From positions 243,877 through 307,876 of the forward strand of contig CALMIO010000002.1 in NCBI GenBank assembly GCA_937864035.1: 64,000 bases of DNA, given 5' to 3'. The stretch comes from an uncultured Pseudomonadota bacterium (GTDB lineage Bacteria > Bdellovibrionota_C > UBA2361 > CALMIO01). Both the position numbers and the translations under genes were made by a program. Each line of letters starts with the position of its first letter. The first letter of the stretch is position 1. Under the pieces are notes generated by a model, which was given only the letters and a program-made list of their open reading frames with translations, did no database searches and was not told the origin of the DNA. This document shows positions 1 to 64,000 of the stretch, one piece after another.

Positions 1-327
1 ATTGTTTCCTCCTCTTTCTGCCGCAATGATGCCTCCTCCAATGTGTTTTGCAGAACGAAAGCCGCCGTAACGGCTAAAAGATCGGGCTATATTTCTTATG
101 CTCGGAGATTTTTTTGGCTCAACTCGCCTAAACCAAGCAACTGTTTTTGAAGAGATTCCAAATAAAAAAACTCCCTTTTTTAGTGCGGAAACATTCTGAG
201 CCGCATAAGGGCCCGCCATTGGCGGACTTGGAGATAGTTCGTTAGAAAAACTATCAGCAAGAGAGTTTCCAGCAATTAAAACAATGGTGGAAAATAAAAT
301 AATTTTTATAAAGAGGGGATTTTTCAT
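1..327 (-). CDS. Partial (3'-truncated at window edge) secreted hypothetical protein; N-terminus MKNPLFIKIILFSTIVLIAGNSLA looks like a signal peptide
   Basis: Manual reverse-strand translation from ATG at 327 runs open to position 1 (MKNPLFIKIILFSTIVLIAGNSLADSFSNELSPSPPMAGPYAAQNVSALKKGVFLFGISSKTVAWFRRVEPKK...). Absent from the ORF track, presumably because it has no stop in the window. Confidence 0.35.
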   Translation of the reverse strand, partial: MKNPLFIKIILFSTIVLIAGNSLADSFSNELSPSPPMAGPYAAQNVSALKKGVFLFGISSKTVAWFRRVEPKKSPSIRNIARSFSRYGGFRSAKHIGGGIIAAERGGNN

Positions 328-462
328 AGATTCAGCAAATTATCGGCCCAAAGACACAAAAGAGATAATCCTATAAAAAGAGATCGTGGTTTCTATAAAC
401 TTTGCTTCAGAGATTATAGCACCGCAAAATGGCTAATCAAATACTACTCAAAACGATTAAGG

Positions 463-2034
463 CTAATTGGAAAGAACGTTAGTGTCTTTATTGCTGTCCG
501 CTTCCGAGATAAGGTTGTATTTTGAATTTAACGCCAAAAAAACGCCATTGGTCCAACCAAAACCATCTTGGTTTGGATATTCTCCCCCACCTGCCGGAGA
601 ATTGATGTCAACGACATTATATTTTTCTAGAAGTTTTCCCTGAGAGTTGAATATCTTTAGGTTAAGTTTAAGCCATCTTAGCGCTATTGTTTCCGCAAGT
701 TTGAAGATTCCATAATTTTCAAATCCAGCTACCGCAATCCATTGCAATGGCGCCCAACCATTGGGCGCGTCCCACTGTTGTCCAGAATAAACTTCGGTAG
801 TTAATAAGCCACCATCTCTTAGCAATTTCTTTTCTATGGTTATGGCGCTTTTTTGGGCTTGACGTTCGGTGGCAATTTTAAAAAACAAAGGAAAACAAGC
901 AGCCGCGGTTATCCCAGAAATCTGCTTCGGATCAGAGAAATTATAATCCACAAAACATTCTGCTTGCTCGCTCCAAAACAACTTTCTTATTGTTTTTATC
1001 CTGTCGGTTTTGATTCGCTTAAAATGATCCACGAGTTTTTGATCCTTAAAAAGAGTCGCCATTTCCAAAAGGGCTCTTTCAAGATTAAATATCAAACAAT
1101 TTAAATCAATCGGAGCGATGCAGGTTGTGTTTATGGTAGAAAAATTCATCCCATCCTTAAACCAACGACTGCTAAAATCCCAACCGCTGGCGCAAGCCGC
1201 CCGGATGTCGCGAAAAAATTGCGCTCTAGCGGCTTGATCTTTTAATGGTTCGGCGTGATTTAAATCTTCAAAATATCCCTCTTCTCGTGGAGTGTCCTTG
1301 GTGTCCCAATAACGAACAAGCGGAGGCAACCTTTTATCAAAAAACACCGCTCGTTCGCAAGGCTGATAAGCCAAACTCTCAAAATTAAAACCAGTCCAAT
1401 AAGAGTATTCAATCTTTAGGGCGTCACCGTATACAGAGAAGATCTCTTTTGCGGTCATTTTTGTCCCTAAAAATCTCAGCATCAGGGAGAAAAAGGGGGG
1501 TTGAGAGCGACTTAAGTAATACGAACGGTTGCCATTAGGTATAAAACCAAACTTGCGAAGAAGGTAAGCAAAATTTTCTATTAAATTAAAAATCAGATCG
1601 AATCTGCCGCTTTTTTCTAATCCAAGTATTGTGAAATAACTATCCCAATAGTAACACTCCCTGAATCTTCCACCGGGCACAAGATAAGGACGAGGCAAAT
1701 AAAGCAGAGAACCACTTTCATATCCGAGCGGTTGTGGGCGAGAGCGCCGCACCATTGTTCCCCAGAGAAATTCAATCTGACTAATAATGCTTTGCCTTCC
1801 ATGATAACAAAAGTAATCCTCGTGCTCTTTGGGAATATCAAAATTTCTCTTTACGAAATCAAGAATTTTTTCCCGATCTCTTTTTTTTATTGTGGCCAAC
1901 TCAGCATTGATCAGATCTGGATGGCGCAATAGCACTGCATCAACAAAAGTTTTTGAGTCTGAAAAGAGGTGGTAATTTTGAACCTCAAAAAAAAGCTCTG
2001 GATAAAGATCGGCCGGAGAGAGAACGGTTGTCAA
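463..2034 (-). CDS. alpha,alpha-trehalase, glycoside hydrolase family 37, cytoplasmic type (no signal peptide)
   Basis: Both trehalase signature regions are present: PGGRFRECYYWDSYF and QWDAPNGWAPLQ. Length of 523 aa is typical. Confidence 0.9.
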   Translation of the reverse strand: MTTVLSPADLYPELFFEVQNYHLFSDSKTFVDAVLLRHPDLINAELATIKKRDREKILDFVKRNFDIPKEHEDYFCYHGRQSIISQIEFLWGTMVRRSRPQPLGYESGSLLYLPRPYLVPGGRFRECYYWDSYFTILGLEKSGRFDLIFNLIENFAYLLRKFGFIPNGNRSYYLSRSQPPFFSLMLRFLGTKMTAKEIFSVYGDALKIEYSYWTGFNFESLAYQPCERAVFFDKRLPPLVRYWDTKDTPREEGYFEDLNHAEPLKDQAARAQFFRDIRAACASGWDFSSRWFKDGMNFSTINTTCIAPIDLNCLIFNLERALLEMATLFKDQKLVDHFKRIKTDRIKTIRKLFWSEQAECFVDYNFSDPKQISGITAAACFPLFFKIATERQAQKSAITIEKKLLRDGGLLTTEVYSGQQWDAPNGWAPLQWIAVAGFENYGIFKLAETIALRWLKLNLKIFNSQGKLLEKYNVVDINSPAGGGEYPNQDGFGWTNGVFLALNSKYNLISEADSNKDTNVLSN

Positions 2035-2298
2035 AATTCAATCCTAAAAAATTACAAGAAAAAATCCTCCAAAATTCAAGCACAGTGTATTGCTAGCAAA
2101 GCTCTGAGGGCTAGTCTCGGATTTTTTTATTAAAAATCTCAAGGAATTTTTCAAAGCCGGCCGGCTAAGAAAAGTCGAATCCCCCAAAATAAACGGAGAT
2201 TAAATACCAGATTATCTTATGAAGATTTTTTTAACAAATCCCAAAAAGCCAGTATAACTACAATCGCCTAACTAAAAATTCTAGCTTGTTTCTTAAGA

Positions 2299-3213
2299 TC
2301 AGCTTTTTGGAGATTGGGGTAGTCCGGCAACCGCTAATTTTAGATCTTGTATTTCAAGATGCTGAAACTGTTCCCTGTTGGCCGCCCATTCCGTCTGCCA
2401 TCTGGCAGAATCTTTAATAATCCGGCGCGCATACGCAAGCGGAGCGGAGGGTAAGCGCCCCCCTCGCTTTAAAATTTCAAAGAGTTTGTTTGGTCCAAGA
2501 TTATAAGCAACCAAGGCGTGCTCAAGATTGCTTTCAAAGTAACTTTTTAGATGCTTAAGATAGTAAATTCCAAGTCTTATATTATAACCCGGATCGTTCA
2601 GCTTTGTGTGTCCTTCCCATTTTAGATCGCTTAGATTAGAAATATATTTTCCGGTCGCCGGCATAATCTGCATTAAACCCATAGCGCCAGCGTAAGATAG
2701 AGCTTTGTCGTTAAAAGAGCTTTCGGATTTAATAATCGCCGTAATAAAAAACGGATCTTCTCCCGAGCGAATACTTTCTAAATAAATTAAACTTGCCAAT
2801 TCAATTCGATCTTTTTTAGGAAGTTTTTTCTTAAAACCGCCTATTATCTCTCCTATGTAGTGAATTTGGCTGGAAATTTCTCTTTGCTGATGAATGTCGC
2901 GGGGCGCAAGGTTATATTCAGCAATCGCCGGAACAAGCTCAGGCTGTGCTCGAAAAGCGGTAATTGCTGGAAGGGCAGAAAGCCTTCCGGCGATCAACAA
3001 CGCAACAAAACATATCAAACCAGCAAAGCTTGATAAAAGGATTGCGCCAATCTTTGTTTTTCCAGCCGAGGTCAGAGAATAAGCAAACCTACTTGCTTGA
3101 CCCTTTATGTATAAACGCCTGTTTATCAAGATCGTTGGGATCAGGGTCTTGGGAGTTGCCCCAAATAGGGCCTCTTTGGCGGAACAGGAGGATAATTTAA
3201 ATAACTGAGCCAC
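2299..3213 (-). CDS. Lytic murein transglycosylase (SLT domain) with N-terminal membrane anchor
   Basis: SLT catalytic motif ESSFNDKALSYAGAMGLMQIMPATG, followed by YNLGPN and N-terminal hydrophobic segment. Confidence 0.85.
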   Translation of the reverse strand: MAQLFKLSSCSAKEALFGATPKTLIPTILINRRLYIKGQASRFAYSLTSAGKTKIGAILLSSFAGLICFVALLIAGRLSALPAITAFRAQPELVPAIAEYNLAPRDIHQQREISSQIHYIGEIIGGFKKKLPKKDRIELASLIYLESIRSGEDPFFITAIIKSESSFNDKALSYAGAMGLMQIMPATGKYISNLSDLKWEGHTKLNDPGYNIRLGIYYLKHLKSYFESNLEHALVAYNLGPNKLFEILKRGGRLPSAPLAYARRIIKDSARWQTEWAANREQFQHLEIQDLKLAVAGLPQSPKS

Positions 3214-3581
3214 TGAATTTTAAATAAAAATGCTCTAATGCTTTAAAAAAAGAAGCCTGGTTAGATATCCGAAAAGAATAGAGAGGGTTGAATTTTGTGT
3301 GAGAAGGCTTTGTTTTTGTGCTTTTTCATATAACACTAAATCGTTGATAGTTGTTGATAGTTTCTATAAATAATAACGTTTAGTAAAAATTTAAATTTAA
3401 TGGTGTTGCCTTATAGGAGATTTTACCTTATTTAGATGAGATTGCAGAATGGCACCTAGAGTTATTATATGCCAATAAGCAGTCAGACTCAAAATAAATT
3501 GGCTAATTTGTTGATTTTACTTATTAATTTTTATAGGATGTTTTATTAAACGGAACATCGTTTAACAAACATCGTTTTATT

Positions 3582-5498
3582 ATGACCCGTTCCTTTAAAA
3601 ATTCCGTAGTTATTATCGGCGCTGGTCATGCTGGCGTTGAGGCCGCTCGCGCTTCCGCTCGCCTTGGAGCAAAAACAATTCTTGTCACACTGCGAGCCGA
3701 CGGAATCGGACAGATGTCTTGTAATCCTGCCATAGGGGGGCTTGGAAAAGGGCAGATTGTCAAAGAGATCGATGCTTTGGGGGGAATTATGCCAAAAGCT
3801 ATAGATCAAACCGGCATACAATTTCGCACCCTTAACTCGAGCAAAGGATCGGCTGTTAGAGCTTCGCGCGCTCAAGCTGATCGAGATCTCTATAAAAACA
3901 GAGTCAAAAGTATTCTTCTGAGCGAGCCAAATATAACACTAATTCAAGGCGAGGTCGAAAAAATTGAGCTTCATCCAAATAGCCAAACAGTTAACGGAGT
4001 AACCCTTAAAGATGGCTCCTTTATATCGGCAACCGCAGTAGTGTTAACTTCTGGAACTTTTCTAAAAGGTTTAATGCACACCGGCAAAGATCAAGTACCC
4101 GGGGGACGGGTTGGGGATCTTCCCTCAAACTCTCTTAGTGATTCGCTTCGCTCGCTCGGCTTCAATTTGGGAAGATTAAAAACTGGCACCCCCCCAAGGT
4201 TAAAAAGAAGCTCAATAAACTTTGATATCCTACAAGAACAACCCGGAGAACAACCCCCAAAACCATTTTCGATAATGACCGAAAAAATAACCCAGCCACA
4301 AATATCTTGCTGGATTACCGAAACAAATGAGGCGACACACGAAATCATCAGAAAAAATAAAGAACTCAGCCCAATGTTTAATGGTCAAATTAAATCTGGC
4401 GGACCGCGCTATTGCCCATCAATAGAAGACAAGGTTTTTAGATTTGCCGACAAACCGAAACACACCATATTTTTAGAGCCTGAAGGTTACGATTCTGACA
4501 TAGTTTATCCTAACGGCATCTCCTCTAGTCTCCCAACAGAAATTCAACTAGACTTTGTTCGCACCATCAAAGGGTTGGAAAGGGCTGAAATATTACAACC
4601 AGGATACGCCGTAGAATACGACTTTTCCGATCCAAAAAACTTAAAACCAACCCTCGAAACAAAAATAATTTCTGGTTTATTTTTTGCGGGCCAAATCAAC
4701 GGCACCTCTGGTTACGAAGAAGCGGCTGGACAGGGAGTTGTCGCCGGAATCAATGCGGGCTTGCGAGCATTGAGATCTAACGATGAGTTCACTTTGTCGC
4801 GAGCCGAAAGCTACATAGGTGTAATGATAGATGATCTAACCACCCTAGGTGTTGATGAGCCGTATCGAATGTTTACCTCTCGCGCCGAATATAGGCTATC
4901 TCTTAGGGAAGATAACGCTTGGTTGAGGCTCTTTCCAAAGGCTTCACGGCTGACCGGCCTACTTGCTGAAGAACAACTACAAAAAACAACTGCCAGAATC
5001 GACCTTTGGGAAAAGGCTCTCAGCTGGTGCCGTGATTTTAGAGTAAAACCAAACTCAGAAACAAATGAATGGCTAGTCGCCTTAAAAACAACCGAACTTA
5101 AAGACTCTGAAAACATCGAAATCTTAGCTCGCAGACCAGAGCTGACTTTATCGGAGATAATTAACAAATTTCCCCCTCCGTTTGCTCTAGCAAGCGATCT
5201 GGTTTCTACTCTCGAAGTAGAACTAAAATTTAAAGGATATTTACAGAGACAAGCTATAGATATCGCCAAGTTGACTGAGGTTGAAAGAGAAAAAATTCCC
5301 GTTGAGTTTAATTTTGATCTGGTTCCCGGCCTTAGAACCGAAATTAGAGAGAAATTAAAAAAGCACCGACCATACACAATTGCTCAGGCCACTCGAATTC
5401 CGGGAATTACCCCAAGCGCCCTCTCGATTCTTGCAATCTTTTTAAAGCGCCGCCAATTTTTGGGAGACTCCCTTGAGGGTAAGGGCGCTCTAGGTTAG
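3582..5498 (+). CDS. mnmG: tRNA uridine-5-carboxymethylaminomethyl modification enzyme MnmG/GidA
   Basis: N-terminal FAD-binding [12 protein letters not shown], hallmark MSCNPAIGG motif, 638 aa. Confidence 0.9.
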
Positions 5499-5533
5499 AT
5501 TATATTTACTTAACCCTCTAAAAGTTAGAAATA

Positions 5534-8140
5534 ATGTCGCCAACAAAACTAGTTATTGTAGAGTCGCCAACAAAAGCCAAAACAATCGAAAAGTTTCTTG
5601 GAAAAGAGTTTCTGGTAAAGGCTAGTTATGGTCATGTTAGAGATCTTCCAAACAACGCCTCTGAAATTCCAGAAACTATTAAAAAAGAGCGTTGGGCAAG
5701 GCTTGGAATAAATGTTGAAAATAATTTCGAACCACTTTACGTTATCCCAAAGGTCAAAAGTAAACAACTAAACGAACTCAAAAAAGATCTCGCCAAAGCG
5801 GAGGAATTACTGCTGGCAACAGACGAAGATCGCGAGGGAGAATCTATTAGCTGGCATTTGCTTGAGGTCCTAAAACCCAAGATCCCTCATAAACGGCTTG
5901 TATTTCATGAGATTACAAAAGACGCCATTAAAGACGCCCTTAAGAAAGCGCGCGACATAGATTTAAATCTGGTACAAGCACAAGAAACTCGAAGGGTAGT
6001 TGATAGATTGTTCGGCTACTCCATAAGCCCACTTCTCTGGAAAAAAATGGCGCCTCGACTTAGCGCGGGTCGTGTTCAAAGCGTTGCCTTGCGGCTATTG
6101 GTTGATCGCGAACTTGAGAGGATAAAATTTCGATCTTCAAACTACTGGGACTTAGCCGGAGAATTTTTTAAAGACTCTCCCGAGAGATCTTTTTCCGCAA
6201 CCTTAGTAGAGCTTGATGGAGAAAAAATCGCTATCGGCAAAGATTTTGATCCGCTAACCGGAACTCTTCTGCCAAATTCTTCAGCTCGTTGGCTAAAAGC
6301 CGCGGAAGCTGAAGCTACCAAAGAAAGCCTTTCAAAAGAAACCCCGCGAATCACCTTAGTAGAAGAAAAACCTTTTACCCAAAAACCATCTCCCCCCTTT
6401 GTAACTTCAACCCTTCAACAAGAGGCTAGCGCGAAACTTGGCTTCGCCGCTAGGCGCACAATGCAAGTTGCTCAAAGCCTTTATGAAAATGGTTTCATAA
6501 CGTATATGCGTACCGATTCGACTACCTTATCGGAAGAGGCGATCGGCGCGGCAAGATCTTATATTCTCTCCGAATATGGCAAAGATTATCTACCAAGCGA
6601 ACCCCGCATCTATAAAACCAAGGTCAGAAATGCCCAAGAAGCACACGAAGCAATCAGACCAGCCGGATCGCAGTTTGCGTCTTTTGAAAGCGTCAGGGAA
6701 AAATTAGGGGGAGACGCTCTCAAATTATACGAACTTATATGGAAGCGCACTGTTGCTTCGCAAATGAACGACGCATCGGGCAAGCGAGTCGGGGTCAATA
6801 TCGCCCTTGGTAAAGCGATTTTTCGCGCCACCGGAAAAACTATTTCTTTCCCGGGATTTTTAAGAGCTTACGTTGAAGGCTCGGATGATCCAGATTCCGA
6901 TCTCGCTGATAAAGAGAGAATTTTGCCCCCTCTTAAAGAAGGAGATCAAATCAACTTGCTCAAGCTAACCGCTCTTTCTCACGACACCCAACCGCCAGCA
7001 AGGTTTACCGAGGGCACCCTAATAAAAGAGCTTGAAAAACTCGGAATAGGCCGCCCCTCAACTTGGGCAACAATAGTCGATCTGGTGCTGTCCAGAGATT
7101 ACGCCTTTAAGCGTGGACAAGCCTTGATTCCTACCTTTTTGGCGATCGCTATTGTTGAATTACTTCGCAAATTTTTTACCCAGCTTTTAGATTTTGAATT
7201 TACCGCTAGGTTAGAGGATGATCTGGACGCGATTTCGCGCGGCGAAGCAGAGCGCCTTCAATATTTAAACAATTTTTACTATGGAAATGGTCATGCTGGT
7301 CTTATAAAGCTCGTTGAAAACGGAGAAGAAAAGATTGATCCTCGCGAAGTTTGCGGCATAACCATCGGAGAGATTGACGGTCGTAATGTTGAGGTACGAA
7401 TTGGAAAATTTGGGCCATTTCTTTCTGATGGTGAAAACCGAGCAAGTCTTCCAGAAAACACCGCTCCAGATGAGTTGACCCTAGAAAAAGCAACCGCCCT
7501 GTTGACCTCGGCCGCACAAGGACCAGCAAGTCTTGGCATCGATCCAAAAAGTGGCTTATCGGTGTACTTAAAAAAGGGGCGTTTTGGACCCTACATACAG
7601 CTAGGAGAAATGCCGGCTAAAGAGGAATCGACCCGCAAAAAACGCTCAAAAAAAGATCGGGCGACCGAAAAACCAAAGATGGCTTCCTTGTTACCCGGAA
7701 TGGAAGAGAGATCTGTAACTTTAGAGGTTGCTCTAAAGCTTCTTGAGTTGCCAAAAAGCTTAGGCATAAATCCCGAGAACAATCAAGAGATAATTCTTTT
7801 TAACGGTCGCTTTGGACCATATTTAAGATGCGGAGATGAAACCCGAACTATTTCGGAAGGGATTGATGTTTTATCTATCGATCTTTCCAGCGCTTTAGAG
7901 ATTTTAAAACAACCAAAAGTTCGCAGGCGCGCCAATACAACCAAACAATCGGCTAAAGAGATCGGCACAAAGCCGGACAGCACAACAAAAATTCTATTAA
8001 AAAGTGGGCGTTTCGGACCTTATGTCACAGACGGAAAACTTAACGCCTCAATACCAAAGAGCATAGATCCAGAAAACATCTCCTTGGACGAGGCCATTTC
8101 TCTGCTTGAGGCGCGAGCTCAAAAATTGGCAGAGGCATAA
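5534..8140 (+). CDS. topA: DNA topoisomerase I
   Basis: Toprim N-terminus LVIVESPTKAKTIEKFLG...SYGHVRDLP, 868 aa with C-terminal repeated GRFGPY zinc-ribbon-like modules. Confidence 0.92.
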   Translation: MSPTKLVIVESPTKAKTIEKFLGKEFLVKASYGHVRDLPNNASEIPETIKKERWARLGINVENNFEPLYVIPKVKSKQLNELKKDLAKAEELLLATDEDREGESISWHLLEVLKPKIPHKRLVFHEITKDAIKDALKKARDIDLNLVQAQETRRVVDRLFGYSISPLLWKKMAPRLSAGRVQSVALRLLVDRELERIKFRSSNYWDLAGEFFKDSPERSFSATLVELDGEKIAIGKDFDPLTGTLLPNSSARWLKAAEAEATKESLSKETPRITLVEEKPFTQKPSPPFVTSTLQQEASAKLGFAARRTMQVAQSLYENGFITYMRTDSTTLSEEAIGAARSYILSEYGKDYLPSEPRIYKTKVRNAQEAHEAIRPAGSQFASFESVREKLGGDALKLYELIWKRTVASQMNDASGKRVGVNIALGKAIFRATGKTISFPGFLRAYVEGSDDPDSDLADKERILPPLKEGDQINLLKLTALSHDTQPPARFTEGTLIKELEKLGIGRPSTWATIVDLVLSRDYAFKRGQALIPTFLAIAIVELLRKFFTQLLDFEFTARLEDDLDAISRGEAERLQYLNNFYYGNGHAGLIKLVENGEEKIDPREVCGITIGEIDGRNVEVRIGKFGPFLSDGENRASLPENTAPDELTLEKATALLTSAAQGPASLGIDPKSGLSVYLKKGRFGPYIQLGEMPAKEESTRKKRSKKDRATEKPKMASLLPGMEERSVTLEVALKLLELPKSLGINPENNQEIILFNGRFGPYLRCGDETRTISEGIDVLSIDLSSALEILKQPKVRRRANTTKQSAKEIGTKPDSTTKILLKSGRFGPYVTDGKLNASIPKSIDPENISLDEAISLLEARAQKLAEA

Positions 8141-8147
8141 ACCACCA

Positions 8148-8185
8148 CCAGATAGGACAAGGTTCTTAAGAACCATCTGGTTTAT
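8148..8185 (+). terminator. Probable rho-independent terminator of topA
   Basis: Hairpin ccagatagg-acaa-ggttc-ttaa-gaacc-at-ctgg (nested palindrome) starts 8 nt after the topA stop and is followed by tttat. Confidence 0.5.
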
Positions 8186-8721
8186 AAACACACATGTCAA
8201 GTTACCGTTAGTTTTATGAGCCACGACCCGTGATTGATATGTTTTTCTCTTTCTTTAGCTGATAAAATTATATCAGCTCTCAATATTTTTAAGGGATTGA
8301 GAATTTTGGGTCGCCCTCATTTTATATAGTAACCCCCAAAAGTTTTTTAGGCCCTATCGAGAGTTGCTATATTTTGTTATCTTTGCTCGCTCCGCTCCTA
8401 ATTATAGTGTTTTTCAAAGCCTCTTTTCGCCAAGGATTTTTGAAAAAAAACACCGAATGATTTAAAATAAAATATCTTTTGCTAGAGGATGATTTTGAAC
8501 GTAAATTTGTCGAAACAAAAAATCAAAGATAATACGCTTGCTTACTGTTTAAATTGGGTAGCGGCCTCCATAAAACCGAGCAATTGCTAGGTGTGCAAAT
8601 CTTCTAGAATCTGCTTTTTATTGGTTCGCTCAATAATTTTGGAGATAATGCTCGGTTCTATCTAAAAATATTTTTCAAGAAGAGCTATGGAGCGAACCGC
8701 AACCAATCTTTTTCAAACTAC

Positions 8722-9333
8722 CTAAGAGTTGCTACTGCCTCGAAGATAGTTATCGAGCGCGGCATAGTCAAATTTCTTTGCCAACTCTTTCATCTGATCA
8801 TATTTGTCAGCTTTATCGGTTTCAAACTTCATAATTCCGCCACTTTGAGTAAAAACTGTTATCTCAGCCCTAGATCCTTTTTTCTCTCCACGAGCTGTAA
8901 GATCTCCGACTCTAAAACTCTCCTCTCCCGCTTGGCTACCGCCAAACATAGCCGCCATCTGCCCCAAGCTTGCAAGCCCAGCGAGTGGGTTGCCAGCTCC
9001 AGCCGCTCCACCACCAAATCCAGTCAGCGAAACTTTAACCGAATATCCGGCACCCTGATAAGTTCTCTCTATATTAGAAATGCCCAAAGCGGCGTTCGCT
9101 TCTATTTTACCACCTCGCAGGTCCCCTAGTTCGTTCGGGAAAAAGCTTTCTAGTTTTGATAAGTTTTTCTTTTCTAACTCCTGTTTTGCCCAACCAAGCT
9201 CAGCAATTGCTTTTTGATAGTTACCTGCCGCAGCATACTTTTTAACCTTATCAAAAATCGTATCAAGATCTTCTGCAAAAACTCTCCCCGCCAACAAACA
9301 AACGAGAGGTAAAAATAAAACAAATTTTTTCAT
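8722..9333 (-). CDS. Secreted hypothetical protein with Gly/Ala-rich central region
   Basis: N-terminal signal peptide MKKFVLFLPLVCLLAGRVFA. No recognisable catalytic motif. Confidence 0.5.
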   Translation of the reverse strand: MKKFVLFLPLVCLLAGRVFAEDLDTIFDKVKKYAAAGNYQKAIAELGWAKQELEKKNLSKLESFFPNELGDLRGGKIEANAALGISNIERTYQGAGYSVKVSLTGFGGGAAGAGNPLAGLASLGQMAAMFGGSQAGEESFRVGDLTARGEKKGSRAEITVFTQSGGIMKFETDKADKYDQMKELAKKFDYAALDNYLRGSSNS

Positions 9334-9369
9334 AACTATTTCTCCTAAAATATAAATTTATGACTCGCT

Positions 9370-9840
9370 TTATTTTAAAAAGTTGTTGCAAAAATCATAC
9401 ACCTCGGAAGCGTGACCTTCGGCTTTAACATCATCATAAATTTTTACAATCTTACTGACACTATCTATAATAAAGGTTTTTCTTAAAATCCCATTATAGG
9501 TCTTGCCCATAAATTTTTTCTCGCCAAACGCACCATATTTTTTTGAAACCACAAAACTGGTGTCTGACAAGAGAAGAACTTTAAGATCGTGTTTCTCGCA
9601 AAATTTCTCTTTGGCGCCGTCATCTCCCCCAGAAATGCCGATAACCACAACTCCCAACTTTTCAAATTTGCCAAGCATCGCCGAAAACTCTTTAGCCTCT
9701 ATGGTACAACCGGGAGTGTCGTCTTTTGGATAAAAATATAAAACTGTAGTTTTGCCAGCAAAACTCGACAAACTATAAACTTTACCGGTTCGATCGGTTA
9801 GCTTAAATTCGGGAGCGCTAGAACCTTCTTTTAGAATCAT
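9370..9840 (-). CDS. bcp: Peroxiredoxin Bcp (thiol peroxidase, AhpC/TSA family)
   Basis: FYPKDDTPGCT peroxidatic-Cys motif, 156 aa. Confidence 0.85.
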   Translation of the reverse strand: MILKEGSSAPEFKLTDRTGKVYSLSSFAGKTTVLYFYPKDDTPGCTIEAKEFSAMLGKFEKLGVVVIGISGGDDGAKEKFCEKHDLKVLLLSDTSFVVSKKYGAFGEKKFMGKTYNGILRKTFIIDSVSKIVKIYDDVKAEGHASEVYDFCNNFLK

Positions 9841-9946
9841 AAACTTTTTTAATTTGCCAATAGATTATAACGTTATATAAGATAAATAATCTATAGCTTT
9901 CTTGTGCCACGTTGTTTATTCAATCTTAGGGAAACAATTATAACCA

Positions 9947-10423
9947 ATGAAAACCTCCGAGGTTCTTACTAAGTTCTCTGGCGGCCCTCAAAGTGGAATC
10001 TTTACCGACGGAGGAGCTCAGCCAAATCCGGGACCGGGAGGGTGGGGAGTGGTTTGGGTTAAAAATGGTGAGATTATAAGGGAGCTCTCCGGTTACGAAC
10101 CACAAACAACTAACAACCGAATGGAACTGACCGCTTTAATTGAGGGTTTTAGGCTAGCGCCAATTAACGAAGAGATCGAAATTTTTTCGGACTCAGAACT
10201 TTGCGTTAAAACAATAAACCTTTGGGCGGCCTCTTGGGAAACGCGGGGCTGGAAAAGAAAAACCGGCGAAATAAAAAATCTAGATCTTATAAAGACACTT
10301 TATGAGCTTAAAAAAAATCGCCCATTAATAAAGTTGTCTTGGATTAAAGCTCACAACGGTTGGCTTTGGAACGAGTACGCCGATGCGCTAGCAACTTCTT
10401 GGAATCAAAACAACAACGAATAA
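9947..10423 (+). CDS. rnhA: Ribonuclease HI
   Basis: TDGGAQPNPGPGGWG, NRMEL, SDS and KAHNG...NEYADALA motifs cover the RNase H catalytic DEDD residues. Confidence 0.85.
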   Translation: MKTSEVLTKFSGGPQSGIFTDGGAQPNPGPGGWGVVWVKNGEIIRELSGYEPQTTNNRMELTALIEGFRLAPINEEIEIFSDSELCVKTINLWAASWETRGWKRKTGEIKNLDLIKTLYELKKNRPLIKLSWIKAHNGWLWNEYADALATSWNQNNNE

Positions 10424-10454
10424 TAAACAAAAATTGAGCCCAGATTGGGCATTG

Positions 10455-11390
10455 TTAATCATTTCCCGCACTCAACCAACGCTCAGCTTCCATCGCCGCC
10501 ATACAACCGGTGCCGGCCGCAGTTACCGCTTGCCGAAAAACATGATCAGCGACATCTCCACAAACAAAAATTCCGGAGACATTTGTCGTCGTTGAATCTG
10601 GCTTTTTTACCACATAACCAGCTTCGTCCATCTCTAAAATGCCCCTAAAAAGAGCGCTGTTAGGGGTGTGTCCTATTGCCACAAAAAGAGCGGAACAAGC
10701 AAGTTTTAGATCAGGTTCTCCTGTTGTGCTTTTTAGGGTGATTTCTGTTACTCCATTTTTTTTATCACCTTTTATTCCCTCCACCTCTTTGTTCCAAAGA
10801 ATCTCTATCTTTGGATTGTTTTTTACCCTCTCCGCCATAATTTTAGAGGCTCGAAGTTCTCCGCGACGATGAATCAGATAAACTTTCTCTCCATATCGAC
10901 TTAAAAAGTTACTCTCCTCGCAGGCAGAATCTCCTCCACCAACAACCGCTATTTTTTTTCCTTTAAAAAAAGCGCCGTCACAGGTGGCGCAAGTAGAAAC
11001 ACCGTATCCCATAAGATCGCGCTCGTTTGGAATTCCCAGCAAACGAGGAGTTGCTCCGGTAGCTACTATTAGCGCCGAACAAAGGTATGTTTTTTCATCG
11101 CTTGTTTTTAAAATCTTTTTACCACCTTGTAGAGAAACCTCTCTTACAACGGTCTCAGAAAACTCCGCTCCAAATCGCTTGGCTTGTTCTTCCATCTGAA
11201 TCATTAACTCAGGACCCATTATGCCATCCCTAAAACCGGGAAAGTTTTCTACCTCGGTCGTTGTCGTTAGTTGTCCACCGGGGAGCGGTCCTCTAATAAC
11301 CAAGGGTTCAAGATTTGCTCTGGCGGCATAAATGGCGGCTGTTAAGCCGGCCGGCCCAGAGCCCAAAATTATCAATTTTCTTTCAATCAT
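10455..11390 (-). CDS. trxB: Thioredoxin reductase (start trimmed to internal ATG at 11390; longest ORF extends to 11492)
   Basis: ILGSGPAGLTAAIYAARA FAD motif and redox-active CATCDG. The longer ORF would add a non-conserved 34-aa extension overlapping the upstream gene. Confidence 0.85.
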   Translation of the reverse strand: MIERKLIILGSGPAGLTAAIYAARANLEPLVIRGPLPGGQLTTTTEVENFPGFRDGIMGPELMIQMEEQAKRFGAEFSETVVREVSLQGGKKILKTSDEKTYLCSALIVATGATPRLLGIPNERDLMGYGVSTCATCDGAFFKGKKIAVVGGGDSACEESNFLSRYGEKVYLIHRRGELRASKIMAERVKNNPKIEILWNKEVEGIKGDKKNGVTEITLKSTTGEPDLKLACSALFVAIGHTPNSALFRGILEMDEAGYVVKKPDSTTTNVSGIFVCGDVADHVFRQAVTAAGTGCMAAMEAERWLSAGND

Positions 11391-11409
11391 TTCATCCCCA
11401 CTCTCTTTT

Positions 11410-12105
11410 TTAATGCACGATAATGCTCTCTTCTTCCGAAGAAAAGCCTCGATTGCGCTCCCCCGCAGATAGGCCAACAGTCGCTTTTTCAAGCTCTTCC
11501 TTAAAAGCCCTAAGGTTCGCTTCGAGTCGTCCCTCTATCTCTTTTGATTTTTGGCGAAACTCTCGTGTTGCCCACTCCCTTCTGGAAGAAAAAAATCTAT
11601 CAAAAAGCCGATCGAAACGACCGGTTTTTAAGCGAGCATCATTTAATCTTTTTAAAAGTTCGGTCCTGCTAAGCAAAAGTCCATCTAAAACAGAAAGACT
11701 TTCTATCTTTAATTTAAGATCGGTGGCTATACCAACCAATAGATCTAAAACTAAAAGATTGTGGCTGTATATTTGATCGGCCGCTAACGAGTCACCCCAA
11801 ACATTTTCAAGGAAAAAAAGATTCTTTAATTCGCCGATTTTGGCAAGCCGTTGCTCTCTCGAAAGATTTTTAAAACCGGAAACGGCTTCTTGCTTTTGTA
11901 AGGCGCGCTCAAGTAGCTTAAACCTTCGTTGTCTTAAAAAAAGTCTCGGTTCGGCTATAAAAAAAAATGCTCGCTCAAAAAAAAAGCTTGTCAGGTGGCG
12001 CGTCGAAGAGGAAGAAAAAAGCGGCGAGAGGAAAAGGCCGAAAAGATAAATTATAAATCCAATTCCTATCGCAGCAAGAGAAAAGCCGATTAAAATTTCA
12101 AGCAT
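11410..12105 (-). CDS. atpF: Putative ATP synthase F0 subunit b: N-terminal TM helix plus long charged coiled-coil; unusually long at 231 aa
   Basis: Architecture and position immediately downstream of atpE. No diagnostic motif. Confidence 0.4.
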   Translation of the reverse strand: MLEILIGFSLAAIGIGFIIYLFGLFLSPLFSSSSTRHLTSFFFERAFFFIAEPRLFLRQRRFKLLERALQKQEAVSGFKNLSREQRLAKIGELKNLFFLENVWGDSLAADQIYSHNLLVLDLLVGIATDLKLKIESLSVLDGLLLSRTELLKRLNDARLKTGRFDRLFDRFFSSRREWATREFRQKSKEIEGRLEANLRAFKEELEKATVGLSAGERNRGFSSEEESIIVH

Positions 12106-12168
12106 TCTTCTCTCCGAGAGCGCCTCGCAAAATAAAAGCTATTTTTGTTTTGGAACCTTCTGCCTTCT

Positions 12169-12486
12169 TTAAACCTTAATCTGGAGATAATAGGCAATAA
12201 CAAAGGAAAAAATTACCAAGGTTTCCATAAAAACCAAGCCTAAAATCATCGGAATAAAAAGCTGTCCAGAAGCCGACGGGTTGCGTCCAATTGAATCAAG
12301 CGCTGAAGCGACCGCTTTCCCCTGAGCCAAGCCGCAACCAAGAGCCGCCAAACCTATCGCCAAACCAGCTCCGATCGAAATCAAGCCTCCGGCTGTTATT
12401 TGGGAAGTATGCTCATCAGCAAAAACCGGATCAACAAACACACAAACAAAAACAACAAGGGTTAATAATAGAAAAGGGTATTTCAT
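12169..12486 (-). CDS. atpE: ATP synthase F0 subunit c with an approximately 25-aa signal-peptide-like N-terminal extension
   Basis: GAGLAIGLAALGCGLAQGKAVASALDSIGRNPSASGQLFIPMILGLVFMETLVIF is a canonical c-subunit hairpin with the essential carboxylate (E in FMETL). Confidence 0.85.
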   Translation of the reverse strand: MKYPFLLLTLVVFVCVFVDPVFADEHTSQITAGGLISIGAGLAIGLAALGCGLAQGKAVASALDSIGRNPSASGQLFIPMILGLVFMETLVIFSFVIAYYLQIKV

Positions 12487-12702
12487 CTTAGTTTTTTAAA
12501 GCTTTAACATTATCCGTTCGAATTTTTCGTTCTAAAAACAGCTTAATAAAAATCAAAAGAAGCTTTGATCTGTTTTTAGATACGAAATCGTTAATTAAAC
12601 GAGAAGATGTAAGTTAAAAGAAAATCGATAAAGTGTCAATTGTACTGAAATTTTACGATAATTTAGGGGGCAAATACAATCTTTGATTAAGATTATTCTA
12701 CC

Positions 12703-13488
12703 TTAGTGATGCTCCTCACTACTATGAGAGGTAGCCAGCAAAATATAAACCATCGTTAGGGTTGTAAAAACAAAGGCCTGCATAAAGGCAACGAAAGTTC
12801 CTAGCGCGTAAAAAGCCGCCGGTACAACATACTTTACTAGGCCGGTAAAAGCCCCAAGCACAATATGATCAGCCTTTATGTTCCAATAAAGCCTGAGGTT
12901 TAGAGTAAGAATTCGAATACAGGTACTAACAATTTCAACAACAAAAATTAAGGGAGCAAGCCACCAAATTGGACCCATAAAGTGTTTCAAATAACCAATC
13001 AGACCGTTCGCCTTTATTCCCTGCCAATTAAAATAACAAAACACCACAAAAGCCAGAGAAACATTAACCCAAACGGTCGTAGTTGCGGACGGCGCTCCGG
13101 GAATTAGACCGATAAGATTTGAAAGAAATATAAAGAGAAAAACTCCCACAACCAAAGGTAGGTGCTCTCTTCGGTTTTCTTTTGACTCTTTGTTTTGCTC
13201 TCCGCCAAGAATTTGATCGTAAAAATCTGTTATTTTTTCAAAAATAAAATCAACCACGCCAAAAAAGGTTGGTTTTTCTGGAGGAATAATTCGTTTTTCA
13301 ATGTTTGAAAAAGACTTAATCTGACCACTCGCATACCTCAAAGAGAGCAACAGACCAGCCATTACCCCAAGGGCAACCATTGATTTGGTTATGTTTACTT
13401 GAGCTTCGCTCTGGTTGTAAAAGGGAAGTTCGCTAAAAAGAGGGGCTATTTTAGCTGAAATGTTATCTAGATACGTATGATCTGACAT
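12703..13488 (-). CDS. atpB: ATP synthase F0 subunit a
   Basis: Polytopic membrane protein with conserved Arg region RILTLNLRLYWNIKADH. Gene order atpI-like, a, c, b. Confidence 0.8.
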   Translation of the reverse strand: MSDHTYLDNISAKIAPLFSELPFYNQSEAQVNITKSMVALGVMAGLLLSLRYASGQIKSFSNIEKRIIPPEKPTFFGVVDFIFEKITDFYDQILGGEQNKESKENRREHLPLVVGVFLFIFLSNLIGLIPGAPSATTTVWVNVSLAFVVFCYFNWQGIKANGLIGYLKHFMGPIWWLAPLIFVVEIVSTCIRILTLNLRLYWNIKADHIVLGAFTGLVKYVVPAAFYALGTFVAFMQAFVFTTLTMVYILLATSHSSEEHH

Positions 13489-13528
13489 GCTCTATTTATC
13501 AAAAGCGTATTCTTAAATCTCGATAACT

Positions 13529-13954
13529 TTAGATAAATCTTGGAAAAATCGCAAGCAAAAGAGCGGCTGGGATAAAAGTCGCATAGCCAACCAACAGATT
13601 AATTCCCGCCGCCCCGCCAACAAAGAGAATTAAAAGTGGAAAAACCAATAAAAATAAGAGCTTTAAAAAAACAACCATAACCATTAAAACGGGGGAAAAA
13701 ATCCCTCTTCTTAAAAAAAACAGCGCCACCCCAGAAACAAGAGCCAAGTTTATCCATAACAACCCGCAACCCAGCGCGAAAAATCTCGGCTCCAAAAACT
13801 GATAAAAAACCACCTTTTCGAAAAAAGGATGCTTTAAAAGAAAACAACCGGTCGTCAAAAAAATCTGTAAAACAAGTAAATTTTTAAAAAATGGCTTTGT
13901 TGTTGGGTGTTTTTTTGCGATCTCTTGTAATGCTTGAAAAACTTGTGATGACAT
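13529..13954 (-). CDS. Small 4-TM membrane protein, AtpI/AtpZ-like, first gene of the F0 cluster
   Basis: 141 aa, hydrophobic, positioned where atpI usually sits. Positional inference only. Confidence 0.35.
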   Translation of the reverse strand: MSSQVFQALQEIAKKHPTTKPFFKNLLVLQIFLTTGCFLLKHPFFEKVVFYQFLEPRFFALGCGLLWINLALVSGVALFFLRRGIFSPVLMVMVVFLKLLFLLVFPLLILFVGGAAGINLLVGYATFIPAALLLAIFPRFI

Positions 13955-14126
13955 CTCTTTCTTGATTTACTTTAGCTCTCTTTAAGTATGAGCGATTTTT
14001 TGATCAGAACAATTTGATCTTACTACAATATTTTTTAAAAGAAAAAAATTTTTTCTTTCTTGTTGAAAACGATCGAAAAATAATTTTATGTAGTGTTTTG
14101 CAATTTGCAAACAAAACTTAAATTAT

Positions 14127-15710
14127 TTGCTAGCAATACCCGTGAACAACCTCAGCGATAAGACAGAAAATCAATTTATTTTTGAGGAATTTATAAGGTT
14201 CATAAAAAACTCTACCGAAAGCGAACTTTTCAGAGCGTATTTCGATCCAATCAAACTAGAATCTTTTGACAGAGATTTAAGAAAGGTTGCTCTTAAAGTT
14301 CCCTCAAAATTTATAAGCTCCCAACTGCAAAATCGCTTTAAAGATATGATCAAAGCTTCTTTTGAGCAAATTGCTGGTATTGCTAATATTAATATAGAGT
14401 TTTTAACAGATCCATCCTTGAGGCCGTCCGCCAGCGAACCTCAGATTGGCGGCAATTCTCATTATATTGGCGACAAAAAAAGTGGGGGTCGCAACGGGGC
14501 AACTTCTGCTTCCTATCTTTTTCGGGGTCTTGAACCAGCTAGATCTCCCTCAAAGATTAACGGCTCAAGGAGTTCTTTAATAAGAGCGACCAATAGCGGT
14601 TTGCCCAGAAGATCTTTTCATAGTCCAAACTCTCAAAATTCGGAGGAAATTCAATCCTCTTTTGAAAAAGAGCTTTTTGAAAAACCAAACTTATTGCCGA
14701 ACTATACCTTTGATTCTTTTGTCGTTGGAAATAGCAACCAGTTTAGCCACGCCGCGGCTTATAGCGTCGCTCAGAATTTGGGGGCAGGCTATAATCCTCT
14801 CTTTATTTATGGCGGTGCCGGGCTTGGTAAAACTCATTTGCTTCACGCTATCGGCAACCATCTTATTAAAACCGCTCCCCATAAAAACGTTATTTATTTG
14901 TCATCTGAGTCTTTTACGAATCTTTTAATCAATGCTTTGCGCTCTGGAAAAATGGAGCTTTTTAAAGAAAGGCTTCGAGGAGTTGATCTTTTGCTAATCG
15001 ACGACATTCAATTTATGCGAGGCAAAGAGAGAACTCAGGAGGAGTTTTTTCACACCTTTAATGCTCTTTATGGGGCAAAAAAACAGATTGTTTTAAGCTC
15101 TGACGCTACCCCAAATTCAATTGGCGGCTTAGAAGAGCGGCTTAAAACTCGTTTTTCATGGGGTCTTATTGCCGACATACAACCCCCAGATTATGAAACC
15201 AGAGTGGCTATTTTGAGAAAATTGGTGGCGGCTCATTCTATTCAGATTGATGATCAGATAATAAACTACATAGCTAACAATCTCTCTTCAAATGTTAGAG
15301 AGCTCGAAGGGGCAATCATTAGGCTGAGAGCGCTTTCGAGCTTAATTAAACCCGACAACCTCTCTTTTGAAAAGGCGGTTTCTATTCTTCGCCCCCTTAC
15401 TCAGCAAAAAATGGTTTCGTTGAGCGTTAATGATATTAAACGAGCGGTTTGTTGTCATTTTAACATTAAAGTTTCCGAACTTTGCTCTAAACTTCGCTCA
15501 AGAAATATATCTTTTCCTAGGCAGATCGCTATGTATCTTTGCCGAAAACATACCGTGCTTTCTTATCCAGAAATAGGCGCTCAATTTGGCGGAAGAGAGC
15601 ATTCTAGTGTTATTCATAGTTGTAGTGTTGTTGGAGAACGACTATTAGTTGACGACAAGCTTATAATGACAGTTAAAGAAATAGAGAAAACATTTTTTGG
15701 AGACAGCTAA
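14127..15710 (+). CDS. dnaA: Chromosomal replication initiator DnaA (TTG start)
   Basis: AAA+ Walker A GGAGLGKTHLLHAIGN, Walker B LLLIDDIQF, sensor regions, and C-terminal DnaA-box-binding domain (VSYPEIGAQFGGREHSSVIH). Confidence 0.92.
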   Translation: MLAIPVNNLSDKTENQFIFEEFIRFIKNSTESELFRAYFDPIKLESFDRDLRKVALKVPSKFISSQLQNRFKDMIKASFEQIAGIANINIEFLTDPSLRPSASEPQIGGNSHYIGDKKSGGRNGATSASYLFRGLEPARSPSKINGSRSSLIRATNSGLPRRSFHSPNSQNSEEIQSSFEKELFEKPNLLPNYTFDSFVVGNSNQFSHAAAYSVAQNLGAGYNPLFIYGGAGLGKTHLLHAIGNHLIKTAPHKNVIYLSSESFTNLLINALRSGKMELFKERLRGVDLLLIDDIQFMRGKERTQEEFFHTFNALYGAKKQIVLSSDATPNSIGGLEERLKTRFSWGLIADIQPPDYETRVAILRKLVAAHSIQIDDQIINYIANNLSSNVRELEGAIIRLRALSSLIKPDNLSFEKAVSILRPLTQQKMVSLSVNDIKRAVCCHFNIKVSELCSKLRSRNISFPRQIAMYLCRKHTVLSYPEIGAQFGGREHSSVIHSCSVVGERLLVDDKLIMTVKEIEKTFFGDS

Positions 15711-16033
15711 AAAACAAAAAAAATAATTCTCCTATTGTCGTTTAAACTCAATATTTAACCCGACAAAAACGAGGCAAGTCGTTAAATTTGTTTTATTTTT
15801 TTCGACAAAAGTTGTTAAATTCTTGTGCGCCTTTTGTTTGTAAGATGTCGTTTATTAAGGTTGTTTTATTTGCTCGTTCTATAAAACATATATTTTTACT
15901 GTTGTTAACTTACAGTTTTTAAACAGTAAAAATATATGTTTTATAGGGGTTTGTTTTGTTTATCTACAACTTTTTGTTGTACTATTACTACTACTATATT
16001 TAATTTATAAATTAATAATATTAAAAAAGTTTT
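15711..16033. other. Candidate oriC: AT-rich dnaA-dnaN spacer with DnaA box TTATCTACA (15960-15968, one mismatch to TTATCCACA) and a downstream AT-rich putative unwinding stretch
   Basis: Seen directly in sequence. Flanked by dnaA and dnaN, the classic location of oriC. Confidence 0.45.
15879..15946. repeat. Perfect 25-bp inverted repeat (arms 15879-15903 and 15922-15946, 18-nt spacer containing GTTAAC)
   Basis: ctataaaacatatatttttactgtt and aacagtaaaaatatatgttttatag are exact reverse complements, followed by a T-rich run. Either a dnaA terminator or an origin-associated hairpin. Confidence 0.7.
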
Positions 16034-17152
16034 ATGCATATAAAAATAAATCAATCCGTCCTCAGTAGCGCCGCTATCAAAATAATCTCTTGTGCCGGAA
16101 AAAAAAGCACCCTGCCAATTCTTGCTAATTTTAAATTAGAAGCAGACAAGAACTACCTTAAAATACTAACTAGCGACCTTGAGATAACAGCAGTTGCTAA
16201 GATAAATTGCGTCTCTTTAAAAAGCGGCACAACAACAGTTAATGCTAAACTTTTTTGCGACCTTATAAGAGAACTTCCAGATGGGGAAATCAACATCTCC
16301 CTCGAGGATGGCGAAAGGTTGGAAATAACATCAGAAAGATCAAAATATAAACTCTCAGTTGTGCCAGCAGAAGGTTTTCCTGATATAAAAGGAACAGATA
16401 TAAAAACAAATGGAAGGATTCGAGCCGGAGATCTTGTTGAGATGATCAATAAAACCATTTACGCGGTTTCTTTTGACCAAACCCAATTAAACATAGGTGG
16501 CATAGGTTGCGACTATAACGAAAATAATTTGATATTTATTGGAACAGATAAAAACAGATTGTCGTTGATTAGCAAAAAAGCAGATGGCCTTAAAATAGAC
16601 AGAGAGAACCTTCCTATATTGCCACGTCGGGTTGCCTCCGAGATTAAACGAATAGTTGAAGCAGTAAACCCAGACGATATTTTAGGAGTCGACATAATAG
16701 ACGGAATGTTTATAGTTGAAGGAGATAACTTTAAAATATCAGCCGCCCTGATCAACGCGAGTTTTATAGGTTATTCTAAATTGCTTTCAGCGGAGGTTGG
16801 AAAAATATGCTCTGTTTTGTCTGGAGAGATCTCATCAGCGATTAAAAGAGCTTCCTTAATGGCAACAGGAGACGATATTAAGGTGGTGGAACTTGAATTT
16901 ACAAAAGATATTATAAACATAAAAGGAGCCTCTCTAGAATCAGGAGAGGGGTTTGAACAGGTTTCTTGTAAATACGATGGAGAGAGTTTTAGGGCTGGTT
17001 TCAACGCTCGATATCTTTTGGATTTTATAAATCCAATAAATTCTGACTCGATAGTGCTTTTTGAATTAAGTGGAGAAAAACGCCCACTAAAGATATATCC
17101 AGCCGATCAAAAAGAATATCTTGGCTTTATAATGCCAATGAGAAACGACTAA
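16034..17152 (+). CDS. dnaN: DNA polymerase III beta sliding clamp
   Basis: 372 aa, MHIKINQSVLSSA N-terminus, position after dnaA, three-domain length. Confidence 0.88.
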   Translation: MHIKINQSVLSSAAIKIISCAGKKSTLPILANFKLEADKNYLKILTSDLEITAVAKINCVSLKSGTTTVNAKLFCDLIRELPDGEINISLEDGERLEITSERSKYKLSVVPAEGFPDIKGTDIKTNGRIRAGDLVEMINKTIYAVSFDQTQLNIGGIGCDYNENNLIFIGTDKNRLSLISKKADGLKIDRENLPILPRRVASEIKRIVEAVNPDDILGVDIIDGMFIVEGDNFKISAALINASFIGYSKLLSAEVGKICSVLSGEISSAIKRASLMATGDDIKVVELEFTKDIINIKGASLESGEGFEQVSCKYDGESFRAGFNARYLLDFINPINSDSIVLFELSGEKRPLKIYPADQKEYLGFIMPMRND

Positions 17153-17283
17153 TAGTTCAATTATTAGATAGAAAATTTTAACAATCCAAAAGTTTTGTTA
17201 AAAATTACCCTTAGGCGTAGGCGCACAATTTTAATTTATTAAAATCCATAGCGAGCCCATTAAAAAATTAAGAAACTCGCTTT

Positions 17284-18378
17284 ATGCAAGTAACCAGAGT
17301 AGAGACAACAAATTTTAGAAATCTTATAAAGCAAACAATTTGTCTTGAACCAACTTTTAATCTAATAGTTGGTCGAAACGGACAGGGAAAAACAAATTTT
17401 TTAGAGGCGCTCTCTGTTTTAAGCAACTCTAAGAGTTTTAGAAGCGCGCAAACAGAAGATTTGATAAACCACAGCGAGAAGCAAGCACAGATTCGCTCAG
17501 AGATATTATCCTTTGAGGTTGTCTCTCGAATAGAAGCTATCTTACATAGAGATCGAAAAGAATTTTTTATAGATGGCAGAAAGTTAAAGAGCTTTTCTGA
17601 ATTAATTGGGAAACTATCTTCAATTTACTTTTATCCAGCAGATCTTGGATTGATTAAGGACGGACCAACATACAGGAGGACATTTGTCGATAAACATAGG
17701 ACATTGATTAACCCAACTGCGTTAACAAAATTTTATGAACTTTCCCGAGTTGTAAAAAACAAACTTCGTCTTATAAAAGATCTGCAAAAAATAACCCCAA
17801 AGGACCTAGAACCTTGGAATAAACTACTAGCGGAAACCTCAATCGAAGTTTGGAAAGAGAGAGATAACTTTATTAAACAAATTGGCGCGGAGGCGCGCGC
17901 TCTTTATTTTGAAATTACCGATGGAACTGGTGAATTGCGGCTCAGGCTAAAAAATAACAACCTTGATAAATCAAACATGGATTTTGACATTCTTTTTGGG
18001 ACAATTTCGGCTCGCGCTTCGGAAGAAATCGCGCGCAGGACTCTTTTGGTTGGCGCTCAACAAGATGAAATTGAAATAACGATAGACGGCAAAGACACCC
18101 GAAAATTTGCTTCTCAAGGAGAGGCAAGATCAATTGTGCTCGCTTTAAAGATGGCAACAATAACTAGCTTTGAAAATGAACGAAAAGAATCTCCATTGGT
18201 TCTTTTTGACGATGTTGACGCGGAGCTTGATATTCGAAGAAAAGAATTGTTTTTTAACATATTGCTTCAAAAAAATCGCCAGATAATAGTTACCTCAACC
18301 GAAGAATTGTCACAAAAAATAACAAAAGGTAGAGAATATAAAATTATCAAAGCAGAAGGTGGTTTTTTAGAAGGTTAA
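17284..18378 (+). CDS. recF: DNA replication and repair protein RecF
   Basis: Walker A FNLIVGRNGQGKTNFLEAL, C-terminal LLFDDVDAELD Walker B/D-loop, 364 aa. Confidence 0.88.
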   Translation: MQVTRVETTNFRNLIKQTICLEPTFNLIVGRNGQGKTNFLEALSVLSNSKSFRSAQTEDLINHSEKQAQIRSEILSFEVVSRIEAILHRDRKEFFIDGRKLKSFSELIGKLSSIYFYPADLGLIKDGPTYRRTFVDKHRTLINPTALTKFYELSRVVKNKLRLIKDLQKITPKDLEPWNKLLAETSIEVWKERDNFIKQIGAEARALYFEITDGTGELRLRLKNNNLDKSNMDFDILFGTISARASEEIARRTLLVGAQQDEIEITIDGKDTRKFASQGEARSIVLALKMATITSFENERKESPLVLFDDVDAELDIRRKELFFNILLQKNRQIIVTSTEELSQKITKGREYKIIKAEGGFLEG

Positions 18379-18440
18379 AAGGGTTAGCCCAACAAAAATC
18401 TTCGTCTCATAAAAAGACACCGAAAACGCCTTAAAACTAT

Positions 18441-18469
18441 TTGCTATGAACCCCCAGTTGGTATATAAT
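18441..18469 (+). promoter_or_regulatory. Sigma70-like promoter upstream of gyrB: TTGCTA, 17 nt, TATAAT
   Basis: -35 TTGCTA at 18441-18446, 17-nt spacer, -10 TATAAT at 18464-18469, about 55 nt upstream of the gyrB ATG. Confidence 0.45.
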
Positions 18470-18482
18470 AATATGGTATTAG

Positions 18483-20960
<2,478 letters not shown>

Positions 20961-20976
20961 TTTAAAAAATATTCCT

Positions 20977-21075
20977 ATGGCATCACCAACCAAAAAAACA
21001 GAGACGGTTAGAAAAAACAAGAGAACAAAAAGAATTACCAAGCGCAACAAAAAAGCTGCTAAGAACAGAAGCTAA
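20977..21075 (+). CDS. Possible 32-aa highly basic small protein (MASPTKKTETVRKNKRTKRITKRNKKAAKNRS)
   Basis: ATG 17 nt after the gyrB stop, in-frame to TAA at 21073-21075; about half the residues are K/R. Below the ORF-track size cut-off. Coding status unproven. Confidence 0.25.
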   Translation: MASPTKKTETVRKNKRTKRITKRNKKAAKNRS

Positions 21076-21092
21076 TAAAAGCAAGCGATCCC

Positions 21093-21743
21093 TTATTTTA
21101 ACCGAGCCTTAACCGAAACCTTTCCCTTTGTTACGACGACACTAAAGGACATTTTGCGATCGGGGTGTTTCTCTCTGAACTCGCGAGCTCGGTTAATAAT
21201 ACTCTTTTGAAAGCTCTGATAGTCTATTGCCTGTTTATTTCCAGAGGTTTTTTCCAGAGCGTTTTTATAGCTTTTATAAAGCTCTTTAAGCGCGCCTTCG
21301 GCAATGCCGGCAGCTGTTAATGCGAATTGCTCCTCAAGAGCAGTTTTTTCTCTAAGATCTGCCTTAAAGGTGTCTTTTGAATATGTTCCTGCTTCGCGTT
21401 CTTTTAAAACTCTTTGCCAATAGGTGTTATATGTGTGATAGCGACCATCTAAAGTTTTAAGCCGAAAACTAGATGCTTGAGTTTTAAAAGGCATTTGCGT
21501 TAGTTCTCTTAATCTTTTGACGATCTCTTTATGAAATTTTTCTGGAGCTGAATTGTTTAGTGCAAGAAAATAATGTTCATATTCGACCTTTAGCTTTTCA
21601 AGAGATGCTTCAAACTTGTCAAGCTCCGCCGTCCAGTTGACCTTGACTTTGTCATAATCCCTTTTTAATTGCGGCGCCAATATATTGGCAATTTTCTTTC
21701 TCTCTTTTTCTTCTCCTTCTCTTTTTCCCATCGTAGAATCCAT
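21093..21743 (-). CDS. Hypothetical protein (216 aa, charged, no TM)
   Basis: Long ORF convergent with gyrB. No recognisable motif. Confidence 0.45.
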   Translation of the reverse strand: MDSTMGKREGEEKERKKIANILAPQLKRDYDKVKVNWTAELDKFEASLEKLKVEYEHYFLALNNSAPEKFHKEIVKRLRELTQMPFKTQASSFRLKTLDGRYHTYNTYWQRVLKEREAGTYSKDTFKADLREKTALEEQFALTAAGIAEGALKELYKSYKNALEKTSGNKQAIDYQSFQKSIINRAREFREKHPDRKMSFSVVVTKGKVSVKARLK

Positions 21744-21964
21744 ATAATATTCCCCCTCAAAAAAACAACCGACCTAAAACTTCTAAAAATTATTGGTTGA
21801 AATTTAAATTCAACCAACAAGCCCATTTCTCAGAAGATCTTGATATGATATCGTATCTAACAGTGTTTTTTTTTAGAGAGATCTGCTGAAATTTAGTAAG
21901 AGATTCTCTTAAAAAGAGAAAAAGCTGGTCGTTTCGGCGAGATGAGGGGAAAAAGAAGAGCAAA

Positions 21965-22762
21965 ATGTCAAAAATAAGATCTGTTATATTAGCTGGCGGT
22001 CGGGGAACGAGAATGCGAGTTGATCTGCCAAAAGTTTTGGTTTCTACCCTAGAAAAACCCTTACTTGCGCATGCAATTGACACCCTAATGGGGGTCGATA
22101 TTGATAAAATTATTTTAGTTGTCTCTTATAAAGCTGAACTAGTGGTTAAATTTATTAACCAAAACGTTGCACCCCTTAAAACACCGATTTTTTTCGCAAA
22201 ACAAGAGCAACCACTTGGCACCGGAGACGCGCTCAAGGCGGCTTGGAATTTTGATAGGAGCTTTTCAGGAACATTTTTAGTTACCAGCGGAGATGTGCCG
22301 CTCACAAAACCCCAAACAATAAAAAATTTATTAGAGCTTCATAAAGGCAGCAGTAATACCATAAGCTTCGTTTCTTTTAGGTATGGTGAGGAAGAGGTGG
22401 CGACTTCTCCTTACGGTCGAATAAAGAGAGACTCATTTGGTAAGGTTGTAAAAATTATAGAAAAAAAAGACTGCTTGCCTGAAGAACTTGGAATTGCCGA
22501 ACAAAACGGAGGAATTTACGTAATTGAAAGCTCTTTTTTGGAGCTTGGATTTTACCACCTAAACAACAATAATGCTCAAAACGAATATTATTTGACAGAC
22601 TTGGTAGAAATAGCGATAAATAACAATTTAAAAGTGGAAGCGTATGATATAGCAAGTCGCCGAGAAATCTTAGGGGTAAACACCCAAGAAGAGCTGGCGG
22701 TAATAAATCAAATTTTGGAAAATGAAAATATTCGAGAAAGAGATCTTAGCCAAAGGAATTAG
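21965..22762 (+). CDS. Sugar-1-phosphate nucleotidyltransferase resembling the N-terminal uridyltransferase domain of GlmU only (265 aa, no LbH acetyltransferase domain)
   Basis: VILAGGRGTRMRVDLPKVL is the GlmU-type signature, followed by GTGDA. Protein ends where the GlmU LbH domain would begin. Confidence 0.65.
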   Translation: MSKIRSVILAGGRGTRMRVDLPKVLVSTLEKPLLAHAIDTLMGVDIDKIILVVSYKAELVVKFINQNVAPLKTPIFFAKQEQPLGTGDALKAAWNFDRSFSGTFLVTSGDVPLTKPQTIKNLLELHKGSSNTISFVSFRYGEEEVATSPYGRIKRDSFGKVVKIIEKKDCLPEELGIAEQNGGIYVIESSFLELGFYHLNNNNAQNEYYLTDLVEIAINNNLKVEAYDIASRREILGVNTQEELAVINQILENENIRERDLSQRN

Positions 22763-23060
22763 GTTTTCAATCACAGAAAACGAGAGAGAAGTCGCGCGCG
22801 CCTATCTTTATCTAATGAACAATGATTTACACCAAGAGCCGTTTGGTTTACTGGAAGATGTTTTTGTTGATGAGAAAGACAGAAGCGCTGGCTTAGGAAA
22901 AAAAATAGTTCAAACGGTTATAGATAAAGCCAAAGAACTTGGATGTTATAAACTTATCGCTACTAGCCGCTACAGCAGACCGCAAGTGCACGAGATGTAT
23001 TTAAAACTTGGCTTTAAAGATCAAGGCAAAGAGTTTAGAATTGATTTTACAAAAGAGTAA
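22722..23060 (+). CDS. GNAT family N-acetyltransferase (112 aa), overlapping the preceding gene by 41 nt
   Basis: GNAT acetyl-CoA motif AGLGKKIVQTVIDKAKELGCYKLIA. Confidence 0.7.
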   Translation: MKIFEKEILAKGIRFSITENEREVARAYLYLMNNDLHQEPFGLLEDVFVDEKDRSAGLGKKIVQTVIDKAKELGCYKLIATSRYSRPQVHEMYLKLGFKDQGKEFRIDFTKE

Positions 23061-23081
23061 GTTTTTGCCACAACAAAAAAA

Positions 23082-25175
23082 CTACCTAAGATCAGCTTCG
23101 CTGATCTTGGAGTTTTTTGATCCTTCAATTTCAACTTGCAGAGGGGAAATTGCTATCAAAGAGCGCGGAAGAGGACACCCTATTTTTTTTGAAGGAACAA
23201 GCTCTCGGCAGGGTGTTGTTTGGCGGTTGATAGTTATTTTGGGGGGGGACTCATAGGTATTAAACAGCAAAATAAGAGTTCGATAATCATGTCTGGCTGG
23301 AATAAAAAATCTCGTGCTTGGAGACTCAAATAAGCGAGATTTAATTTTTATTAACAAAACCAGCTCGTTTAAAATTCTTACCACCTCTAAATAGTTGGAG
23401 TATTTTGCCAGACCCGACAAAATATATTCGCGCCGATCTACCGGATATTTATCAAGCCGGAGTATTATGTATTCAAGCTCTGGAAATTGAGCTAGGGTCA
23501 TTAACGAACGCTCGTCGGGAAAGTTGGCGAACTTTTTAGGTAAGAGCTGATGCAATCTTGGTCGTTGTCCACTGTAGCCATTGATACTTTTGATTTTTGG
23601 CGAGCGAATTGAGTTTAAATGCTCCATGTTGGTATTTGCCCAATCTTTCCAGCTTGTTATTTCGCCATTTTTGTCGAGTGGCGTTGTAACAAGCGGTAAG
23701 CTAAGAACCACCTTTTCATTTAAATAATTTGGCAAAGAGAGTTTTTTGGGGATCGGACCAAAGTTAATCGCTTGCGAATCGAACAGGTTAAATAATATAG
23801 AAAGTATCAATAAGATTAAGGAAAAACGGGATATCAGCAGACAATTTTTCTGATTTTGAAGGTGGATCAATTTTTCTTTAAGATTTTTTTTGAAGCCTTT
23901 CTTTTCCAACAAAAGAAGCAGAGAAACAACCAGAGCAAAATGAGAGAGAATGACGAAACGAGAGCAATCCCTCAGACTATCAAATCCGGGGAAAAAGTCA
24001 AATAAAAAATGATAGGGCGAAATATAAAAGCTACTAGAAATATTTTTTATATTTTCGGCCGGAGGGCCAAGAGAGAAAAGAAGTCCAAACCAAAAAATTA
24101 AAAGCGTGAAACTAAGAGGGAAAAGTTCTTTTTTTGTCCTAAGGGGAATTGATAAAGTAAATAAAAAGACAATCCATAAAAAGATGCTCTTAAGCCAAAG
24201 GGGAACATTCAATTCGGTTGCCGATAATAAAACCAGAGTTGCCAAAAGCTGAAAGAGCGAGGAAAGAAAAATATTTTGATGGTCAGAGGATTTTCTTTGA
24301 GCTTTCCAAGTTGAGATTAGCGCCAAGACAAAAGATAGAATAACAAAAAAAGAGAAAGAGGAGGCGGTTTCTCCGGAAAAAGGCAGAAGGTTTAAGACCG
24401 ATAGTTTAAAAGCAAACGGCTCATATAGGCGGCGCGCGCCGAAACTTTGCTTTACCACCAGATAAGGCGCGATAAAAATGTATAAAAAAGGTAGGGGAAT
24501 GAGCGCAAAAGAAAATCGCTTAATTGAGAACTCTCCCCTTAAAAAAGAGAGTACGACAAAAAGAAAAATAATTACTCCGATAAAGATAGTATAATAAACC
24601 GAGCAGAGAAAAGATAAACTTAATATGACTCCGCAGGAAAAAGCCGAAAGGGCCGTTGGTTTTTCGTTGAATAAATAAAGAGAGCGAAGTGCAAGGGGGA
24701 TGAAGAAAAAAAACAACAGTTGTGGGTGTCCTAAATTCGCTGAAAAATACGGCAATGACATTACCGCCACTCCTCCAAGGATAGATCTGCCAAAGGAAAT
24801 TTTTAAGACGCGCAGTAGAAGAAAAGAGCAAAATCCGTTTAGGGTTTCAGCTAAAAGTAACAACAAATTATAAGAAAGAGCTTCGCTAACCCCAAACGAG
24901 AGAATAATTTTCCAAAATAAAGCGGGTAAAATAAAAGAATCGCTCCAAGCCAAAGCTAATCCGTGTGGATAAAATTGAGGGATCTCAAACCAAGGCAGGC
25001 TAAAAATTGATTCTGAGACGATGTTACTTAGCCAAAAATATAGGCCGCCATCTCCTACTGCCCCACCGATAATATGTGTGTTAAAATAAGGTACTCCTGA
25101 TAGCCTTAGAAGGATCTCTAAAACAACAAAAAGAAAAAAAACAAAAAAATATTGTGGTTTAACGGGGTAGCCCAT
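23082..25175 (-). CDS. Large polytopic membrane protein (697 aa) with C-terminal soluble domain; putative GT-C-like glycosyltransferase, paralogous to 56113-57735
   Basis: More than 10 predicted TM segments. N-terminal loop DGGLYFWLSN...FYPHGLALAWSDSFILPA aligns with DAFQFLWNIWW...FWPFGSRLYLHTLTEGLLLPA of the 540-aa protein. Confidence 0.5.
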   Translation of the reverse strand: MGYPVKPQYFFVFFLFVVLEILLRLSGVPYFNTHIIGGAVGDGGLYFWLSNIVSESIFSLPWFEIPQFYPHGLALAWSDSFILPALFWKIILSFGVSEALSYNLLLLLAETLNGFCSFLLLRVLKISFGRSILGGVAVMSLPYFSANLGHPQLLFFFFIPLALRSLYLFNEKPTALSAFSCGVILSLSFLCSVYYTIFIGVIIFLFVVLSFLRGEFSIKRFSFALIPLPFLYIFIAPYLVVKQSFGARRLYEPFAFKLSVLNLLPFSGETASSFSFFVILSFVLALISTWKAQRKSSDHQNIFLSSLFQLLATLVLLSATELNVPLWLKSIFLWIVFLFTLSIPLRTKKELFPLSFTLLIFWFGLLFSLGPPAENIKNISSSFYISPYHFLFDFFPGFDSLRDCSRFVILSHFALVVSLLLLLEKKGFKKNLKEKLIHLQNQKNCLLISRFSLILLILSILFNLFDSQAINFGPIPKKLSLPNYLNEKVVLSLPLVTTPLDKNGEITSWKDWANTNMEHLNSIRSPKIKSINGYSGQRPRLHQLLPKKFANFPDERSLMTLAQFPELEYIILRLDKYPVDRREYILSGLAKYSNYLEVVRILNELVLLIKIKSRLFESPSTRFFIPARHDYRTLILLFNTYESPPKITINRQTTPCRELVPSKKIGCPLPRSLIAISPLQVEIEGSKNSKISEADLR

Positions 25176-25259
25176 GAAATTATTTTAAATCCTTTTTTTT
25201 AATTTAAGCAGAGAGTAATTTTTGCTTTTTTTTAAACGCCGCAACGAACGAGCTCGCTA

Positions 25260-26618
25260 ATGTTAATCGATCTTTTTTTTATAGCTATTTTACTCGGAAT
25301 AAACGCAGTTTTAACCGCCATAGAGCTTTCAGTTCTCTCAATTAGAAAATCTCGGCTCAAAGAGCTTGCTGAATACGGCGATCAGCGGGCAAAGGTCGCC
25401 CTCTCTATGCTTGAGGAACCGACAGTTTTTCTTGCTTCGGTGCAAACTTATATTACCTTAGTAACTGTGCTTGCTAGTGCCATAGGAGGGGGAAAGCTAT
25501 CTGAGTCTTTATCAGTTGAACTTCAAGGCATACCGACAATCGGAGGGCATGCGAACCTGATCTCTTTTTTTATAGTAGTAGTAGGCATAACTTATCTTAC
25601 CCTAATTATTGGAGAACTTTTGCCAAAGCGGCTAGCTGTAAATTACGCTGAAGAGATAACGGTGCTCACAGCAAAACCAATTAGTTTTTTAATTAAAATA
25701 TCTAGACCGCTAGTTTGGCTTTTTTCAAAGTCAACAGATTTTTGTCTTAAATTTTTTGGAGCCAAACACGCAAAAGAAAAACCTTTTAGCGAAGAAGAGA
25801 TCGCGATAGTTCTTGCTTATGGAAAAGAAGTTGGGGTATTTGAAGAGCAAGAAACGGCGATGATAGAGCGGGTTTTTAAGCTCGATCAAAGATCGATAGA
25901 TCTTTTAATGACCCCACGTGGCGACATTTTTTGGATAGATCTTAACGCTCTTAACCAACAAACTTGGCGCGATTTAGCAAATTCCGGGCACTCTTATTTT
26001 CCTGTTTGCAGAGATTCGCTAGATAATCTAGAGGGAGTTATTGGCATAAAAGATCTTTGGAAAATTTCTCAAGATTTAATTTTTACAGAGAGCCATCTGA
26101 GAGAAGAAGGTAACCCCAACGAAGGCCGCTCTAAGACCAGCATAAAATTTGAAGAAAAAATAGAATCAATTTTAAAAAAGCCACTAATTCTTCCCGGATC
26201 AATTTCGGCTTTTGAAGCGTTGGAGCAATTTAAGAAAAATAAAGTTCATTTTGCCATCGTTATTAACGAACATGGAACCATAGAAGGATTAATTACGATT
26301 AACGATCTCGTTCAGGTTGTAATGGGAGAGATGCCAGCTTTGGCTGAAAGAAGCAATCCATTGGTGGTTGAAAGGCAAGATGGCTCACATTTAATAGACG
26401 GTTTGTTGCCGTTTGATGACTTTAAGGCTTTGTATAAGATTAAAACCCCTCAGGGCGAAGAGGCTCGCTACAAAAGTTTGGCTGGATTCATTCTTGATCA
26501 TCTTGGGCATTTTCCAGAGATCGGAGAAAGATTTGAATGTTATGGGATCCTTTTTGAGATTGTCGACATGGATCGGCACAAAATTGACCGAGTATTAACA
26601 AGAAAGCTTAGTAATTAA
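25260..26618 (+). CDS. HlyC/CorC (CNNM/TlyC) family transporter: DUF21 membrane domain, CBS pair and CorC_HlyC C-terminal domain
   Basis: N-terminal IAILLGINAVLTAIELSVLSIRKSRL is the DUF21 signature. Length and domain order are typical. Confidence 0.82.
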   Translation: MLIDLFFIAILLGINAVLTAIELSVLSIRKSRLKELAEYGDQRAKVALSMLEEPTVFLASVQTYITLVTVLASAIGGGKLSESLSVELQGIPTIGGHANLISFFIVVVGITYLTLIIGELLPKRLAVNYAEEITVLTAKPISFLIKISRPLVWLFSKSTDFCLKFFGAKHAKEKPFSEEEIAIVLAYGKEVGVFEEQETAMIERVFKLDQRSIDLLMTPRGDIFWIDLNALNQQTWRDLANSGHSYFPVCRDSLDNLEGVIGIKDLWKISQDLIFTESHLREEGNPNEGRSKTSIKFEEKIESILKKPLILPGSISAFEALEQFKKNKVHFAIVINEHGTIEGLITINDLVQVVMGEMPALAERSNPLVVERQDGSHLIDGLLPFDDFKALYKIKTPQGEEARYKSLAGFILDHLGHFPEIGERFECYGILFEIVDMDRHKIDRVLTRKLSN

Positions 26619-27117
26619 TCTTATCAAGATTTTCTCCACCCGAAACAAGCCATAATCTATTTATTTTAACCAGATTGATTCTTATTGGATGAATTTCTTG
26701 AAAATAGTCCGTACGGCCACAATCGCGACCAAGCAGTTTGGCGTCGGCGGTTGCTAAGGCTCGCTCTTTTTCAATTTTTATTTTGATATTTGTCAGCTCA
26801 AGTGAAATCTCGCAGAGAGATTTTTTGAGAGATAGATAATCATTTGCCAGCTCCTTTTTTGTTCTTTGATATTTTTTATTCTCGTTTTCAAGGTTTAAGG
26901 TTGCGGCGAACTTCTCGGCAAAGTTTTCGGCGAAATCTTTGGAGGAGATCAAAGCTTCATACGCCTTAAATTCTTCCTGGTTGTAATTCAAAAAAGAGCA
27001 AATTAGTTTGATTTTATCTAAAACAAGCCGCTCATCGGAGGGTTTTAAGATAAAATACAAAAGCGCCGCGACAAATGGCGGAATTAAAATAAAGATGATT
27101 TTTTTCTTTATTTTCAA
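26608..27117 (-). CDS. Hypothetical membrane-anchored protein (single N-terminal TM, coiled-coil rich)
   Basis: MKIKKKIIFILIPPFVAALLYFIL then charged helical sequence. Directly downstream of the HD-domain gene. Confidence 0.4.
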   Translation of the reverse strand: MKIKKKIIFILIPPFVAALLYFILKPSDERLVLDKIKLICSFLNYNQEEFKAYEALISSKDFAENFAEKFAATLNLENENKKYQRTKKELANDYLSLKKSLCEISLELTNIKIKIEKERALATADAKLLGRDCGRTDYFQEIHPIRINLVKINRLWLVSGGENLDKINY

Positions 27118-27123
27118 AAACAG

Positions 27124-28044
27124 CTAAAAATTTTCTACTTTTGGCAGAGAGAGCGAAAATCTTTGATATATTTGATCTAGCGCGGCCGAAGCAAATTCTT
27201 TCGTAAAAGCTCCACTATTTATAACAACTCTCACCATTTCGAGCAGGGCTGGATCATCTCCGCGACAATCAAAAAAACATCCTAAAACATCTTTTGGAGA
27301 AAATCCTTGCCTGCAATTTCGCAAATCATTTCTAAAGCGCGCAGAGAAAAAATCTACGACAGAAAGCAATTTGGCAAATTTAATTATTCCCTCACTTTCT
27401 GGATCATAAGGGAGATCTCTTGTGAGTTCCCTTATTTTTTCTTTGCTTGGATAGGGGTCGGTCTGAAAAGTATGGTGGAGCAGACAAATAACAGCCTCTT
27501 CTTTGAGGTTATTTTTTATAAGAAAACGGAAAGAATTTTCCGGATGAGTCTTAAGTTCCGCAATCTTTAAGGGGTTATCTCCTGGACCATTTGAAGTTAT
27601 TTCATCTCTTAGTTTGAATTTTTCTCTTTGATCGCCGTTTGCGCCAAAGGTAATATCTCCAATATCTTTTTTTCCTACATCATGGAGCAACCCGACAATA
27701 AAGGCTTTCTTCGGATCAAATTTGTATTCGTCTGCTATTGAAGACAAAACCAGCGCCACTTCAATTGAATGACTCCAAGTCTCTCTAGATTGGGGATTAA
27801 CATACGAGAGCTCCATCAATCCATTGCGAATTATTTTAAGGTTGGTTTGATCAACCCTCAGCAATCCAACAGCACGCTCAGCATTTCTTTGTAACCTTTT
27901 ATTTTTCTCTGATACTGAGTCGTTGGTGTTTTTGGAAAGCGCGAGAGACGGCGTCTCAAGAGGGGTCTTTAAAAGTCCCCTAGCTAATTCTTTTATAGCG
28001 AATCTTGTAAAAAACCGATCGACGTTCGCTACTTGTATGAGCAT
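27124..28044 (-). CDS. HD-domain phosphohydrolase with a degenerate HD-GYP signature
   Basis: SHSIEVA...LLHDVGKKDI...HPENSFRFL...LLHHTFQTDPYP. The metal-binding H/HD residues are present but the HHExxDGxGYP motif is reduced to HHTFQTDPYP. Confidence 0.6.
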   Translation of the reverse strand: MLIQVANVDRFFTRFAIKELARGLLKTPLETPSLALSKNTNDSVSEKNKRLQRNAERAVGLLRVDQTNLKIIRNGLMELSYVNPQSRETWSHSIEVALVLSSIADEYKFDPKKAFIVGLLHDVGKKDIGDITFGANGDQREKFKLRDEITSNGPGDNPLKIAELKTHPENSFRFLIKNNLKEEAVICLLHHTFQTDPYPSKEKIRELTRDLPYDPESEGIIKFAKLLSVVDFFSARFRNDLRNCRQGFSPKDVLGCFFDCRGDDPALLEMVRVVINSGAFTKEFASAALDQIYQRFSLSLPKVENF

Positions 28045-28156
28045 AAACTCTCAACTAATGGAGGCATTTTTAGATCTTAAAATAATTTTGGGACCTAAGA
28101 AAGTATAAATTGACCCAAAAAAACGAGAGAAATCAATCGGTTGTTAACGACAAGTC

Positions 28157-31100
28157 TTATAAGGCTTTTTCTGATCCCAGGCGCAATAAAGATTCTTTTA
28201 AAAAACCTCCCCAAGCAGTTTTGGCTTCGAGTAGTTTTCTAGATTCGCCCTGAAAAACTATTTTTCCACCTTCCTCTCCCGACTTTGGTCCAAGCTCAAT
28301 GATCCAATCGGCGTTAGCCAATGCGATCTCGTTATGTTCGATCATAATGATGGTGTTTCCCGAACTAGCTAATTTTTTTAGAAAAGCCATCAGTTTGGCA
28401 ACATCGCTATTGTGCAAACCGGTAGTTGGTTCGTCCAAGATAAATAAGGTGTTGGATGCGTTTTCGATTGCTAACTGCTCTGCTAGTTTAATTCTTTGGC
28501 TTTCGCCTCCAGAGAGTGAGTTTGAGGGTTGTCCTAAAGTTAGATATCCTAAACCCAATTCACAAACAGCTAATACCACCCGATGAATGTTTTTGTAAGA
28601 AACAAAAAGATTTTTAGCCTCTTCGAAGGTTAAACCTAGTATTTGGTCAACACTCAAGCCTTCAAATTTCGGAATTTTTGCTAGTTCGCCATAGCGCGAA
28701 CCACCGCAAGTTTCACAGATCATTACAGCATCCGCCAAAAAACTCATTTCTAGCTTAATCTCTCCCAAACCTTTGCAAATTTGGCAACGCCCCTCGCCAG
28801 CGTTGAAGGAAAAATAGCTTGGCGAAAAACCTCGAGCTTTAGCCTCTAAGGTATTGGCGAAAATTTTTCTTATATGATCCCAAATTCCGAGATAAGAAGC
28901 CGGTGTTGAGCGAGAGGTTCCACCTATCGGAGATTGATCGACGGTCTTGACACCGATTATTTCAAGATCGCTAGTAATTTCACCGTATGGAGAAAGCCAT
29001 TTTTTTTCTTTGCCATATTTTGAACAGATAGTTTCCGCGATAGTTCCATTTACTAAACTGCTTTTACCAGCTCCAGATACCCCTGCCACCACGACTACGT
29101 ATTGTAATGGAATTTTTAAATCCAATGATTTTAGGTTGTTTAAGCGGGCATTTTTAACGGTGAGCCACTTTGTTAAAAATTTTTTTTCGGAAGCTTCGAC
29201 CTCAATATTATTGAAAGAAAGAGCTTCAGCGACTTTAAAATTTTTTGAGTCTCCGTTATAGATAATTTTGCCACCGTTTTTACCCCCACCCGGACCAACG
29301 TCAATCACATAATCAGCCGCTCGAATTGATTCGAGATCGTGCTCAATCATTAAAACGGAGTTGCCTTGCTCGACCAGTTCCCTGAGAGCCGCTAGCGTTA
29401 ATCTATTTTCGAGAGGATGAAGCCCCGCGCTTGGTTCGTCAAATATATAAAACGTGCCCGTAAGGGGCGAGCCTATAGCTGAGGCAATTCTGAGCCTTTG
29501 CAGTTCGCCGCTAGAGAGTTGGCGGGCGCTTCTGTCAAGCGGCAGGTAACTCAAGCCCAGTTTAATTAACGTTTCTAACCTCCTTTCGCACTCTGAGATA
29601 ATAACCGGAGCTAGCTTCTCTAGTTTGGGAAAGCTTTTAAGGTTAATACTCTTTAAAAAGCCTAGCATTTCGGGGGGCGTTTTTGAGGCGGCTTCGGCTA
29701 TATTAAGACCGTTGATTGTCAAACAGAGAGCTTCCCTTTTTAATCTGGCGCCGCCGCAAAATTTACAAAAAGCGCCAGTTTCTTCAAAGCCGCTTCCCGA
29801 ACAAGATGGACAAGCACCGCGTCTAGAGATAAATGAGAGATCTTCCGGATCGGGTTTTGAAAACCCCCGTCCGCACTCAGAGCAACTTCTTTTGGCGCTA
29901 TAAAGATAAGAATTGTTATCAGAAAAAATTTCGAGCGCTCCTTCTCCAAGAGCTAGCGCCTTGTTAACGCACTCTATTAGCAAGTCAGAGGGAATATTAG
30001 CTGGATTTAATTTGCCAATGACGTATTTAATCCAGTGTTGTTTGTTGCGATCAAGAGAGTCAAGCGCAGAATTTGGCGAACAAAACAGGATTCGATCAAT
30101 TTGAATTTCGTCGTAACCTTCGTCTATTGCTCTTTTAATAATTTCATTGTGCTTGCCCTTTTTGCCGGAAACTATTGGAGCCATTATTCTGATTGATTTA
30201 TTATAGCTCGTTTTGATTTCGGCGGCGATCTCTTCCGCGCTTAGGTCTGAAATTTTGGAAGCAGGGTGATCCGGGCAGTGTTGTAATCCGCATTTGGCGT
30301 AAAGCAATCGCAAATAATTGTAAGCTTCGCTCATTGTGCCCACGGTTGATAATTTTGAGGGCTGAAAGGTGTGCTGATAAACGCAAACAGTTGGAGGTAC
30401 GCCGGAAATATCCAAGATGTCAGGCTTTTTAAGCTCAGAGACGAATTGGCGGGCGTAAGGAGAAAGTGTTTCCAAATATCTTCTTTGCCCCTCGGCGTAG
30501 ATAATATCTTTTGCGATAGTTGATTTCCCAGATCCAGAAACGCCGGTTAAGGCAACTAATTTATAAAGAGGTATTTTGATATCTATGTTTTTTAAGTTGT
30601 GTTCTTTCGCCCCAAAAATTGAAATTTCAGCAAAAGATCCATCCTTTTTGAAATTTTTTTGAATAATTTTATTGGTTTGATCGTCTAATTTTGATCGTTC
30701 TTTAAGAGCAATCTGCGTATAAGATCGTGGATTAAGCTCCCCGCTAATAAAGTCATTCGGAGTTCCAACCTTAATTAATTCTCCTCCCTCAGAGCCTCCT
30801 TCGGGACCAAGATCAATAATCCAATCGGCGCTGGCTATTAGATCAAGATTATGCTCGACACAAATTATACTTTGTCCACGATCTGTTAGCTCGCGAAAGA
30901 GTCGAACTAAGCGAGCAACATCTTTGCGGTGAAGCCCGGTGGTTGGTTCGTCAAATATTAAAAGCGCCTTTTCTTTCTCGGCTTCAACAATAAAGGGGGC
31001 CAATTTAAGTCTTTGAGACTCTCCGCCCGAAAGTTCGCTTAACGGGTGTCCGAGGGTTAAGTGTCCCAAACCTAATTTTTCTAACACCGAAGTTATTTTT

Positions 31101-33439
31101 GTTAGTTCGGGCAGATCGGAAAATAAATCGCCGCAATCAGAAACGGTGGTTGCCAAAAGATCCGCGGCATTTTTGTTGCGAATAAAGCATTCTAGAACCT
31201 TTCCCGAAAAACGCTTCCCGAGGCAAACCTCGCAGGTTAAATAAACATCTGCTAAAAATTGCATCTCTTCCACTAAATAGCCGGCGCCTTTGCAGGTCGC
31301 GCAACGACCGCGGTCGACGTTAAATGAAAAATGTGATTTTGTTAGTTTCCTAAGTTTGGCATCAGGAGAATTGGCGAGTTGGTTTCGTAAAACCTCCCAG
31401 ATTCCAGAATAAGTGGCGATGTTTGAGCGCGGGCTTTTAGCAAGAGAAGTTTGATCAACAAAAAGGATTTCATCAAAAGAATCTTTGCCGAAAATTTGTT
31501 CGCAGGAACCAGGGGAACTTTGAAAAATAACCTCTTTTACTAAGGTGCTTTTTCCGCTTCCGGAAACGCCGCTTATCGCGATCAACTTGGCGGCAGGAAT
31601 GTCAAGATCGAAACCTTTTAAATTACGAGCTCGTGCAGATTTTATGCTAATAGCGATCTTTGCCTTTTCCGAGTTCTCAACACCTTTTTCTGTTTCAAAA
31701 AAGGGCAATTGAAATTTGTTTGATTCTCCAAAATAAACGAGCGAGCCGCCATTGTTTCCAGCTCCGGGACCAATTTCTAGAACATTATCGGCGTTTTTTA
31801 GATATTCCAAATCATGTTCAACTATCAACACGGAATTTCCTTGATCTCTCAGGTCGTTTATAGCGGAGATTAAATTTTTCGTATCCCGCGAGTGCAAGCC
31901 AACAGAAGGCTCATCTAAAACAAACTGAGAAGAAACAATTCCACCGGAAATTGCGGCGGCGAGATTTAGGCGTTGAGTTTCGCCGCCAGATAAGGTGCGA
32001 GCTTGTCGGTCAAGGGTTAAATAACCCAAACCAAGTTTTAATAGATAATCGAGGCGCGACAAAAGATTTTGAAAAACTCCTGTCAGCTCTTTGGGAAAAG
32101 TGGAGAGAAGTAATGCTTTTTGATATTGCGAATCAAACCACGGTTTTAGCTCTTTTATCTGTAGCCTCCAAAGATCGGCGATAGACAATCCGCCAAGCCG
32201 ATAAGCAAGAGCGCTTCGCTTTAATCTTGAACCCTCACAACTCTTACACAAAACCTGAGAGCGATATTTTGAGAGAAAAATTCGCACATGAGTTTTGTAA
32301 CTTTTTTTCTCTAGTTTTTTAAACCAGTGATTTAAGCCAACGTATTCTCTGCTTTTGTGATTTAAAATTAAATCTTTTTGCTCTTGTTTAAGCTTTTTCC
32401 AAGGAGTTTTTAAATTTATTCCTTTAGTTTCACAAAAATTCAACAACCTGCGCCTAAAAATTTTCATTGACGCGCCCGCCCAAGGATGAATAGCGTTTTC
32501 TTCGATCGAAAGATCTTGATTTGGCGCTACCTTGCTCGGATCGATCTCGAGATTAAAACCGAAGCCTTTACACTCTTGGCAGGCGCCATACGGATGATTA
32601 AAGGAAAAAAGAGATGGCTTGGGAGCATCTATTGTTATATCGGAACAACCGCAACTTGGGATTTTGTTGTAGTTTATAACATCTATTTTCGGACCGGTAG
32701 CGCCCTCTGTTTGCGCCACCAAACTAGCCTTTCCGCCAGAAATAGAAAAAGCCGCCTCAACGCTTTCGGCGACTCGCTCTATTTTAAGAGTTTTTTTAGT
32801 TAATCTATCTAGCAAGATCAGAAGATAATCTTGTTCTTTCAAAAATGCGGGGCTTAACTCAGAAAGGTTGAGCAGGTTGCAATTTTTTTGATTTAGAACC
32901 CTTTCATAGCCAAAAAGAATTAACCTTTCAACCTCTTCAACAGGATTTTTTTTCTTAAGATTAAAGTTTGAGCATATATAAAAGATCGCACTTGGAGATC
33001 TTTCAAAAAGTTCAAAGATTTCTCTGGCGATTTTATCGCTGGTCCAATAAGAAAGCTGATTGCCGCAATTGGAACAAAATGGAGCTGCTAAGTTTGACCA
33101 GATGATTTTCAAGTAATCATCAATATTGCTTAAGGTGCCAACGCTCGATCTTGAGCTGGTAATTTTGGTTTTTTGCCTGATGGCGATCGCAGGGCGGACA
33201 TTTTTGATCGAATCAACATTTGGTCTTTTGACCTTCTCAAAAAATTGTCTTGTATAAGGAGAGAATGTTTCCACATAGCGCCGTTGACCTTCGGCATAAA
33301 CCGTATCAAAAGCTAGCGACGATTTGCCGGATCCGGAAACTCCGGTAACAACCGTCATTTGATCGTGAGGAATATCTATAGAGAGATCTTTTAGATTATG
33401 CTCTCTCGCCCCTTTAATTTCTAAATAGCGGCTTTTCAA
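28157..33439 (-). CDS. uvrA: Tandem-duplicated UvrA (two complete UvrA units fused, 1760 aa, four ABC ATPase modules)
   Basis: Four Walker A sites (GVSGSGKSS, GVSGSGKST, GVSGSGKST, GVSGAGKSS). UvrA N-terminal signature appears twice (EHNLKDLSIDIP...YAEGQRRYVETFSPYTRQF near aa 10-65 and EHNLKNIDIKIP...YAEGQRRYLETLSPYARQF near aa 940). Multiple CxxC zinc modules. Confidence 0.9.
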   Translation of the reverse strand: MKSRYLEIKGAREHNLKDLSIDIPHDQMTVVTGVSGSGKSSLAFDTVYAEGQRRYVETFSPYTRQFFEKVKRPNVDSIKNVRPAIAIRQKTKITSSRSSVGTLSNIDDYLKIIWSNLAAPFCSNCGNQLSYWTSDKIAREIFELFERSPSAIFYICSNFNLKKKNPVEEVERLILFGYERVLNQKNCNLLNLSELSPAFLKEQDYLLILLDRLTKKTLKIERVAESVEAAFSISGGKASLVAQTEGATGPKIDVINYNKIPSCGCSDITIDAPKPSLFSFNHPYGACQECKGFGFNLEIDPSKVAPNQDLSIEENAIHPWAGASMKIFRRRLLNFCETKGINLKTPWKKLKQEQKDLILNHKSREYVGLNHWFKKLEKKSYKTHVRIFLSKYRSQVLCKSCEGSRLKRSALAYRLGGLSIADLWRLQIKELKPWFDSQYQKALLLSTFPKELTGVFQNLLSRLDYLLKLGLGYLTLDRQARTLSGGETQRLNLAAAISGGIVSSQFVLDEPSVGLHSRDTKNLISAINDLRDQGNSVLIVEHDLEYLKNADNVLEIGPGAGNNGGSLVYFGESNKFQLPFFETEKGVENSEKAKIAISIKSARARNLKGFDLDIPAAKLIAISGVSGSGKSTLVKEVIFQSSPGSCEQIFGKDSFDEILFVDQTSLAKSPRSNIATYSGIWEVLRNQLANSPDAKLRKLTKSHFSFNVDRGRCATCKGAGYLVEEMQFLADVYLTCEVCLGKRFSGKVLECFIRNKNAADLLATTVSDCGDLFSDLPELTKITSVLEKLGLGHLTLGHPLSELSGGESQRLKLAPFIVEAEKEKALLIFDEPTTGLHRKDVARLVRLFRELTDRGQSIICVEHNLDLIASADWIIDLGPEGGSEGGELIKVGTPNDFISGELNPRSYTQIALKERSKLDDQTNKIIQKNFKKDGSFAEISIFGAKEHNLKNIDIKIPLYKLVALTGVSGSGKSTIAKDIIYAEGQRRYLETLSPYARQFVSELKKPDILDISGVPPTVCVYQHTFQPSKLSTVGTMSEAYNYLRLLYAKCGLQHCPDHPASKISDLSAEEIAAEIKTSYNKSIRIMAPIVSGKKGKHNEIIKRAIDEGYDEIQIDRILFCSPNSALDSLDRNKQHWIKYVIGKLNPANIPSDLLIECVNKALALGEGALEIFSDNNSYLYSAKRSCSECGRGFSKPDPEDLSFISRRGACPSCSGSGFEETGAFCKFCGGARLKREALCLTINGLNIAEAASKTPPEMLGFLKSINLKSFPKLEKLAPVIISECERRLETLIKLGLSYLPLDRSARQLSSGELQRLRIASAIGSPLTGTFYIFDEPSAGLHPLENRLTLAALRELVEQGNSVLMIEHDLESIRAADYVIDVGPGGGKNGGKIIYNGDSKNFKVAEALSFNNIEVEASEKKFLTKWLTVKNARLNNLKSLDLKIPLQYVVVVAGVSGAGKSSLVNGTIAETICSKYGKEKKWLSPYGEITSDLEIIGVKTVDQSPIGGTSRSTPASYLGIWDHIRKIFANTLEAKARGFSPSYFSFNAGEGRCQICKGLGEIKLEMSFLADAVMICETCGGSRYGELAKIPKFEGLSVDQILGLTFEEAKNLFVSYKNIHRVVLAVCELGLGYLTLGQPSNSLSGGESQRIKLAEQLAIENASNTLFILDEPTTGLHNSDVAKLMAFLKKLASSGNTIIMIEHNEIALANADWIIELGPKSGEEGGKIVFQGESRKLLEAKTAWGGFLKESLLRLGSEKAL

Positions 33440-33526
33440 AATTATGTGGTTTTAAAATTTTAAGGAATCTAAAAATAACAATTATATATTATGATATATT
33501 GCCGTAATAAGAACAAACAAACTTTT

Positions 33527-34534
33527 TTAAGTTTTATATGTTAATTTACCATCAACATATACTGCTAAGGGAGAAAAATCCGCGCCCAAAATAACTTTAT
33601 CGCCAACAATAGTTTTTTTTATTCCTAAAAGAGATGCTTGGTTTAATGAGGTGATCAGCTTGAGTTGCTCAAGGGTGGGAGAGATAAGTTCAAAAAATTT
33701 TTTAACGGCGAGATTATAAGGCAAAACACTACCCGCTAACTTTCCATTTTTTAAAACGGCCGCTGAAGATCCTTTTTGAACAAAAACTTTTTGATCACCA
33801 AGAAAAAAACTTTTGCTTTTAGCTCCCATACCTGCAAGAGCGTCACTTACTAGCATTAACCTTCTGCCAGCAATTTTTGCCAAAAGCTTAATATTAGCTT
33901 CGTGCAAATGAACCCCGTCGCAAATAAAGCCTATTTTGGTGTTTTTGCTAAACAACGCGGCAAGTACAGGACCGGGCGCGCGCCCACAAATTGGAGGCAT
34001 GCCATTAAAGAGATGAGTTGCCAATGAAACTCCATTTTTAAAGGCGGCAGAAGCTATTTCGAAACTCGCTTCAGAATGTCCTAGCGATACGATTATTCCA
34101 TTTGCTTTTAAAATTGAAATTGCTTCAGCGGCATTTTTAAGTTCGGGAGCAAGCGTGACCATCGCCACCCCCTTGGAACGAGACCATTTTTTGATGAGTT
34201 TTAAGTTTATTTTTGAAACTTTTTCTTTTTGATGGGCGCCAATTCTGTTGGGGTTAAAAAAAGGACCCTCAAAATGCCACCCTAGAACGCGAGCCGCTTT
34301 GTCTGGTTTCTTAAGTTTTATTTTTTCAAAAACTTTCAGAGCCTTTTCGTAGGTGTCGATCGTTGAAGAGACTATGGTTGGCAAAAAAGAGGTTACGCCG
34401 TAACGCGGTAAAAGTTTTGCCACCGCCTCGATTGATTCTGGTTCGGTCGTGAAATCATAACCAAAACCACCGTTTAATTGGAGATCTATAAATCCGGGAA
34501 GACTAAAGATTTGATTCGTTTTCTTGAGAAACAT
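33527..34534 (-). CDS. NagA-like amidohydrolase (N-acetylglucosamine-6-phosphate deacetylase family), N-terminally about 45 aa shorter than canonical
   Basis: GFIDLQLNGGFGYDF matches the E. coli-type NagA motif GFIDVQLNGCGG, followed by GWHFEGPFFN. Starts 3 nt after the upstream IDO-like gene stop. Confidence 0.65.
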   Translation of the reverse strand: MFLKKTNQIFSLPGFIDLQLNGGFGYDFTTEPESIEAVAKLLPRYGVTSFLPTIVSSTIDTYEKALKVFEKIKLKKPDKAARVLGWHFEGPFFNPNRIGAHQKEKVSKINLKLIKKWSRSKGVAMVTLAPELKNAAEAISILKANGIIVSLGHSEASFEIASAAFKNGVSLATHLFNGMPPICGRAPGPVLAALFSKNTKIGFICDGVHLHEANIKLLAKIAGRRLMLVSDALAGMGAKSKSFFLGDQKVFVQKGSSAAVLKNGKLAGSVLPYNLAVKKFFELISPTLEQLKLITSLNQASLLGIKKTIVGDKVILGADFSPLAVYVDGKLTYKT

Positions 34535-34537
34535 TGT

Positions 34538-35722
34538 TTAACTGATTATGTGAGCAAGAGTTTCATCTCGATGCTTTTCGAGATATTTAACAAAAGGCGT
34601 TCCGCCAGTTCCGACTTTATTTGGGTTGCTGGCGGTTTTTTCTGATTGAGAGTGTATATAAGAAACGGCGTATTCTAAGTGCAGGGATCTAAATTTCTCA
34701 ACCCAGCCAACGCATTTGTTGTAATTGGTCAAAGCGTTGCCGGCTTCGTTGCGGGCATTAAGAATGGCTTCTCGAATATTTGGTAGATTTTCTAAAACTT
34801 CGATAAATTTTTTGTGAGCGGGAGGCATATAGCTTCGCATCTCTAAAAGATATTGTTTTAAAAGATCATTTTGGTGATTTATTCCGAGCGCGGCGTCAAG
34901 CGCCGGAATAATCGAACTTTGCGCTCCAGTTTCGCCGCGAAATTTTTGAGGTTTGTTGCCATATTCTTCGACCCCCTCGTAAATTAAGCCGTCGGGCAGA
35001 GCAGGATGATTACTCCAGCCGTGAATATAGGGGCGAACTCTGTTGTAGTATATGTATGGATCGCACTTTTCTGGCATCCTTAAGAGGGTAGTATGAATAT
35101 TTTCGAGAGCTCCGGCTATGACGGCTAGCGTTGCCGAAGCGGCAGCGAAATCTTTGGCTTTGGCTTGCGCTGAAAGGTTTAAAAGTTGGTTTATTGCCCA
35201 CGAAGCTCGGGCTTCAATCTCTATGTGGATTGTCACGAACCAATCTTCGTCTTGACCTCCTAAAAAATTTTGCCTAAGCCCCAAATTTTCGACGGATATT
35301 TCAAGGTTATTATCAACAAGTCTCCAATTATTAAGCGCATAGGAAGCGTAAGAGAGCACGGGCGGTCTGCCTAATAAAGAACCAATTTTATGCCAAGGAA
35401 CTGCCAAGGAGGCTGGAATTGATCCCGGAATTTTTTTCTCTCCCCAAACATAGGCATGACCCAAAAATGAAAGGATCATAAAGGCGCGTTCGCGCTCGGC
35501 TCGCGAATTTAACTTTTCAACTGGCAACTTTTTAAGTTTGGCGATTTTTTGTTTTACTTGATCGCAAAGTAAGAGCTTTGGGAGTTCAGCGCCGAGTTCA
35601 TCGACAATCTCCCATTCTTTAGAAAGCTTTGACAGCGGCTCCGTGTTAGGCAAAAAGCCGTTATTTGGATCTATTTCAAAGTCGGCGTTTGAATATTTAT
35701 TTTCGTTTGGTATAGAATTCAT
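34538..35722 (-). CDS. Indoleamine 2,3-dioxygenase (IDO) family heme dioxygenase homolog
   Basis: Three blocks match animal IDO1: FRGETGAQSS (IDO1 FAGGSAGQSS), EMRSYMPPAHKKF (IDO1 DMRRYMPPAHRNF, includes the proximal heme His) and VGTGGTPFVKYLEK (IDO1 KGTGGTDLMNFLK). 394 aa. Confidence 0.75.
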   Translation of the reverse strand: MNSIPNENKYSNADFEIDPNNGFLPNTEPLSKLSKEWEIVDELGAELPKLLLCDQVKQKIAKLKKLPVEKLNSRAERERAFMILSFLGHAYVWGEKKIPGSIPASLAVPWHKIGSLLGRPPVLSYASYALNNWRLVDNNLEISVENLGLRQNFLGGQDEDWFVTIHIEIEARASWAINQLLNLSAQAKAKDFAAASATLAVIAGALENIHTTLLRMPEKCDPYIYYNRVRPYIHGWSNHPALPDGLIYEGVEEYGNKPQKFRGETGAQSSIIPALDAALGINHQNDLLKQYLLEMRSYMPPAHKKFIEVLENLPNIREAILNARNEAGNALTNYNKCVGWVEKFRSLHLEYAVSYIHSQSEKTASNPNKVGTGGTPFVKYLEKHRDETLAHIIS

Positions 35723-35785
35723 GCTAATTTTAAATAATCAATCGCTATTAACGTTAATTATGTTTATATCTTTTTCGAGCGTTGT

Positions 35786-36658
35786 ATGAAAGGAATAATT
35801 CTTGCCGGCGGATCTGGCACAAGGCTTTATCCGATTACCAAGGCTGTTAGCAAACAGCTCTTGCCAATATATGACAAACCAATGATTTATTATCCGCTTT
35901 CAACCCTAATGTTGGCTGGAATCAGGGACATTCTTGTTATTACTACCCCACAAGATGCCGAGAGTTTTAAAAGACTTTTAGGAGATGGCGCTCAGATTGG
36001 TATTGATATTAGTTATGCCGAGCAACCTTCCCCGGACGGACTTGCCCAAGCTTTTATTATTGGAGAGCGTTTTGTCGGCAACTCCAACGTGGCCTTGGCT
36101 TTGGGTGACAATATATTTTTTGGGCAAGGGCTTGGTGAGTCTTTGCAAAGAGCAAAATCGAAAAAAAATGGGGCAACTGTTTTTGCTTATCAAGTTGCCG
36201 ATCCAGAACGTTACGGCGTAGTCGAGTTTGACGCGGAGGGGCGAGCCGTTCAAATAGAAGAAAAACCAAAGGCTCCTCGTTCAAATTTCGCAGTGACAGG
36301 ACTTTATTTTTATGACAACGAGGTTGTTGCTTATGCCAAAAGCCTTAAACCGTCGGCGCGTGGTGAGTTAGAGATTACTGACATTAACAAAATTTATTTA
36401 GAGAAGGGTTCATTACAGGTTGAAAAACTTGATCGCGGCACTGCTTGGCTTGATACCGGCACCTATGAATCGCTGATGCAGGCGGGGCATTTTATTCAGA
36501 CAATTCAGGAGCGTCAAGGATTAATGGTTGCTTGCTTGGAAGAGATCGCCTTTCAAGCAGGCTACATAGATAAAGATCAATTAGAAAAGATTGGTTTGAA
36601 GATGAAAAATAATAGCTATGGCAAATATCTCCTAAAACTAGCACAAGATGAGCTTTAA
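35786..36658 (+). CDS. rmlA: Glucose-1-phosphate thymidylyltransferase
   Basis: [39 protein letters not shown] is near-identical to the RmlA N-terminal consensus. 290 aa. Confidence 0.88.
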
Positions 36659-37898
36659 TCAAATTTTCAGAAAAGCCAACTTAAAGTTGCCCCTCCTTTT
36701 AACCCTTTTCTTTATTGTAATTACAAATGCTCTTTTTGTTAGTTGTTGGGTTGTTGCTGAAAATTTTGACAATAAAAAAGATCCTTCTGGAGATAATTTT
36801 TTAAAAAAAACTTCTCCTAGTGGTTGCGAATTGGTTTCAGAAACTTTAACTAACGTTGTTGCAGTCCGTGGGCTTGTTTCAAAAGAGCTGGTTGCTTGCT
36901 CTGTGTACTCAAAAAAAGAGGTAGAAAAGTATATTAGAGACACCCTTAATGAACAATTACCTCCTGAGAAACTTCGCCATGAAGAGATAGCGTTAAAAGC
37001 TTTGGGGCTTTTGCCGGAAGAATATAACTATAAAGATGGTTTGATAAGTTTATATTTATCTCAACTTGGAGCTCTTTATGATCCTCGCAAGAAACAATTT
37101 ATTATGGTTGATTGGTTGCCTAGTTTGTTGCAGGCGCCAGTCGTGGCTCACGAGTTGACTCATGCTTTGCAGGATCAACATTTTCGTCTTGATAAGTTGA
37201 TCGATCCAAAGATCGAAAACGGAGATCTGTTGTTGGCAAGGCTTAGCTTGGCAGAAGGAGATGCGACCGCTTTGATGTATGATTTTTCATTCTCAGGGTT
37301 GCTTGGCGGGAAAAAAGTAGCCGATCTTGCCGAAGTAGATGGTCTAGTTGGGCAAATGCAACTTTCTAGCAGAATAATTTCGGGTCTTTCGGGAGTTCCT
37401 AAATTTTTGCAAAGATTGTTATTATTTCCTTATAGCGCTGGTTTTAAATTTGTTCATTTTTACCTTAAAAGGGGAGGTTATGCCGAAATTGATAAGATAT
37501 TTCAAGATCCCCCTATAACTACGGCGCAGATAATCCATCCAGCAAGTTATTTAAAAAAAGAGCGTACAGGTAAAAAAATAGAGTTAAATCTTAGCGGCGG
37601 CGCAAAGATTATTTATTCCGATGTTTTGGGGGAATTTGTTTTAAGAGAATTTTTAGAGACTTTTTCTATTGCGGAACACGTTATAGATTCGATAGCTTCA
37701 AAGTGGCAAGGGGATTTGATGGCAATTGTTCAAGAAAATCAAACGAATAATCTAAAAATTATCTGGTTGGTTTCTTATGGAGATCGAGAGAGCGCCAAAA
37801 AGTTTAAGGATCTTTTTAATCTTCCCTCTTTAGGGAAAAAATTTAGCGTTACTTTTGGGAGCGATGATCATTTGGTGCGCATCTCCAAAGAGCTTTAG
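36648..37898 (+). CDS. Putative secreted or membrane-anchored zinc metallopeptidase (HEXXH)
   Basis: N-terminal hydrophobic segment and [15 protein letters not shown] (HExxH) motif. Overlaps rmlA by 11 nt, suggesting co-transcription. Confidence 0.45.
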
Positions 37899-37924
37899 CG
37901 CAAGCTTCGTTTATAATTAGCTTT

Positions 37925-38356
37925 TTACCCAAAGATTTTTTTTGCCAAATCGCTAGCGAGTTTGGAGTCGTATTTTCCGGAGTGTTTTTCTTTAAGAAGC
38001 TTCATTGCCGCCCCTAGCGAACCAGCCTGACCAGATTCTTTAAGGGTAGTTAAAATTTCGGTTAATTTTTCTTCGGAAAACTGCTCTGGTAGGAGATTGG
38101 CAATAATATCGATCTCTTTTGTTAAATTCTCTTTTAGTTCGAGCCGTCCAGCTTGAACCGCAAAATCAAGCTCTTCTTTTCTTTTGTTAAGCTCTCTACG
38201 GATAACCGCGATAGAATCTTCTTCTGAAAGATCGGAGACTTTTTTTTGCATCTCTTCGTATTGAATCGCTGAAAGCAGTAATCTTAAAGTGTTAAGGGTT
38301 GTTTGCCTTTTCTCTTTAAGAGCTGTTTTAAGTTGCTCTTGTAGTTTGTTTTTCAT
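37925..38356 (-). CDS. GatB/YqeY domain protein
   Basis: 143 aa, C-terminal GSLGAAMKLLKEKHSGKYDSKLASDLAKKI typical of YqeY. Confidence 0.7.
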   Translation of the reverse strand: MKNKLQEQLKTALKEKRQTTLNTLRLLLSAIQYEEMQKKVSDLSEEDSIAVIRRELNKRKEELDFAVQAGRLELKENLTKEIDIIANLLPEQFSEEKLTEILTTLKESGQAGSLGAAMKLLKEKHSGKYDSKLASDLAKKIFG

Positions 38357-38457
38357 TTAAGAAAGATATAAAATCATTAAAAAATTAAGTTAACTAACCA
38401 TTAAAACACGAGACTTGCTTCAAAGCTAGCAAGATTCGAAGCAATTTTAAAAGATCA

Positions 38458-39267
38458 ATGTCCAAATTTGTCCACTCTTTGGTTGTTTTTTGCTTTATTT
38501 TTATTGTTGCGCAAGCAACCGCCTTTCAGTCGATTGCACTTGAAAAGCCTCAGATTGATGTCGGGGTTGAAAATAAAATCGGCGATCAGATAGATTTGAC
38601 AATTCAATTTTACAACCATTTGGGAGAAAAAAAATCGCTTAAAGAGCTGATTTTGCCAGATCGTCCGGCTATTTTGGTTCCCGTTTATTATCAGTGTCCT
38701 CGCCTTTGCGGGCTCCTGCTTTCTGGTGTTTCTCAACTTTTAACAACTTTAGAGCTAGAACTCGGAAAAGATTATTCAGTAATAACGGTCAGTTTTAACG
38801 ATAAAGAAGGTACAGATCTAGCGAGAAAGAGGAGAGAAGAGTATACTAATCTTTTAAAAAAAGAGATTAAATTAAGCGCTACGCAACCGCTAGATAGCTG
38901 GCATTTTTTAGCGGGAGATCTTTCCGCTATTAATAGTTTGATGCGGCAGATTGGATTTAATTTCAAACCCGACTCAGAAGAGTTCGTACACACGGCTGTT
39001 TTGATTTTGTTGACTCCTGACGGTAAAATTGCAAGATATGTCTCAGGTGTTAAGTTTACTCCGTGGGATGTTAAGCTTGGACTCATCGAAGCTTCGCAAG
39101 GGAAGGTTGGCACTTGGTTTGATCAAGCTTTTTTAACCTGCTTTCGTTACGATCATATTAAGGGTAAGTATGTTTGGTTTATTGATAATGTTTTAAAACT
39201 TGGAGGAGCGCTTACGTTACTTTTGGTGATGGGAGTAGTTTATTTTTCGCTTAAGGTTAGAAAATAA
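38458..39267 (+). CDS. SCO1/SenC copper chaperone for cytochrome c oxidase assembly
   Basis: Signal/anchor N-terminus, thioredoxin-fold CPRLC (CxxxC) motif and conserved His block FVHTAVLILLTPDGKIARY. Immediately upstream of coxB. Confidence 0.75.
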   Translation: MSKFVHSLVVFCFIFIVAQATAFQSIALEKPQIDVGVENKIGDQIDLTIQFYNHLGEKKSLKELILPDRPAILVPVYYQCPRLCGLLLSGVSQLLTTLELELGKDYSVITVSFNDKEGTDLARKRREEYTNLLKKEIKLSATQPLDSWHFLAGDLSAINSLMRQIGFNFKPDSEEFVHTAVLILLTPDGKIARYVSGVKFTPWDVKLGLIEASQGKVGTWFDQAFLTCFRYDHIKGKYVWFIDNVLKLGGALTLLLVMGVVYFSLKVRK

Positions 39268-39308
39268 AGAGTTTGTACAGTGAGTTTTAAAATTATTTAA
39301 TTGCTTAG

Positions 39309-40604
39309 ATGTTTAGATTTCTTCCGGAGCAGGCATCAAATCATGCCGCCAAAGTAGATTGGCTTAATAACTTAATAACCGATATTTCAGTTGCCTGTAT
39401 TGTGGCGATCTGCGGAGCAATGCTTTACTTTGCTTTTCGTTATCGCAAACAAGGCAACTCCGATCAAGAAACTCCGCACATAGAAGGAAGTAATTTTTTG
39501 GAGATTGTTTGGACGGCGTTTCCAACTCTGGTTTGTGTTTATGTTGCGTATTATGGTGTTGTATATTTTGCCGACATGCGAGAGGTTCCGAATGAAGAGC
39601 TTGAGGTGATGGCGGAGGGCCAAAAGTGGAAATGGGACTTTAAATATTCAAATGGCAAAAAAACAACCGGAGAGTTGGTTGTTCCGGTTGGTAAACCGAT
39701 TAAGGTTTTAATGACCTCAACGGATGTGTTGCACAGCTTTTTTATTCCGGCAATGAGGGTTAAAGCAGATGTTATACCAGAACGTTACACTTACGTTTAT
39801 TTTGAGCCGCTAAAAACGGGAGATTATCATATATTTTGCACAGAATATTGTGGCACCGAGCATTCTGGCATGCGTGCTCGTCTAAAGGTTGTTTCCGAAG
39901 CTGAGTTTAATAGATGGCTCGAAGATGATAGCGATCTTTTAAGGTTATCTCGACTAAAGCCAGCTGATATAGGAGCGGAGCTTTATGTAAAAAGTGGCTG
40001 TAATGCTTGTCATTCTTTGGATGGTTCGAGGTTGGTGGGTCCATCGTTTTTAAAACTTTATAATTCGGCGCGAGAATTTGCTGATGGCAGTAAAATTGAC
40101 AAAGCTGACGAAAATTATATTAAAGAGTCAGTTATCAATCCAAACGCTAAAGTTGTTAAAGGCTTTAGCCCAAATTTAATGCCGAGTTTTGATGGTCAGC
40201 TTAATGCCGATCAAATCGGAGCAATTATTGAATTTATTAAAACGCTTGATGGATCGAGCAAGGCGATTGTTAGTGGAGGAACAACCTCTTCTAATGTTGA
40301 TAGAGCCAAGCTTTCTCCTAAAGAACGAGGGGAGCTATTGTACAAGGAGAAAATCTGTATCTCCTGTCACTCGCTTGATGGTTCAAAAGTAATAGGACCT
40401 AGTTTTAAAGGCTTGTGGGAGAGATCTGGAAAACTCGTTGGAGGAGGCTCTTATAAAGCTGATGCTGATTATATTAAGCGTTCAATTTTGGAACCACAAG
40501 CAGAAGTTGTCGAGGGCTATCCGCCGGCAATGCCAAGTTATCAAGGACAGCTTTCGGATGACGAAATCGGAGACATCATAGAGTTTATTAAGAGCGTGAA
40601 ATAA
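39309..40604 (+). CDS. coxB: Cytochrome c oxidase subunit II with C-terminal di-heme cytochrome c extension (caa3-type)
   Basis: CuA site HSFFIPAMRVKADV...HIFCTEYCGTEHSGM, then two CXXCH motifs (CNACH, CISCH) each followed by LDGS(R/K)xxGPSF. Confidence 0.88.
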   Translation: MFRFLPEQASNHAAKVDWLNNLITDISVACIVAICGAMLYFAFRYRKQGNSDQETPHIEGSNFLEIVWTAFPTLVCVYVAYYGVVYFADMREVPNEELEVMAEGQKWKWDFKYSNGKKTTGELVVPVGKPIKVLMTSTDVLHSFFIPAMRVKADVIPERYTYVYFEPLKTGDYHIFCTEYCGTEHSGMRARLKVVSEAEFNRWLEDDSDLLRLSRLKPADIGAELYVKSGCNACHSLDGSRLVGPSFLKLYNSAREFADGSKIDKADENYIKESVINPNAKVVKGFSPNLMPSFDGQLNADQIGAIIEFIKTLDGSSKAIVSGGTTSSNVDRAKLSPKERGELLYKEKICISCHSLDGSKVIGPSFKGLWERSGKLVGGGSYKADADYIKRSILEPQAEVVEGYPPAMPSYQGQLSDDEIGDIIEFIKSVK

Positions 40605-40622
40605 TTTTATTTCTAAATTTTT

Positions 40623-42245
40623 ATGGACAAGCAGGATATGAATGAAGGGCAGAGCGTATTTAATTTGAGTTATTTAAAACAACCCAAAGGTCTTTGGTCA
40701 TGGCTTGTTACCCTCGATCACAAGCGAATAGCCCTGCTTTACCTTTCAGCTCTTATTGTTTTCTTTTTTCTTGGTGGGGTTTTTGCTTTGTTGATGCGTT
40801 TGGAACTTGCTCATGTTGGCAAACAGATGATCGATCCTGACACCTATAATATTTTATTTACCTTGCATGGTGTCATAATGATCTTTTTATTTATTGTTCC
40901 CGGCATCCCGGCGGTGCTCGGCAACTTTTGTTTGCCGCTGATGCTTGGCGCTAAAGATGTCGCTTTTCCGCGGCTTAATCTTTTTAGTTACTACATATAT
41001 GTTGCCGGAGCAATTATGGCGATAATTGGACTTAGCAATCCAGCAGATACCGGCTGGACCTTTTATGCCCCTTATAGCGTTCGGACATCTACTGGAGTAA
41101 TTATGATGACCGCTGCTGCCTTTGTTTTGGGATTCTCTTCGATTTTGACTGGCTTGAATTTTATTGTAACCATCCACCGAATGAGAGCGCCCGGTCTTAC
41201 TTGGTTTAGACTCCCAGTTTTTGTTTGGGGGATTTACGCGACCTCAGTAATTCAGGTTTTGGCAACGCCGGTTGTTGGAATGAGTTTGGTGCTTTTGATA
41301 GTTGAGCGAATGTTTGGTTTGGGCATCTTTGATCCAAAGCTCGGAGGAGATCCGGTTTTGTTTCAACATCTTTTCTGGTTCTACTCTCATCCTGTTGTTT
41401 ATATTATGGTATTGCCTGCATTTGGAATTGTCGGCGAAGTAATACCAGTTTTTTCGCGTAAACCTTTATTTGGTTATAAAATGGTGGTCTTTTCCTCGGT
41501 TGGGATTGCCGCGATAGGTTTTTTTGTTTGGGCACATCACATGTTTGTCGCTGGAATTTCCGACCCCTCAGCCAAGATTTTTTCAATCGTAACTTTCGCA
41601 GTTGCTGTGCCAACTGCTATTAAGGTTTTTAATTGGGTTAGCACGATGTATCGAGGATCTATTAGCTTAACTACTCCAATGTTGTACGCGATGGCTTTTG
41701 TTTTTCTTTTTTTAATAGCGGGTACAACAGGAGTTTATTTAGCAACATTGGCAGTAGATGTTTTTTATCACGACACTTATTTTGTAGTGGCGCATTTTCA
41801 TTACACAATTCAAGGGGGCGCGGTTATTGGTTTGATAATGGGGCTTCATTATTGGTTTCCTAAAATTAGCGGTAAGCACTATAACACTATTGTTGCTAAT
41901 ATTGCTTGGGCATTAATTATGATAGGGTTTAACTTAACGTTTTTGCCGCAGTTTGTTTTAGGAATGGAGGGTATGCCTCGTCGCTATTATGATTACCCCG
42001 CTGAATTTCAAAACTTACATACGATTTCAACGGTGGGAGCCTTTATTAATGGTGTTGGTTATATGATGGCTTTGATCAATCTTTTTGTTACCTTTGTTTG
42101 GGGCAAAAGATTTGCTGAAGCCAACCCGTATGAAGCTATTGGTTTGGAGTGGCGCGCTCCGTCTCCACCGCCAACGGAAAATTTTGACCAGCAACCGATA
42201 GTTAACCATGGACCATATGATTATGGGAGGGTGGCGTTACATTAG
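40623..42245 (+). CDS. coxA: Cytochrome c oxidase subunit I
   Basis: 540 aa, LDHKRIALLY N-terminus, conserved His-rich helices (WAHHMF, HFHYT). Confidence 0.92.
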   Translation: MDKQDMNEGQSVFNLSYLKQPKGLWSWLVTLDHKRIALLYLSALIVFFFLGGVFALLMRLELAHVGKQMIDPDTYNILFTLHGVIMIFLFIVPGIPAVLGNFCLPLMLGAKDVAFPRLNLFSYYIYVAGAIMAIIGLSNPADTGWTFYAPYSVRTSTGVIMMTAAAFVLGFSSILTGLNFIVTIHRMRAPGLTWFRLPVFVWGIYATSVIQVLATPVVGMSLVLLIVERMFGLGIFDPKLGGDPVLFQHLFWFYSHPVVYIMVLPAFGIVGEVIPVFSRKPLFGYKMVVFSSVGIAAIGFFVWAHHMFVAGISDPSAKIFSIVTFAVAVPTAIKVFNWVSTMYRGSISLTTPMLYAMAFVFLFLIAGTTGVYLATLAVDVFYHDTYFVVAHFHYTIQGGAVIGLIMGLHYWFPKISGKHYNTIVANIAWALIMIGFNLTFLPQFVLGMEGMPRRYYDYPAEFQNLHTISTVGAFINGVGYMMALINLFVTFVWGKRFAEANPYEAIGLEWRAPSPPPTENFDQQPIVNHGPYDYGRVALH

Positions 42246-42270
42246 TTTTTAAAATTTATAGATTTTTGAT

Positions 42271-42942
42271 ATGAGTTCAGTGGCACAACATGGAACGACA
42301 GATTTTGGTTCAATGGATACCGCGCCGGAGCATCGCGCTCCCCCGCATGTGCATCATATGGACGCGGTAACCGCTTATCATGCGGCTAAGCTTGGTATGT
42401 GGCTTTTTTTGGCAACCGAAATTCTTTTGTTTGCAGTTTTATTTACAGCGTTCGCTATTTTTAAGTGGTACTACTTTGCCGAATTTCACGCTGCTAGCAA
42501 AGAGCTTAATTGGAAATTGGGAATGTTTAACACGGCGGTTTTGCTTTTTAGTAGTTTCACAGCAGCTTTAGCGGTGGACGCGGCTCAGCACGGGCAAAAC
42601 CGAAAGGTCGTTAAAAATCTTTTTATTTCGATTGCTTGTGGGGGTATTTTTTTGATCGTTAAAGCGATTGAGTATGGTGCAAAATATAGCCATGGCATGT
42701 TTATTGGAGGTGAACATTTTCATCAATTCTCAAATTTTTTAAGTATTTATTATTGCTTAACAGGATTGCATGCTTTGCACGTTGTTATCGGAATGATTGT
42801 TTTGTTTTGGGCATCAACCAAGGCTATGAGACGGATGTATTCTCCGGTTTATTACACACCCGTAGAGCTTGGCGCTTTGTACTGGCATCTTGTAGATCTT
42901 ATTTGGATTTATCTTTTTCCTCTTCTTTACTTAATAGGCTAG
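42271..42942 (+). CDS. coxC: Cytochrome c oxidase subunit III
   Basis: 223 aa, multi-TM, typical subunit III pattern and position. Confidence 0.85.
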   Translation: MSSVAQHGTTDFGSMDTAPEHRAPPHVHHMDAVTAYHAAKLGMWLFLATEILLFAVLFTAFAIFKWYYFAEFHAASKELNWKLGMFNTAVLLFSSFTAALAVDAAQHGQNRKVVKNLFISIACGGIFLIVKAIEYGAKYSHGMFIGGEHFHQFSNFLSIYYCLTGLHALHVVIGMIVLFWASTKAMRRMYSPVYYTPVELGALYWHLVDLIWIYLFPLLYLIG

Positions 42943-42946
42943 TTAT

Positions 42947-43342
42947 ATGTCTGAAAATTCATCTCATTCTCACGATGCTCACGCTCTCCCAGATCCTCAC
43001 GATTTCGGACACACCGTGCCATATCCGGTTTATCTGAAGGTTTTTGTTTCGCTTTTGGTTTTAACGGTTATAACCGTAGTTATTTCTCGTTTTGATTTTG
43101 GCGAATTTAACCTAGTGGTTGCGATGTTGATTGCGTCAATCAAAGCTCTTCTGGTGGCATTGTTTTTTATGCACCTTAAGTTTGAGAATAAAATAGTTTG
43201 GCTTTACGCCGGCGTGCCCTTGTTCTTACTGGGAGTTATGCTTATCGGAATATTTATTGATAATCCATATAGGATGGGAGATCGTCAACCATCTCGGACA
43301 ACCGAACATATCGCGCCGAAGTACAACGGCAGTAGCCACTAA
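42947..43342 (+). CDS. Cytochrome c oxidase subunit IV (caa3-type CtaF/CoxD family)
   Basis: 131 aa, 3 TM, conserved FFMHLK block, directly after coxC. Confidence 0.65.
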   Translation: MSENSSHSHDAHALPDPHDFGHTVPYPVYLKVFVSLLVLTVITVVISRFDFGEFNLVVAMLIASIKALLVALFFMHLKFENKIVWLYAGVPLFLLGVMLIGIFIDNPYRMGDRQPSRTTEHIAPKYNGSSH

Positions 43343-43388
43343 TTTTTTTTAAACCACCATCATTTGGTGGTTTTATTCTTTTTCGGCT

Positions 43389-44501
43389 ATGCGAATGTCT
43401 TTTGCCATTAGCTCATTTTTTTTCTTGCTTTTATTTGGCGAAAAAATTTGTTGCGCCGATCAAATTATAGCTGGCCCATATCTTCAAGACGCAAACAAAG
43501 ACAACATGACGGTTGCTTGGGTTGCGAGCGATAAGGGGTATGGAAAATTGCGGATAATATCTTCAACAACTGAAAGAAGACTCTTCCGCGGCGCCCCCTC
43601 TAATTATAGGGCGGTTAAAGTTTTTGGGTTAAAACCATCAACATCGTATCGGTATTATATTTTGGCAGATTCTGGTAGTAAAAAAATTTACAAAGCAGTT
43701 TTTAAAACGTCTCCGGAAAGTGGCGCTGAAAAATTTCGCGCCGTTGTTTTTGGAGACTCGGGAACCGCTTCGCCGGAGCAATTTGCGCTTGCAAAAAAAA
43801 TTGAAAAAGTTCGTCCCAATATTCTCATTCATACCGGAGATTTAATTTATCCTAAAGGAGAGAGGGAGAATTATTTTGGGGCTTTTTTTGAGCCTTATCG
43901 TAGATTGCTTCCGCGCATTCCTTTTTATCCAGCGCTTGGCAATCACGATGTTTCAAACATCGATGCTTATCTCGACTATTTTCATCTGCCAAAACGAACT
44001 AGCGGCAGTGAACGTTATTACTCTTTTGTTTATGGAGCGGCCGAGTTTTTCGCGCTCGATAGTAATCTTCCTTTAGATCAAAATTCTAATCAGTATTTGT
44101 GGCTTAAAGACAACTTAAGTCAAAAACAGGAAAATTTGTGGCGAATAGTTTTTTTTCACCACCCACCATTTTCAGCTGGAGGACATGGAGATACTCTAAG
44201 GGTTAGGGAGAGTTTGGTTCCGCTCTTTGAAAAGTACCAAGTTAATTTAGTTATAAGCGGTCACGAGCACTCTTATCAAAGATCTCATTTAAATAACGAG
44301 AGAGGAATAATAAGACCGTTGTATATGGTTACCGGTGGCGGCGGCGCGCCGCTCGCTGAGCACCAACGTGATTCCGAAAAAATCGCCGTTTATTTTAGAG
44401 CGTTTCATTTTGTGATTTTGGACATTGATCAAAACCTGATTAAAACAGAGGTCATAGATTTGTCGGGTAAGGTAATAGATAACTTTTCGCTGGAACGTTA
44501 A
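43389..44501 (+). CDS. Secreted purple-acid-phosphatase-like metallophosphoesterase
   Basis: Signal peptide, N-terminal PAP-type domain (GPYLQ...MTVAWV), metallophosphoesterase motifs GDSG, HTGDLIY, GNHD, GHEHSYQR. Confidence 0.7.
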   Translation: MRMSFAISSFFFLLLFGEKICCADQIIAGPYLQDANKDNMTVAWVASDKGYGKLRIISSTTERRLFRGAPSNYRAVKVFGLKPSTSYRYYILADSGSKKIYKAVFKTSPESGAEKFRAVVFGDSGTASPEQFALAKKIEKVRPNILIHTGDLIYPKGERENYFGAFFEPYRRLLPRIPFYPALGNHDVSNIDAYLDYFHLPKRTSGSERYYSFVYGAAEFFALDSNLPLDQNSNQYLWLKDNLSQKQENLWRIVFFHHPPFSAGGHGDTLRVRESLVPLFEKYQVNLVISGHEHSYQRSHLNNERGIIRPLYMVTGGGGAPLAEHQRDSEKIAVYFRAFHFVILDIDQNLIKTEVIDLSGKVIDNFSLER

Positions 44502-45265
44502 TTAAAAACAACCCCAAGAGCCCGTTTTTTTATAAAACTAATCGCAGAAGAACTTTGAAGGTTAATATAAAAAGAGGTATCTCCCAACCCACAAGAGAGC
44601 ACTGTTCCAAAAGAAGTTGTTCCGATTAATCCCAATCTGTTATTTTTATTTTTTGCTAGGGCGGGTCCTCCGGAATCGCCATTGCAAGTGTTGCTACTGA
44701 TACCAGTAAAGTGAGTAATAAAATGATCTCTAGTGACAGCCGCAATTGTAGCAGTTCCAACATTAAGAACGCCTATTTTCCCAAATTGATCTCTGCCGTA
44801 ACCAGCTATGGAAATTTTAGCGCCGGGAGATGTTTTTACCGAAGTTAAAAGAGGAATTTGTTTAACTCCTCTAGGTTTTCTGCGTAGCCGCAAAATTGCC
44901 AAGTCGTTATATAAAAAACCATCTTGTTTTCCAATTTTGATTTTTGGATGAATATAAAAAGAGCTGAGAGAGAAAAATTTTTCGCCAAATTTCACTCGAA
45001 TATTATTGCGAGAAACCTGATCCACGCAATGCCAAGCCGTTAAAACTGCTGTTGGTCCTATTAGAGAACCAGAACAAATTCCGGTTCTCCCAAAAAAATC
45101 TTTTGTTATGACCAAACCGATTGGCGAACCTTTTGTTGAGGCTGGGGCTCCGTTGATAATTTTGAAGTTAAAAGATGAACTGCTCTGGCTTTCGCAGATT
45201 GAATTGGCGACGCAGAGAAAAGAGATAACGAATGCCCCTAAAAATTTAATTTGAATATTTTTCAT
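44498..45265 (-). CDS. Secreted trypsin-like serine protease (S1 family)
   Basis: Signal peptide, His active-site TAWHCV, Ser active-site CNGDSGGP. Confidence 0.75.
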   Translation of the reverse strand: MKNIQIKFLGAFVISFLCVANSICESQSSSSFNFKIINGAPASTKGSPIGLVITKDFFGRTGICSGSLIGPTAVLTAWHCVDQVSRNNIRVKFGEKFFSLSSFYIHPKIKIGKQDGFLYNDLAILRLRRKPRGVKQIPLLTSVKTSPGAKISIAGYGRDQFGKIGVLNVGTATIAAVTRDHFITHFTGISSNTCNGDSGGPALAKNKNNRLGLIGTTSFGTVLSCGLGDTSFYINLQSSSAISFIKKRALGVVFN

Positions 45266-45349
45266 TAATATTAATAAGGATCATTTAGATTTTATCTGGC
45301 AAAGATACTTTAATTTTAAAACTTAGGCAAATTAAAACCTAAAAACTCT

Positions 45350-47386
45350 CTAATTAAATTCATATATTAAAAAGTCGCCGTAATTGCTGATAATTTTAAG
45401 ACAATTAAATGATTGGCTGTTTAAAGCTGGATAAGCTTTGCGCTCTAGCGGACCCAAGATCACGTATCTAATATTTTCTTTTTGCAGAAGAGTCCGTTTG
45501 TTTTCGCAGAAATTGTCAAGATAAATCTCTTTGGTAACATTATTTCTTCTCTCTGTTTCGGCATAAGCTTTATAAAGAAGATTGATGTGGTTAATCCATC
45601 CCAAATAACTCTGTTTGCCAGCAAGAGTTGAAATAGCGGAGGTGTAACTATAGGGGTTTCCCTGCGCCTCCAACACAACGCCTTCTTGAGCGTCACCTAG
45701 CTTTTTAATTGTCTCAGCCGCTCCGGCGAACTCACTCTCGATTTGAGACAAACCACGCTCTTTGGGTTGCATGACTGTGCCTTTAAATGATCTAATTTTA
45801 GTGGTATCAGAGAAAAAACCCGAAAGAACTATTAAAAACGCGATTCCTAATGGATAAGTTATATAAGAGATTTTTGGGAAACTTTCTTTAAATTTTTCAT
45901 ATAAAGAACCAAGCATATAAATTGCGTAGAGGTTTAGGAAATACCAATTAGAACTGTAAATTTTGAAAATAGTGTTCATTCGCTCATTTTCTCCCCCGTA
46001 AGGATCATCCATAAAGATAGTTTCGGGTAAAATTAAAAGAAATATGGCGGTTACCCCAAGGGCTTCAGCAACATTTTTTCTGTTGCATATTCTAAAGCAG
46101 ATTGTTCCGAAAAGGGGTAAAAGAACCCAAAGCGCTTCGCTTGAAAAAAAGAGAGGCACGGCCAGTAGCGCGCTAAAAAATCTCTCAAAAATAGTTTGTG
46201 CCGTAAAAATGGCGCCGAAGAAGATAATCACTAAAGGCACTCCAAAATGTAAGCCTAATTCACTTAAGTTAGTTCTTATTATCGGCGCTTTGACTAATTT
46301 AAAAGGATAACTTTCAACAGAGATTTCTTTTTTCATTAAGAACAGAGAAATTGATAAAATTAGCAAAAAAGAGAGAAGAACGAGCGCGTTTTGAGAAAAT
46401 TTTAGCTTATCAAATAGCTCTGACTTTTTAATGTTTTTTAAAGATTTAAAATTGACCGCCGCGAATATTAGCGAGAATAAAAATATGATCCAAATAGGAG
46501 CTTCCCAAGCATTGGCCGTGAATAACCAGAGAGGCATGGTTATAAAAGCGAATATGGCGAGAAGAATATGTCGCTCCAAGGAGAAACAATGCGGAATCGC
46601 TCTTGATAACAATAAAAAAGCGAAGGGTATAAAACCTAAATTCAAAAAATGTGGGTGAAGATCTCCAAGCAGAAAAGACCAAGCTGGAAATTCATTAATT
46701 GCTCCCTTTATTACCCTTGAAGGCCCCCACCAATTTTTGTCTTCAAGATAAAAATGCTTAATGCCAGAAAAATTTGAACCAACAGCAATAGCAACCGTAA
46801 AGCAAAATGAGCTAATTGAGTTGAATTTGAGAACAACCTTAAGTGCCGCATAAATAGAGCTTGCATAAAAAGCTAGAGAGAAAGCCGCTAAAGAATGGTA
46901 CACAACCCATGTTTCAATTTCGAGAAGGTTGCTTAAGACCGCCCCAAATCTATACCAATATATGTAGTACCCAAGCCTTTCTCCGGCAAACCAAGGCTCA
47001 ATTGGGAAGGTCGGATTGTTAATAACTGCGCTTAGTAAAGAGTAATCTCTCAGCCTTTCGCCGATCGGATAAAAATCTGGCCATAAAAGGCAGAGCTCAT
47101 AAAAACAAACGTAAGAAATAAAAAATATGGTTAACGGACCGATTTGAAAGGCAAAATTTTTTTTTCTAAAAGGATTTTGAAAAGAAAAATTAAAAAAAAG
47201 AGCGACTAGCAGTTGTATTAATAATAAAGATATGTAAATCGACAGCTTGAAAGAAACCGACAATTTGCTCAGCAAAACAGCCAACAAAGGAAGAGTTAAT
47301 AAAGTTAAAAACGTGAACTCATATATTCTGCGGGTCAAAGTTGAGTAAAATAAGGCTATTAGAGAGATTGCTAATAGGAGAATCAT
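45350..47386 (-). CDS. Large polytopic membrane protein (678 aa), DUF2298/YYY-like, putative GT-C-type glycosyltransferase
   Basis: More than 12 TM segments, shared motif FPAWSFLLGDLHPHF and Tyr-rich segment GYYIYWY. Paralog of the adjacent upstream gene. Confidence 0.55.
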   Translation of the reverse strand: MILLLAISLIALFYSTLTRRIYEFTFLTLLTLPLLAVLLSKLSVSFKLSIYISLLLIQLLVALFFNFSFQNPFRKKNFAFQIGPLTIFFISYVCFYELCLLWPDFYPIGERLRDYSLLSAVINNPTFPIEPWFAGERLGYYIYWYRFGAVLSNLLEIETWVVYHSLAAFSLAFYASSIYAALKVVLKFNSISSFCFTVAIAVGSNFSGIKHFYLEDKNWWGPSRVIKGAINEFPAWSFLLGDLHPHFLNLGFIPFAFLLLSRAIPHCFSLERHILLAIFAFITMPLWLFTANAWEAPIWIIFLFSLIFAAVNFKSLKNIKKSELFDKLKFSQNALVLLSFLLILSISLFLMKKEISVESYPFKLVKAPIIRTNLSELGLHFGVPLVIIFFGAIFTAQTIFERFFSALLAVPLFFSSEALWVLLPLFGTICFRICNRKNVAEALGVTAIFLLILPETIFMDDPYGGENERMNTIFKIYSSNWYFLNLYAIYMLGSLYEKFKESFPKISYITYPLGIAFLIVLSGFFSDTTKIRSFKGTVMQPKERGLSQIESEFAGAAETIKKLGDAQEGVVLEAQGNPYSYTSAISTLAGKQSYLGWINHINLLYKAYAETERRNNVTKEIYLDNFCENKRTLLQKENIRYVILGPLERKAYPALNSQSFNCLKIISNYGDFLIYEFN

Positions 47387-49611
47387 AATTTGATTTTAAA
47401 TAGATAACTTGAATTTTCCGACCAAACCACTTCAAAGATATTAGGAAAATCAAGAAACAACCTTAGTCCTTGATCTCCGTAAGTTGCTCGCTCCAATCCG
47501 CTAAAAACAAGGTAATTAATTTTATAATTTTTGATGATTTCAACCGCTTGATCGATAAAACTAGTTTGATAAAGCAAGCGCAAGTCATTTTGGCGCTTGT
47601 TAATCTCGTCTCGACTGACACCCCGTTGAACAAGATGATATTCCCAACCTAAAACAGTAGGCAGGCCAGTGTGCATGGTAATTCTAGTAAAATCTCCATA
47701 AGAGCCCCCGAATGCTTCGGCAATTACCGGCACTCCTTGCACCATTTTGTTTAAATATTGCACAATTGCGTTATCATTGGGCGAATATTGCGCGTAATAA
47801 GCTTCGCCGTCCAGTGTTGGACGAGGACCAGCAACCCTTTGAAAACGAGCCATTAAAACCATCAGGGATATCGCGCCTGCGAAACTAAGAAAGAGAGGTG
47901 CTGTGTAAAGCGCACTGCTGGCATAGCGAAAGAGAAAATCTTTTTCTCTTGAGGCAATAAGCAATTTTTGCAAACCGACTAAGGTGGCGATTCCTAAAAG
48001 AGGATATACGATATAATAGATTTTAAAAATCGTGTTCATCCTGTCAAAAAGATAAAGTTGTTCCGCTAGAATAATCGTTGAGCCTAAAGAGATAAGTAAA
48101 ATTCCGCTAAAAAAAGATCGCAGATAAGATCTGTCGGTGATAACAAGCCACAACGTCCCGAAAAAAATTATAAGTGCTGCAAAACAAGCAATCTCGAAAT
48201 TTGGCGGATTGAGAAGAGGAGTTTTTTCAGAAGCTCTAATAAAAATCTCTATTCGTGAGAGAAGGAATGCTAAACTAGAAATTATTAGCGCGAGCGACAT
48301 TTTGACAACAGCTTTAAATTTATTTTTGGCGGCGAAAAATATTTGTATCATAGCCAAGACCATTAATGGCGCGACAAATTGTCCGAAAGCGGAAAAAGCT
48401 TGCCAAAAACGATTGAATTCTGGGGCTGTTACGAAACCTAGACCCGGGAGTGAATCGCCCCGCACTTTGATAAAAAAAGGTAAAAGTATGGGAGAAGCCG
48501 CTAGCGAGATGAAAAAAATATCTCTGATAGCTCTTATAAACACCCTTCCTATAGACCTGATATTTAATTTTGGCAGGGGTCGAAACAGGATAATAACAAG
48601 AGTTAATGTTGAATAAAAAAGAAAATCCCAAACGTTTATTGCCATTAACGCTCCGAGAGAAAGACCGGCAAGCAGTAATCTTCCAAGAGTAATAGAAGAA
48701 AATTTTATTCCAGCTCCTCCAATTAACGGAATTAAGAGAAACAAAAAGGCCATTGAAAATGGGGGCGCGATCATGTGCGGGTGTAAATCTGCAAACAAAT
48801 ATGACCAGATTGGAAACTCCGTGAAAGCCGGAGAGGTGAAAAAGCGGGTAGTTGCCCAAAATAGATCAAAAGAGTTCTTTGCTGGACTTGAATAAACATC
48901 CGATCCGCTTAAAACCAATCTGAACAACTCTAGATTTGCAGAAAAAACGGCAAGAAAAAGAGCTCCGAAAAATGCAAAAATTCTTTTTTTGGTTAATGTT
49001 GTTAAAATTGAATAAAGCGTGCTTGCAAACAGACCAGCGGCGCTTGCAACCGATAAATTATAACCAAATCGTGGATCAACACCGCTAAGCTTATGAACCA
49101 ATCCCCAAAAGTAGTAACCAAAATAATAATATTTAAGTGGCATGCCGGCGGCCCAAGGCTCTTCAGCCGGAAAGTTTGTAAGTCGATTAAAATATCTAAT
49201 AAAACTTAAATCCATTGGTTTTTCTCCCCAGTAAATTTCCGGGTGAAAAGCTAAATTAATTGCAATTGCAACGAATGCCAGAAAAAAAATCAATTCGGCG
49301 TAGAAAAGTTCTTTGATAATATTTTTTAGATCTGGCCGAATTTTTTTTCGAAGATAAAGAGTTGCCGTTAGAGAAAAAAACAAAAAGCCGCTAAAGATAA
49401 TTTTTACTCTGATCGGGGAAAGTGGTAATGGAAGCAGAAGAGAAGTTGCCCATATAAAACAACCAACTAATAGCAACCCCAAAACCTTCGATATTCCAAA
49501 TCCAAAATCATTGGAAAAACGCAAAAGGGTTAAATTGATTGGTAGGCTAATAAGCCCAATAAAAAAAAGAATTACCAGCCAGATTGCCGAATTATAAAGC
49601 GATTCCATCAA
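47383..49611 (-). CDS. Large polytopic membrane protein (742 aa), DUF2298/YYY-like, putative GT-C-type glycosyltransferase
   Basis: Motif FPIWSYLFADLHPHM and LKYYYFGYYF. 4-nt overlap with the downstream paralog. Confidence 0.55.
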   Translation of the reverse strand: MMESLYNSAIWLVILFFIGLISLPINLTLLRFSNDFGFGISKVLGLLLVGCFIWATSLLLPLPLSPIRVKIIFSGFLFFSLTATLYLRKKIRPDLKNIIKELFYAELIFFLAFVAIAINLAFHPEIYWGEKPMDLSFIRYFNRLTNFPAEEPWAAGMPLKYYYFGYYFWGLVHKLSGVDPRFGYNLSVASAAGLFASTLYSILTTLTKKRIFAFFGALFLAVFSANLELFRLVLSGSDVYSSPAKNSFDLFWATTRFFTSPAFTEFPIWSYLFADLHPHMIAPPFSMAFLFLLIPLIGGAGIKFSSITLGRLLLAGLSLGALMAINVWDFLFYSTLTLVIILFRPLPKLNIRSIGRVFIRAIRDIFFISLAASPILLPFFIKVRGDSLPGLGFVTAPEFNRFWQAFSAFGQFVAPLMVLAMIQIFFAAKNKFKAVVKMSLALIISSLAFLLSRIEIFIRASEKTPLLNPPNFEIACFAALIIFFGTLWLVITDRSYLRSFFSGILLISLGSTIILAEQLYLFDRMNTIFKIYYIVYPLLGIATLVGLQKLLIASREKDFLFRYASSALYTAPLFLSFAGAISLMVLMARFQRVAGPRPTLDGEAYYAQYSPNDNAIVQYLNKMVQGVPVIAEAFGGSYGDFTRITMHTGLPTVLGWEYHLVQRGVSRDEINKRQNDLRLLYQTSFIDQAVEIIKNYKINYLVFSGLERATYGDQGLRLFLDFPNIFEVVWSENSSYLFKIKL

Positions 49612-49799
49612 TAATATTTTATTTTCCCTTAGGTATTTTAGCTATATAGCGATTGATCTGGGAGTTTATGCAAGAGTAATTTGCTTCTTTTCTTCGAAAA
49701 TCGATCTATTCTTGCAAAGCGTCCCCTCAAAAGGCAGTATAATAAGGACGATTTTTTGCCTCGAGTTTTTCGCGAAAAGTCCATAAAAATAGGAGCGCC

Positions 49800-50492
49800 A
49801 TGAACATAGATTTAAAAAAAACACTCGCTAAAAAAATTGCCAACCAGATTAAAGATGGAGAGATCGTAGGAGTTGGTACTGGTTCAACGGTAGAAGCTGT
49901 TATTTCTGAGATAGGCCTAAGAATTAGTAACGAAGGCATAAAAATTAGTGCGGTTCCAAGCTCAACCAGAACAGCTTTAGCCTTGCAGACAGCTGGTATT
50001 ACCACTCTAACTTCAAGATATTCTGGTCAGTTGGCTTGGAGCTTTGACGGCGCTGATTTAGTAGAGAAGAGTTCTCTTTGGAGTTTAAAGGGCGCTGGAG
50101 GTTTGGCGATGCTTGGTGAAAAAATTATGGCGACCCGCTCCGAACGGTTTATTGTTTTAATCTCGGAAGAAAAGTTTGTTGATAAATTACAAGACGTTTC
50201 TGTTCCGATTGAGGTTGTTCCTCAAGCGATAGAGTATGTAAGGCGAGAATTGCTGAAAATGGGAGCAAAAAAAGTTGAGCTGAAGTTAGCCAACGAAAAA
50301 CTTGGACCGGCTTATACTGAATCGGGTAATCTGGTTTTATTTGGTGACTTTTTAAAAATTAGCCGCGAACTTAATTTGTTAATAAAAAGTTTGACTGGCG
50401 TTGTTGAAACTGGTTTGTTTATTGGAGAAGTTGATGAAATTTATGTTGGCAAAGCGGACGGAAGCATAGAGCATTTTGTTGCCCAGGCTTAG
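49800..50492 (+). CDS. rpiA: Ribose-5-phosphate isomerase A
   Basis: GVGTGSTV phosphate-binding motif and DGADLV, 230 aa. Confidence 0.85.
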   Translation: MNIDLKKTLAKKIANQIKDGEIVGVGTGSTVEAVISEIGLRISNEGIKISAVPSSTRTALALQTAGITTLTSRYSGQLAWSFDGADLVEKSSLWSLKGAGGLAMLGEKIMATRSERFIVLISEEKFVDKLQDVSVPIEVVPQAIEYVRRELLKMGAKKVELKLANEKLGPAYTESGNLVLFGDFLKISRELNLLIKSLTGVVETGLFIGEVDEIYVGKADGSIEHFVAQA

Positions 50493-51971
50493 CTAGCCGT
50501 TATTCTCGTTTTTATTGACTCTATCTGCGGCCATGTAAACCATCTGGTGTTCAGCTCGCAAAGAATTTACTATTGCCGCTAAAGTTTGTTTGGGAATGCT
50601 AACTTCTTTTGGCGGCTCATAGCTGAACTTTGTTTTTAAAGGATCAACGTACTTATCTTTATCATAAATGCTAAAGTGAAGATGTGGACCGGTCGCTAAC
50701 CCGGTTTGGCCAACATAACCCAAGACCGAACCTTTATTGATAGAGCTATTTTTTTTAACAGTAGTTGCAATTTTTGATAGGTGCAGATAAGCGGAGCTAT
50801 ATCTTTCGTTGTGTTTAATCTTTACCGTGTAGCCCCCTTCCTTAGTAAAGCCAGCAAATTCAACCTTACCAGCTCCAACTGCCCTAACCGGAGTGCCACT
50901 AGGGGCCGCGAAATCAACCCCATTGTGCGCTCTAAACTTATGGAGAATCGGATGAAAACGGGCGTTTGTAAAGACTGAGGATATTCTAGTAAATTGAACG
51001 GGATACCTCAGAAAAAAATCCCCTAAAAGTTCGCCACGCTCATTGTAGTAATAACCTCGGTTTTTAATACCCTCTTTTAAGGAGGAGTCTTTGTTGTCCC
51101 TTTCTGCTCTTATGGCGGCGTAAAAATTACCTTTACTTTCAATTGCCGCCGCCAAGATTGGTCCAATTGAAATCAATTTTCCATCAACACTTCGCTTTTC
51201 ATTAAATATTAGGGTAAACGCGTCTCCCTCTTGAAGATCTTTGTTAAACTCAACTCGGTCGCTTAATAAATCAACAAAATCATCAACTAGAGAGAAAGGC
51301 ACGTCCATGTTTGATAAAGCGGCCGCAAAAGAAGATGTAATTGTTCCTTGAACTTTTCTGCGGAAATCTCCGCAGGGTTGATGTTCAATGATCGAGGTAA
51401 AGTCTCCCGGAACAAGTCGGGTGATTTTTAAAACTCTTCCCCCAGAAAGTTCTTTTATGATCTCATCGAGAAAACCTTCCTTTGAAAAAATATATTTTAT
51501 CTCCTCTCCATTAACTAATCTGAGCTGTTCTTTGGGCAATGCTAATAAGTGTTTAAGTAAACTTTTCCGTTCTTCTGCTATGGTGGTAATCTTTTCTATA
51601 ATTGAGGAGAATGTGTCGTTAGGAAGAACCTTGTAAAACTTGTAATTTGAGCTATTTTCAAGCTGTTTAATATTGTTTGAATAGTTATCGATTGGTGAAA
51701 ACAGAAGAGGCTCCTGGTATTTTCGATTAAGATCGCTATTTGTGTTATAATACTCTCTAACACGAGCCCTATTTCTTCTTATGTTAAGCTTGCTACTAAT
51801 ACTGCTTTTAGAACCACCGACCCTGAGATCGTTTATGCCAAGATTAACCTGTTCATTTTGGTTGTTAGTATAGTATAAGAACGTTCCAGCAAATAGAAAA
51901 ACTAAACCAACTAGAGAAAACCAAAAACGAGGCGAGAAGCCAACAACAATTTCGGAGCTTTTTTCTAACAT
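50493..51971 (-). CDS. M23 family metallopeptidase with N-terminal TM anchor
   Basis: HNGVDFAAPSGTPVRAVGAGKV and GYVGQTGLATGPHLHFSIY (LytM/M23 HxxxD and HxH motifs). Confidence 0.8.
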   Translation of the reverse strand: MLEKSSEIVVGFSPRFWFSLVGLVFLFAGTFLYYTNNQNEQVNLGINDLRVGGSKSSISSKLNIRRNRARVREYYNTNSDLNRKYQEPLLFSPIDNYSNNIKQLENSSNYKFYKVLPNDTFSSIIEKITTIAEERKSLLKHLLALPKEQLRLVNGEEIKYIFSKEGFLDEIIKELSGGRVLKITRLVPGDFTSIIEHQPCGDFRRKVQGTITSSFAAALSNMDVPFSLVDDFVDLLSDRVEFNKDLQEGDAFTLIFNEKRSVDGKLISIGPILAAAIESKGNFYAAIRAERDNKDSSLKEGIKNRGYYYNERGELLGDFFLRYPVQFTRISSVFTNARFHPILHKFRAHNGVDFAAPSGTPVRAVGAGKVEFAGFTKEGGYTVKIKHNERYSSAYLHLSKIATTVKKNSSINKGSVLGYVGQTGLATGPHLHFSIYDKDKYVDPLKTKFSYEPPKEVSIPKQTLAAIVNSLRAEHQMVYMAADRVNKNENNG

Positions 51972-52025
51972 CTTTTTATTTTAGAGTTACAGAAATTGAA
52001 TGCGCAAGTTCAAAAAGAGCACCTA

Positions 52026-52442
52026 ATGGCGGTCGGGCTTGATATTGGACAAACCAGAACGGGAGTCGCTAAGGCTTTTTTGGCCGAAAACAAAATCATA
52101 ATTAAACCATTGAAAATACTCAAAAATCCTAAAAGTAACGATCTTTTGTCTGAACTGCGAAAGTTTAACTTTGCCGAGCTTGTGATAGGCCTTCCTCTTG
52201 ATGGTTATGGCAATGAGACTGAGCAATCGGTAAAAATTCGCAACATTGCTCGTCGTCTTCAGCAAAGATTGCCGGCAAACTCTTCGGTTATTTTACATGA
52301 CGAGTATTGTTCGAGCGAAACAGCTCGTGAAAGGCTTGATAGCCTTTGTATGAAAAGAGATTATTTAGATGATGTTGCCGCGGCCGTTATTTTAGAAGAT
52401 TATTTTAAATTGTTAGGCAAAAAAACACTATTTGTTTTGTGA
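52026..52442 (+). CDS. ruvX: Putative pre-16S rRNA nuclease / Holliday junction resolvase-like YqgF (start trimmed to ATG 52026; ORF opens at 51996)
   Basis: MAVGLDIGQTRTGVAKA matches the YqgF N-terminal signature. Followed by mltG as in many bacteria. Confidence 0.78.
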   Translation: MAVGLDIGQTRTGVAKAFLAENKIIIKPLKILKNPKSNDLLSELRKFNFAELVIGLPLDGYGNETEQSVKIRNIARRLQQRLPANSSVILHDEYCSSETARERLDSLCMKRDYLDDVAAAVILEDYFKLLGKKTLFVL

Positions 52443-53452
52443 AAAGAATTTTTAAAACCGCTATAATTTTTTTGGTGCCAATTTTTGCTTCTTTTGTTGC
52501 CTTTGTGGCGATGAAATTTGCTTTTATTGAACCGATAAATCCTTATGACTCCGAGGAGGTTCTTTTTGAGGTTGCTCCGGGAATGACTCTTAAAGAGATC
52601 TCAAAACGATTAGAGAGAGAATCTTTTATTCGTTTTTGGTGGAGCGTCTGCATTTTGGCGAAGATCAAAAAAGTTGATAAGCAGATCAGAGCCGGAGAAT
52701 ATCAGCTTAGAAGATCTTTTGGACCTCCAGAGATTTTGGCGTTGATAATTTCTGGCAGGCTATACGAGCGAAAAATAACCTTTAAAGAGGGGGCATCAAT
52801 CAGGGACTTGCCTCAATTGGTTCAGGATGTCGGGCTTTTGCCCGGAGCGGAGATGGAAGCCGCTCTTAACAATTTAGATATGGTCAGAGAAGCTGGTTTG
52901 CCAGAGAGCGCCAAGTCTTTTGAAGGTTATCTTTATCCGGAAACCTATTCTTTTTCTAGGCCTACAACCGCTAAACAGGTAATTTGGACAATGCTAAAGG
53001 AGGGCGAAAGATATTGGAGCCAAGAGTTTACCAAACAGGCGGCTCTGTTAAAAATGACCCGCTATGAGATTATGACATTAGCTTCAATTATAGAAAAAGA
53101 ATCAGGCGTCAAGCTTGAAGAACAGCCGTATATCTCAGCAGTTTTTCACAATCGTTTAAAGCAGGGAATGAAACTTCAAGCCGATCCAACCGTTATTTAT
53201 GGAATAGTAGATTTTGATGGTAATCTTACCAGAGCCGATCTTGAGCGCGATACGCCGTATAATACCTACACTAGATTTGGATTACCTCCCGGACCAATTT
53301 GTAATCCAAGTTTGTCCGCGATTAAGGCGGCCCTTTATCCTGCCAAAACCTCGGCGCTTTATTTCGTGGCGGATGGTTCTGGCGGGCATGTTTTTTCCTC
53401 GACGCTGGATGAACATAATGCCGCCGTTAGCAAATATATTTTAAGGCGATGA
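52439..53452 (+). CDS. mltG: Endolytic murein transglycosylase MltG (YceG-like)
   Basis: N-terminal TM, YceG motifs including YLYPETYSF. 4-nt overlap with ruvX. Confidence 0.82.
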   Translation: MKRIFKTAIIFLVPIFASFVAFVAMKFAFIEPINPYDSEEVLFEVAPGMTLKEISKRLERESFIRFWWSVCILAKIKKVDKQIRAGEYQLRRSFGPPEILALIISGRLYERKITFKEGASIRDLPQLVQDVGLLPGAEMEAALNNLDMVREAGLPESAKSFEGYLYPETYSFSRPTTAKQVIWTMLKEGERYWSQEFTKQAALLKMTRYEIMTLASIIEKESGVKLEEQPYISAVFHNRLKQGMKLQADPTVIYGIVDFDGNLTRADLERDTPYNTYTRFGLPPGPICNPSLSAIKAALYPAKTSALYFVADGSGGHVFSSTLDEHNAAVSKYILRR

Positions 53453-55437
53453 GCCTAGAAAAACAAAAAATTTTTACCGAAGCTTCCTTTCGACTCAAAA
53501 GAAAAGAGATCTTTGAGCTTAGCGGCCGCTATTTACCTATGGTTGCCGGAATTCTTTTGCTGGGAGCGACGTTCGATTTTTTCGGTTATCAGGTCCCATA
53601 TTTTTTATTGTTGCTTGCCGTGGTGGTGCCGCTAGCGATTTTGATAATTTATAAGGTAAAAAAAATCGGAAACAAAGAGGTTTCCCGTGAACTTGACGAC
53701 CGTCTTTTGGCAAAAGAGAGATTTGTATCTCTCTTGGAGCTTGCCGAAAAAGGAGTTGGCGAGTTTGATCAGGTCCGCTCACAGCTTATTGCCAATCAAA
53801 TTTCCGGTCTTGTTAACGAAATTGATTATAAGAGTTTAAAATTTGAGATATCTGATAATGCGCGCAAAGGGTTTTATTTTGGGGGAATTTTATCGGTGAT
53901 TTTTTTCTTTTGCTTGTTTTTTGCTTCGATTGATTCCTCATTAATCAGAGAGATAGAAAAATTAGCGAAACAAAATTTAGAACTTTTGCCGGAAGAAATT
54001 AAAGATCAAATTGAAGATTTAAAAAAAGAGATCAAGTTAGAAAATTTTCCGAGCGCCGCTGTTAAAGCTGGCGAATTGAGTAAAAAAATTAGCGCCATAG
54101 ATCAAAAACAACAAAATTTAAAAAAAGAAGATCCCACCATAGATGGCAAACAGATTGATGGAGGAGATTATAAAAGTGGACAGAGATCACCTTTGCCGCT
54201 GGCTACGACCACACCTACGATTACCCCAACCATTGAGTCCGAAAATTTACCCAAGGAATATGATTTACAAAACAGCGAAAGCGCTAAAAATGATCAAAAT
54301 GATTCGAATAATAAGAGAGATACCAGCTCGGGGCAATCGACTGGAGAGCAAGACTCCCTTAAGCAGGAGAATAAAAAATCAGACGCTTCCAAATCAAAAA
54401 AAGGGGTTGATCAAAATGGAGAAAAAAATGAAGAGCGGGCTAACGGTGGCTCTAAGAGCGGGAACAATTTAGAAGGCGATCGGGAGGAGCAAAAAAATCA
54501 ATCACAAGAGAGCGGTGGTGGAGAAAAATCACAAAATCAATCAGAACAAAGCAAAAATGCTGAGAGCAGTAGCAAACAAACCGAGCAAAAACTAGAGCAG
54601 AGTGGTCAAAAGGGGCAAGCCAATAAAGATAAAACCCAACAAAAAGGGGGAAAAAATGGTGGTTCTTTACAGGATCTGGCAAACAAGCTGGAACAACTTA
54701 AAGAACAACTTGCGAGGCAACAAGCTTCTTCCTCTCAGAATACTAAAGATTCAGAAAAAAATCAAGAAAAATCGGATCAAGATGGTCGGGGTGGCGCAAA
54801 TGGAAGCGGTCAAGATCAACAGAGCAATAAAGATAATTTAGACGAAAATAAATCTCAAAATGGAGCGGGTGCAAACGACAATCGACCCGGGAAAGATCAA
54901 AATAAACAAGGCAGAGGAACGTCTGAGAAAAAAAATGAACCTACCAATAAAGATAATAACCTGAAAAATTCTGGCGATGGCGAGGATGATCATAAAAAGC
55001 AAGAGAAAAACGGAAAACAGGATAAAACAACTTCTCAGAAAAACAGCCCTGCAAAAGGAGACAGACCAGAAGAGCATGGAGGCACTAAGGGCGAAACCGA
55101 CTCAACCGAAGATAGCGATCTCTCAAAAGAGCGGGATAAGGCCGAAAGGAGTTCTATTGGCAAAGCGGATGAAAAAGTAAAACGCTTTGACGAATTTGGC
55201 GAGCCGTTTGGCGGATTATCAGGGGAGAAAAAATATCGAGACGTTGTGATTGAAGATTCAGGTGAACCAATTGATCCGACCGCCGAGTTGTCGGATACTG
55301 GCAGGGAAGTCGAAGCTGGCGAGCTTAAAGAAGAAGGGAAGAAACCAATTGTTAATAGAGAGCTGAGCAAGCCAGTGCCTTTTGATTTTAAAAGAGAGAT
55401 AAAAATACCTCTTGAATATCGAGACGTTATAAAATAA
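53449..55437 (+). CDS. Membrane-anchored protein with about 400-aa low-complexity polar/charged (Q/K/N/S/G/E/D-rich) region
   Basis: Two N-terminal TM segments (PMVAGILLLGATFDFF..., LLLLAVVVPLAILIIY) plus a third (ILSVIFFFCLFFASI), then a long, compositionally biased, probably disordered tail. 4-nt overlap with mltG. Confidence 0.5.
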   Translation: MSLEKQKIFTEASFRLKRKEIFELSGRYLPMVAGILLLGATFDFFGYQVPYFLLLLAVVVPLAILIIYKVKKIGNKEVSRELDDRLLAKERFVSLLELAEKGVGEFDQVRSQLIANQISGLVNEIDYKSLKFEISDNARKGFYFGGILSVIFFFCLFFASIDSSLIREIEKLAKQNLELLPEEIKDQIEDLKKEIKLENFPSAAVKAGELSKKISAIDQKQQNLKKEDPTIDGKQIDGGDYKSGQRSPLPLATTTPTITPTIESENLPKEYDLQNSESAKNDQNDSNNKRDTSSGQSTGEQDSLKQENKKSDASKSKKGVDQNGEKNEERANGGSKSGNNLEGDREEQKNQSQESGGGEKSQNQSEQSKNAESSSKQTEQKLEQSGQKGQANKDKTQQKGGKNGGSLQDLANKLEQLKEQLARQQASSSQNTKDSEKNQEKSDQDGRGGANGSGQDQQSNKDNLDENKSQNGAGANDNRPGKDQNKQGRGTSEKKNEPTNKDNNLKNSGDGEDDHKKQEKNGKQDKTTSQKNSPAKGDRPEEHGGTKGETDSTEDSDLSKERDKAERSSIGKADEKVKRFDEFGEPFGGLSGEKKYRDVVIEDSGEPIDPTAELSDTGREVEAGELKEEGKKPIVNRELSKPVPFDFKREIKIPLEYRDVIK

Positions 55438-55448
55438 AAAATGGTGGC

Positions 55449-56069
55449 ATGAACAATATAGTAGGAGTTGAAATTAAAGAGCTAAAAACACACCGTGACG
55501 AAAGAGGCTTTTTCAGGGAACTTATTCGTTTTAATGATCCGTTTTTTTCTCTGTCGAATGGTAAAACCTTGGTTAAGGGGGAGGATTCAATAAATCCATT
55601 TGCTCAATGGAGCCATAGCAAGATGATTAAAGACGTCGTTAAAGCGTGGCATTACCATCACAAGCAGATCGATTGGTGGTATATATCTGGTGGAGTGGTT
55701 TTGGCGGTTTTAGTTGATTGGCGCGAAGAAAGCCCGACTTACAAAAAACGCATTGAACTTTTGATGGGCTGTGGGGATAGTAAGTTTTTAGCGCCACCTT
55801 CTCTTGGCACAGAGATAAAAAACATTGAAAGCCAAATTGTTCGCGAAATATGCGTTAAAATTCCGCCGGGAGTGCTTCATGGCTTGCGCGTTCTGAGCGA
55901 TTCCGCCGAAATTATGTATATTACCAGCGAAATTTATGACCCTAGCGAAGAGGGGCGACTGCCTTTTGATTCCCCAGAGGTTGGCTTTGACTGGGGCGAG
56001 GGCGCTCTGGTGGTTGATAATGACAAGCGGTTTTTTTTGCCAAAGTCTGAAAGAAGGTTGCTTTACTAA
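55449..56069 (+). CDS. rmlC: dTDP-4-dehydrorhamnose 3,5-epimerase-like cupin
   Basis: THRDERGFFRELI matches the RmlC His-Asp-Arg-Gly motif, followed by WHYH. 206 aa. Confidence 0.75.
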   Translation: MNNIVGVEIKELKTHRDERGFFRELIRFNDPFFSLSNGKTLVKGEDSINPFAQWSHSKMIKDVVKAWHYHHKQIDWWYISGGVVLAVLVDWREESPTYKKRIELLMGCGDSKFLAPPSLGTEIKNIESQIVREICVKIPPGVLHGLRVLSDSAEIMYITSEIYDPSEEGRLPFDSPEVGFDWGEGALVVDNDKRFFLPKSERRLLY

Positions 56070-56112
56070 ATAAAAATTTACAGCTCGCCTAAAATAAATT
56101 TTTCCTGAATTG

Positions 56113-57735
56113 TCACCCCTTTTCAACGAATAAGGTTATTAGATTGTCCTGATATTTCGCTTGAAGCCAAGGAATTTGCCCGGCAAGCTCAAGTCGCTTT
56201 TCATCTACCGAACTTACTATTAAACCCTCAATCGCGAGCGCTTTGTAATCTTTGAAAATTGCTCCTTCCAAAAAGGAAATTTTTCCATCAAGGTATTTGA
56301 TAAATTTGTTTTTTCTGTAGAAAGCGAGAGCTGCTTTGGGTTTTCTTGAAATATTTCCGTGAACAATCGGTGTTTCGTGAACAGTTTGGTTAAGCAGAGC
56401 TAAATCTTGGGAACTAGAGATGTCGTACAGAGCGTCAAGCTTAAGCTCCTTGATGTTATTTAAAAGGGGCGATATCGGCAGTTGCATCGTTGGCGATTTT
56501 TGAGGGAAAAACTCTATCAAGATTAAAAATAACCAGAAAATTAGATAATTTTTTTTTAAAGAAATTTCCCTCGCAAGCCGACAAATCGTTAACATTAAAA
56601 GCAATTCTCCAAAGATTGCCAGTCGAGCCGGCACCGAAGGGAAAAATGGCAAATGTTCAGCGAATAGTTGCCAGATATAGTTGGTGAAAAAAACATTTCC
56701 TGAGAGTTTAATTATTGGACCAAGCGCTAAAATAAAAAACATCAATGAGGAAGAAAATAAATATAACGTCTGAGATGACTTACTGCGCCAAAGCAACGAT
56801 CCGACTAAAATGAGAAGACTAAACCCTATGTATAAACCTCGTTCGGCGGAATTAAGCTCGCTCGCCGAACCAGCGATGGCCTGTCTTGGTTTGCTAAAAA
56901 AATATAATTTTTCTCTTTCAATAAAGTTAATTAAACGGGCAGAGTGGATTTCAGCGGAGTGGTTTTCTTGAAAGTTTCCCGAAAGAGTATCTTTGCTTAC
57001 GTTAATTAAATAGGGCGAAGCAAAGAGCATTGCAAGCACGATAATTAAAGTGAATCTTATACCAAGCGAGTAAAAAATCTTTTTTTCTTTTTGAGCGACA
57101 AAAGGAGCGCTTAAAACAAGAACAAGCGCCGTTAATATTCCGAACAAAGCGATAAAATAAAAATAGTAAAGATTGATTACGGTTAAATATCCAACAAGAG
57201 TTGCCGCTAGCAGGAAAAGAATTTTTTTGCCACTTACACTTAGAGCGGCGGCAATAGCTAGCGGCGCCGGAAAAAATCCCAAGAAATTTAAATGCCCTCC
57301 TTCTAAGTGTCCAAGAAAAAAAGGGTGAAAGCTAAATGCTAGCGACAAGACCAAGCTCAACCAGAAGTTTTTTGAAAAAATATAAAATAGTGCGTAAGCT
57401 GAGATTCCGTTGGTGACAAAGCAGAAAATAATGACCAAGTTAAAAATATCGGCGATAGTAAAATCTTTAAGAAGTATGGCGGCGGGCAGAAGCAAACCTT
57501 CGGTTAGAGTGTGCAAATAAAGCCTACTGCCAAAAGGCCAAAAAATGTAATCGGAATAATGTATGGAGTTTCCAAATTCAGCTACCCTTTCTTTTAGCCA
57601 CCAGATGTTCCAAAGAAACTGAAAGGCATCTGGATAAGTGGCAAGAATGTTATTACTCGAGGGATATTTTTGAAGAGCGCAAAAATAAAAAAGGGTCGAT
57701 CCAAAAATTAAGAGTAGCGCAAAAATCCCTTTCAT
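56113..57735 (-). CDS. Large polytopic membrane protein (540 aa), paralog of 23082-25175, putative GT-C-like glycosyltransferase
   Basis: More than 12 TM segments. N-terminal loop aligns with that of the 697-aa protein. Confidence 0.5.
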   Translation of the reverse strand: MKGIFALLLIFGSTLFYFCALQKYPSSNNILATYPDAFQFLWNIWWLKERVAEFGNSIHYSDYIFWPFGSRLYLHTLTEGLLLPAAILLKDFTIADIFNLVIIFCFVTNGISAYALFYIFSKNFWLSLVLSLAFSFHPFFLGHLEGGHLNFLGFFPAPLAIAAALSVSGKKILFLLAATLVGYLTVINLYYFYFIALFGILTALVLVLSAPFVAQKEKKIFYSLGIRFTLIIVLAMLFASPYLINVSKDTLSGNFQENHSAEIHSARLINFIEREKLYFFSKPRQAIAGSASELNSAERGLYIGFSLLILVGSLLWRSKSSQTLYLFSSSLMFFILALGPIIKLSGNVFFTNYIWQLFAEHLPFFPSVPARLAIFGELLLMLTICRLAREISLKKNYLIFWLFLILIEFFPQKSPTMQLPISPLLNNIKELKLDALYDISSSQDLALLNQTVHETPIVHGNISRKPKAALAFYRKNKFIKYLDGKISFLEGAIFKDYKALAIEGLIVSSVDEKRLELAGQIPWLQAKYQDNLITLFVEKG

Positions 57736-57919
57736 GTTTGTTTAAAGTAAAAGTAGTTTTTGAATAGAATTAAATTACCCGATAATATTTATATAACTTA
57801 GTTTGCGTTTTGCCTTATCAACAAGGTAAATTCTGAGGCTTAGAAAAGAACTTAATAATATTGGCATCTTAATATAAGTCTTTTAAATTTTGCTGTAGAA
57901 AGGCTAACTATTTTTACAT

Positions 57920-58960
57920 ATGGACGTTTTTAAAAGATTCTTATTGCTGGTAAGTTGTTTTGTGATCTGCCACATAGAAAAAGGACTTGCTCAGCCGGCT
58001 CGATGTGTTAAGGGAGTTAATACAGTTAGTGGATTAAAATCAATCGACATTGACGATCTCAAAACGCGCTTAGGAGCGAAAACAATTCGTTATTGCATAG
58101 AAATTGGAGGTGGTGTCGATCAAATGAGCGAAGCTCAATATCTCTTGGCGTTTAATCAGATGGTCGATCAATTTGAAAGCGAATTATTACCCGGTTTAGT
58201 GGCAAATGGCATTAAAGCTATACTTTGTCTCGGCTCTCCTCCCGGAGGATTCGTTGATCGCTCCTCAAGGCTTCCACAGCACCGAATTTTTTCCGCTCCT
58301 TGGGCGCAAAATACTTTAAAATCAATATGGGAGATGCTTGCGGTGCGCTTTAAGGATCATCCGAATATTGTTGCTTTTCAACTTGTGAGCGAGCCAGCAG
58401 TCGGCTCTTTCATTCCGGTTGGCTTACAAGGGTGGTACGATCTGCAAGCAGAGTTGGTTAATATCGTCAGATCGCGCGTGGCAAACAAACCAATAATAGT
58501 TACCTCTGAATATTCACAGGCTACCCGTCTTTCTCGGATAAAGTTGCCCGCTGATTCTGGTCAAATTTGGTACGCAGTTCATTTTTACAACCCGTATAAA
58601 TTTTTAAAACAAGGAATAGAATCTCGCCCTTATAAGATCGCTTATCCATCAAGCTCTGCTAATTTAAATATGGTGCTAAAGTCGATCAGCAGGATAACCG
58701 CTTTTGCTAGAAAAAAACGGGCGCAGATAGTGATTACCGAATTTTCGACTACACGCTTTGCTCCGAAAAATAGTGGGCTTAACTACCTGCAAGACGTGCT
58801 GGCTCTTTTTAAAAAAAATAAATTTGGTTGGATTTATCATGCTTGGCGTGAGTCGGATTATTGGAGCTTAGAACTGCCAGCCCGCGAAGATAAGCCAAAT
58901 GCTTCCTTTACCAAGCGCGCCACGACTATTAAAAAATATCTGCGCGGGTCAGGTTGCTGA
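57920..58960 (+). CDS. Secreted GH5-like (clan GH-A TIM-barrel) glycoside hydrolase with Ser replacing Asn in the NEP acid/base motif
   Basis: Signal peptide, strand-4 FQLVSEPAV (NEP is SEP here), HFYNPY (HxY), nucleophile block IVITEFST, and a conserved Trp after strand 8 (YHAW). Confidence 0.55.
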   Translation: MDVFKRFLLLVSCFVICHIEKGLAQPARCVKGVNTVSGLKSIDIDDLKTRLGAKTIRYCIEIGGGVDQMSEAQYLLAFNQMVDQFESELLPGLVANGIKAILCLGSPPGGFVDRSSRLPQHRIFSAPWAQNTLKSIWEMLAVRFKDHPNIVAFQLVSEPAVGSFIPVGLQGWYDLQAELVNIVRSRVANKPIIVTSEYSQATRLSRIKLPADSGQIWYAVHFYNPYKFLKQGIESRPYKIAYPSSSANLNMVLKSISRITAFARKKRAQIVITEFSTTRFAPKNSGLNYLQDVLALFKKNKFGWIYHAWRESDYWSLELPAREDKPNASFTKRATTIKKYLRGSGC

Positions 58961-59122
58961 GTAGTAATCAAACTGTCAATAATGCTCTAAAAACCCTAAC
59001 AAAAGTTGTTTTTAGTTCCCATACAAAAAACTTACTTCAAATATAATTTGAGATAAGCTTTTTAATGATTTAAGATAAAGCAAAAAGCTTTTTACTTTTA
59101 TAGTTAAATTCTTCCAAAAAAG

Positions 59123-60019
59123 GTGAATTTCGAGATTTTTCCTCAGCTCATCCTTAACTCGTTGATAGCGGGGAGCATTTATGCGGTTGGAGCCGCTGGT
59201 CTTGCTGTAATTTACAGCTTATTTGGTTTTTTTAATTTCGCTCATGGCCAAGCAATGATGCTGGGAGCGTATTTCTTTTATCTATACAATGTTTTAATCG
59301 GAGCGGATATTTTAGCAACCATAGTGTTATTTTTATTTTCAATAATAGTTTTTTCTCTGATTATTTTAAAAATTTTTATTTTGCCATTTAAAAAGTTTCA
59401 TCCAATACTAACTTTGATTTCGACTCTTTGTTTGGGAGTCATTATAGAATCGCTGGTTTCGATCTTTTTTGGCGTTAACGTTAAAACCTTTGCTGGGTTC
59501 GAAAATCCCAAGAGCATAGAAGTTTTCTCGTTTTTTATTACTCCGCTCCAAATAAAAATTATATTTTTTAGTTTGATTTTTATTGGCGCATTGGCCTTCT
59601 TTTTTAATAGCTCCTCTTTTGGCAGGTTATTTAAAGCGCTAGCTGAACGAGAAACCGTTGGGGAGTCTCTCGGAATAAATAAAACCAGTTTTTTTTACTT
59701 TGCTTTTGCGACGGCTATTTTGATGGCGGCGATCTCTGGAATTATGCTTGGTTTTGAAACTAATTTACAACCGACAATGGGGCATGCCCATACGCCAAAG
59801 GTTTTTGCCGCTATGTTGCTTGGCGGCGTTGGAAATCTTTGGGGCACTATAGTTGGCAGTTATTTTTTGGCGTTGATTGAAAACATCGTGGCAGGAATTG
59901 ATTTGTATGGCTATTCTTTGTCCGTAAGTTTTAAGGATTCAGTAGCGCTAATTTGTATAATTTTAATTTTACTCTTTAAACCTACTGGTCTTTTTAGAAG
60001 ATGTTCCCGAAATTTATAA
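59123..60019 (+). CDS. Branched-chain amino acid ABC transporter permease (LivH-like)
   Basis: LivH-type N-terminus ILNSLIAGSIYAVGAAGLAVIYSLFGFFNFAHGQ. Confidence 0.8.
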   Translation: MNFEIFPQLILNSLIAGSIYAVGAAGLAVIYSLFGFFNFAHGQAMMLGAYFFYLYNVLIGADILATIVLFLFSIIVFSLIILKIFILPFKKFHPILTLISTLCLGVIIESLVSIFFGVNVKTFAGFENPKSIEVFSFFITPLQIKIIFFSLIFIGALAFFFNSSSFGRLFKALAERETVGESLGINKTSFFYFAFATAILMAAISGIMLGFETNLQPTMGHAHTPKVFAAMLLGGVGNLWGTIVGSYFLALIENIVAGIDLYGYSLSVSFKDSVALICIILILLFKPTGLFRRCSRNL

Positions 60020-60029
60020 GAAAGAATCA

Positions 60030-60899
60030 ATGGAATATTTAACGCATCTTTTGATTATTATTTTAATTTATTCTTTAAGCGCCCAGGGTTTTAATTTGGT
60101 TTTTGGGCTTGGCGGACTATTTAATTTTGCTCATATTGCTTTTGTGGCGATTGGCGCTTACGTGGCTGCTATCTTGTCGACCAATTTCGACGCTCAATGG
60201 TATATCGGTTTGTTTACCGCTATCTTAGTCGCCTGTTTAGTTTCTTTACCTATTTATTTTTTAACATTTAGACTAAATGGGGATCATTTTGTTCTTGGCA
60301 GCTTTGCTCTGAGCTCTCTTATTTCAATGGTTATTGTCAACTGGAGAGAAGTTACCAAAGGTGCTCTTGGAATTGCCGGCATTCCAAGACCAAGAATTTT
60401 TTCAATTGAACTAAACAACAATATACAATTTTTGTTGTTCGTTTTTGTTTTGGTTCTTTTTAGTTTATTTTTTTTATGGTGCTTGTTTCGTTCTCCCTTT
60501 GCCAGAAAGATCCGTTCAGCCAAAAGAGAGATAAGTTATTCTTTGGCGCTTGGAAATAATGTTTTTCTAACTTACGCTTTATTTTTTATTCTTTCAGCTG
60601 TTTTTGCTAGTTTGGCTGGCGCGATATTTGCTTATTATTTGAGTTATATTGATCCTAGTTCCTTTGTTCTGGCAGACATGATCTTTATTTTGACGATTTG
60701 CGCGGTTGGTTCTCCCGGATCTTTTTGGGGATGTCTTGGGGCGACGCTTTTTTTAGTGATCTTGCCTGAGTTTTTAAGATTTATTCCTCTGCCGCCCGGA
60801 GTTCTTGGTCCGCTTAGGCAGATTTTTTTCGCGGGAATTTTGTTTATAATTTTATATTTTCGTCGCGCTAAATTTTTACCCTACGAAAGAATTGTTTAA
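60030..60899 (+). CDS. Branched-chain amino acid ABC transporter permease (LivM-like)
   Basis: Polytopic, LivM-like FNFAHIAFVAIGAYVAA segment, adjacent to the LivH-like and LivG-like genes. Confidence 0.72.
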   Translation: MEYLTHLLIIILIYSLSAQGFNLVFGLGGLFNFAHIAFVAIGAYVAAILSTNFDAQWYIGLFTAILVACLVSLPIYFLTFRLNGDHFVLGSFALSSLISMVIVNWREVTKGALGIAGIPRPRIFSIELNNNIQFLLFVFVLVLFSLFFLWCLFRSPFARKIRSAKREISYSLALGNNVFLTYALFFILSAVFASLAGAIFAYYLSYIDPSSFVLADMIFILTICAVGSPGSFWGCLGATLFLVILPEFLRFIPLPPGVLGPLRQIFFAGILFIILYFRRAKFLPYERIV

Positions 60900-60910
60900 A
60901 ACTTGTCAAA

Positions 60911-61675
60911 ATGCAGATTGATCAAAAAGGTAGTTCAAGAGGCGACAATAAAATTACTCTCGAAGTAGAAAGGTTGACCTTAACCATTCAGGGTTTAAAG
61001 ATATTAGATAATATCTCTTTTAAGATATGTCGCGGAAAGACAGTTGGAATTATTGGGCCTAATGGAAGTGGCAAAACATCTCTTTTTAATTTATTAAGTG
61101 GTTTCTACACTCAAGATACTGGCATTATTAAGTTGTATGGAGAGGAAATATCCAATTTGCCTCCGTATGTTAGAGCAAGGCGCGGGCTAGGGCGAACTTT
61201 TCAAAATTTTGGAATTTTTCGCGACATGACCCTTTTGGAAAATATTATTTTGTCATTGGAGAGCAGAAAGGGAGCTTGGCGTTCTTTTTTCCCGTGGAGC
61301 AAAGCTCATAAAGAAAATCGCAAAGAAGCTATGGTTATTTTAGGAGGCGTTAATTTAGAAAACAAGGCAGATGAATTGGCTGCGAATCTTTCCGGAGGGC
61401 AACAACGTCTTTTGGAGCTAGCACGAATAATGGCGCTTCAATCTCAAGTTTTGTTGTTAGATGAACCAACCGCTGGCGTAGCTCCCAAGCTGAGAGAAGC
61501 TTTGGGAGAGCAAATTTCTCTTTTAAAGGAGCGTGATAGAACTATTTTAATTATTGAACATGATCTTGAATTTATCGAAAATTTTTGCGATCAAGCGATT
61601 GTTTTAAACAACGGAGTGATACAGGCAATTGCCAGTCCGACCGAGCTCAGAGAAACTAATCAATTAAAATGGTAG
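60911..61675 (+). CDS. ABC transporter ATP-binding protein (LivG-like)
   Basis: Walker A GIIGPNGSGKTS, ABC signature LSGGQQRL, Walker B LLLDEP, and the LivG-type insertion. Confidence 0.85.
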   Translation: MQIDQKGSSRGDNKITLEVERLTLTIQGLKILDNISFKICRGKTVGIIGPNGSGKTSLFNLLSGFYTQDTGIIKLYGEEISNLPPYVRARRGLGRTFQNFGIFRDMTLLENIILSLESRKGAWRSFFPWSKAHKENRKEAMVILGGVNLENKADELAANLSGGQQRLLELARIMALQSQVLLLDEPTAGVAPKLREALGEQISLLKERDRTILIIEHDLEFIENFCDQAIVLNNGVIQAIASPTELRETNQLKW

Positions 61676-61716
61676 GTTTTTAAAAAAGACTCGAGAGCAG
61701 ATCATTTAGTTAAAAA

Positions 61717-63954
61717 ATGTTTCAAACAAAGTTATTATCAAAAATTATTTTTATATTCTTTTTGAGTTATTTTTTATTTTGCTTATCTTTTACTTTTTCA
61801 TCCGGAGTTATTTACAAATTTCCCGTTAAATCTCTTTATCCAAACGTTGGAGGAATTTCTGCCCAAGGATGGACTCTGCCAATTGCGACCGTTAGCGACG
61901 AAAGAATATTTGGCTTTTCGGCAGAAGCTGAGTTTTATCTTGATAGTGAGCGAAAATTCGATCAAAGTTCGTTATTTGCCAATAACGGCTCTTCTCCAGT
62001 TTTGTTTAGAAACGACTCGATTGTGGCTGTTTCTGCTCTCGACTTTTTCGATGACTTTAAAGCCTCTTTGGGATGTCGCGAGGGTAAAGTTTCTCGAGGA
62101 GGGCGCTTAATAGGAGTTAAACTGTCTGCTATTAGAGTAATTCCGCGCGGGCTTTTTTTGTTGAAACCATCATTTGCTTTATTGCCAACCATTTTGCTCG
62201 CGGCGCTTTTATCTTTGCCGTTGTTTTTTGGGAAAGATGCTACAAGGATTCAGGTGCCAACAGCGGTTGGTGGAAGCTTGCTCGCTTTTTTTTTGACGCG
62301 CGCTTATTTGCCGGATAATTTGGGGGTGTTACTGCCGTTGTATTTAGCGGCATTCTTGGTGTTGATTGGATTTTTAATTGCCCAAAACGCCCGGCAATCT
62401 CCCTCCCCCGGAGAAGGAGCCTTTTTAAAACCCATTAAAAACCCTTTTGGTTTTGTTTGCATCTTGCTGATTTTGATTTCGTTGTTGATAAGACTAAATG
62501 GCGTTGATTTTGGTTTGCCATTTAAATACCACCCTGATGAATCAAGAAAAATCGCGATAGCGCTTAGAATGGTTGAAACTGGACAGTTAGATCCCGATTA
62601 CTTTAGGCACCCTACTTTTTTGCTATACGCGACTGCCGGAGTTACCTATTTGAGCAACGCTATTTTTGATCTTCCGTTAAATATTGAAACTGCCGCGCTT
62701 TCCGGAAGAGTAGTTAGCGTTGTTTTAGGGTCGCTTTCGGTCGCTTTGTTGTATTTAATAGGAAGTTTTTTGTTTGGAACTTGGGCAGGAGCAATCGCAG
62801 CTGTTTTTTTATCATTAGCCCCTCTGCATGTGGTTTGTAGTCGCTATATTAAAGAAGACGCCGCCCTTTTGTTTTTTATTCTCGCAAGTTTTTACTTTGC
62901 CCTGCTTTATACCAAACGTCAAAAAATGCGAGACATTTTTTTGGCTGCGCTTTTTGCCGGCTTTAGTGCTAGCGCTAAATATTCCGGGATATTGTCATTG
63001 GCGCTTGTTGTTTTGGCGTTATTTAATAGTGGCATACCAAATCGACAGCAAATTACAACCCTTATTAAGTTTACTCCGATATTATTACTATTTTTTGTTC
63101 TAGGTTTTTTAGTTTTTACTCCCTATTCTTTGATCAATACCTCTCGCTTTGTGAAGGACTTTTTAGGGGAAAAGGCGCACATGGAAAAGGGGCACGGAAC
63201 AATTATTACTGCCGCTTCGCAAGCTTGGAGCTACCATTTGAAAGAGAGCTTATTTTTTGGAAGCGGATACGGCGGACTCTGTTTATTTTTTGTTTCTTTG
63301 GGTTTTTTTCTGGCAAAGCGAGAACAAAAGGGGATTATAATAGCCGGAGCTTTTGCGCTTTTTTATCTTCCGGCGGAGTGGGTAAAGGCAAAGCCAGCAC
63401 CTCAACCAGAAAGATACGTATTGCCGTGTTTGCCTTTTATTTACTTAGGAGTGGGTTATTTTTTTCGAGAGCTTTCGGCTCTATCTATTCGCGCTAGAGG
63501 TTTCTTTTTGATTGCAATGACATTTTTTTTATCCCTATCATTAACCTACTCACTTGCCCATTCTTTTGCTATTAAAAAAGATACTCGGATATTGGCGGCA
63601 GATTGGATAATAAAAAATGTGCCTCGTGGAAAAACGATAATAATAGATTGGCGTTTTTATGGACCTTCCGTTAGAGAAGATGAATATAAGTTAATTGATC
63701 TTAAACGGCTTGGTCCGGGTCGTTTCCGCAAAGCTTTAACGGAAGAGGGGCTTAAGGAGTTGGCGGCTGATTACTTTGTTTTTTCAAGTTTTATTAGCGA
63801 TCGTTATCTTTCAAAATATAGGCAGACATCCGATCTTGGAGATCTTTATCGGAGTTTTTTTGCGCGTCGTCAACCAGAGGTTGTTTTTGAAAAAAAATTA
63901 TTTGAGTATGGTTTTCATAATCCTAAACTCGCGATTTATAAAGTTACCAACTAA
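61717..63954 (+). CDS. GT39 / ArnT-PMT-like GT-C glycosyltransferase (745 aa polytopic membrane protein)
   Basis: First periplasmic-loop motif HPDESRKIAIALRMVETGQL (DExRxxxxAxxM, ArnT/PMT-type), many TM segments and a C-terminal soluble domain. Confidence 0.65.
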   Translation: MFQTKLLSKIIFIFFLSYFLFCLSFTFSSGVIYKFPVKSLYPNVGGISAQGWTLPIATVSDERIFGFSAEAEFYLDSERKFDQSSLFANNGSSPVLFRNDSIVAVSALDFFDDFKASLGCREGKVSRGGRLIGVKLSAIRVIPRGLFLLKPSFALLPTILLAALLSLPLFFGKDATRIQVPTAVGGSLLAFFLTRAYLPDNLGVLLPLYLAAFLVLIGFLIAQNARQSPSPGEGAFLKPIKNPFGFVCILLILISLLIRLNGVDFGLPFKYHPDESRKIAIALRMVETGQLDPDYFRHPTFLLYATAGVTYLSNAIFDLPLNIETAALSGRVVSVVLGSLSVALLYLIGSFLFGTWAGAIAAVFLSLAPLHVVCSRYIKEDAALLFFILASFYFALLYTKRQKMRDIFLAALFAGFSASAKYSGILSLALVVLALFNSGIPNRQQITTLIKFTPILLLFFVLGFLVFTPYSLINTSRFVKDFLGEKAHMEKGHGTIITAASQAWSYHLKESLFFGSGYGGLCLFFVSLGFFLAKREQKGIIIAGAFALFYLPAEWVKAKPAPQPERYVLPCLPFIYLGVGYFFRELSALSIRARGFFLIAMTFFLSLSLTYSLAHSFAIKKDTRILAADWIIKNVPRGKTIIIDWRFYGPSVREDEYKLIDLKRLGPGRFRKALTEEGLKELAADYFVFSSFISDRYLSKYRQTSDLGDLYRSFFARRQPEVVFEKKLFEYGFHNPKLAIYKVTN

Positions 63955-64000
63955 TGTTGATTCACAAAAAAGAAAAATTTAATGCCAACCTAACGGCAAA

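Follow-up and report, generated by a model that had tools for sequence, protein, structure and literature searches.

The window, by which is meant the whole 64-kb stretch of DNA analysed here, carries the gene order dnaA-dnaN-recF-gyrB, all on the + strand, with atpB, atpE and trxB on the - strand upstream of dnaA (all assigned by Pfam). The search for tRNA genes found none, and Rfam at gathering thresholds gave no match across the whole window. The dnaA open reading frame opens with a TTG at 14127, and in the public annotation the gene begins at the GTG at 14142, for a protein of 522 aa. This protein has 100% identity with 'DnaA [Oligoflexia bacterium]' (P0001), and in a search of 5.8 billion proteins the nearest other DnaA is only ~48% identical. 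Identical copies of DnaN are encoded by ENA contig ERZ794913 NODE_4 and by GCA_035324065.1, and three assemblies of the window organism are identical across 21 kb. The source is an uncultured Oligoflexia (Bdellovibrionota) bacterium of a deep-branching lineage.

The features in and around the dnaA-dnaN spacer are as follows.

14127 to 15710, + strand: dnaA (Pfam DnaA_N, Bac_DnaA and Bac_DnaA_C)
15711 to 16033, no strand assigned: the dnaA-dnaN spacer, 323 bp and 77% A+T, the proposed monopartite oriC
15752 to 15821, + strand: iteron-like direct repeats, D1 at 15752-15768 and 15794-15810, D2 (AAGTYGTTAAATT) at 15776-15788 and 15809-15821
15798 to 15825, + strand: candidate counterpart, drifted towards A+T, of a block (block A) conserved in the clade; it reads TTCGACAAAAGTTGTTAAATTC and was placed by MAFFT alignment with six relatives
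15879 to 15903, + strand: left arm of a perfect 25-bp inverted repeat, CTATAAAACATATATTTTTACTGTT
15904 to 15921, + strand: loop of 18 nt, GTTAACTTACAGTTTTTA
15922 to 15946, + strand: right arm of the inverted repeat, AACAGTAAAAATATATGTTTTATAG
15960 to 15968, + strand: DnaA box TTATCTACA, with one mismatch to TTATCCACA, adjoining the unwinding element and oriented toward the trios
15979 to 15996, - strand: DnaA-trio array, top strand GTA CTA TTA CTA CTA CTA, bottom strand 3'-CAT GAT AAT GAT GAT GAT-5'
15997 to 16033, no strand assigned: A+T-rich unwinding element, 97% A+T, extending to the ATG of dnaN
16034 to 17152, + strand: dnaN, encoding the beta clamp (Pfam DNA_pol3_beta domains 1-3)

The strong A+T bias that a sequence-only reading had ascribed to the spacer is borne out by measurement, at 77% A+T against ~60% for the window. 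That reading had also placed a near-consensus DnaA box at 15960-15968 and had called it the only good one; the position is right, and TTATCTACA alone within the spacer has no more than one mismatch to the consensus. A single such box is not in itself significant, since the window holds 16 boxes with up to one mismatch where 11.4 are expected. With the relaxed pattern TTWTNCACA and up to one mismatch there is a mild enrichment, three matches in the 323-bp spacer against a window average of ~0.8.

The distinctive feature lies next to the box. A search for DnaA-trio motifs had been among the checks proposed in the sequence-only reading, and it brings out the array at 15979-15996, with six trios, five of them of the form 3'-(G/A)AT-5', on the strand opposite the box. 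The gap from the box is 10 bp to the GTA and 13 bp to the first CTA. The array is the sole run of at least five [CT]TA units in the window, and no such run arose in 5000 shuffles of the spacer. A stricter pattern, in which a box with up to one mismatch is followed after 0-16 bp by at least four [CT]TA units, occurs once in the 64 kb and in none of 200 shuffles. No 41-mer in the window is less stable than the one beginning at 15995, right after the trios; its dG is -35.4, where the mean is -52.2 (sd 4.3). Both the array and the extreme A+T tract at 15997-16033 had been overlooked in the sequence-only reading.

This arrangement is that of the basal unwinding system of Bacillus subtilis oriC (Richardson 2016/2019, Pelliciari 2021; PMC6669920, PMC8287927), in which DnaA-box 6/7 is combined with DnaA-trios. 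In both, the box points to a 3'-(G/A)AT-5' array on the opposite strand 10-13 bp away, A+T-rich DNA follows, and the whole module is contained in the dnaA-dnaN spacer. Published rules for finding such systems ask for a box with up to two mismatches, a spacer of 0-16 bp (mode 13) and at least three NAN trios (PMC8287927), and the window module falls within them on box mismatch, gap length and trio number. It departs from the B. subtilis system in having one recognisable strong box in the origin, in having neither a second tandem box nor a GC-rich cluster between box and trios, where the gap reads ACTTTTTGTT, and in the closeness of dnaN, which follows the trios after 37 bp; a further difference is the 25-bp palindrome, which ends 13 bp short of the box. 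Most of the control loci show TATCCACA and then GCC. Tandem boxes are found in 57% of genomes and a single box in a substantial minority, and the upstream box alone is needed in vitro (PMC8287927). Among 80 diverse dnaA-downstream regions used as controls, 20 have a + strand box followed after 4-13 bp by YTA trios and A+T-rich DNA, and none has any other orientation of box and trios; the window box points toward its trios, as in those 20.

The same layout recurs in the clade. The relatives used for comparison are six of the nearest DnaA homologues, whose loci share the synteny trxB-atpE-atpB-small ORF on one side and dnaA-dnaN-recF-gyrB on the other; a scan of genome collections for close relatives returned only distant phyla. 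All six have a CTACTA(C/T)TA... array followed by A+T-rich DNA in the dnaA-dnaN spacer. Box-like xTTTxxCACA precedes the array by 10-14 bp in four of them, and in a fifth (L088) if the start of the array is taken nine bases earlier. The suggestion that further DnaA boxes might lie upstream of dnaA does not hold up, as the relatives have 0-0.35 relaxed boxes per 100 bp upstream (0.53 in the window) against 0.6-2.8 per 100 bp in their dnaA-dnaN spacers. Because the spacers are richer in boxes than the upstream regions, the origin of the clade is predicted to be monopartite and to lie downstream of dnaA.

Cumulative GC skew, the other check proposed at the outset, was run on the window, 64 kb of a genome of >1 Mb. 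The curve bottoms out in a plateau (13.4-16.2 kb) that covers the dnaA region, where the sign of the skew also turns. Since the plateau also takes in the region upstream of dnaA, it would allow the origin to lie elsewhere, either in front of dnaA or at some remote locus, with the spacer serving only as a regulatory or promoter region for dnaN. The single good DnaA box in the spacer and the 64-kb extent of the skew analysis lean the same way. However, the 187-bp region upstream of dnaA has one weak box and no trios, the corresponding regions of the relatives are poor in boxes, and the box-trio-unwinding module of the spacer is unique in the window, correctly oriented and conserved. An origin elsewhere is therefore very unlikely, and the proposal of a probable oriC in the spacer stands, now on the combination of box, trio array and unwinding element, the local turn in GC skew and the matching layout in the relatives. 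The small ORFs of the spacer (24-44 aa, low-complexity) are not credible as genes.

The spacer is thus very probably the chromosomal oriC, working through the box-trio-unwinding module. By analogy with the known system, DnaA would bind the double-stranded box TTATCTACA and then oligomerise onto the adjoining bottom-strand trios, whereupon the 97% A+T tract would open and the helicase would be loaded there. Degenerate, A+T-drifted remnants of boxes, together with the iteron-like repeats (15737-15925), would probably give extra weak contacts for DnaA or accessory proteins. The origin would work by an already known module. The explanation as a whole, in which the spacer acts as an origin through a basal unwinding system and the palindrome is a lineage-specific addition that is most likely dispensable for unwinding, can be given a probability of roughly three in four on the sequence comparisons made here.

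The remainder of the box array appears to have decayed. Besides TTATCTACA, two or three spacer sites fit only the relaxed TTWTNCACA with one mismatch, whereas the relatives have 3-10 boxes. Block A of the six relatives, as aligned by MAFFT, is TTTCCGG(C/T)AAAA-N-CTGTGGATAT and ends in a reverse-strand DnaA box; its counterpart in the window holds a weak box, TTTTCGACA (15799-15807). A metagenome scan for the block A pattern gave 120 matches, near the number estimated for chance, and the three that lie near dnaA are in the opposite orientation. GTYGTTWAA, which also occurs at 15737, has three of its 11 window matches in the spacer. Repeats within 15730-15930 that are candidate DnaA sites are GTYGTTWAA, CGACAAAA and TGTTTTAT. 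An altered specificity of DnaA was considered as the cause of the scarcity of boxes and rejected: domain IV reads GGREHSSVIHS in the window and GGRDHSSVIHA in the relatives, and these two differing positions of the alignment (D to E, and the final A to S) are weak grounds for it.

Upstream of the box lies the most conspicuous structure in the spacer. The inverted repeat was correctly described in the sequence-only reading, with 25 of 25 positions complementary around an 18-nt loop. It begins 169 nt after the dnaA stop codon and ends 13 bp before TTATCTACA, and dnaN follows 87 bp further on. With loops of up to 40 nt allowed, it is the sole perfect inverted repeat of at least 12 bp in the 64 kb, the runner-up being 11 bp, and in 20 dinucleotide shuffles of the window the longest perfect inverted repeats were 10-13 bp. 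As RNA it folds with -35.5 kcal/mol (z = -7.9) and as DNA with -22.2 kcal/mol (z = -8.3), and in neither case was any of 200 shuffles equally stable. Although 82% A+T, it ranks in the top four when the 80-nt folds at 12,786 positions of the window are ordered by strength. Rfam at permissive thresholds gave only sub-threshold matches to miRNA-like hairpins in the spacer.

In the relatives there is nothing of the kind. None of the six has a perfect inverted repeat of more than 8 bp in the spacer, and their imperfect inverted repeats are short pairs of inverted DnaA boxes. At the 80 control loci, perfect inverted repeats in the 600 bp after dnaA do not exceed 16 bp, the longest per locus being 8 bp in the median, and the two longest with identifiable content belong to Clostridium origins, where the arms are perfect inverted TTATCCACA boxes. 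No copy of the arm was found elsewhere in the window with up to three mismatches, nor an exact match to it in metagenome or viral collections. The palindrome is evidently real, statistically exceptional and, as far as these comparisons reach, lineage-specific.

Its position is informative. Block B of the relatives is a box pair, TTCACAG(G/T)TTATCAACAG, which in the alignment falls on the palindrome's loop and the first bases of its right arm (CTTACAGTTTTTAAACAG, 15909-15926). Weak box-like sequences lie at the loop and the inner ends of the arms, namely TTAACAACA (15900-15908, - strand), CTTACAG and TTTTAAACA (15917-15925, + strand), and they align with the TTCACAG / TTATCAACAG pair, though local alignments of the apex to the relatives are marginal, with 11 of 300 shuffles (L089) and 23 of 300 (L084) scoring equally. 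The palindrome thus appears to stand where related origins have their DnaA-box cluster. Short inverted repeats built of inverted DnaA boxes are found in similar positions in relatives and in Clostridium. Block A and the trios are 177 bp apart in the window and ~177-190 bp apart in three relatives (manual count). This unchanged spacing argues for the palindrome having replaced sequence rather than having been inserted. Since sequence seems to have been replaced with no change in the spacing between conserved blocks, the palindrome most likely arose by a templated strand switch that converted an older head-to-head box cluster into a perfect inverted repeat. Selection for structure could account equally well for complementarity at all 25 positions.

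Perfect arms are also typical of recent insertions, and a miniature mobile element of the MITE or REP type would account for them. The absence of further copies at the mismatch limits just given, the lack of a visible target-site duplication in the flanks and the block spacing shared with the relatives all speak against such an element. An assembly artefact is opposed by the agreement in sequence of the ENA and NCBI assemblies and by the length of the repeat, which is much shorter than a sequencing read. Either origin for the palindrome is extremely unlikely.

For the function of the palindrome, the sequence-only reading had raised the idea of a dnaA terminator. A stable RNA hairpin with T-rich sequence behind it, located past the end of a gene and on its strand, is indeed what intrinsic terminators look like, and a Rho-independent dnaA terminator would have a role in the origin only in shielding the unwinding module from read-through, a proposal that overlaps with that of an attenuator. 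The hairpin is very stable, as noted above, and its polarity fits transcription of dnaA, the downstream side on the + strand being T-rich (GGGGTTTGTTTTGTTT) and the - strand side A-rich. The window also lacks a hairpin immediately behind the dnaA stop codon, whereas two of the six relatives carry one there, short and G+C-rich, within 35 bp. However, the A+T-rich stem is far longer than that of an intrinsic terminator, 25 bp with four G-C pairs and an 18-nt loop, where the criterion is a short G+C-rich stem and a loop of 3-8 nt, and where the plausible terminators of the window have stems of 9-12 bp and loops of 3-7 nt; terminator-like sites in the window are overall at chance frequency. The 'T-run' that had been described after the stem is T-rich but not an uninterrupted run, as GGGG stands between the stem and the T tract, which is then itself interrupted by G (TTTGTTTTGTTT). 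If two extra G-U pairs are formed, the T-rich tract starts 2 nt after the stem. This tract is partly common to relatives that have no hairpin, and the consensus scan for terminators gave no call. The location also fits poorly, embedded among conserved origin blocks and well past the 35 bp within which the candidates of the relatives lie. Finally, no + strand promoter was detected in the 87 bp between the hairpin and dnaN, so an efficient terminator would cut off dnaN. Termination of dnaA at the palindrome is thus possible but doubtful, a dedicated efficient terminator is unlikely, and a partial attenuator is possible.

A second possibility is that the palindrome functions at the level of DNA, as a cruciform or hairpin or as a site for a symmetric protein, and that it bends or organises the origin, or competes for superhelical energy, in compensation for the decayed box array. 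It lies 13 bp upstream of the sole good box, and the E. coli oriC has the bend induced by IHF at a comparable position, near the box nearest the unwinding element. Its two arms match without exception in a context of 82% A+T, the hairpin of single-stranded DNA is about as exceptional in z-score as the RNA hairpin, and neither the rest of the 64 kb nor any of 86 other dnaA-downstream regions has an equal to it. The head-to-head box-like sequences at its apex also recall the inverted repeats built from boxes in Clostridium and L088. On the other side, it is not conserved in any of the six relatives, and by a rough estimate the 18-nt loop should put a high cost on cruciform extrusion, and the adjacent 97% A+T tract should be the first to melt. 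The analysis turned up no cognate protein and no known motif. Of the consensus motifs for LexA (CTG-N10-CAG, TTAC-N3-GTAA), parS, IHF and CtrA, compared by eye, none fits the palindrome. A binding site for a dimeric regulator, which had also been suggested, is opposed by the absence of the repeat from the relatives and by the 25-bp arms, since dimeric regulators are not known to have operator half-sites of nearly that length. A functional DNA-level element is therefore unlikely. Its more elaborate form would have the palindrome act as a hairpin or cruciform module that replaces the lost box array or an IHF/HU-type bend, or as a supercoil-sensing switch in competition with the unwinding element, in an origin decayed to a single good box; this is quite unlikely, and no direct precedent was found in the literature on palindromes and cruciforms in chromosomal oriC.

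The somewhat favoured reading is that the palindrome is neutral, a palindromised remnant, or at most a weak transcription attenuator. It would most likely be dispensable for unwinding, and if it acts at all, the likeliest way would be as an RNA hairpin that attenuates read-through from dnaA into the unwinding module and dnaN.

The dnaA-dnaN spacer is also the experimentally mapped origin in Bdellovibrio bacteriovorus, where four trios lie beside box 1 (Makowski et al. 2016, PMC5124646). As described in the parts of that account drawn on here, the two origins share the phylum, a monopartite organisation in the dnaA-dnaN spacer (~250 bp in B. bacteriovorus), the trios and unwinding element by box 1 and the order dnaA-dnaN-recF-gyrB. 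Unlike the window, B. bacteriovorus has eight footprinted boxes of the form NN(A/T)TCCACA, two of them within the dnaA gene, and its trios are preceded by a GC-rich spacer; no palindrome is mentioned in those same parts of the account (PMC5124646). The gene neighbourhood differs as well, since dnaA of B. bacteriovorus is preceded by rnpA-rpmH whereas the window and its closer relatives have divergent atpB/atpE.

The analysis thus locates a replication origin for an uncultured, deep-branching lineage of Oligoflexia. Here the box-trio-unwinding module seems to have persisted though the rest of the box array has drifted to 77% A+T, which would make the locus a natural 'minimal' example for the view that sees in this module the ancestral core of bacterial origins. 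If functional, the palindrome would be a rare case of a DNA-structure element in a chromosomal origin; at present it is a curiosity of one lineage.

The closest parallels to the palindrome are in Clostridium. The origins of L004 (C. brassicae) and L006 (Clostridium sp.) likewise have a perfect inverted repeat, with a loop of 15-19 nt, upstream of the unwinding module. Their arms of 14-16 bp are perfect TTATCCACA boxes, whereas the 25-bp arms of the window have no recognisable box outside the inner 5 bp. The top-strand trios of the window (CTATTACTACTACTA) are nearly the same as those at Clostridium and Bacillales loci, and the box variant TTATCTACA occupies the equivalent position in Clostridium tyrobutyricum (L005).

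A composite element, TTTCCGG(C/T)AAAA-N-CTGTGGATAT, is common to the dnaA-dnaN spacers of this Oligoflexia/Bdellovibrionota clade, occurring in the related loci L083-L086, L088 and L089 as well as in the window. It is made up of a motif of no recognised kind and a reverse-strand DnaA box; we know of no origin motif that is matched by its CCGGYAAAA part.

Copies of the composite element in dnaA-dnaN spacers
L083, 4722-4746: composite element
L084, 4522-4548: composite element
L085, 4503-4526: composite element
Window, 15798-15825: composite element, drifted copy

The copy in the window has drifted to TTCGACAAAAGTTGTTAAATTC. The DnaA-trios lie some 177-190 bp downstream of the element, and extra copies of CCGGTA are often found about 33 bp from it. 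In the window, the trio array is separated from the dnaN ATG by only 37 bp (region 15997-16036), compared with 85-207 bp in the relatives; this ATG falls within the predicted unwinding element. Neither an obvious Shine-Dalgarno sequence nor a predicted promoter for dnaN was found at 15997-16036.

The window spacer also carries iteron-like direct repeats (15737-15821 and 15789-15944).

Direct repeats in the window spacer
Starts 15752 and 15794: direct repeat D1
Starts 15776 and 15809: direct repeat D2

Three of the 11 matches to GTYGTTWAA in the whole window lie in the spacer, as do four of the nine matches to TGTTTTAT, two of these four being within the arms of the perfect 25-bp inverted repeat. 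All of these repeats may represent degenerate DnaA sites, or else be recognised by a different protein.

The DNA-binding helix of DnaA domain IV reads GGREHSSVIHS in the window (15590-15625) and GGRDHSSVIHA in all seven relatives. The D-to-E change is at what we take to be a base-contacting position, Asp433 of E. coli, and may be linked to the scarcity of canonical boxes. The window DnaA is also longer (522-527 aa versus 473-515 aa in the relatives). Its domain II is a long linker of low complexity (14400-14700, codons ~95-190), in which S, G, R and P are abundant.

Perfect inverted repeats of 14-16 bp are found in Clostridium dnaA-dnaN spacers, where each is formed by a pair of perfect DnaA boxes in inverted orientation, has a loop of 15-19 nt and sits ~70 bp past dnaA, upstream of the box-trio module.

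Inverted repeats made of DnaA boxes in Clostridium
L004, 5145-5191
L006, ~1909-1955

Upstream of dnaA, the clade has divergent atpB/atpE and a small unannotated membrane-like ORF, then trxB (window 12169-13954; L083-L089), unlike Bdellovibrio bacteriovorus, in which rnpA-rpmH precedes dnaA. In L087 (4423-6619; Bdellovibrionota MAG GCA_050950765.1), dnaN does not adjoin dnaA and a DDE-transposase-like gene comes next after dnaA. The spacer of this locus contains neither DnaA boxes nor trios, and the origin may have been rearranged in this MAG.

The contig L017 (CAZVNH010000270.1) carries the label 'uncultured Thermoplasmatales archaeon'. Its DnaA is bacterial (49% identical), with a box-trio module downstream of the gene, and the contig itself is probably bacterial and mis-binned.

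Across the 64 kb of the window (1-64000), no tRNA genes and no Rfam families at the gathering threshold were found. A 1760-aa ORF occupies 28157-33439 on the minus strand.

Follow-up and report, generated by a model that had tools for sequence, protein, structure and literature searches.

Two large membrane proteins of an Oligoflexia bacterium are distant members of one unnamed family with a predicted GT-C fold

Two open reading frames, lying more than 30 kb apart in a 64,000-nucleotide stretch of DNA (the window, ~39% G+C), encode large membrane proteins, and the question is whether these two proteins, here called A and B, are related to each other and what kind of enzyme they represent. A preliminary description made from the sequence had grouped them as a second family of paralogous polytopic proteins which share an N-terminal loop. 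Both ORFs are located where this description had placed them, on the minus strand. In NCBI identical sequences are found as PKD37_02855 (A) and PKD37_02980 (B) of an Oligoflexia bacterium MAG, each annotated as 'hypothetical protein'. The features of the two proteins used below are:

23082..25175, minus strand: protein A, 697 aa, predicted membrane protein of GT-C fold with 13 TM helices, N-terminus inside and C-terminus outside
24885..25085, minus strand: first periplasmic loop of A, residues 31-97
25050-25052: codon of Asp42 of A, at the start of a juxtamembrane helix in the first periplasmic loop
23085..23780, minus strand: C-terminal periplasmic domain of A, residues 466-697, 232 aa
56113..57735, minus strand: protein B, 540 aa, predicted ~11-TM GT-C-fold membrane protein, distant homologue of A
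57628..57630, minus strand: codon of Asp36 of B (present in 7/7 B-family sequences), which corresponds to Asp42 of A
56116..56511, minus strand: C-terminal periplasmic alpha/beta domain of B, residues ~409-540, ~130 aa

Compared directly, A and B show a marginal similarity (BLASTP E 0.017, 25% identity over 116 N-terminal amino acids). That pairwise BLASTP gives nothing better than this value could be taken as a sign that the resemblance is a matter of hydrophobic composition and chance motifs without any kinship, and the weak outcome of the reciprocal profile test points in the same direction, as A reaches only -0.2 bits against an HMM of the seven aligned B-family sequences (28-32% identity to B), a score matched by 18 of 1000 shuffles. 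Comparing the profiles of both families gives a different picture, however. Using hhalign, the A family (20 sequences, 25-30% identity to A) aligns with the B family with a probability of 97.9% and an E-value of 4.8e-13 over 421 collinear columns, which extend from the first loop to the beginning of the C-terminal soluble domain. An A-family HMM built without B was run over the window ORFs, 45 of them with 100 aa or more. It gave protein B 20.6 bits, divided between two collinear stretches, and none of the remaining polytopic proteins of the window came near this: COX1, the two DUF2298 proteins, the PMT_2 protein and two ABC permeases all remained at or below 2.2 bits. None of 1000 shuffles of B reached its score (maximum 4.5 bits), even though these were made within 20-residue windows, so that the hydropathy profile was kept. 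Furthermore, the fold was predicted independently for A and B, with identical PDB neighbours, and the invariant columns include polar residues common to both proteins.

The hhalign, HMM and shuffle results together with the conserved loop residues therefore argue that the likeness of A and B is not due to composition bias. As an explanation, composition bias is effectively refuted once the predicted folds are considered as well, and we regard a chance resemblance as hardly credible. The preliminary description had named hydrophobic composition bias without conserved loop residues as the outcome that would speak against its grouping; the profile searches, the shuffles and the conserved columns all gave the opposite. 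We conclude that A and B are genuine, if distant, relatives within a single family that has no name. The term 'paralogous' is right as far as homology is concerned, but the recent duplication which it implies does not fit, since with ~19% identity A and B represent separate, old subfamilies.

The loop motifs on which the grouping was originally based are present in register in both proteins: D42-GGLYF-W48, F68-Y-P70-H-G72 and W77-S-D79-SFIL-P84 in A, and D36-AFQFL-W42, F65-W-P67-F-G69 and T78-E79-GLLL-P84 in B. In a joint alignment of 27 sequences, comprising the A family, the B family and more distant relatives, few columns are conserved, all of them polar or structural, and the loop residues are among these few. 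D42/D36 is invariant (27/27), and W48/W42 as well as P70/P67 are kept in 25/27 sequences. The other conserved columns are G149-H150/G147-H148, Y195/Y191, G370-P371/G339-P340, P396/P363, R406/R371 and G533-Y534/G460-[FYN]. Within the A family, D42 is found in 20/20 aligned sequences and in 142 out of 145 family representatives (clusters at 50% identity), the remainder being gaps, and D79, which hhalign aligns with E79 of B, is found in 144 of these 145. Residues conserved in at least 98% of the representatives are D42, D79, N103, H150, Q152, R248, E252, G370, P396, R402, R406, P494, N532, G533, Y534, G536 and P553. At the start of loop 1 both families have a single conserved Asp and no DxD pair. 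The conserved motifs of the C-terminal domains are N-G-Y-S-G-Q-R in the A family and G-F-L-A-R-x-P-R in the B family.

Within its family the window copy of A diverges most: it shares no more than ~30% identity with any of the 19 further aligned members, and the highest identity towards its relatives, 42%, extends over a third of its length. In a conserved periplasmic loop (257-271) 14 residues are missing from it, and it has Gly/Thr at the positions of the family residues His268 and Glu270 (His in 114/145, Glu in 142/145 relatives). Judged from its sequence, this copy may be impaired or weakened, or it may be specialised.

Hydropathy, the K/R-rich loops and the helices of the structural models together give 13 TM helices for A and ~11 for B, with loop 1 and the C-terminal domain outside, so that the polytopic topology proposed before is borne out for both proteins. 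The AlphaFold model of A has a pLDDT of 77 and a pTM of 0.83; that of B (pLDDT 91, pTM 0.91) has the same core with ~11 TM helices. The first extracytoplasmic loop (residues 31-97 in A, 22-93 in B) is long and bears the conserved acidic residue. In the model of A, a helix starting from D42 (42-55) is followed by a beta-hairpin formed around F-Y-P-H-G, and another helix comes after W-S-D79. Two more conserved periplasmic loops are found in A: loop 245-271, a low-confidence part of the model which contains R248 and E252, and loop 369-403 with G-P, P396 and R402, where R406 marks the start of the next TM helix. Because the very basic, K/R-rich cytoplasmic loop 424-445 lies just ahead of the last TM helix, the C-terminal domain of A is placed outside the cytoplasm. 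In this domain, F552-P553 and the invariant N532-G-Y-S-G536 belong to an alpha/beta part, after which comes a beta-sandwich (~596-690) that is absent from B. A C-terminal soluble domain of roughly 250 aa had been described as an addition of the longer protein. An extra part does exist, but the domain as a whole is no addition, because B possesses one too: its first part can be aligned between A and B, and what A has in excess is the beta-sandwich of ~100 aa and two TM helices.

The GT-C_A type of fold is typified by STT3, PMT, ArnT and the Aft enzymes. Structurally the assignment is unambiguous: a Foldseek search of the PDB with the model of A returned 24 matches at E <= 0.001, all of them GT-C proteins, including STT3 (1.5e-7), AglB, AftD (TM 0.48), DPY19, ALG12 and PglB. 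A and B thus show what characterizes the GT-C superfamily: they are polytopic (13 and ~11 TM helices), their predicted structures superpose on those of known GT-C enzymes, and they have a long first extracytoplasmic loop with a conserved acidic residue, here a single Asp and not a strict DxD. Known GT-C enzymes take their sugars from lipid-linked donors on the membrane's outer face, and one of their extracytoplasmic loops contains a DxD motif or a modified form of it (PMC8035078, PMC11127046).

At the level of sequence families, direct Pfam/NCBIfam scans of A, B and 27 close relatives gave nothing (Pfam E <= 10 for A and B, E <= 1 for the relatives), and YfhO (PF09586) in particular was not matched by any of them in the direct hmmscan. 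Likewise, A- and B-family profiles run against the PDB sequences at E <= 10 retrieved no OST and nothing meaningful. Among the distant matches of the B profile, DUF2079 is matched above its Pfam threshold by P0033 (41.4 vs 28.2 bits) and PTPS_related by P0036 (32.2 vs 26.4 bits); P0036 also reaches 23.2 bits against YfhO, below the cut-off of 28.5, and P0041 comes near the threshold for DUF6044. For DUF6311 (PF19830) faint precomputed matches exist for A, P0003, P0013, P0026, P0033, P0038 and P0039, but by direct hmmscan none was found for A and B (E <= 10) nor for P0033, P0038 and P0039 (E <= 1). With GT-C folds predicted for both proteins, and distant B relatives that match DUF2079 and PTPS_related and approach the YfhO threshold, the YfhO/GT-C neighbourhood suggested in the preliminary description was well chosen.

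An exhaustive profile search with the A family yielded 13,318 clusters (50% identity) at E <= 0.001 and 1,128 at E <= 1e-30, with more than 150 full-length matches of 690-800 aa. A motif-based genome scan found 54 loci for A, almost all in uncultured Bdellovibrionota/Oligoflexia MAGs; close A-type relatives are concentrated in Bdellovibrionota.

In the neighbourhood of the A homologues no informative glycan-related gene recurs. The gene which is found repeatedly encodes a tandemly duplicated UvrA-like ATPase of 1,760-1,814 aa, upstream of and on the same strand as the A homologue in 27 of 51 assessable loci, and directly adjacent to it in 16. In the window it is represented by:

28157-33439, minus strand: UvrA-like ABC ATPase, 1,760 aa, with three genes between this gene and A

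The window protein contains a UvrA_DNA-bind domain, two UvrA_inter domains and three ABC_tran stretches. We treat its pairing with A as lineage synteny. A 416-aa gene at 36648-37898 (plus strand) has no Pfam match, and syntenic genes in related loci carry DUF8575; in 15 loci its counterpart is encoded upstream on the other strand, and in about half of these it sits beside the UvrA-like gene.

Convergent with A are two genes on the plus strand, a sugar-nucleotidyltransferase-like gene (NTP_transferase, 21965-22762, 265 aa) and a GNAT acetyltransferase gene (22722-23060, 112 aa), which overlap by 41 nt and look like a split, non-canonical counterpart of the bifunctional uridylyltransferase/acetyltransferase. 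An NTP-transferase gene occurs within 10 kb of the A homologue in 12 out of 59 loci, at variable distance; the GNAT gene recurs beside A in none of the 59 and a CNNM/CorC gene in one. A functional tie of A to the adjacent NTP-transferase, GNAT and CNNM genes was dropped, because this adjacency is not consistent in the relatives.

The situation is different for B, which has the following neighbour:

57920..58960, plus strand: GH5 (cellulase-family) glycoside hydrolase, divergent from B, Pfam Cellulase E 6e-20

The encoded protein has a signal-like N-terminal segment, and among solved structures it is closest to endoglucanases (E 6e-31). A GH5 gene adjoins the B homologue in four of the six contexts assessed, all with enough flanking sequence, in three different orientations: divergent in the window, co-directional on the P0029 contig, and convergent on the P0026 and P0024 contigs, the last of which encodes a GH5 with 40% identity to that of the window. 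For the distant relatives P0031 and P0033 the adjacency is absent. We consider the GH5 protein a candidate functional partner of B. On the other side of B, an RmlC-like gene with a dTDP-sugar epimerase fold (55449-56069), convergent with B, lies just upstream of it and follows a 662-aa ORF without Pfam match (53449-55437, plus strand), whose start overlaps the stop of a YceG (MltG-like) gene. No homologue of this ORF was found in the five B-family loci searched.

As to the window as a whole, an origin-region block dnaA-dnaN-recF-gyrB at 14127-20960 (plus strand) indicates that the large membrane proteins are located in a housekeeping region of the chromosome and not in a glycan island. Besides A and B, these proteins comprise two tandemly arranged DUF2298 proteins (678 and 742 aa; 45350-47386 and 47383-49611, both minus strand) whose frames overlap by 4 nt, and a PMT_2/PMT (GT39-like) protein of 745 aa (61717-63954, plus strand), in which the Pfam match starts at residue 326 and leaves ~320 N-terminal residues outside. 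To call A and B a second family was correct, as they are distinct from the DUF2298 pair and from PMT_2: with hhalign the A family gives a probability of 0.1% against the window PMT_2 and of 0.4% against the window DUF2298. There are, as had been counted, five large membrane proteins in 64 kb. However, the extensive capacity for glycopolymer assembly deduced from them, plausible as it is, is overstated, since their genes are scattered among dnaA, dnaN, recF, gyrB, cytochrome oxidase and topoisomerase genes, and the scan of the window ORFs, 45 with 100 aa or more, revealed neither a polyprenyl-phosphate GT2 gene nor a flippase gene, be it GtrA-type or other. Nor were such donor-synthesis (GT2) or flippase genes found beside the A and B homologues examined. 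The nucleotide-sugar genes are scattered as well (RmlA-like at 35786-36658, plus the RmlC-like gene mentioned above).

The predicted GT-C folds naturally suggest that A and B take part in envelope glycosylation. A and B probably constitute two old subfamilies of one unnamed family of integral membrane glycosyltransferases with a GT-C fold of the GT-C_A type, and we think it likely that they are polyprenyl-phosphate-sugar-dependent enzymes acting in the periplasm. The fold and the conserved residues suggest how such enzymes might work. Located in the inner membrane with a cytoplasmic N-terminus, they would bind a polyprenyl-phosphate-linked sugar or glycan which has already been flipped to the periplasmic face. 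D42 (A) or D36 (B), at the start of the first periplasmic loop, would be the catalytic or acceptor-activating residue; H150/H148 and R406/R371, in A together with R402, R248 and E252, could serve as ligands of the donor phosphate or of a metal; and the C-terminal periplasmic domain may bind and position the acceptor. As an endoglucanase-like GH5 gene recurs beside B, a beta-linked envelope or extracellular glycan might be the product or the acceptor of this protein. Mannoses have been reported on the lipid A of Bdellovibrio, and their addition by A/B-type enzymes is conceivable; when the literature was searched for enzymes of lipid A mannosylation in Bdellovibrio, no relevant paper dealing with the A/B proteins was found.

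Two other readings accept the fold and differ in function. A and B could be distant relatives of the oligosaccharyltransferases STT3, AglB and PglB, transferring a preassembled glycan from undecaprenyl-pyrophosphate to a protein or another acceptor, with N-G-Y-S-G (A) or G-[FY] (B) in the acceptor-binding role of WWDYG. Indeed, STT3, AglB and PglB rank first or nearly so in every structure search, A resembles these enzymes in having 13 TM helices and a C-terminal periplasmic domain, which may be AglB-like, and the low model confidence of loop 245-271 is what would be expected of a flexible, substrate-gated loop. But the WWDYG motif is absent from A, B and both family alignments, the DxD pair is missing too, Pfam STT3 is not matched even at E 10, the family profiles show no similarity to the solved OSTs at this same threshold, the surroundings contain no pgl-like genes for glycan assembly, and in structure the PMT and Aft enzymes match just as well. 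We therefore consider such an OST-like activity unlikely. The same low probability applies to its boldest form, an unrecognised bacterial OST-like branch with an STT3-like core, an AglB-core-like domain, N-G-Y-S-G/G-[FY] in place of WWDYG and a new class of acceptors in Bdellovibrionota; if it were true, the acceptor of B could be a beta-glycan trimmed by the neighbouring GH5.

The proteins might also have the GT-C fold without being glycosyltransferases, either as a scaffold or lipid-binding subunit comparable to PIG-U/GAB1 or as a transferase of a group other than sugar. Every member of the family is annotated as 'hypothetical protein', which is a counterpoint to the glycosyltransferase reading; the pattern of conserved residues resembles that of an active site. 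A non-glycosyltransferase role appears rather improbable to us.

The family of A and B lacks a usable Pfam/NCBIfam model, a name and any characterised member, and a GT-C label for it would cover thousands of 'hypothetical proteins'. This annotation is testable, as it points to an Asp as the putative catalytic residue, to His and Arg residues as further candidates and to a periplasmic domain as the probable site of the acceptor. Bdellovibrionota are predatory bacteria, and envelope glycans are important in their interaction with prey; the pairing of B with GH5 offers a concrete experimental entry to the glycan. Once one member has been characterised, a new CAZy family would probably be set up for it, as in the case of GT136 (PMC11127046).

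Among known systems, the nearest sequence neighbourhood of A and B is formed by the GT-C-type membrane protein families YfhO, DUF2079, PTPS_related, DUF6044 and DUF6311 of bacteria, the first four of them reached via the distant matches of the B profile. Searching the literature on DUF6311, on DUF2079 in connection with GT-C and on DUF2298 gave nothing useful; YfhO is described as glycosylating teichoic acids (PMC8035078). A and B differ from the YfhO-type families in length and in their C-terminal domain, besides giving no match to these Pfam models in direct hmmscan (E <= 1), and they originate from Gram-negative Bdellovibrionota with neither a CsbB-like GT2 nor a GtcA flippase gene adjacent. 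Compared to STT3, AglB and PglB (GT66), they have none of the WWDYG, DK/MI and DxD motifs, do not match Pfam STT3 (E <= 10) and share no detectable sequence similarity; in addition, B has fewer TM helices and A possesses the additional beta-sandwich. The mycobacterial arabinofuranosyltransferases AftA and AftD and the protein O-mannosyltransferases PMT (GT39) show ~10-12% identity to A and B in structural alignments, and their soluble domains, MIR in PMT and CBMs in AftD, are unlike those of A and B. The GT-C class is very well known and already includes many DUF-type examples; the A/B family is an uncharacterised branch of it and does not represent a new kind of system.

Follow-up and report, generated by a model that had tools for sequence, protein, structure and literature searches.

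UvrA is generally regarded as a symmetric homodimer, and recent cryo-EM work argues for its asymmetry on the lesion (PMC11985968, PMC12796330). The window analysed in the present study, a stretch of 64,000 nucleotides, contains a minus-strand uvrA gene in which two UvrA units appear to be encoded by one reading frame. The question raised by this locus is whether such a fusion is real and, if so, whether its two units are equivalent.

The tandem gene and its two units

The open reading frame is single and uninterrupted and gives a product of 1760 amino acids (aa), organised as follows:

28157..33439, minus strand: tandem uvrA gene, 1760 codons plus stop, TTG start (open reading frame listing)
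30701..33439, minus strand: unit 1, complete class-I UvrA unit (aa 1-913)
33320..33343, minus strand: Walker A of unit 1 NBD-I (aa 33-40), lysine invariant in 120 homologs
31547..31570, minus strand: Walker A of unit 1 NBD-II (aa 624-631), lysine invariant in 120 homologs
30629..30700, minus strand: inter-unit linker, hydrophilic and poorly conserved (identity 0.30; aa 914-937)
28160..30628, minus strand: unit 2, UvrA unit without insertion domain (aa 938-1760)
30521..30544, minus strand: Walker A of unit 2 NBD-I (aa 966-973), lysine invariant in 120 homologs
29060..29083, minus strand: Walker A of unit 2 NBD-II, GVSGAGKS (aa 1453-1460), lysine invariant in 120 homologs

The product is 100% identical to the NCBI protein P0001, "excinuclease ABC subunit UvrA [Oligoflexia bacterium]", and the identical protein was found on three contigs from different sources. 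The same architecture was present in 120 homologs (1726-1924 aa; 47-52% identity). A genome search with the pattern DPEDLSF[NHS]S, taken from a unit-2-specific region, retrieved 69 species-level genomes, in which, at every locus uncut by a contig end, the frame was open over 1763-1937 codons and encoded four Walker A motifs. These genomes are Bdellovibrionota, Bdellovibrionales, Oligoflexia or "Deltaproteobacteria" MAGs, the exceptions being generic labels and one short contig that is probably mis-binned. An artefact in which an assembly error (a frameshift or a lost stop), a collapsed tandem duplicate or a sequencing error joined two genes, a possibility that the original prediction itself had raised, is practically excluded by these observations, and a collapsed repeat is impossible since the two units share just 31-40% identity. 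A scan for promoters and terminators gave nothing above chance, and no such site at the junction between the units. The gene thus encodes a genuine, conserved tandem form of UvrA, the protein that senses damage in nucleotide excision repair (NER).

The head-to-tail joining of two UvrA units was confirmed. In addition to the four Walker A motifs, the N-terminal AEGQRRY signature occurs twice (aa 49 and 982), there are four ABC signature motifs, and each half matches solved UvrA structures with E-values of about 1e-190 to 1e-200, so that chance is not an issue. Alignment of the halves to each other and to canonical UvrA upheld the fusion, but not the completeness of both units. Unit 1 is colinear, end to end, with residues 5-913 of T. 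maritima UvrA, whereas the alignment of unit 2 covers residues 7-285 and 383-914 and skips the insertion domain of about 107 aa; the corresponding Pfam domain, UvrA_DNA-bind (PF17755), was found only once in the protein, in unit 1.

Apart from this domain, both units carry the elements of a UvrA ATPase. Walker A, Walker B, signature and H-loop were all found in the two ABC ATPase modules of each unit, and the catalytic Lys, Asp-Glu and His of the four ATPase sites show no variation in either unit among the 120 homologs, and neither does the DNA-binding R712. Each unit likewise has all of its zinc modules, the signature-II DNA-binding elements and the dimer-interface/DNA-wedge helix in intact form, the three zinc modules being formed by C122/C125 + C262/C264, C287/C290 + C398/C401 and C713/C716 + C736/C739 in unit 1 and by C1054/H1057 + C1186/C1189, C1210/C1213 + C1225/C1228 and C1552/C1555 + C1575/C1578 in unit 2. 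The rate of evolution is the same for both ATPase cores, and neither unit is therefore decaying. Both units, modelled separately with AlphaFold2, are confidently predicted to adopt the UvrA fold (mean pLDDT 86.5 and pTM 0.78 for unit 1; 88.6 and 0.84 for unit 2), the unit 2 model reaching a Foldseek TM-score of up to 0.84 to M. tuberculosis UvrA. The linker between them comprises 22 residues past the E. coli-equivalent unit ends (13-41 in the family, median 25), and linkers are short and alike in length in independent tandem families (medians 12-25 aa).

Family membership and spread of tandem UvrAs

The whole protein scored above the cut-offs of both the TIGR00630 model (1622 bits; cut-off 729.8) and PRK00349 (NF001503; 1650 bits; cut-off 1147). 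Taken alone, both halves passed TIGR00630 (834.7 and 791.9 bits), and both fell below the cut-off of PRK00349 (845.7 and 806.9 bits vs 1147). The protein departs from the class-I norm of a single-unit homodimer of about 940 aa by having two units in one chain of 1760 aa. It is also distinct from class II UvrAs, since the UvrB-binding domain's fold and zinc module 1 are present in both units.

A double-length UvrA model, NF001885/PRK00635 (1809 positions), already exists, and we take its members to be chlamydial; like the protein studied here, they contain two UvrA units in one polypeptide of about 1800 aa. However, the 1760-aa protein reached only 990.6 bits on this model, against a cut-off of 3054. 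Unit 1 aligned to profile positions 1-910, and unit 2 alone mapped to positions 398-909, that is, to the first half of the profile rather than the second. P0205, a tandem UvrA with two complete units, was colinear with 1625 of the 1809 PRK00635 positions, and the PRK00635 family therefore appears to be of a different architecture. Five low-identity representatives were scored on PRK00635, and none reached the cut-off. The suggestion that a giant UvrA hints at a chlamydial affiliation was thus not borne out: the identical protein comes from an Oligoflexia MAG, the related genomes carry the labels given above, and the taxonomic inference has to be corrected, a giant UvrA being no sign of chlamydiae.

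Among the best 150 representatives at 50% clustering, almost all were tandem UvrAs, of several architectures and from sources including Myxococcota, Planctomycetota, Ca. Kinetoplastibacterium and Heimdallarchaeota; this spread makes tandem UvrAs too widespread to indicate taxonomy. A literature search found no paper describing them. The fusion is therefore no rarity but a naturally occurring, unstudied form of a known repair protein.

The architecture of the 1760-aa protein was classed as complete plus insertion-domain-less, defined by two colinear units, of which unit 1 has UvrB-binding and insertion domains and unit 2 has fewer than 70 residues between the zinc-module-2 pairs and a UvrB-binding-like domain. 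Mapping on E. coli coordinates gave 134 and 113 residues for unit 1's UvrB-binding domain and insertion region, and 137 and 3 residues for those of unit 2. The architecture is shared by 41 complete representatives at 50% clustering. Examples are P0141 (Polyangiaceae/Myxococcales), P0168 (Planctomycetota) and P0184 (Ca. Kinetoplastibacterium crithidii), in which unit 2 also tends to lose R216, a UvrB-contact residue considered below; unlike the protein studied here, they do not contain the motif PDPEDLSF and are only about 35-43% identical to it.

This motif, part of the signature KPDPEDLSF at aa 1195-1203 of the 1760-aa protein and found in 101 of the 120 homologs, marks the Bdellovibrionota family to which the protein belongs. 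In a neighbour-joining (NJ) tree, the phylogeny of each half recovered the family clades (bootstrap 79-100 for the unit-2 clade and 84-91 for the unit-1 core clade) but left the deep nodes open: the node joining unit 1 and unit 2 of the family had a bootstrap of 12%, and the tree therefore favours neither one ancient fusion nor several, while the relationship of the PDPEDLSF family to the other tandem families had bootstraps below 50. Between-family distances, used because the nearest neighbours of units were mostly within-family pairs, gave a weak positional correspondence of units (30/34 and 29/34).

Insertion domain and UvrB-binding domains

The accessory domains of the two units are located as follows:

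32249..32569, minus strand: unit 1 insertion domain (aa 291-397; Pfam UvrA_DNA-bind 58.6 bits)
29756..29857, minus strand: unit 2 signature KPDPEDLSF (aa 1195-1203) and closed zinc module 2, CPSC-x11-CKFC (aa 1210-1228)
32657..33064, minus strand: unit 1 UvrB-binding domain (aa 126-261), sequence variable, fold retained
32750..32779, minus strand: unit 1 UvrB/Mfd-contact helix ERVAESVEAA (aa 221-230)
29885..30268, minus strand: unit 2 UvrB-binding-like domain (aa 1058-1185)

The unit 1 insertion domain lies between the zinc-module-2 pairs CQEC (287) and CKSC (398), and these pairs are 107 residues apart in unit 1 of all homologs inspected. Its within-family identity is 0.54, and the aromatic residue equivalent to M. 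tuberculosis Y323 is not conserved in the family. In place of this domain, unit 2 has an 11-aa loop modelled with a pLDDT of 90-95. The zinc-module-2 loop of unit 2 is 5-9 residues in 118 of the 120 homologs, and its length varies, the two commonest spacings matching only 38 and 28 of the 120. In this respect, unit 2 resembles a natural equivalent of the engineered deletions of the insertion domain in E. coli (delta290-400), B. stearothermophilus (delta-ID) and T. maritima UvrA (delta117-399, PDB 6N9L), and the Foldseek matches include 6n9l. Such delta-ID UvrAs fold, bind DNA and support incision, and the E. coli protein without its insertion domain is still functional, with poorer damage discrimination (PMC3025350). 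In the engineered homodimers, however, both protomers are without the domain and discrimination drops, whereas the 1760-aa UvrA keeps one. The comparison with class II UvrAs (D. radiodurans UvrA2, DrrC, Ecm16), which are likewise ABC ATPases that derive from UvrA and have altered accessory domains, gives the opposite picture: they have lost the UvrB-binding domain and zinc module 1 and keep the insertion domain, and unit 2 is the reverse.

The fold of the UvrB-binding domain is retained in both units. The unit 1 domain scored 23.9 bits on Pfam UvrA_inter (cut-off 23.3), with a within-family pairwise identity of 0.31, a pLDDT of about 82-93 and the same order of secondary structure elements as in unit 2; the unit 2 domain scored 56.6 bits, with an identity of 0.51, and keeps the canonical core motif APIVSGKKGKH. 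From Pfam scores and conservation, the unit 1 domain was taken at one stage to be degenerate and that of unit 2 to be the functional one, an interpretation overturned by analysis of the residues in the contact helix.

R216 and E222 are known from E. coli UvrA to take part in UvrB/Mfd contact (PMC3025350), and both are invariant in four canonical UvrAs. According to the alignment, they correspond to R222 and E228 of unit 1. Among the 120 homologs, position 216 of unit 1 is occupied by R in 77 cases and by Q in 33, position 222 by E in 90 and by D in 20, and R206 is invariant in the whole set of 120. The equivalent helix of unit 2, DLLIECVNKA (aa 1152-1161), is without the canonical contact residues: position 216 is L in 92 of the 120 homologs, with F, M or I in others, position 222 is variable, and R176 is replaced by E in 99. 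Other families of the complete plus insertion-domain-less architecture kept R216 in 33/34 of their unit 1 and in 9/34 of their unit 2, whereas the tandems with two complete units kept it in 33/35 and 25/35, respectively. The contact arginine is therefore lost together with the insertion domain, and their joint loss from one unit in independent families suggests that the two may work as a pair within a protomer.

The zinc modules and the fold of the UvrB-binding domain are present in each half, and the canonical contact residues in unit 1 only. The expected differentiation of the halves is real, but it does not follow the proposed line of damage recognition versus UvrB loading, since the insertion domain and the canonical contacts are both in unit 1 and both lost from unit 2.

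A putative asymmetric pseudo-dimer

On balance, we infer that the tandem UvrA is probably a covalent, permanently asymmetric intramolecular pseudo-dimer that has a single insertion domain and a single canonical dock for UvrB. Units 1 and 2 would fold back together via the canonical ATP-binding-I interface, giving a counterpart of the UvrA2 homodimer that would hold DNA in a clamp with a single insertion domain and bind one UvrB (or Mfd) at the canonical docking surface. The asymmetry would be built into the protein, whereas the canonical homodimer adopts it only once on the lesion, where a recognition insertion domain (recognition-ID) and a support-ID are distinguished and a UvrA2UvrB1 complex exists (PMC11985968; PDB 9ga3).

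The interface residues are consistent with this pseudo-dimer. Seven dimer-interface positions read YSYAQFL in four canonical homodimeric UvrAs; in the tandem proteins, the two units of one chain almost never match each other at these positions (0/47, 1/35 and 0/33), and the version of each unit is nearly invariant within a family, as would be expected for a fixed heterotypic interface. In comparison with the canonical class I homodimers (among them those of E. coli, T. maritima 3PIH, G. stearothermophilus 2R6F/3UWX, M. tuberculosis 3ZQJ/9GA2-5 and C. thermocellum 9GXK), the 1760-aa UvrA has the same domain order per unit, ATPase motifs, zinc modules, signature-II elements and interface helix, but it differs in having two units in one chain joined by a linker of about 22 aa, in the absence of the insertion domain and of the R216/E222 contacts from unit 2, and in the divergence of the YSYAQFL residues between its units.

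Several observations count against the pseudo-dimer reading. Neither uvrB, uvrC, mfd nor a single-unit uvrA was found anywhere in the 64-kb window or in the 7 kb next to the gene at the 69 loci, and the aromatic position equivalent to Y323, mentioned above, is not conserved. In the model of Genta et al., the lesion held by the recognition-ID goes to UvrB docked on the opposite protomer (PMC11985968), whereas the insertion domain and the canonical dock of the 1760-aa UvrA are on the same unit. An alternative is that the UvrB-binding-like domain of unit 2 still recruits a partner, namely UvrB by a co-evolved surface, Mfd or another protein, so that two partners would be loaded, or UvrB would be pre-loaded on unit 2, in trans to unit 1's insertion domain. 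Docking of UvrB on unit 2 would fit the cryo-EM proposal of lesion handover to the UvrB opposite the recognition-ID and would make the Genta et al. model, where the "support" protomer can do without an insertion domain, a built-in property of the protein. The unit 2 domain evidently does something, as it is both nearer to the Pfam profile and more conserved than that of unit 1, besides having the APIVSGKKGKH core and a confidently folded model, and its function could include a different mode of UvrB binding. Nevertheless, recruitment of a partner by unit 2 is considered unlikely: the contacts at 216, 222 and R176 are replaced or variable there and kept in unit 1, the same contact loss is seen in most other families of this architecture, and one UvrB surface would hardly fit both domains. 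The docking argument itself is drawn from two experimentally defined residues and the neighbouring invariant arginines, and the assignment of the dock to unit 1 is qualified to that extent.

It is more doubtful still that the units pair between molecules, as unit1:unit1' (canonical UvrA2) and unit2:unit2' dimers or as chains, the fusion then merely tethering a canonical sensor to a second UvrA-like ATPase without an insertion domain. The short inter-unit linker may not be long enough for pairing within one chain, and Y53 and F64, through which the canonical two-fold interface pairs with itself, are kept in both units; but a symmetric homotypic interface would resist the unit-specific, invariant divergence described above, and a unit2:unit2' dimer would have no insertion domains and no canonical UvrB docks, although the constraint on unit 2 equals that on unit 1.

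Very unlikely, finally, is a side role for the tandem UvrA, such as tolerance of intercalators or other lesions in the manner of class II UvrAs, with a canonical single uvrA elsewhere performing NER. Extra UvrA paralogs with non-NER roles do occur in many bacteria (PMC9328131). However, no class-I feature is missing from unit 1, which also has the UvrB-binding domain and its contact residues that are absent from class II, and the whole protein passes the NCBI UvrA equivalog cut-offs. Moreover, the gene lies in the core chromosome near dnaA-dnaN-recF-gyrB and not in a biosynthetic or resistance cluster, and no second UvrA-like reading frame was found nearby in 70 loci. The conserved neighbours of the gene, an HExxH protein and a membrane protein, appear to reflect synteny within the lineage and have no link to repair.

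With regard to the permanently asymmetric pseudo-dimer, a possible precedent is offered by mismatch repair, where the MutS homodimer of bacteria corresponds to the MSH2-MSH6 heterodimer of eukaryotes. By analogy, a symmetric repair ATPase acting asymmetrically on a lesion may have been replaced by diverged copies with divided roles, with the differences that the UvrA copies are covalently fused and that their division of labour is deduced from sequence only.

A more far-reaching proposal, which we put forward tentatively as the less probable extension of this reading, is that the protein might act as an obligate asymmetric sensor, in which the one insertion domain would capture the lesion strand, exactly one UvrB would be docked, and the strand would be chosen by the orientation of binding rather than by the loading of two UvrBs and the release of one of them. 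Both the choice of the damaged strand and the number of UvrBs needed are still-debated questions of NER. The 1760-aa UvrA is a member of a large, unstudied set of natural tandem UvrAs with fixed asymmetry, in which four ATPase sites are kept and one insertion domain and one canonical UvrB/Mfd dock are left. As a practical tool, a covalent pseudo-dimer would permit mutation of one "protomer" only, which is hard to achieve with a homodimer. If the proposal is true, this family and the other tandems of the same architecture would be natural experiments on how the strand with the damage is recognised by a symmetric sensor and on whether the productive complex is UvrA2UvrB1 or UvrA2UvrB2.

A two-unit UvrA in a single reading frame

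28157-33439, minus strand, tandem uvrA ORF (1760 codons, TTG start)

The core of the original prediction, a UvrA of two units in one chain, was correct, as follows from the motifs, the equivalog scores and the structure matches of each half. Motif patterns placed the four Walker A motifs at aa 33, 624, 966 and 1453 and the duplicated UvrA N-terminal signature 'AEGQRRY' at aa 49 and 982, and four ABC signature motifs were also found. The whole protein scored 1622 bits against a cut-off of 729.8 for TIGR00630 and 1650 bits against 1147 for PRK00349, and each half matched solved UvrA structures with E values of ~1e-190 to 1e-200. Unit 1 (aa 1-913) and unit 2 (aa 938-1760) are 31-40% identical. 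The description of both units as complete applies to unit 1 only, which is colinear end to end with residues 5-913 of T. maritima UvrA; unit 2 matches residues 7-285 and 383-914, skipping the insertion domain (ID), the DNA-binding domain located between the cysteine pairs of Zn module 2. Between these pairs lie 107 residues in unit 1 but 11 in unit 2 (CPSC-SGSGFEETGAF-CKFC), and the Pfam UvrA DNA-binding (insertion) domain was matched in unit 1 only.

The protein is already public and annotated plainly as UvrA: a 100% identical 1760-aa NCBI entry, 'excinuclease ABC subunit UvrA [Oligoflexia bacterium]', comes from a MAG, and the identical protein is present on three contigs, the longest of 1.05 Mb. 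Its best 120 relatives have 1726-1924 aa and show 47-52% identity across 99% of the length; strict patterns recovered four Walker A, two AEGQRRY and four signature motifs in 103 of them. The unit-1 Zn-module-2 spacing is 107 residues in every inspected homolog, and the unit-2 loop has 5-9 residues in 118/120. Scanning GTDB (one genome per species) with the unit-2-specific peptide DPEDLSF[NHS]S gave 69 loci, among which no stand-alone ID-less unit occurred; all loci uncut by contig ends have an uninterrupted frame of 1763-1937 codons that includes four Walker A motifs. The junction of the units shows no promoter- or terminator-like signals. With the identical protein on three contigs and frames open across relatives, the fusion withstands the suspicion of a frameshift, a stop or a collapsed duplicate, and an artefactual ORF can practically be dismissed.

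Double-length UvrAs are a known kind, because a curated NCBIfam model exists, the equivalog PRK00635 (1809 profile positions), whose members we take to be chlamydial. The window's protein reached 990.6 bits where the cut-off is 3054, and its unit 2 fits the first half of the profile better than the second, whereas P0205, a database protein with two complete units, is colinear with 1625 of the 1809 positions, although below the cut-off. Therefore, the window's protein is set apart by profile score and alignment and is not a PRK00635 member, and the architecture of that family appears to be different. At such a score, the suggested use of chlamydia-type giant UvrAs as a hint to the organism's affiliation had to be abandoned.

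Cores and accessory domains of the two units

Across the 120 homologs, neither unit varies at the Walker A Lys, Walker B Asp-Glu, H-loop His or R712 (E. coli numbering), G502 (same numbering) is G in 119/120 for each unit, and three Zn modules are present in unit 1 and in unit 2. By these residues, both units keep all requirements of the ATPase and DNA-binding core. Mean pairwise core identities in the family, compared between the two units, were 0.76 vs 0.79, 0.59 vs 0.55 and 0.62 vs 0.61; the cores evolve at the same rate, with neither unit decaying. AlphaFold2 gave confident models for both (pLDDT 86.5 for unit 1 and 88.6 for unit 2), and the unit-2 model matched solved UvrAs with TM-scores up to 0.84.

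E. coli R730 belongs to a set of four DNA-binding arginines, and mutating all four together abolishes repair. In the signature-II regions of the 120 homologs, the R730 position is taken by S/A in unit 1 and by an aromatic (F/Y/H) in unit 2, and the R722 equivalent is variable in unit 1 and K/R in unit 2.

The UvrB-binding domain of unit 1 was initially read as degenerate because its Pfam score (23.9 vs 56.6 bits) and within-family identity (0.31 vs 0.51) are lower than those of unit 2; this reading was overturned by residue-level analysis of the contact positions. The UvrB/Mfd interaction surface is formed by E. coli R216 and E222 (Manelyte et al. 2010, PMC3025350, citing Pakotiprapha 2009), which are invariant across the E. 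coli, T. maritima, G. stearothermophilus and M. tuberculosis UvrAs. Among the 120 homologs, unit 1 mostly has R (77) or Q (33) at position 216 and E (90) or D (20) at position 222, R206 is kept in all and R176 in 107, and the contact helix reads 'ERVAESVEAA' in the window against 'QRLAESFETA' in E. coli. Unit 2 has L/F/M/I at position 216, a variable residue at position 222 and, in 99/120, E in place of R176. Unit 1 holds the sole ID and, because the contact residues are kept in it and replaced in unit 2, would also hold the canonical UvrB/Mfd dock, unit 2 having neither. AlphaFold2 predicts the UvrB-binding domains of both units with confidence and arranges their secondary-structure elements in one common order, and the well-conserved domain of unit 2 must have some function. 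The halves therefore share the Zn modules and the UvrB-binding fold, the ID and the canonical contacts being confined to unit 1.

Distribution, genomic setting and origin

The 69 genomes with tandem uvrA, all uncultured MAGs, carry the labels Bdellovibrionota, Bdellovibrionales, Oligoflexia or 'Deltaproteobacteria', apart from generic names and one 4-kb contig binned as Phycisphaerales, and include the complete 2.28-Mb chromosome CP129486.1. The window is core chromosome adjoining the replication origin, and it probably spans oriC, given the cumulative GC-skew minimum at ~14-16 kb and the following origin-type cluster:
3582-5498, mnmG
5534-8140, topA
14127-15710, dnaA
16034-17152, dnaN
17284-18378, recF
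18483-20960, gyrB

The immediate neighbours of the tandem gene encode a CNNM/CorC protein, an HD-domain protein, an amidohydrolase, an indoleamine-2,3-dioxygenase (IDO) homolog and RfbA. The 64-kb window contains no uvrB, uvrC, mfd or second uvrA, and no second UvrA-like ORF was found within 7 kb of the tandem gene in the 69 related loci. Other features are:
23082-25175, minus strand, 697-aa polytopic membrane protein, no Pfam match
33527-34534, amidohydrolase, between tandem uvrA and the IDO homolog
34538-35722, minus strand, bacterial IDO homolog (Pfam IDO, E = 3e-100, full-length match)
35786-36658, rfbA
36648-37898, plus strand, 416-aa HExxH protein with an N-terminal hydrophobic segment, no Pfam family
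45350-49611, minus strand, pair of DUF2298 membrane proteins (678 and 742 aa; adjacent, overlapping genes, tandem paralogs)
53449-55437, plus strand, 662-aa ORF, no Pfam match at E <= 1e-8
56113-57735, minus strand, 540-aa ORF, no Pfam match at E <= 1e-8

A homolog of the HExxH protein, probably an exported zinc peptidase and with no evident link to repair, is the immediate divergent neighbour of tandem uvrA in 38/69 genomes (median gap 152 bp); in the window, the amidohydrolase, IDO homolog and rfbA genes are apparently inserted between them. Homologs of the 697-aa protein lie downstream on the same strand in 21/69 loci (median gap 318 bp).

When unit 1 was searched exhaustively with HMMER against 1.84 billion cluster representatives, 71,506 hits were obtained, and the best 150 were nearly all tandem UvrAs (1265-2343 aa), which dominate there because two units double the score. 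The search shows that double-length UvrAs are widespread. Mapping of each protein onto E. coli coordinates assigned, among these best 150 of 71,506, 41 representatives to the window's type (a complete unit followed by an ID-less one), 35 to two complete units, and 33 clusters to a tandem class-II-like type with neither UvrB-binding domain; smaller tandem classes, including reverse unit order, also exist. The signature PDPEDLSF of the window's family occurs in only a handful of representatives; the same architecture is found elsewhere in Polyangiaceae/Myxococcales, a Planctomycetota MAG and Ca. Kinetoplastibacterium crithidii. R216 is present in unit 1 of 33/35 and unit 2 of 25/35 two-complete-unit tandems, and in 33/34 and 9/34, respectively, of proteins with the window's architecture outside its family; therefore, across families, ID loss and contact-Arg loss coincide in the same unit.

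The form in Ca. Kinetoplastibacterium, a trypanosomatid endosymbiont, has 1809 aa, a Heimdallarchaeota (Asgard archaea) tandem of two complete units has 1916 aa, the reverse order was seen in a Planctomycetota MAG, and a few tandem proteins reach ~2340 aa. These tandem forms come from database entries P0122-P0269, P0153, P0184 and P0221 among them.

In a neighbour-joining tree of 599 core columns, with accessory domains left out and 13 representatives of the window's family, the unit-1 clade (core bootstrap 84-91) and the unit-2 clade (79-100) were supported, but the node uniting them had only 12% support, with deeper nodes lacking resolution. The duplication is old, because the distance between the units (1.14) exceeds that of either unit to canonical single UvrAs (0.88-1.02). 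Of 34 non-family proteins sharing the architecture, 30 have a unit 2 nearer the unit 2 of the window's family than its unit 1, and 29 have a unit 1 nearer its unit 1; this modest positional signal is compatible with one ancient fusion common to the families and followed by domain losses, without proving it.

Proposed pairing of the two units

UvrA dimerises via its ATP-binding-I helices, with Y55-Y55 and F66-F66 contacts (C. thermocellum numbering; PMC12796330). The canonical dimer on a lesion is asymmetric, with the flipped base held by one 'recognition-ID' and the 'support-ID' displaced once UvrB binds its own protomer, and both UvrA2UvrB1 and UvrA2UvrB2 complexes exist (PMC11985968; PDB 9ga3, 9ga4). 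Deletion of the ID lowers damage discrimination, and incision still occurs (PMC3025350).

In the window's protein, units 1 and 2 of one chain would pair with each other, giving an intramolecular pseudo-dimer that would be permanently asymmetric, an arrangement to which we give slightly better than even chances. In favour of such pairing, interface and DNA-wedge residues are kept in both units; the seven interface positions, 'YSYAQFL' in all four canonical UvrAs, are alike between units in only 0/47, 1/35 and 0/33 tandem proteins; and the linkers are short and of similar length (22 aa here, medians of 12-25 aa across families). Within the window's family, the interface version of each unit is nearly invariant, including the following helix:
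33233-33295 and 30434-30496, minus strand, dimer-interface/DNA-wedge helix, unit-specific and nearly invariant in 120 homologs

Its family consensus is AEGQRRYIETFSPYTRQFFDK in unit 1 and AEGQRRYLDCLSPYARQFIKE in unit 2, and the pair of positions directly following the wedge Phe carries opposite charges, D-K and K-E, respectively.

Apart from the conserved unit-2 domain, which must serve some purpose, two further caveats apply to the pseudo-dimer. In the cryo-EM-based model of Genta, the lesion is handed to UvrB on the protomer opposite the recognition-ID (PMC11985968), whereas here the ID and the canonical dock lie in cis; moreover, the family's ID does not conserve an aromatic at the position of Mtb Y323. 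A variant of the pseudo-dimer in which the domain of unit 2, conserved as a fold and altered at its contacts, would still recruit UvrB, Mfd or another partner is a minority possibility. Intermolecular pairing of units seems rather doubtful, and a side role outside NER is still less probable.

The literature search found no description of the architecture-level picture of tandem UvrAs or of the Bdellovibrionota family with an ID-less second unit. For the repair specialist, the finding is useful rather than startling: a natural covalent pseudo-dimer would be a test system for asymmetry, strand choice and UvrB stoichiometry.

Follow-up and report, generated by a model that had tools for sequence, protein, structure and literature searches.

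The IDO-nagA' gene pair and its junction

The window, that is, the whole 64-kb stretch of DNA that was analyzed, comes from an Oligoflexia (Bdellovibrionota) metagenome-assembled genome (MAG) and carries two adjacent genes on its minus strand. The upstream gene (positions 34538 to 35722) encodes a 394-aa heme dioxygenase of the indoleamine 2,3-dioxygenase (IDO) family, and the downstream gene (33527 to 34534), here designated nagA', encodes a 335-aa, N-terminally truncated NagA (GlcNAc-6-P deacetylase). Both reading frames of the first-pass annotation and the 3-nt, same-strand spacing between them were recovered. On the minus strand, the junction reads AGT TAA ACA ATG, with the IDO stop codon TAA (34538 to 34540) separated by the spacer ACA (34535 to 34537) from the ATG of nagA' (34532 to 34534). 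In the source genome, the gene order around the pair is rfbA-IDO-nagA'-uvrA. At least six contigs, and two MAG records at NCBI, carry the identical gene pair, which is therefore no one-off assembly artifact.

The two open reading frames also share the same frame, which was treated as chance (1 in 3). A fusion of the two products or read-through was rejected, since the IDO gene stops where its homologues stop, with a C terminus coinciding with theirs in both the profile match and the alignment, and no IDO-amidohydrolase fusion occurs among its longest relatives. In consensus scans, no terminator-like site was detected between the genes, and promoter-like matches were not more frequent than expected by chance. 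One promoter-like match (10/12) was located within the 3' end of the IDO gene, at 34701 to 34672. Shine-Dalgarno motifs are nearly absent across the whole window, so that the missing motif in front of nagA' is uninformative. Regulatory RNAs and tRNAs were not found in the window. Judged from the 3-nt gap, the common strand, and the lack of a terminator-like site, the two genes are probably cotranscribed, as had been proposed.

The IDO-family protein

The IDO protein is deposited at NCBI under HMO01682.1/HMP26912.1 with the label "hypothetical protein". It matched the profile PF01231 with E = 3e-100 and 336.3 bits (cutoff 26) over profile positions 3 to 410 of 412, and phmmer aligned it over the full length with human IDO2/IDO1 (E = 7e-53 to 1e-49) at 26 to 31% identity. 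The AF2 model (pLDDT 86.4, pTM 0.87) has the two-domain, mostly helical fold of human IDO1/IDO2 (2d0t, 6e46, and 9uyy), with TM scores of 0.84 to 0.92 and rmsd values of 2.2 to 3.4 Å in Foldseek. The family assignment, made earlier from three sequence motifs that were all found again, was thereby borne out by profile and predicted structure.

The residues of the pocket were located by alignment with the human enzymes and with 28 bacterial homologues (alignment A1). The predicted proximal heme ligand is H303 (codon at 34814 to 34816), which lies within RSYMPPAHKKF (residues 296 to 306), aligns through the YMPPAH motif of IDO1/IDO2 with H346 of human IDO1, and is invariant in all 28 homologues; the heme-ligand His named in the first-pass annotation is thus kept. 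R230 (35033 to 35035), equally invariant, corresponds to R231 of IDO1, which anchors the substrate carboxylate. The block GETGAQSS (residues 263 to 270; 34913 to 34936) corresponds to GGSAGQSS (261 to 268) of the human protein, and the invariant GTGGT loop (residues 371 to 375; 34598 to 34612), part of the motif VGTGGT at 370 to 375, corresponds to G378-T382 of IDO1, the JK loop. Equivalents of F163, invariant among the 28 homologues, and of Y126 of IDO1 are also present.

The distal pocket differs from that of human IDO1. The position of S167 is occupied by H166 (35225 to 35227), a His invariant among the 28 homologues, as in the engineered S167H mutant of IDO1 (6cxu), to which chain the protein aligned slightly better, and as in TDO, which uses a distal His. 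Further differences from the human enzyme are the replacements of G262 by E264, of A264 by G266, and of F226/F227 by Y225/Y226, and a shorter loop in front of GTGGT.

By profile, alignment, and predicted fold, the product of the gene at 34538 to 35722 belongs, as a typical representative, to a large clade of IDO-family heme dioxygenases found mostly in bacteria. In the proposed mechanism, heme b would be held by H303 and O2 would bind to the ferrous heme. An L-Trp-like substrate would be oriented with its carboxylate at R230, its ammonium group at T372 of the GTGGT loop, and the distal H166 above it, and cleavage of the indole 2,3-bond would yield N-formylkynurenine. The model and the alignment show the fold and the pocket residues directly, whereas heme binding, the substrate, and the rate are what we infer from them.

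The truncated NagA

The product of nagA' (HMO01683.1/HMP26911.1) passed the equivalog profile TIGR00221 with 248.1 bits (cutoff 225.65) over profile positions 55 to 351 of 380, a marginal pass owing to the approximately 85 unmatched profile positions, and failed the E. coli-specific NagA model NF008371 (206.7 bits, cutoff 483). NagA chains in the PDB were matched from their residue ~49 to 55 onward. With the mononuclear enzymes of E. coli and V. cholerae (1ymy, 2p50, and 3egj), NagA' shares 30 to 34% identity and a TIM barrel superposing at a TM score of about 0.9. The first barrel strand, PGFIDLQLNGG (residues 13 to 23; 34466 to 34498), is of the mononuclear type, with Q19 and N21 (E. coli Q59 and N61) in place of HxH, and the assignment to NagA with an E. 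coli-type Q..N site was upheld by the profile and by the alignment with the E. coli enzyme.

Seven further catalytic or substrate residues, encoded between 33842 and 34270, were identified by alignment to 1ymy, namely, E89 (E. coli E131), H101 (H143), H153 (H195), H174 (H216), R185 (R227), H209 (H251), and D231 (D273), all of them invariant or nearly so across 32 NagAs. The metal ligands E89, H153, and H174 and the catalytic Asp D231 are invariant in this set. In E. coli NagA, N61, H143, R227, and H251 contact the substrate and its phosphate, and all four are kept in NagA' as N21, H101, R185, and H209; these roles follow PMC6016474 and what is established for the E. coli enzyme. The alignment of 32 NagAs, in which NagA' itself is included, has 42 invariant columns, all of them retained in NagA', which also matches 90.5% of the columns conserved to at least 90%, compared with 88 to 100% for the other NagAs.

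The AF2 model of NagA' reached pLDDT 92, a confidence that is not a measure of stability. The top 33 Foldseek matches of this model were all NagA/AMDHD2 structures (TM 0.76 to 0.93), and the next fold class scored 0.56. On sequence and modeled structure, the (beta/alpha)8 catalytic domain encoded at 33527 to 34534 is complete and is that of a mononuclear GlcNAc-6-phosphate deacetylase of the E. coli type, and NagA', if folded, would deacetylate GlcNAc-6-P.

The N-terminal truncation noticed in the first-pass annotation is real, and its length is about 40 residues rather than the approximately 45 given there: M1 of NagA' aligns near position 41 of the E. coli enzyme, whose residues 1 to 40 with the N-terminal strands of domain II have no counterpart. 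In NagA, domain II is an eight-stranded beta-barrel formed by the N and C termini (PMC6016474). Half the strands of this small domain are lost in NagA', which thus lacks the two-domain architecture of a TIM barrel with a full domain II; the strand preceding PGFID and the C-terminal strands are retained and were modeled at high confidence. The 32-NagA alignment also revealed a deletion of about 7 residues in the C-terminal domain-II segment. An in-frame N-terminal extension is not possible, because the IDO stop codon lies 2 codons upstream. A split gene was rejected as well, since an HMM of the NagA N terminus, run against the six-frame translation of the 64-kb window, found only the strand still present on nagA'. 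The nearest NagA relatives are at most 44% identical and all full length. No subfamily of short NagAs emerged; its sole candidate, a 337-aa protein (P0143), is cut by the end of its contig.

Distribution and gene neighborhood of bacterial IDOs

Bacterial IDOs have been known since 2011 (Yuasa, Ushigoe & Ball 2011, Gene 485:22; reviews PMC4191572 and PMC4217691), and the protein resembles those described in these sources in its Pfam family, its size of about 390 aa, its single-domain form, and its solitary gene. The proximal His, the substrate Arg, and the GTGGT loop are conserved in both; the present gene differs in coming from an Oligoflexia MAG. The earlier statement that IDO homologues are rare in bacteria did not hold. 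The search returned 7,957 matching protein clusters, of which the best 119 besides the query were 50 to 57% identical and metagenomic; at 50% identity, 3,343 clusters were counted. A scan of species-representative genomes with the IDO alignment placed the family in at least 586 species genomes of many phyla. Among environmental bacteria the clade is widespread and extends to streamlined Actinobacteria of fresh water and to intracellular lineages, and no evidence was obtained for the idea that the enzyme depletes or mimics host tryptophan catabolism in a host-associated organism. The top-ranked literature results contained nothing that ties IDO to Bdellovibrionota.

A NagA relative within 8 kb of an IDO gene was found by tblastn with NagA' at none of 82 other IDO loci (80 loci plus L084 and L085), and among these loci the pairing is unique to the source genome. 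Clustering of 481 neighboring ORFs yielded no conserved partner: no family occurred at more than 7 of 74 loci, the largest being aldehyde dehydrogenase (7/74). The IDO gene of Gemmatimonas aurantiaca reportedly has a kynU neighbor, unlike the gene studied here, and Pfam annotation of the genes in the 64-kb window revealed neither kynU nor kynB. Some of the longest relatives carry a fused hydrolase, in every case an alpha/beta-hydrolase and never an amidohydrolase, and a profile of this fused domain reached Drosophila kynurenine formamidase (E = 1.3e-6). Such fusions, with an alpha/beta-hydrolase of the eukaryotic kynurenine formamidase fold class, were seen in relatives that are 37 to 45% identical and have the distal His and GETGAQSS, which suggests that N-formylkynurenine is the product in this branch.

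Relationship between the two genes

We favor, with a probability of about 0.8, two unrelated enzymes in one probable transcription unit, set side by side by an accidental, lineage-specific juxtaposition. This had been the alternative in the first-pass annotation, whose leading hypothesis was a module converting Trp via N-formylkynurenine to kynurenine, with the truncated NagA-fold amidohydrolase recruited as formamidase. Such a module is now highly improbable. It is suggested by the anatomy of the pair, with its 3-nt gap, common strand, and common frame, by the N-acyl amide group that N-formylkynurenine has in common with GlcNAc-6-P, and by the truncation, which makes nagA' no textbook NagA. 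A Trp-dioxygenase-type gene with an amide hydrolase gene directly behind it on its strand likewise recalls kynurenine clusters, in which kynA/TDO or IDO is accompanied by kynB and kynU, but here no kynureninase lies within the window and the pairing is not conserved. Kynurenine formamidases have a cyclase-like (KynB) or an alpha/beta-hydrolase fold (AFMID/Bna7), whereas NagA' has the fold and the residues of a NagA TIM barrel, with close structural matches to NagA/AMDHD2 only. All residues for recognition and catalysis of GlcNAc-6-P are kept, including the phosphate-binding R185 as well as H209 and N21, and the comparison of conserved columns gave no sign of a remodeled active site. The 82 IDO loci without a neighboring NagA, the absence of a short-NagA subfamily, and the alpha/beta-hydrolase in the fused relatives also speak against the module. 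Just as improbable is the recruitment of NagA' as a formamidase of a new kind for N-formylkynurenine, or as a different N-acyl amidase whose substrate is an IDO product, with translational coupling to IDO in a new two-gene Trp-to-kynurenine module of Oligoflexia.

Two other readings concern the single genes. It is possible, though less likely than not, that the IDO-family protein is no physiological Trp dioxygenase and, like the low-activity bacterial and fungal branches, uses a different indole or aromatic compound as substrate or has another heme function. The pocket replacements relative to mammalian IDO1 fit this reading, as does the finding that neither kynU nor kynB is a conserved neighbor in the clade; yet the amino acid-anchoring R230 and the Thr of the GTGGT loop are invariant in the 28 homologues, the distal His is one that TDO also uses, and the fused hydrolases point to N-formylkynurenine. 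According to PMC4217691, in its summary of Yuasa et al. 2011, recombinant IDOs of Erythrobacter and Neptuniibacter and the fungal IDO-gamma turn over Trp very slowly. For nagA', a nonfunctional remnant, a 5'-deleted open frame whose product is unstable or untranslated and which leaves IDO as the only gene that matters at the locus, appears unlikely. Half of domain II is gone and encoded nowhere else in the window, a further small deletion affects its C-terminal segment, no second case of the truncation was seen in thousands of NagAs, and the vicinity contains neither nagB nor nagK nor a SIS-domain partner, nagA' adjoining no other nag gene at all. In M. smegmatis, NagA without its beta-barrel domain gave no soluble protein (PMC6016474), so that NagA' may be unstable or nonfunctional though its active site is intact. 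Against decay stand the unbroken frame of 335 codons, normal codon usage, the conserved columns, and the confidently modeled strands of domain II; a frame without decay is weak evidence in either direction.

The accidental pairing most likely arose through a lineage-specific rearrangement, by which a nagA truncated at its 5' end came to lie behind a resident IDO gene. Like the gene studied here, the closest IDO gene on a long contig (L084; 56% identity) is near a cox operon, at a distance of 3.4 kb, whose COX1/2/3 are 66, 56, and 60% identical to those of the window, and is followed by a P-type ATPase gene instead of nagA. This partial synteny argues for residency of IDO, and neither gene stands out from the window in GC, GC3, or codon usage; together they disfavor a recent horizontal transfer. 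Reconstructed from this one distant relative, IDO would be an old resident of its chromosomal neighborhood, and a rearrangement or deletion would have brought the truncated nagA directly behind it. The gene nagA' would then rely on transcription from IDO and, for its start, on a newly acquired ATG located 3 nt past the IDO stop codon, and no metabolic coupling of the two would be implied.

Implications

The NCBI "hypothetical protein" can safely be renamed IDO-family heme dioxygenase, a step of little importance beyond annotation. The family was already known, and the pairing with NagA and the truncation are most likely lineage specific. A formamidase role of NagA', were it real, would mean a third fold among kynurenine formamidases; the evidence points the opposite way. 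With its natural truncation of domain II, NagA' is a small curiosity and offers a way to examine if NagA can do without the beta-barrel domain. The IDO clade has no conserved gene partner, and its physiological role is a question for the clade as a whole and not one for this locus.

The IDO gene and its distribution in bacteria

The minus-strand gene at 34538-35722 encodes a 394-aa protein that matched the Pfam indoleamine 2,3-dioxygenase (IDO) family (PF01231) with E=3e-100 over profile positions 3-410 of 412, and human IDO2 and IDO1 chains over the full length (E=7e-53 to 1e-49). The three blocks by which the first-pass annotation had recognized an IDO were all present, GETGAQSS at residues 263-270, RSYMPPAHKKF at 296-306, and VGTGGT at 370-375. 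Residue alignment paired human IDO1 Y126 with Y125 of the window IDO, F163 with F162, F226/F227 with Y225/Y226, the substrate arginine R231 with R230, G262/S263/A264 with E264/T265/G266, the proximal heme ligand H346 with H303, and G378-T382 of the GTGGT loop with G371-T375, whereas human IDO1 has S167 where the window IDO has the distal histidine H166. H303, R230, H166, F162, and the GTGGT loop were invariant across 28 bacterial homologues. The AlphaFold2 model (pLDDT 86.4, pTM 0.87) superposed on IDO1 and IDO2 crystal structures with TM scores of 0.84-0.92 at 26-31% identity. Membership in the IDO family is thus secure from the Pfam match, residue conservation, and model superposition; heme binding and Trp turnover are putative functions.

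The claim that IDO homologs are rare in bacteria did not hold. At least 7,957 significant proteins matched in a word-indexed protein search, the best of them 50-57% identical and, among the matches listed, from Acidobacteriota, Binatia, Armatimonadota, and Thermodesulfobacteriota. When a single genome per species was scanned, at least 586 proved to encode a relative; those listed included other Bdellovibrionota, Myxococcota, acI Actinobacteria, Melainabacteria, Legionella, Coxiellaceae, and Parachlamydiaceae. With HMMER run exhaustively against 1.84 billion cluster representatives, 3,343 clusters matched at E≤1e-3, of which 703 also reached E≤1e-30. The same IDO clade was kept at 47-51% identity in the streamlined freshwater acI Actinobacteria Planktophila and Nanopelagicus (loci L047, L050, L053, L056-L058, L068, L070, L073, and L078) and occurred in MAGs labelled Legionella, Coxiellaceae, and Parachlamydiaceae (loci L055, L059, L064, and L067). 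Bacterial IDOs are the subject of 2011 work pointed to in PMC4191572.

The shortened nagA gene downstream of IDO

A second minus-strand ORF at 33527-34534 (nagA′, 335 aa) lies exactly where it had been noted, directly behind the IDO gene. The coding-strand junction reads AGT TAA ACA ATG, with a 3-nt spacer and both ORFs in a shared reading frame; since the window IDO ends at the same point as its homologues, the in-frame TAA-ACA-ATG is best read as coincidence. At least six assembled contigs encode identical IDO and NagA′ proteins, as do two NCBI MAG records ("Oligoflexia bacterium"), in which IDO is annotated as "hypothetical protein" and nagA′ as "N-acetylglucosamine-6-phosphate deacetylase". 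A scan of the intergenic junction found no terminator-like site, promoter-like matches were no more frequent than by chance, and expression of nagA′ most likely relies on the IDO transcript. The absence of a Shine-Dalgarno motif before nagA′ is uninformative, because such motifs are nearly absent window-wide; the regions upstream of 43 window gene starts were mostly just AT-rich, which suggests Shine-Dalgarno-independent initiation in this organism.

The assignment of the downstream gene to the NagA family was borne out, with a score of 248.1 bits against the NagA equivalog TIGR00221 (cut-off, 225.65 bits), covering only profile positions 55-351 of 380. Alignment to the NagA of V. cholerae, K. 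pneumoniae, and E. coli begins at about residue 49-55, and Met1 corresponds to about E. coli residue 41; the N-terminal truncation stands, at about 40 rather than the roughly 45 residues first estimated. The E. coli-type metal site is there, with Q59/N61 aligned to Q19/N21, and E131, H143, H195, H216, R227, H251, and D273 correspond to E89, H101, H153, H174, R185, H209, and D231. All of these were invariant or nearly invariant among 32 aligned NagAs, and NagA′ agreed with 90.5% of highly conserved columns (88-100% in other NagAs). In the alignment, the GlcNAc-6-P deacetylase metal site, catalytic Asp, and phosphate and sugar contacts are thus all intact. For the NagA′ model (pLDDT 92, pTM 0.91), structures at ranks 1-33 were exclusively NagA/AMDHD2 (TM 0.76-0.93), the next fold class scoring about 0.56.

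Of the small beta-barrel domain II, to which both termini contribute and which makes no substrate contact (PMC6016474), NagA′ lacks the N-terminal half. The stability of this natural form is uncertain, because M. smegmatis NagA with a domain-II truncation yielded no soluble protein (PMC6016474). Upstream extension is impossible, because the IDO stop sits two codons before the ATG, and no other place in the 64-kb window encodes the missing segment. The nearest relatives were at most 44% identical and all full-length; the sole candidate for a short form among them was cut by a contig end. NagA′ is rather unlikely to be a remnant instead of a functional enzyme.

Genomic surroundings

The window carries the dnaA-dnaN-recF-gyrB origin region, ATP synthase genes, a cox operon (COX1/2/3), rfbA, rfbC, and envelope genes. 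The origin of chromosome replication probably lies within it, because the dnaA-dnaN-recF-gyrB cluster (14127-20960, plus strand) coincides with a cumulative GC-skew minimum at 14-16 kb. Over its whole length (1-64000), the window contains neither tRNA nor tmRNA genes, nor does any Rfam family exceed its gathering score there. Downstream of nagA′, after 87 nt and likewise on the minus strand, comes a uvrA-like gene (28157-33439) that encodes a double-length protein of 1760 aa with UvrA_DNA-bind, UvrA_inter, and ABC_tran domains. Envelope-glycan genes are dispersed around the locus: rfbA (35786-36658), rfbC (55449-56069), and two adjacent large DUF2298 membrane proteins and a PMT-family glycosyltransferase (45350-49611, minus; 61717-63954, plus).

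Origin of the gene pair

The first-pass annotation had proposed a module converting Trp to N-formylkynurenine and on to kynurenine, with the NagA-like protein as formamidase. In tblastn searches, NagA′ relatives were found neither in 80 other IDO loci of the species scan (flanks of up to 8 kb each) nor at the loci of the two closest IDOs. Among 481 clustered neighbour ORFs, no family was common to more than 7 of 74 IDO loci, and the 15 most widely shared families included no kynurenine-pathway enzyme by appearance. The 64-kb window held no kynureninase, KynB, or other nag genes. The lack of NagA at the other loci searched and of any recurrent neighbour there, together with the intact NagA residues, speaks against the module; a functional link between the two genes finds no support, and an IDO-coupled formamidase of NagA fold is highly improbable. 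Accidental juxtaposition, the alternative already offered by the annotation, is favoured (probability about 0.8).

L084, whose IDO (56% identical) is the closest one situated on a long contig, comes from a related lineage, its COX1/2/3 being 66/56/60% identical to those of the window. Its IDO sits 3.4 kb away from a cox operon, as also in the window, but is followed by a P-type ATPase gene. GC, GC3, and codon usage of IDO and nagA′ were all typical of the window. At a few loci, among them L085 (2030-5809) and L016 (6725-9137), IDO directly follows a PLP-dependent enzyme gene of Cys/Met metabolism, which in L085 is itself preceded by a cystathionine beta-synthase-like gene (PALP and CBS domains); this association is weak and unexplained (3-4 loci).

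Unusually long IDO relatives carried an N-terminal alpha/beta-hydrolase (n=4), a GDSL hydrolase (n=1), or a tRNA-editing domain (n=1), and none an amidohydrolase domain. The four alpha/beta-hydrolase fusions, encoded outside the window (P0279, P0306, P0347, and P0334), were 37-45% identical to the window IDO and shared its distal His and GETGAQSS; the fused domain matched Pfam BD-FAE/Abhydrolase_3 with motifs HGGF[FW]K.KW and GHSAG, and P0334 had an additional CN_hydrolase domain. A profile of the fused domain reached Drosophila kynurenine formamidase 4e11 (E=1.3e-6), among many esterases. PMC4217691 describes three IDO branches that mix bacteria with eukaryotes, with efficient Trp turnover enzymes in only one. 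That the clade of the window IDO does not oxidise tryptophan efficiently is less likely than not; the fusions are a possible hint that the window IDO's branch really makes N-formylkynurenine. For the organism itself, IDO would be a resident, solitary gene, behind which a lineage-specific rearrangement or deletion probably placed nagA without its first ~40 codons, and the IDO transcript would now most likely carry nagA′ expression.

Follow-up and report, generated by a model that had tools for sequence, protein, structure and literature searches.

Among the membrane glycosyltransferases of the GT-C fold, Pmt1-Pmt2 (GT39) and EmbA-EmbB (GT53) are pairs of paralogues that function as heterodimers. 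ArnT (GT83) is a periplasm-facing enzyme of the same fold whose donor, an undecaprenyl-phosphate-sugar, is made by an ArnC-type GT2 enzyme and whose acceptor is lipid A. In the hexose-P-dolichol system of haloarchaea, Agl22/Agl23, a GT2 polyprenyl-P-hexose synthase is combined with an Agl23-like protein of family TIGR03663. The DUF2298 proteins (Pfam PF10060), which include those described as Chlor_Arch_YYY (NCBIfam TIGR03662), are without such a history. The literature searched contained no functional study of any member and assigned DUF2298 no role in the Agl22/Agl23 pathway. A first-pass annotation had described the proteins as experimentally uncharacterised.

Here we describe two DUF2298 genes, A and B, in a 64-kb window of an Oligoflexia genome, the whole stretch of DNA that was analysed. 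We propose, with a probability of about 0.6, that they encode two cooperating, periplasm-facing GT-C glycosyltransferases that depend on polyprenyl-phosphate-sugars and diverged from each other anciently.

Two overlapping genes of the DUF2298 family

The ORF listing for the minus strand gives A as 742 residues from a TTG start (47383..49611) and B as 678 residues (45350..47386), the sizes reported in the first-pass annotation. Public gene calls place the start of A one codon later, at the ATG at 49608, and it is this call of 741 residues that is entered in Table 1. The genes had been described as adjacent with an overlap of 4 nt, and this is confirmed. The ATGA overlap suggests translational coupling of A and B, and the same overlap is present at nine further Bdellovibrionota loci and at several Chloroflexota loci. 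A scan of positions 44300–50000 for promoters and terminators gave fewer matches than were found in shuffled sequence, so that the evidence for a transcription unit is limited to the overlap. All of the strings quoted in the annotation were located, FPIWSYLFADLHPHM and LKYYYFGYYF in A and FPAWSFLLGDLHPHF and GYYIYWY in B. The label "giant" was too strong for proteins of ~700 residues, and the "near-identical loop motif" holds locally but not for the proteins overall, as pairwise BLASTP aligns them in two colinear blocks (E = 7e-11 and 3e-10) with only 24–31% identity within these local blocks.

Table 1 Positions in the window of the two genes, their motifs and domains, and the PMT_2-type gene
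Feature	Position	Strand	Residues	Remarks
Gene A, DUF2298/Chlor_Arch_YYY protein	47383..49608	minus	741 aa	upstream of B
Gene B, divergent DUF2298 protein ("B-type")	45350..47386	minus	678 aa	downstream of A; ATG start
ATGA overlap	47383..47386	minus		4 nt; A stop codon over B start codon
A, GEKPMD	49210..49227	minus	128–133	acidic motif, start of long periplasmic loop after TM4
A, YYYFG	49117..49131	minus	160–164	YYYxG, family-naming motif
A, DLHPH	48775..48789	minus	274–278	periplasmic end of TM7 (predicted)
A, RMNTIFK	48022..48042	minus	523–529	periplasmic loop and helix start, TM14/TM15 (predicted)
A, C-terminal periplasmic alpha/beta domain	47386..47844	minus	589–741	predicted
B, GERLRD	47045..47062	minus	109–114	aligned with GEKPMD of A by BLASTP
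B, YYIYWY	46952..46969	minus	140–145	degenerate YYYxG; third Y to I, G to W
B, DLHPH	46649..46663	minus	242–246	
B, RMNTIFK	45962..45982	minus	469–475	
B, C-terminal periplasmic domain	45353..45790	minus	533–678	predicted
PMT_2/PMT-type GT-C protein	61717..63954	plus	745 aa	Pfam PMT_2 and PMT matches

Judged by their profile scores, both proteins belong to DUF2298, far above the gathering threshold of PF10060 (27.8 bits; model length 488 positions): A scores 224.5 bits (E = 3.6e-66, model positions 2–488) and B 169 bits (E = 2.5e-49, model positions 20–487). Because both match this model and the BLASTP blocks are colinear, the likeness between them reflects homology rather than chance. A, with 355.1 bits and the YYYxG motif, is above the curated cut-off for TIGR03662, set at 300.25 bits, whereas B, with YYIYW (140–144) at the place of YYYxG, falls below it at 220.9 bits, a result of the degeneracy of this motif. 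On these scores A is a full member of TIGR03662 and B a divergent relative beyond its curated boundary, one of a Bdellovibrionota-centred subgroup with YYxYW instead of YYYxG. The first-pass assignment to DUF2298/Chlor_Arch_YYY is thus correct by HMM search, with B below the Chlor_Arch_YYY cut-off. Both are already annotated as DUF2298 proteins and count as ordinary representatives of this known but uncharacterised family. The family is large: at E ≤ 1e-3 its profile finds representatives of ~11,300 clusters built at 50% identity, of which 5,727 remain at E ≤ 1e-30. Many of the matches contain the DUF2298 module two or three times in one chain, an arrangement mentioned in the TIGRFAM description of TIGR03662.

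Predicted fold and topology

A Pfam search of A and B at E ≤ 0.1 gave no match besides PF10060, and in particular none to STT3, PMT or PMT_2. Sequence searches of PDB chains with A and the family profile returned only an esterase, TIM and rhodopsin at E ≥ 0.002, and no oligosaccharyltransferase (OST), and hhalign found no significant similarity between A-type sequences and PMT_2 modules (probability 0.4%, E = 0.15). The top hhalign alignment, itself non-significant, sets EKPMD of A opposite HPDE of PMT_2, and we do not count it as evidence. As no link to solved structures or to PMT_2 is found at the level of sequence, the GT-C assignment is drawn from predicted structures.

The AF2 models of A and B have the same architecture, with about 16 membrane helices in each (the annotation had estimated more than 12) and a C-terminal periplasmic domain in both. 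In fold comparison the membrane core is superposable on known GT-C enzymes; Pmt2, Pmt4 and Pmt1 are near the top of the matches, ALG12 and AftA also match, and EmbA does so more weakly. The C-terminal domain has, in the predicted structures, the fold of the central-core globular domain of AglB. This comparison of predicted models strongly supports, for both proteins, a GT-C fold whose outer domain resembles that of oligosaccharyltransferases. A positive-inside tally on the AF2 helices gave K/R values for the inside and outside loops of 23% versus 8.5% in A and 25% versus 10.6% in B, and all the conserved motifs, together with the C-terminal domain, are predicted to be on the periplasmic face. 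The annotation had predicted the GT-C fold and named two observations that would speak against it, a lack of structural similarity and a cytoplasmic position of the shared motif; the likeness is present in the models, and DLHPH falls on the periplasmic side in the tally.

PIG-U and GAB1 are also among the matches, and some proteins with the GT-C fold are not transferases. A and B could be non-catalytic in the same way, binding or translocating lipid-linked glycans, serving as a scaffold or chaperone like PIG-U/GAB1 or as a flippase-associated factor, or including one pseudoenzyme. We regard this as very improbable: the best fold matches are bona fide transferases, with Z far above that of PIG-U, and both paralogues keep, densely placed on the periplasmic side, invariant Asp, Glu, His, Arg and Lys residues of the kind typical of active sites.

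Conserved residues and a putative active site

The annotation had proposed the conservation of acidic and histidine residues as a check, and in A they are indeed conserved. E129 is invariant both family-wide and in A-type sequences, and D133 is nearly invariant in A-type; H276 is invariant family-wide, where D274 and H278 are nearly so, and all three are invariant in A-type. E129 and D133 are, from their conservation, candidate catalytic or metal-binding residues, and DLHPH is a candidate divalent-metal site. The loop after TM4 that holds E129 and D133 (122–178) has helices at 130–142 and 163–175 in the AF2 model. Y160, Y161, Y162 and G164 are invariant in the family alignment (A2), and R523, N525, T526, F528 and K529 are invariant family-wide. 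The C-terminal domain of A has conserved EAxGxxY, GWxxH, R672 and E706; the family consensus GWxxH reads GWEYH in A and GWINH in B.

B has its own set of constant positions. In a set of 58 B-type sequences E110, R111, R113 and D114 do not vary, and the same holds in B-type for Y140, Y141, W144 and Y145, for D242, H244, P245 and H246, and for R469, M470, N471, F474 and K475. Two cysteines of the C-terminal domain, C627 and C662, are likewise invariant and probably form a disulfide. That one paralogue is a dead enzyme was considered and rejected, since almost all of the invariant polar residues are kept in both A and B.

The active site of A and B, as glycosyltransferases, would be made up of motifs in the periplasmic loops, namely E-x-x-x-D, where the long loop after TM4 begins, YY(Y)xG, D-x-H-x-H, N-x-W and R-M-N-T-x-F-K. 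It would be capped by the C-terminal periplasmic domain, whose predicted fold resembles that of the globular domain in archaeal AglB. On the outer side of the inner membrane, a sugar would pass from a polyprenyl-phosphate-linked donor to an acceptor in the envelope, protein or glycan, with D-x-H-x-H and the acidic residues holding a divalent metal or the phosphate of the donor. Catalysis, donor, acceptor and the physical association of A and B are in each case what we infer.

Age and conservation of the pair

In nearly every Bdellovibrionota locus fetched, a B-type gene is immediately preceded by an A-like gene. The same order, with a spacing that is usually of a few nucleotides or an overlap, is found in almost all Bdellovibrionota and most Chloroflexota loci sampled. 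The cultivable organisms that have a pair include Anaerolinea thermolimosa and Flexilinea flocculi. B-type sequences form their own clade in an NJ tree, the most divergent one, with a mean identity to every other group of 19–22%. Identity, phylogeny and conservation across genomes together rule out a recent duplication, and by these measures the two paralogues, A and B, separated long ago and their pairing is old and conserved. The divergences of A and B across genomes are correlated (r = 0.945), although co-divergence and adjacency are expected for any two vertically inherited genes of an operon and are no proof of a complex.

The first-pass annotation took tandem duplication to suggest diversification of substrates, which is unsupported as stated, given that the paralogues are ancient, that the order of the pair is kept and that the overlap is often kept too. 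In other genomes the A-like module shares a chain with a PMT_2 GT-C module (confirmed with Pfam) or with a second DUF2298 module. The kept order and overlap and the recurrent fusions of DUF2298 modules, with one another or with PMT_2, point to an obligate partnership of A and B rather than a local, diversified duplication. It is nonetheless conceivable that the two are independent enzymes that arose by tandem duplication, use different donors or acceptors and work separately, sharing an operon by descent only. Each has the full set of conserved polar residues and could be autonomous, the B-type signature has changed from YYYxG to YYxYW in what is the most divergent clade, and archaeal genomes manage with single DUF2298 genes. 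We consider this unlikely, because the duplication is ancient and not local, the order and tight spacing persist as described, and recurrent single-chain fusions of two or three DUF2298 modules argue for physical co-operation. Being co-inherited and, it appears, translationally coupled, the two proposed transferases would most likely cooperate, either within a heteromer or by catalysing successive steps.

Neighbouring genes and a candidate third partner

In the window the pair is located between rpiA and a gene for a trypsin-like protease. No GT2, Agl23-like or other glycosylation gene was found beside it, and GT2 and Agl23-like partners are absent throughout the 64 kb; the functional context is therefore drawn from other genomes, where ArnC/PgfS-like GT2, Agl23-like (TIGR03663) and PMT_2 genes occur near DUF2298 genes. 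The gene for a PMT_2-type protein (Table 1) is 12 kb from the pair. Locally, the protein aligns best with the PMT_2 modules at the N-termini of PMT_2-DUF2298 fusions (E = 7e-22 to 1e-11), and, because the same module is fused to or adjoins A-like genes elsewhere, it is a candidate for an unlinked third partner, a GT-C enzyme that would probably join A and B. The lack of glycosylation genes next to A and B and the distance of the PMT_2 gene are observations against the proposed reading of the pair.

The AglB-like C-terminal domain raises the question of whether A, B or both resemble an OST, moving a preassembled glycan en bloc onto protein from its polyprenyl-diphosphate carrier, with this domain binding the acceptor peptide. 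This seems to us distinctly improbable, as there is no Pfam STT3 match and WWDYG is absent, the monophosphate-donor enzymes ALG12, PMT and AftA score equally well or better in the fold comparison, and the conserved neighbours, GT2 enzymes of the polyprenyl-monophosphate-sugar synthase type and Agl23-like proteins, point to monosaccharide donors.

A wider proposal, tentative and on balance doubtful, is that DUF2298 represents an unrecognised OST-like class, a GT-C core with an AglB-type acceptor-binding domain, whose A and B members would form obligate heteromers, in many cases fused or coupled to PMT_2. Joined by a polyprenyl-P-hexose synthase of the ArnC kind and an Agl23-like flippase factor, it might constitute a widespread, never-studied machine for the glycosylation of envelope proteins or glycans in Chloroflexota, Bdellovibrionota and methanogenic and other archaea. 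Three results, namely the GT-C fold with an OST-like domain, the conserved pairs and fusions, and the company of PMT_2, Agl23-like and ArnC-like genes, turn the DUF label into a testable hypothesis, namely that poorly studied bacteria and archaea have a system for envelope glycosylation that depends on polyprenyl-phosphate-sugars.

Comparison with known systems

The likeness of A and B to STT3/AglB/PglB (GT66) is in the predicted fold of the C-terminal domain. They differ from these enzymes in having no match to STT3 (PF02516) and no WWDYG, DK or MI motifs, in having three extra N-terminal membrane helices before the unit of a helix plus long loop, and in a genomic context that indicates monophosphate-sugar donors instead. 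PMT and PMT_2 proteins (GT39/GT83) are likewise set apart by the lack of a profile match, and the loop motif of A is E-K-P-M-D, not D-E. Like A and B, the emb genes stand in tandem, but A and B have no sequence homology to Pmt1-Pmt2 or EmbA-EmbB (hhalign not significant), no DE motif, and no MIR or carbohydrate-binding domains.

With ArnT and the PMT_2 enzymes A and B share the predicted periplasm-facing GT-C fold and the company of ArnC-like GT2 and PMT_2 genes or modules that accompany DUF2298 genes. ArnT binds a divalent metal through H-x-H in a periplasmic loop, EL4, whereas DUF2298 has D-x-H-x-H, placed earlier, in the second long external loop; ArnT acts on lipid A, and the putative acceptor of A and B is an envelope protein or glycan. 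The haloarchaeal Agl22/Agl23 system provides the parallel in gene content, as genes of both its partner families, the GT2 polyprenyl-P-hexose synthases and the Agl23-like proteins, often lie near DUF2298 genes, in bacteria as well as in archaea.

The A and B genes

The two membrane proteins are encoded by adjacent minus-strand genes, termed A (upstream) and B (downstream), and all four peptide strings quoted for them in the first-pass annotation are found where expected in the ORF translations. In the public annotation of this DNA (GCA_035324065.1, contig DAOLCI010000001.1, "MAG TPA: Oligoflexia bacterium"), A begins at ATG 49608, which makes it 741 residues long; B has 678. The observation is upheld with two small corrections: A starts one codon further downstream, and at ~700 aa both proteins are large rather than "giant". 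A ends and B begins within a shared ATGA, in which the stop and start codons overlap. The pair is flanked by rpiA and a trypsin-like protease gene, with a cytochrome oxidase operon adjoining; no Agl23-like, PMT_2 or ArnC/PgfS-like GT2 gene is adjacent to it in the window.

Features located in the window
Feature	Position	Strand	Remarks
ORF A	47383-49611	-	ORF listing of window
ORF B	45350-47386	-	ORF listing of window
PMT_2/PMT-type GT-C protein, 745 aa	61717-63954	+	Pfam PMT_2 and PMT matches; ~240-aa N-terminal extension
Multi-TM ORF, 540 aa	56113-57735	-	At least 9 hydrophobic segments; no Pfam or NCBIfam match
Multi-TM ORF, 697 aa	23082-25175	-	At least 10 hydrophobic segments; no Pfam or NCBIfam match
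dnaA-dnaN-recF-gyrB cluster	14127-20960	+	GC skew sign change at ~14-18 kb
1,760-aa protein, duplicated UvrA/ABC modules	28157-33439	-	Two widely separated UvrA-specific domains
Indoleamine 2,3-dioxygenase (IDO) family	34538-35722	-	Strong match, 336 bits; amidohydrolase gene adjoins
Secreted or anchored protein, 416 aa	36648-37898	+	Directly after RmlA-like nucleotidyltransferase gene; sub-threshold match to haloarchaeal Hvo_1808 surface-protein family, 101.8 bits (cut-off 200)

Elsewhere in the window, the two multi-TM ORFs may represent additional envelope membrane enzymes that are still uncharacterised. Given the dnaA cluster and the change of GC skew, the window probably contains the region of the chromosomal replication origin. 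The UvrA-like protein is about twice the normal UvrA length, as its two UvrA-specific domains lie far apart.

Family and conserved residues

Against Pfam DUF2298 (PF10060), both proteins align along nearly the whole model (A, 224.5 bits; B, 169 bits), and A also matches NCBIfam TIGR03662 (Chlor_Arch_YYY) at 355.1 against a cut-off of 300.25, B reaching only 220.9. The family suggested in the first-pass annotation is therefore the right one. A and B already carry the DUF2298 annotation and are unexceptional representatives of a family that is known but uncharacterised. B is, by sequence, a divergent subtype; the two can be aligned in two colinear blocks only, with 24-31% identity.

A family-wide DUF2298 alignment has 16 invariant positions (A numbering: E129, Y160, Y161, Y162, G164, R255, P266, H276, W327, R523, N525, T526, F528, K529, G648 and R672). 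Counterparts of nearly all of these are retained in 58 aligned B-type orthologues, where the residues kept include E110, D114, E130-P-W132, Y140-Y141, R224, E232, D242-x-H244-P-H246, N292-x-W294, E455, R469-M-N-T-x-F-K475 and R614, and where YYIYW is fixed in place of YYYxG. Neither A nor B looks like a dead-enzyme paralogue, the conserved residues being kept in both.

Fold and predicted topology

AlphaFold2 models built from the two alignments are confident, with pLDDT 88.7 and pTM 0.93 for A, and 91.4 and 0.93 for B. Searching the PDB by sequence and by profile yielded no meaningful match; the best 12 Foldseek matches are DPY19, yeast and human STT3, AglB and AftA (E ≤ 2.3e-5). For the models, the fold comparison with GT-C proteins is unambiguous, and from these matches the predicted architecture is a GT-C membrane core with an oligosaccharyltransferase (OST)-type outer domain, which supports the fold suggested earlier. 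We put the probability that A and B are GT-C transferases at roughly 0.85. Both proteins lie outside GT66, since they have neither an STT3 Pfam match nor WWDYG, only a conserved GWxxH. An alternative is that they transfer glycan en bloc in the manner of an OST.

Membrane spans were taken from the AlphaFold2 helices and oriented by a tally of K/R in the loops: 20 in 86 cytoplasm-assigned residues versus 13 in 153 periplasmic ones for A, and 14 in 55 versus 15 in 142 for B. The long loop after TM4, bearing GEKPMD and YYYFG, is predicted to be periplasmic and has two short helices (130-142 and 163-175), a layout typical of the GT-C first external loop. The DLHPH loop, NxW, E516, RMNTIFK and the C-terminal domain are placed on the same side. 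C627 and C662, invariant in the B-type C-domain, are consistent with an oxidising compartment. The cytoplasmic location of the shared motif that the first-pass annotation had named as telling against its proposal was not seen, since the motif loops fall on the periplasmic side in this orientation. The conserved polar residues predicted on that side in both proteins tell against the alternative that A and B bind or translocate a lipid-linked glycan without catalysis, as with PIG-U.

Conservation of the pair and its neighbours

ORFs of 79 loci, from one genome per species, were searched with profiles of both alignments. In nearly all Bdellovibrionota loci with both ends visible, an A-like gene lies directly upstream of a B-type gene on the same strand, at a spacing of -4 to +79 nt. 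A 4-nt overlap identical to that of the window is present at 9 further loci. Among metagenomic relatives of A with sufficient flanking sequence, the two closest have the arrangement of the window. Pairwise divergences of A-types and B-types from the same loci are correlated (r = 0.945, reached in 0 of 2000 permutations). In a rough NJ tree, proteins of "upstream" type from other phyla cluster with the A-types, and the B-types stand apart as a long-branched clade, which suggests a duplication older than Bdellovibrionota. With order and spacing conserved across loci, tandem duplication for substrate diversification gives way to an ancient, conserved, translationally coupled paralogue pair. Independent, diversified enzymes are one alternative, to which the long B-type branch might be fitted; given the conserved order and spacing, we consider functional coupling of A and B the more probable.

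In Chloroflexota and other phyla the upstream DUF2298 protein mostly has 1,600-1,790 aa and the next one ~830 aa; archaeal loci have single genes (~600-690 aa). The long proteins consist of an N-terminal PMT_2/PMT GT-C module fused to a DUF2298 module. At two loci (L001, L003) the PMT_2 module is encoded by a gene of its own, which adjoins the A-like gene; at two others (L074, L067) it shares a single chain with two DUF2298 modules. In an exhaustive profile search, chains of 2,000-2,700 aa that contain two or three complete DUF2298 modules were numerous. Some DUF2298 proteins carry, besides the PMT_2 module, C-terminal NHL/SGL beta-propellers (L026:12961-17796 and proteins P0006 and P0007), a possible clue to what the acceptor is.

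TIGRFAM notes reportedly already describe TIGR03662 as occurring together with TIGR03663 ("flippase activity-associated protein Agl23"). A ~700-aa TIGR03663 protein (191 bits, cut-off 126) lies within 10 kb of the DUF2298 genes in 50 of 83 loci, a PMT_2 module is nearby in 45, and a GT2 that can be aligned over its full length with ArnC and PgfS in 26, including all 9 archaeal loci. In connection with Agl23-like neighbours, a purified protein translocates lipid-linked oligosaccharide in liposomes (PMC11182771). The PMT_2 protein of the window best matches the modules fused to DUF2298 in other genomes and weakly resembles TIGR03663.

Two further genes recur close to DUF2298. A flavin amine-oxidase/phytoene-desaturase-like gene was seen at 10 of the 27 Bdellovibrionota loci, L006 and L013 among them, and at 7 of the 9 from archaea (including L034, L040, L052 and L057); a VKOR-DsbA fusion was seen at 8 of the 27. 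Possible roles might be carrier-lipid or sugar modification and C-domain disulfide formation.

Proposed mechanism

The interest lies in a hypothesis for the family rather than in anything peculiar to this locus. A and B would each be a periplasm-facing glycosyltransferase whose donor is a polyprenyl-phosphate-sugar; an ArnC-type GT2 would make this donor, and an Agl23-like protein would assist in presenting it. A polyprenyl-monophosphate donor seems reasonably likely; a protein acceptor is a more doubtful proposition. PglB relies on D56 (EL1) and D154 (EL2). E-x-x-x-D and D-x-H-x-H could serve as ligands of a divalent metal, contact the donor phosphate or supply the catalytic base. In ArnT, the periplasmic-loop motif H265-E266-H267 binds metal (PMC7801869). 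The AglB-like domain may help to bind the acceptor. A, B and a PMT_2 enzyme would act jointly, either within a heteromer or one after another, a physical A-B heteromer being a tentative suggestion. The paralogue pairs Pmt1-Pmt2 and EmbA-EmbB likewise act jointly.
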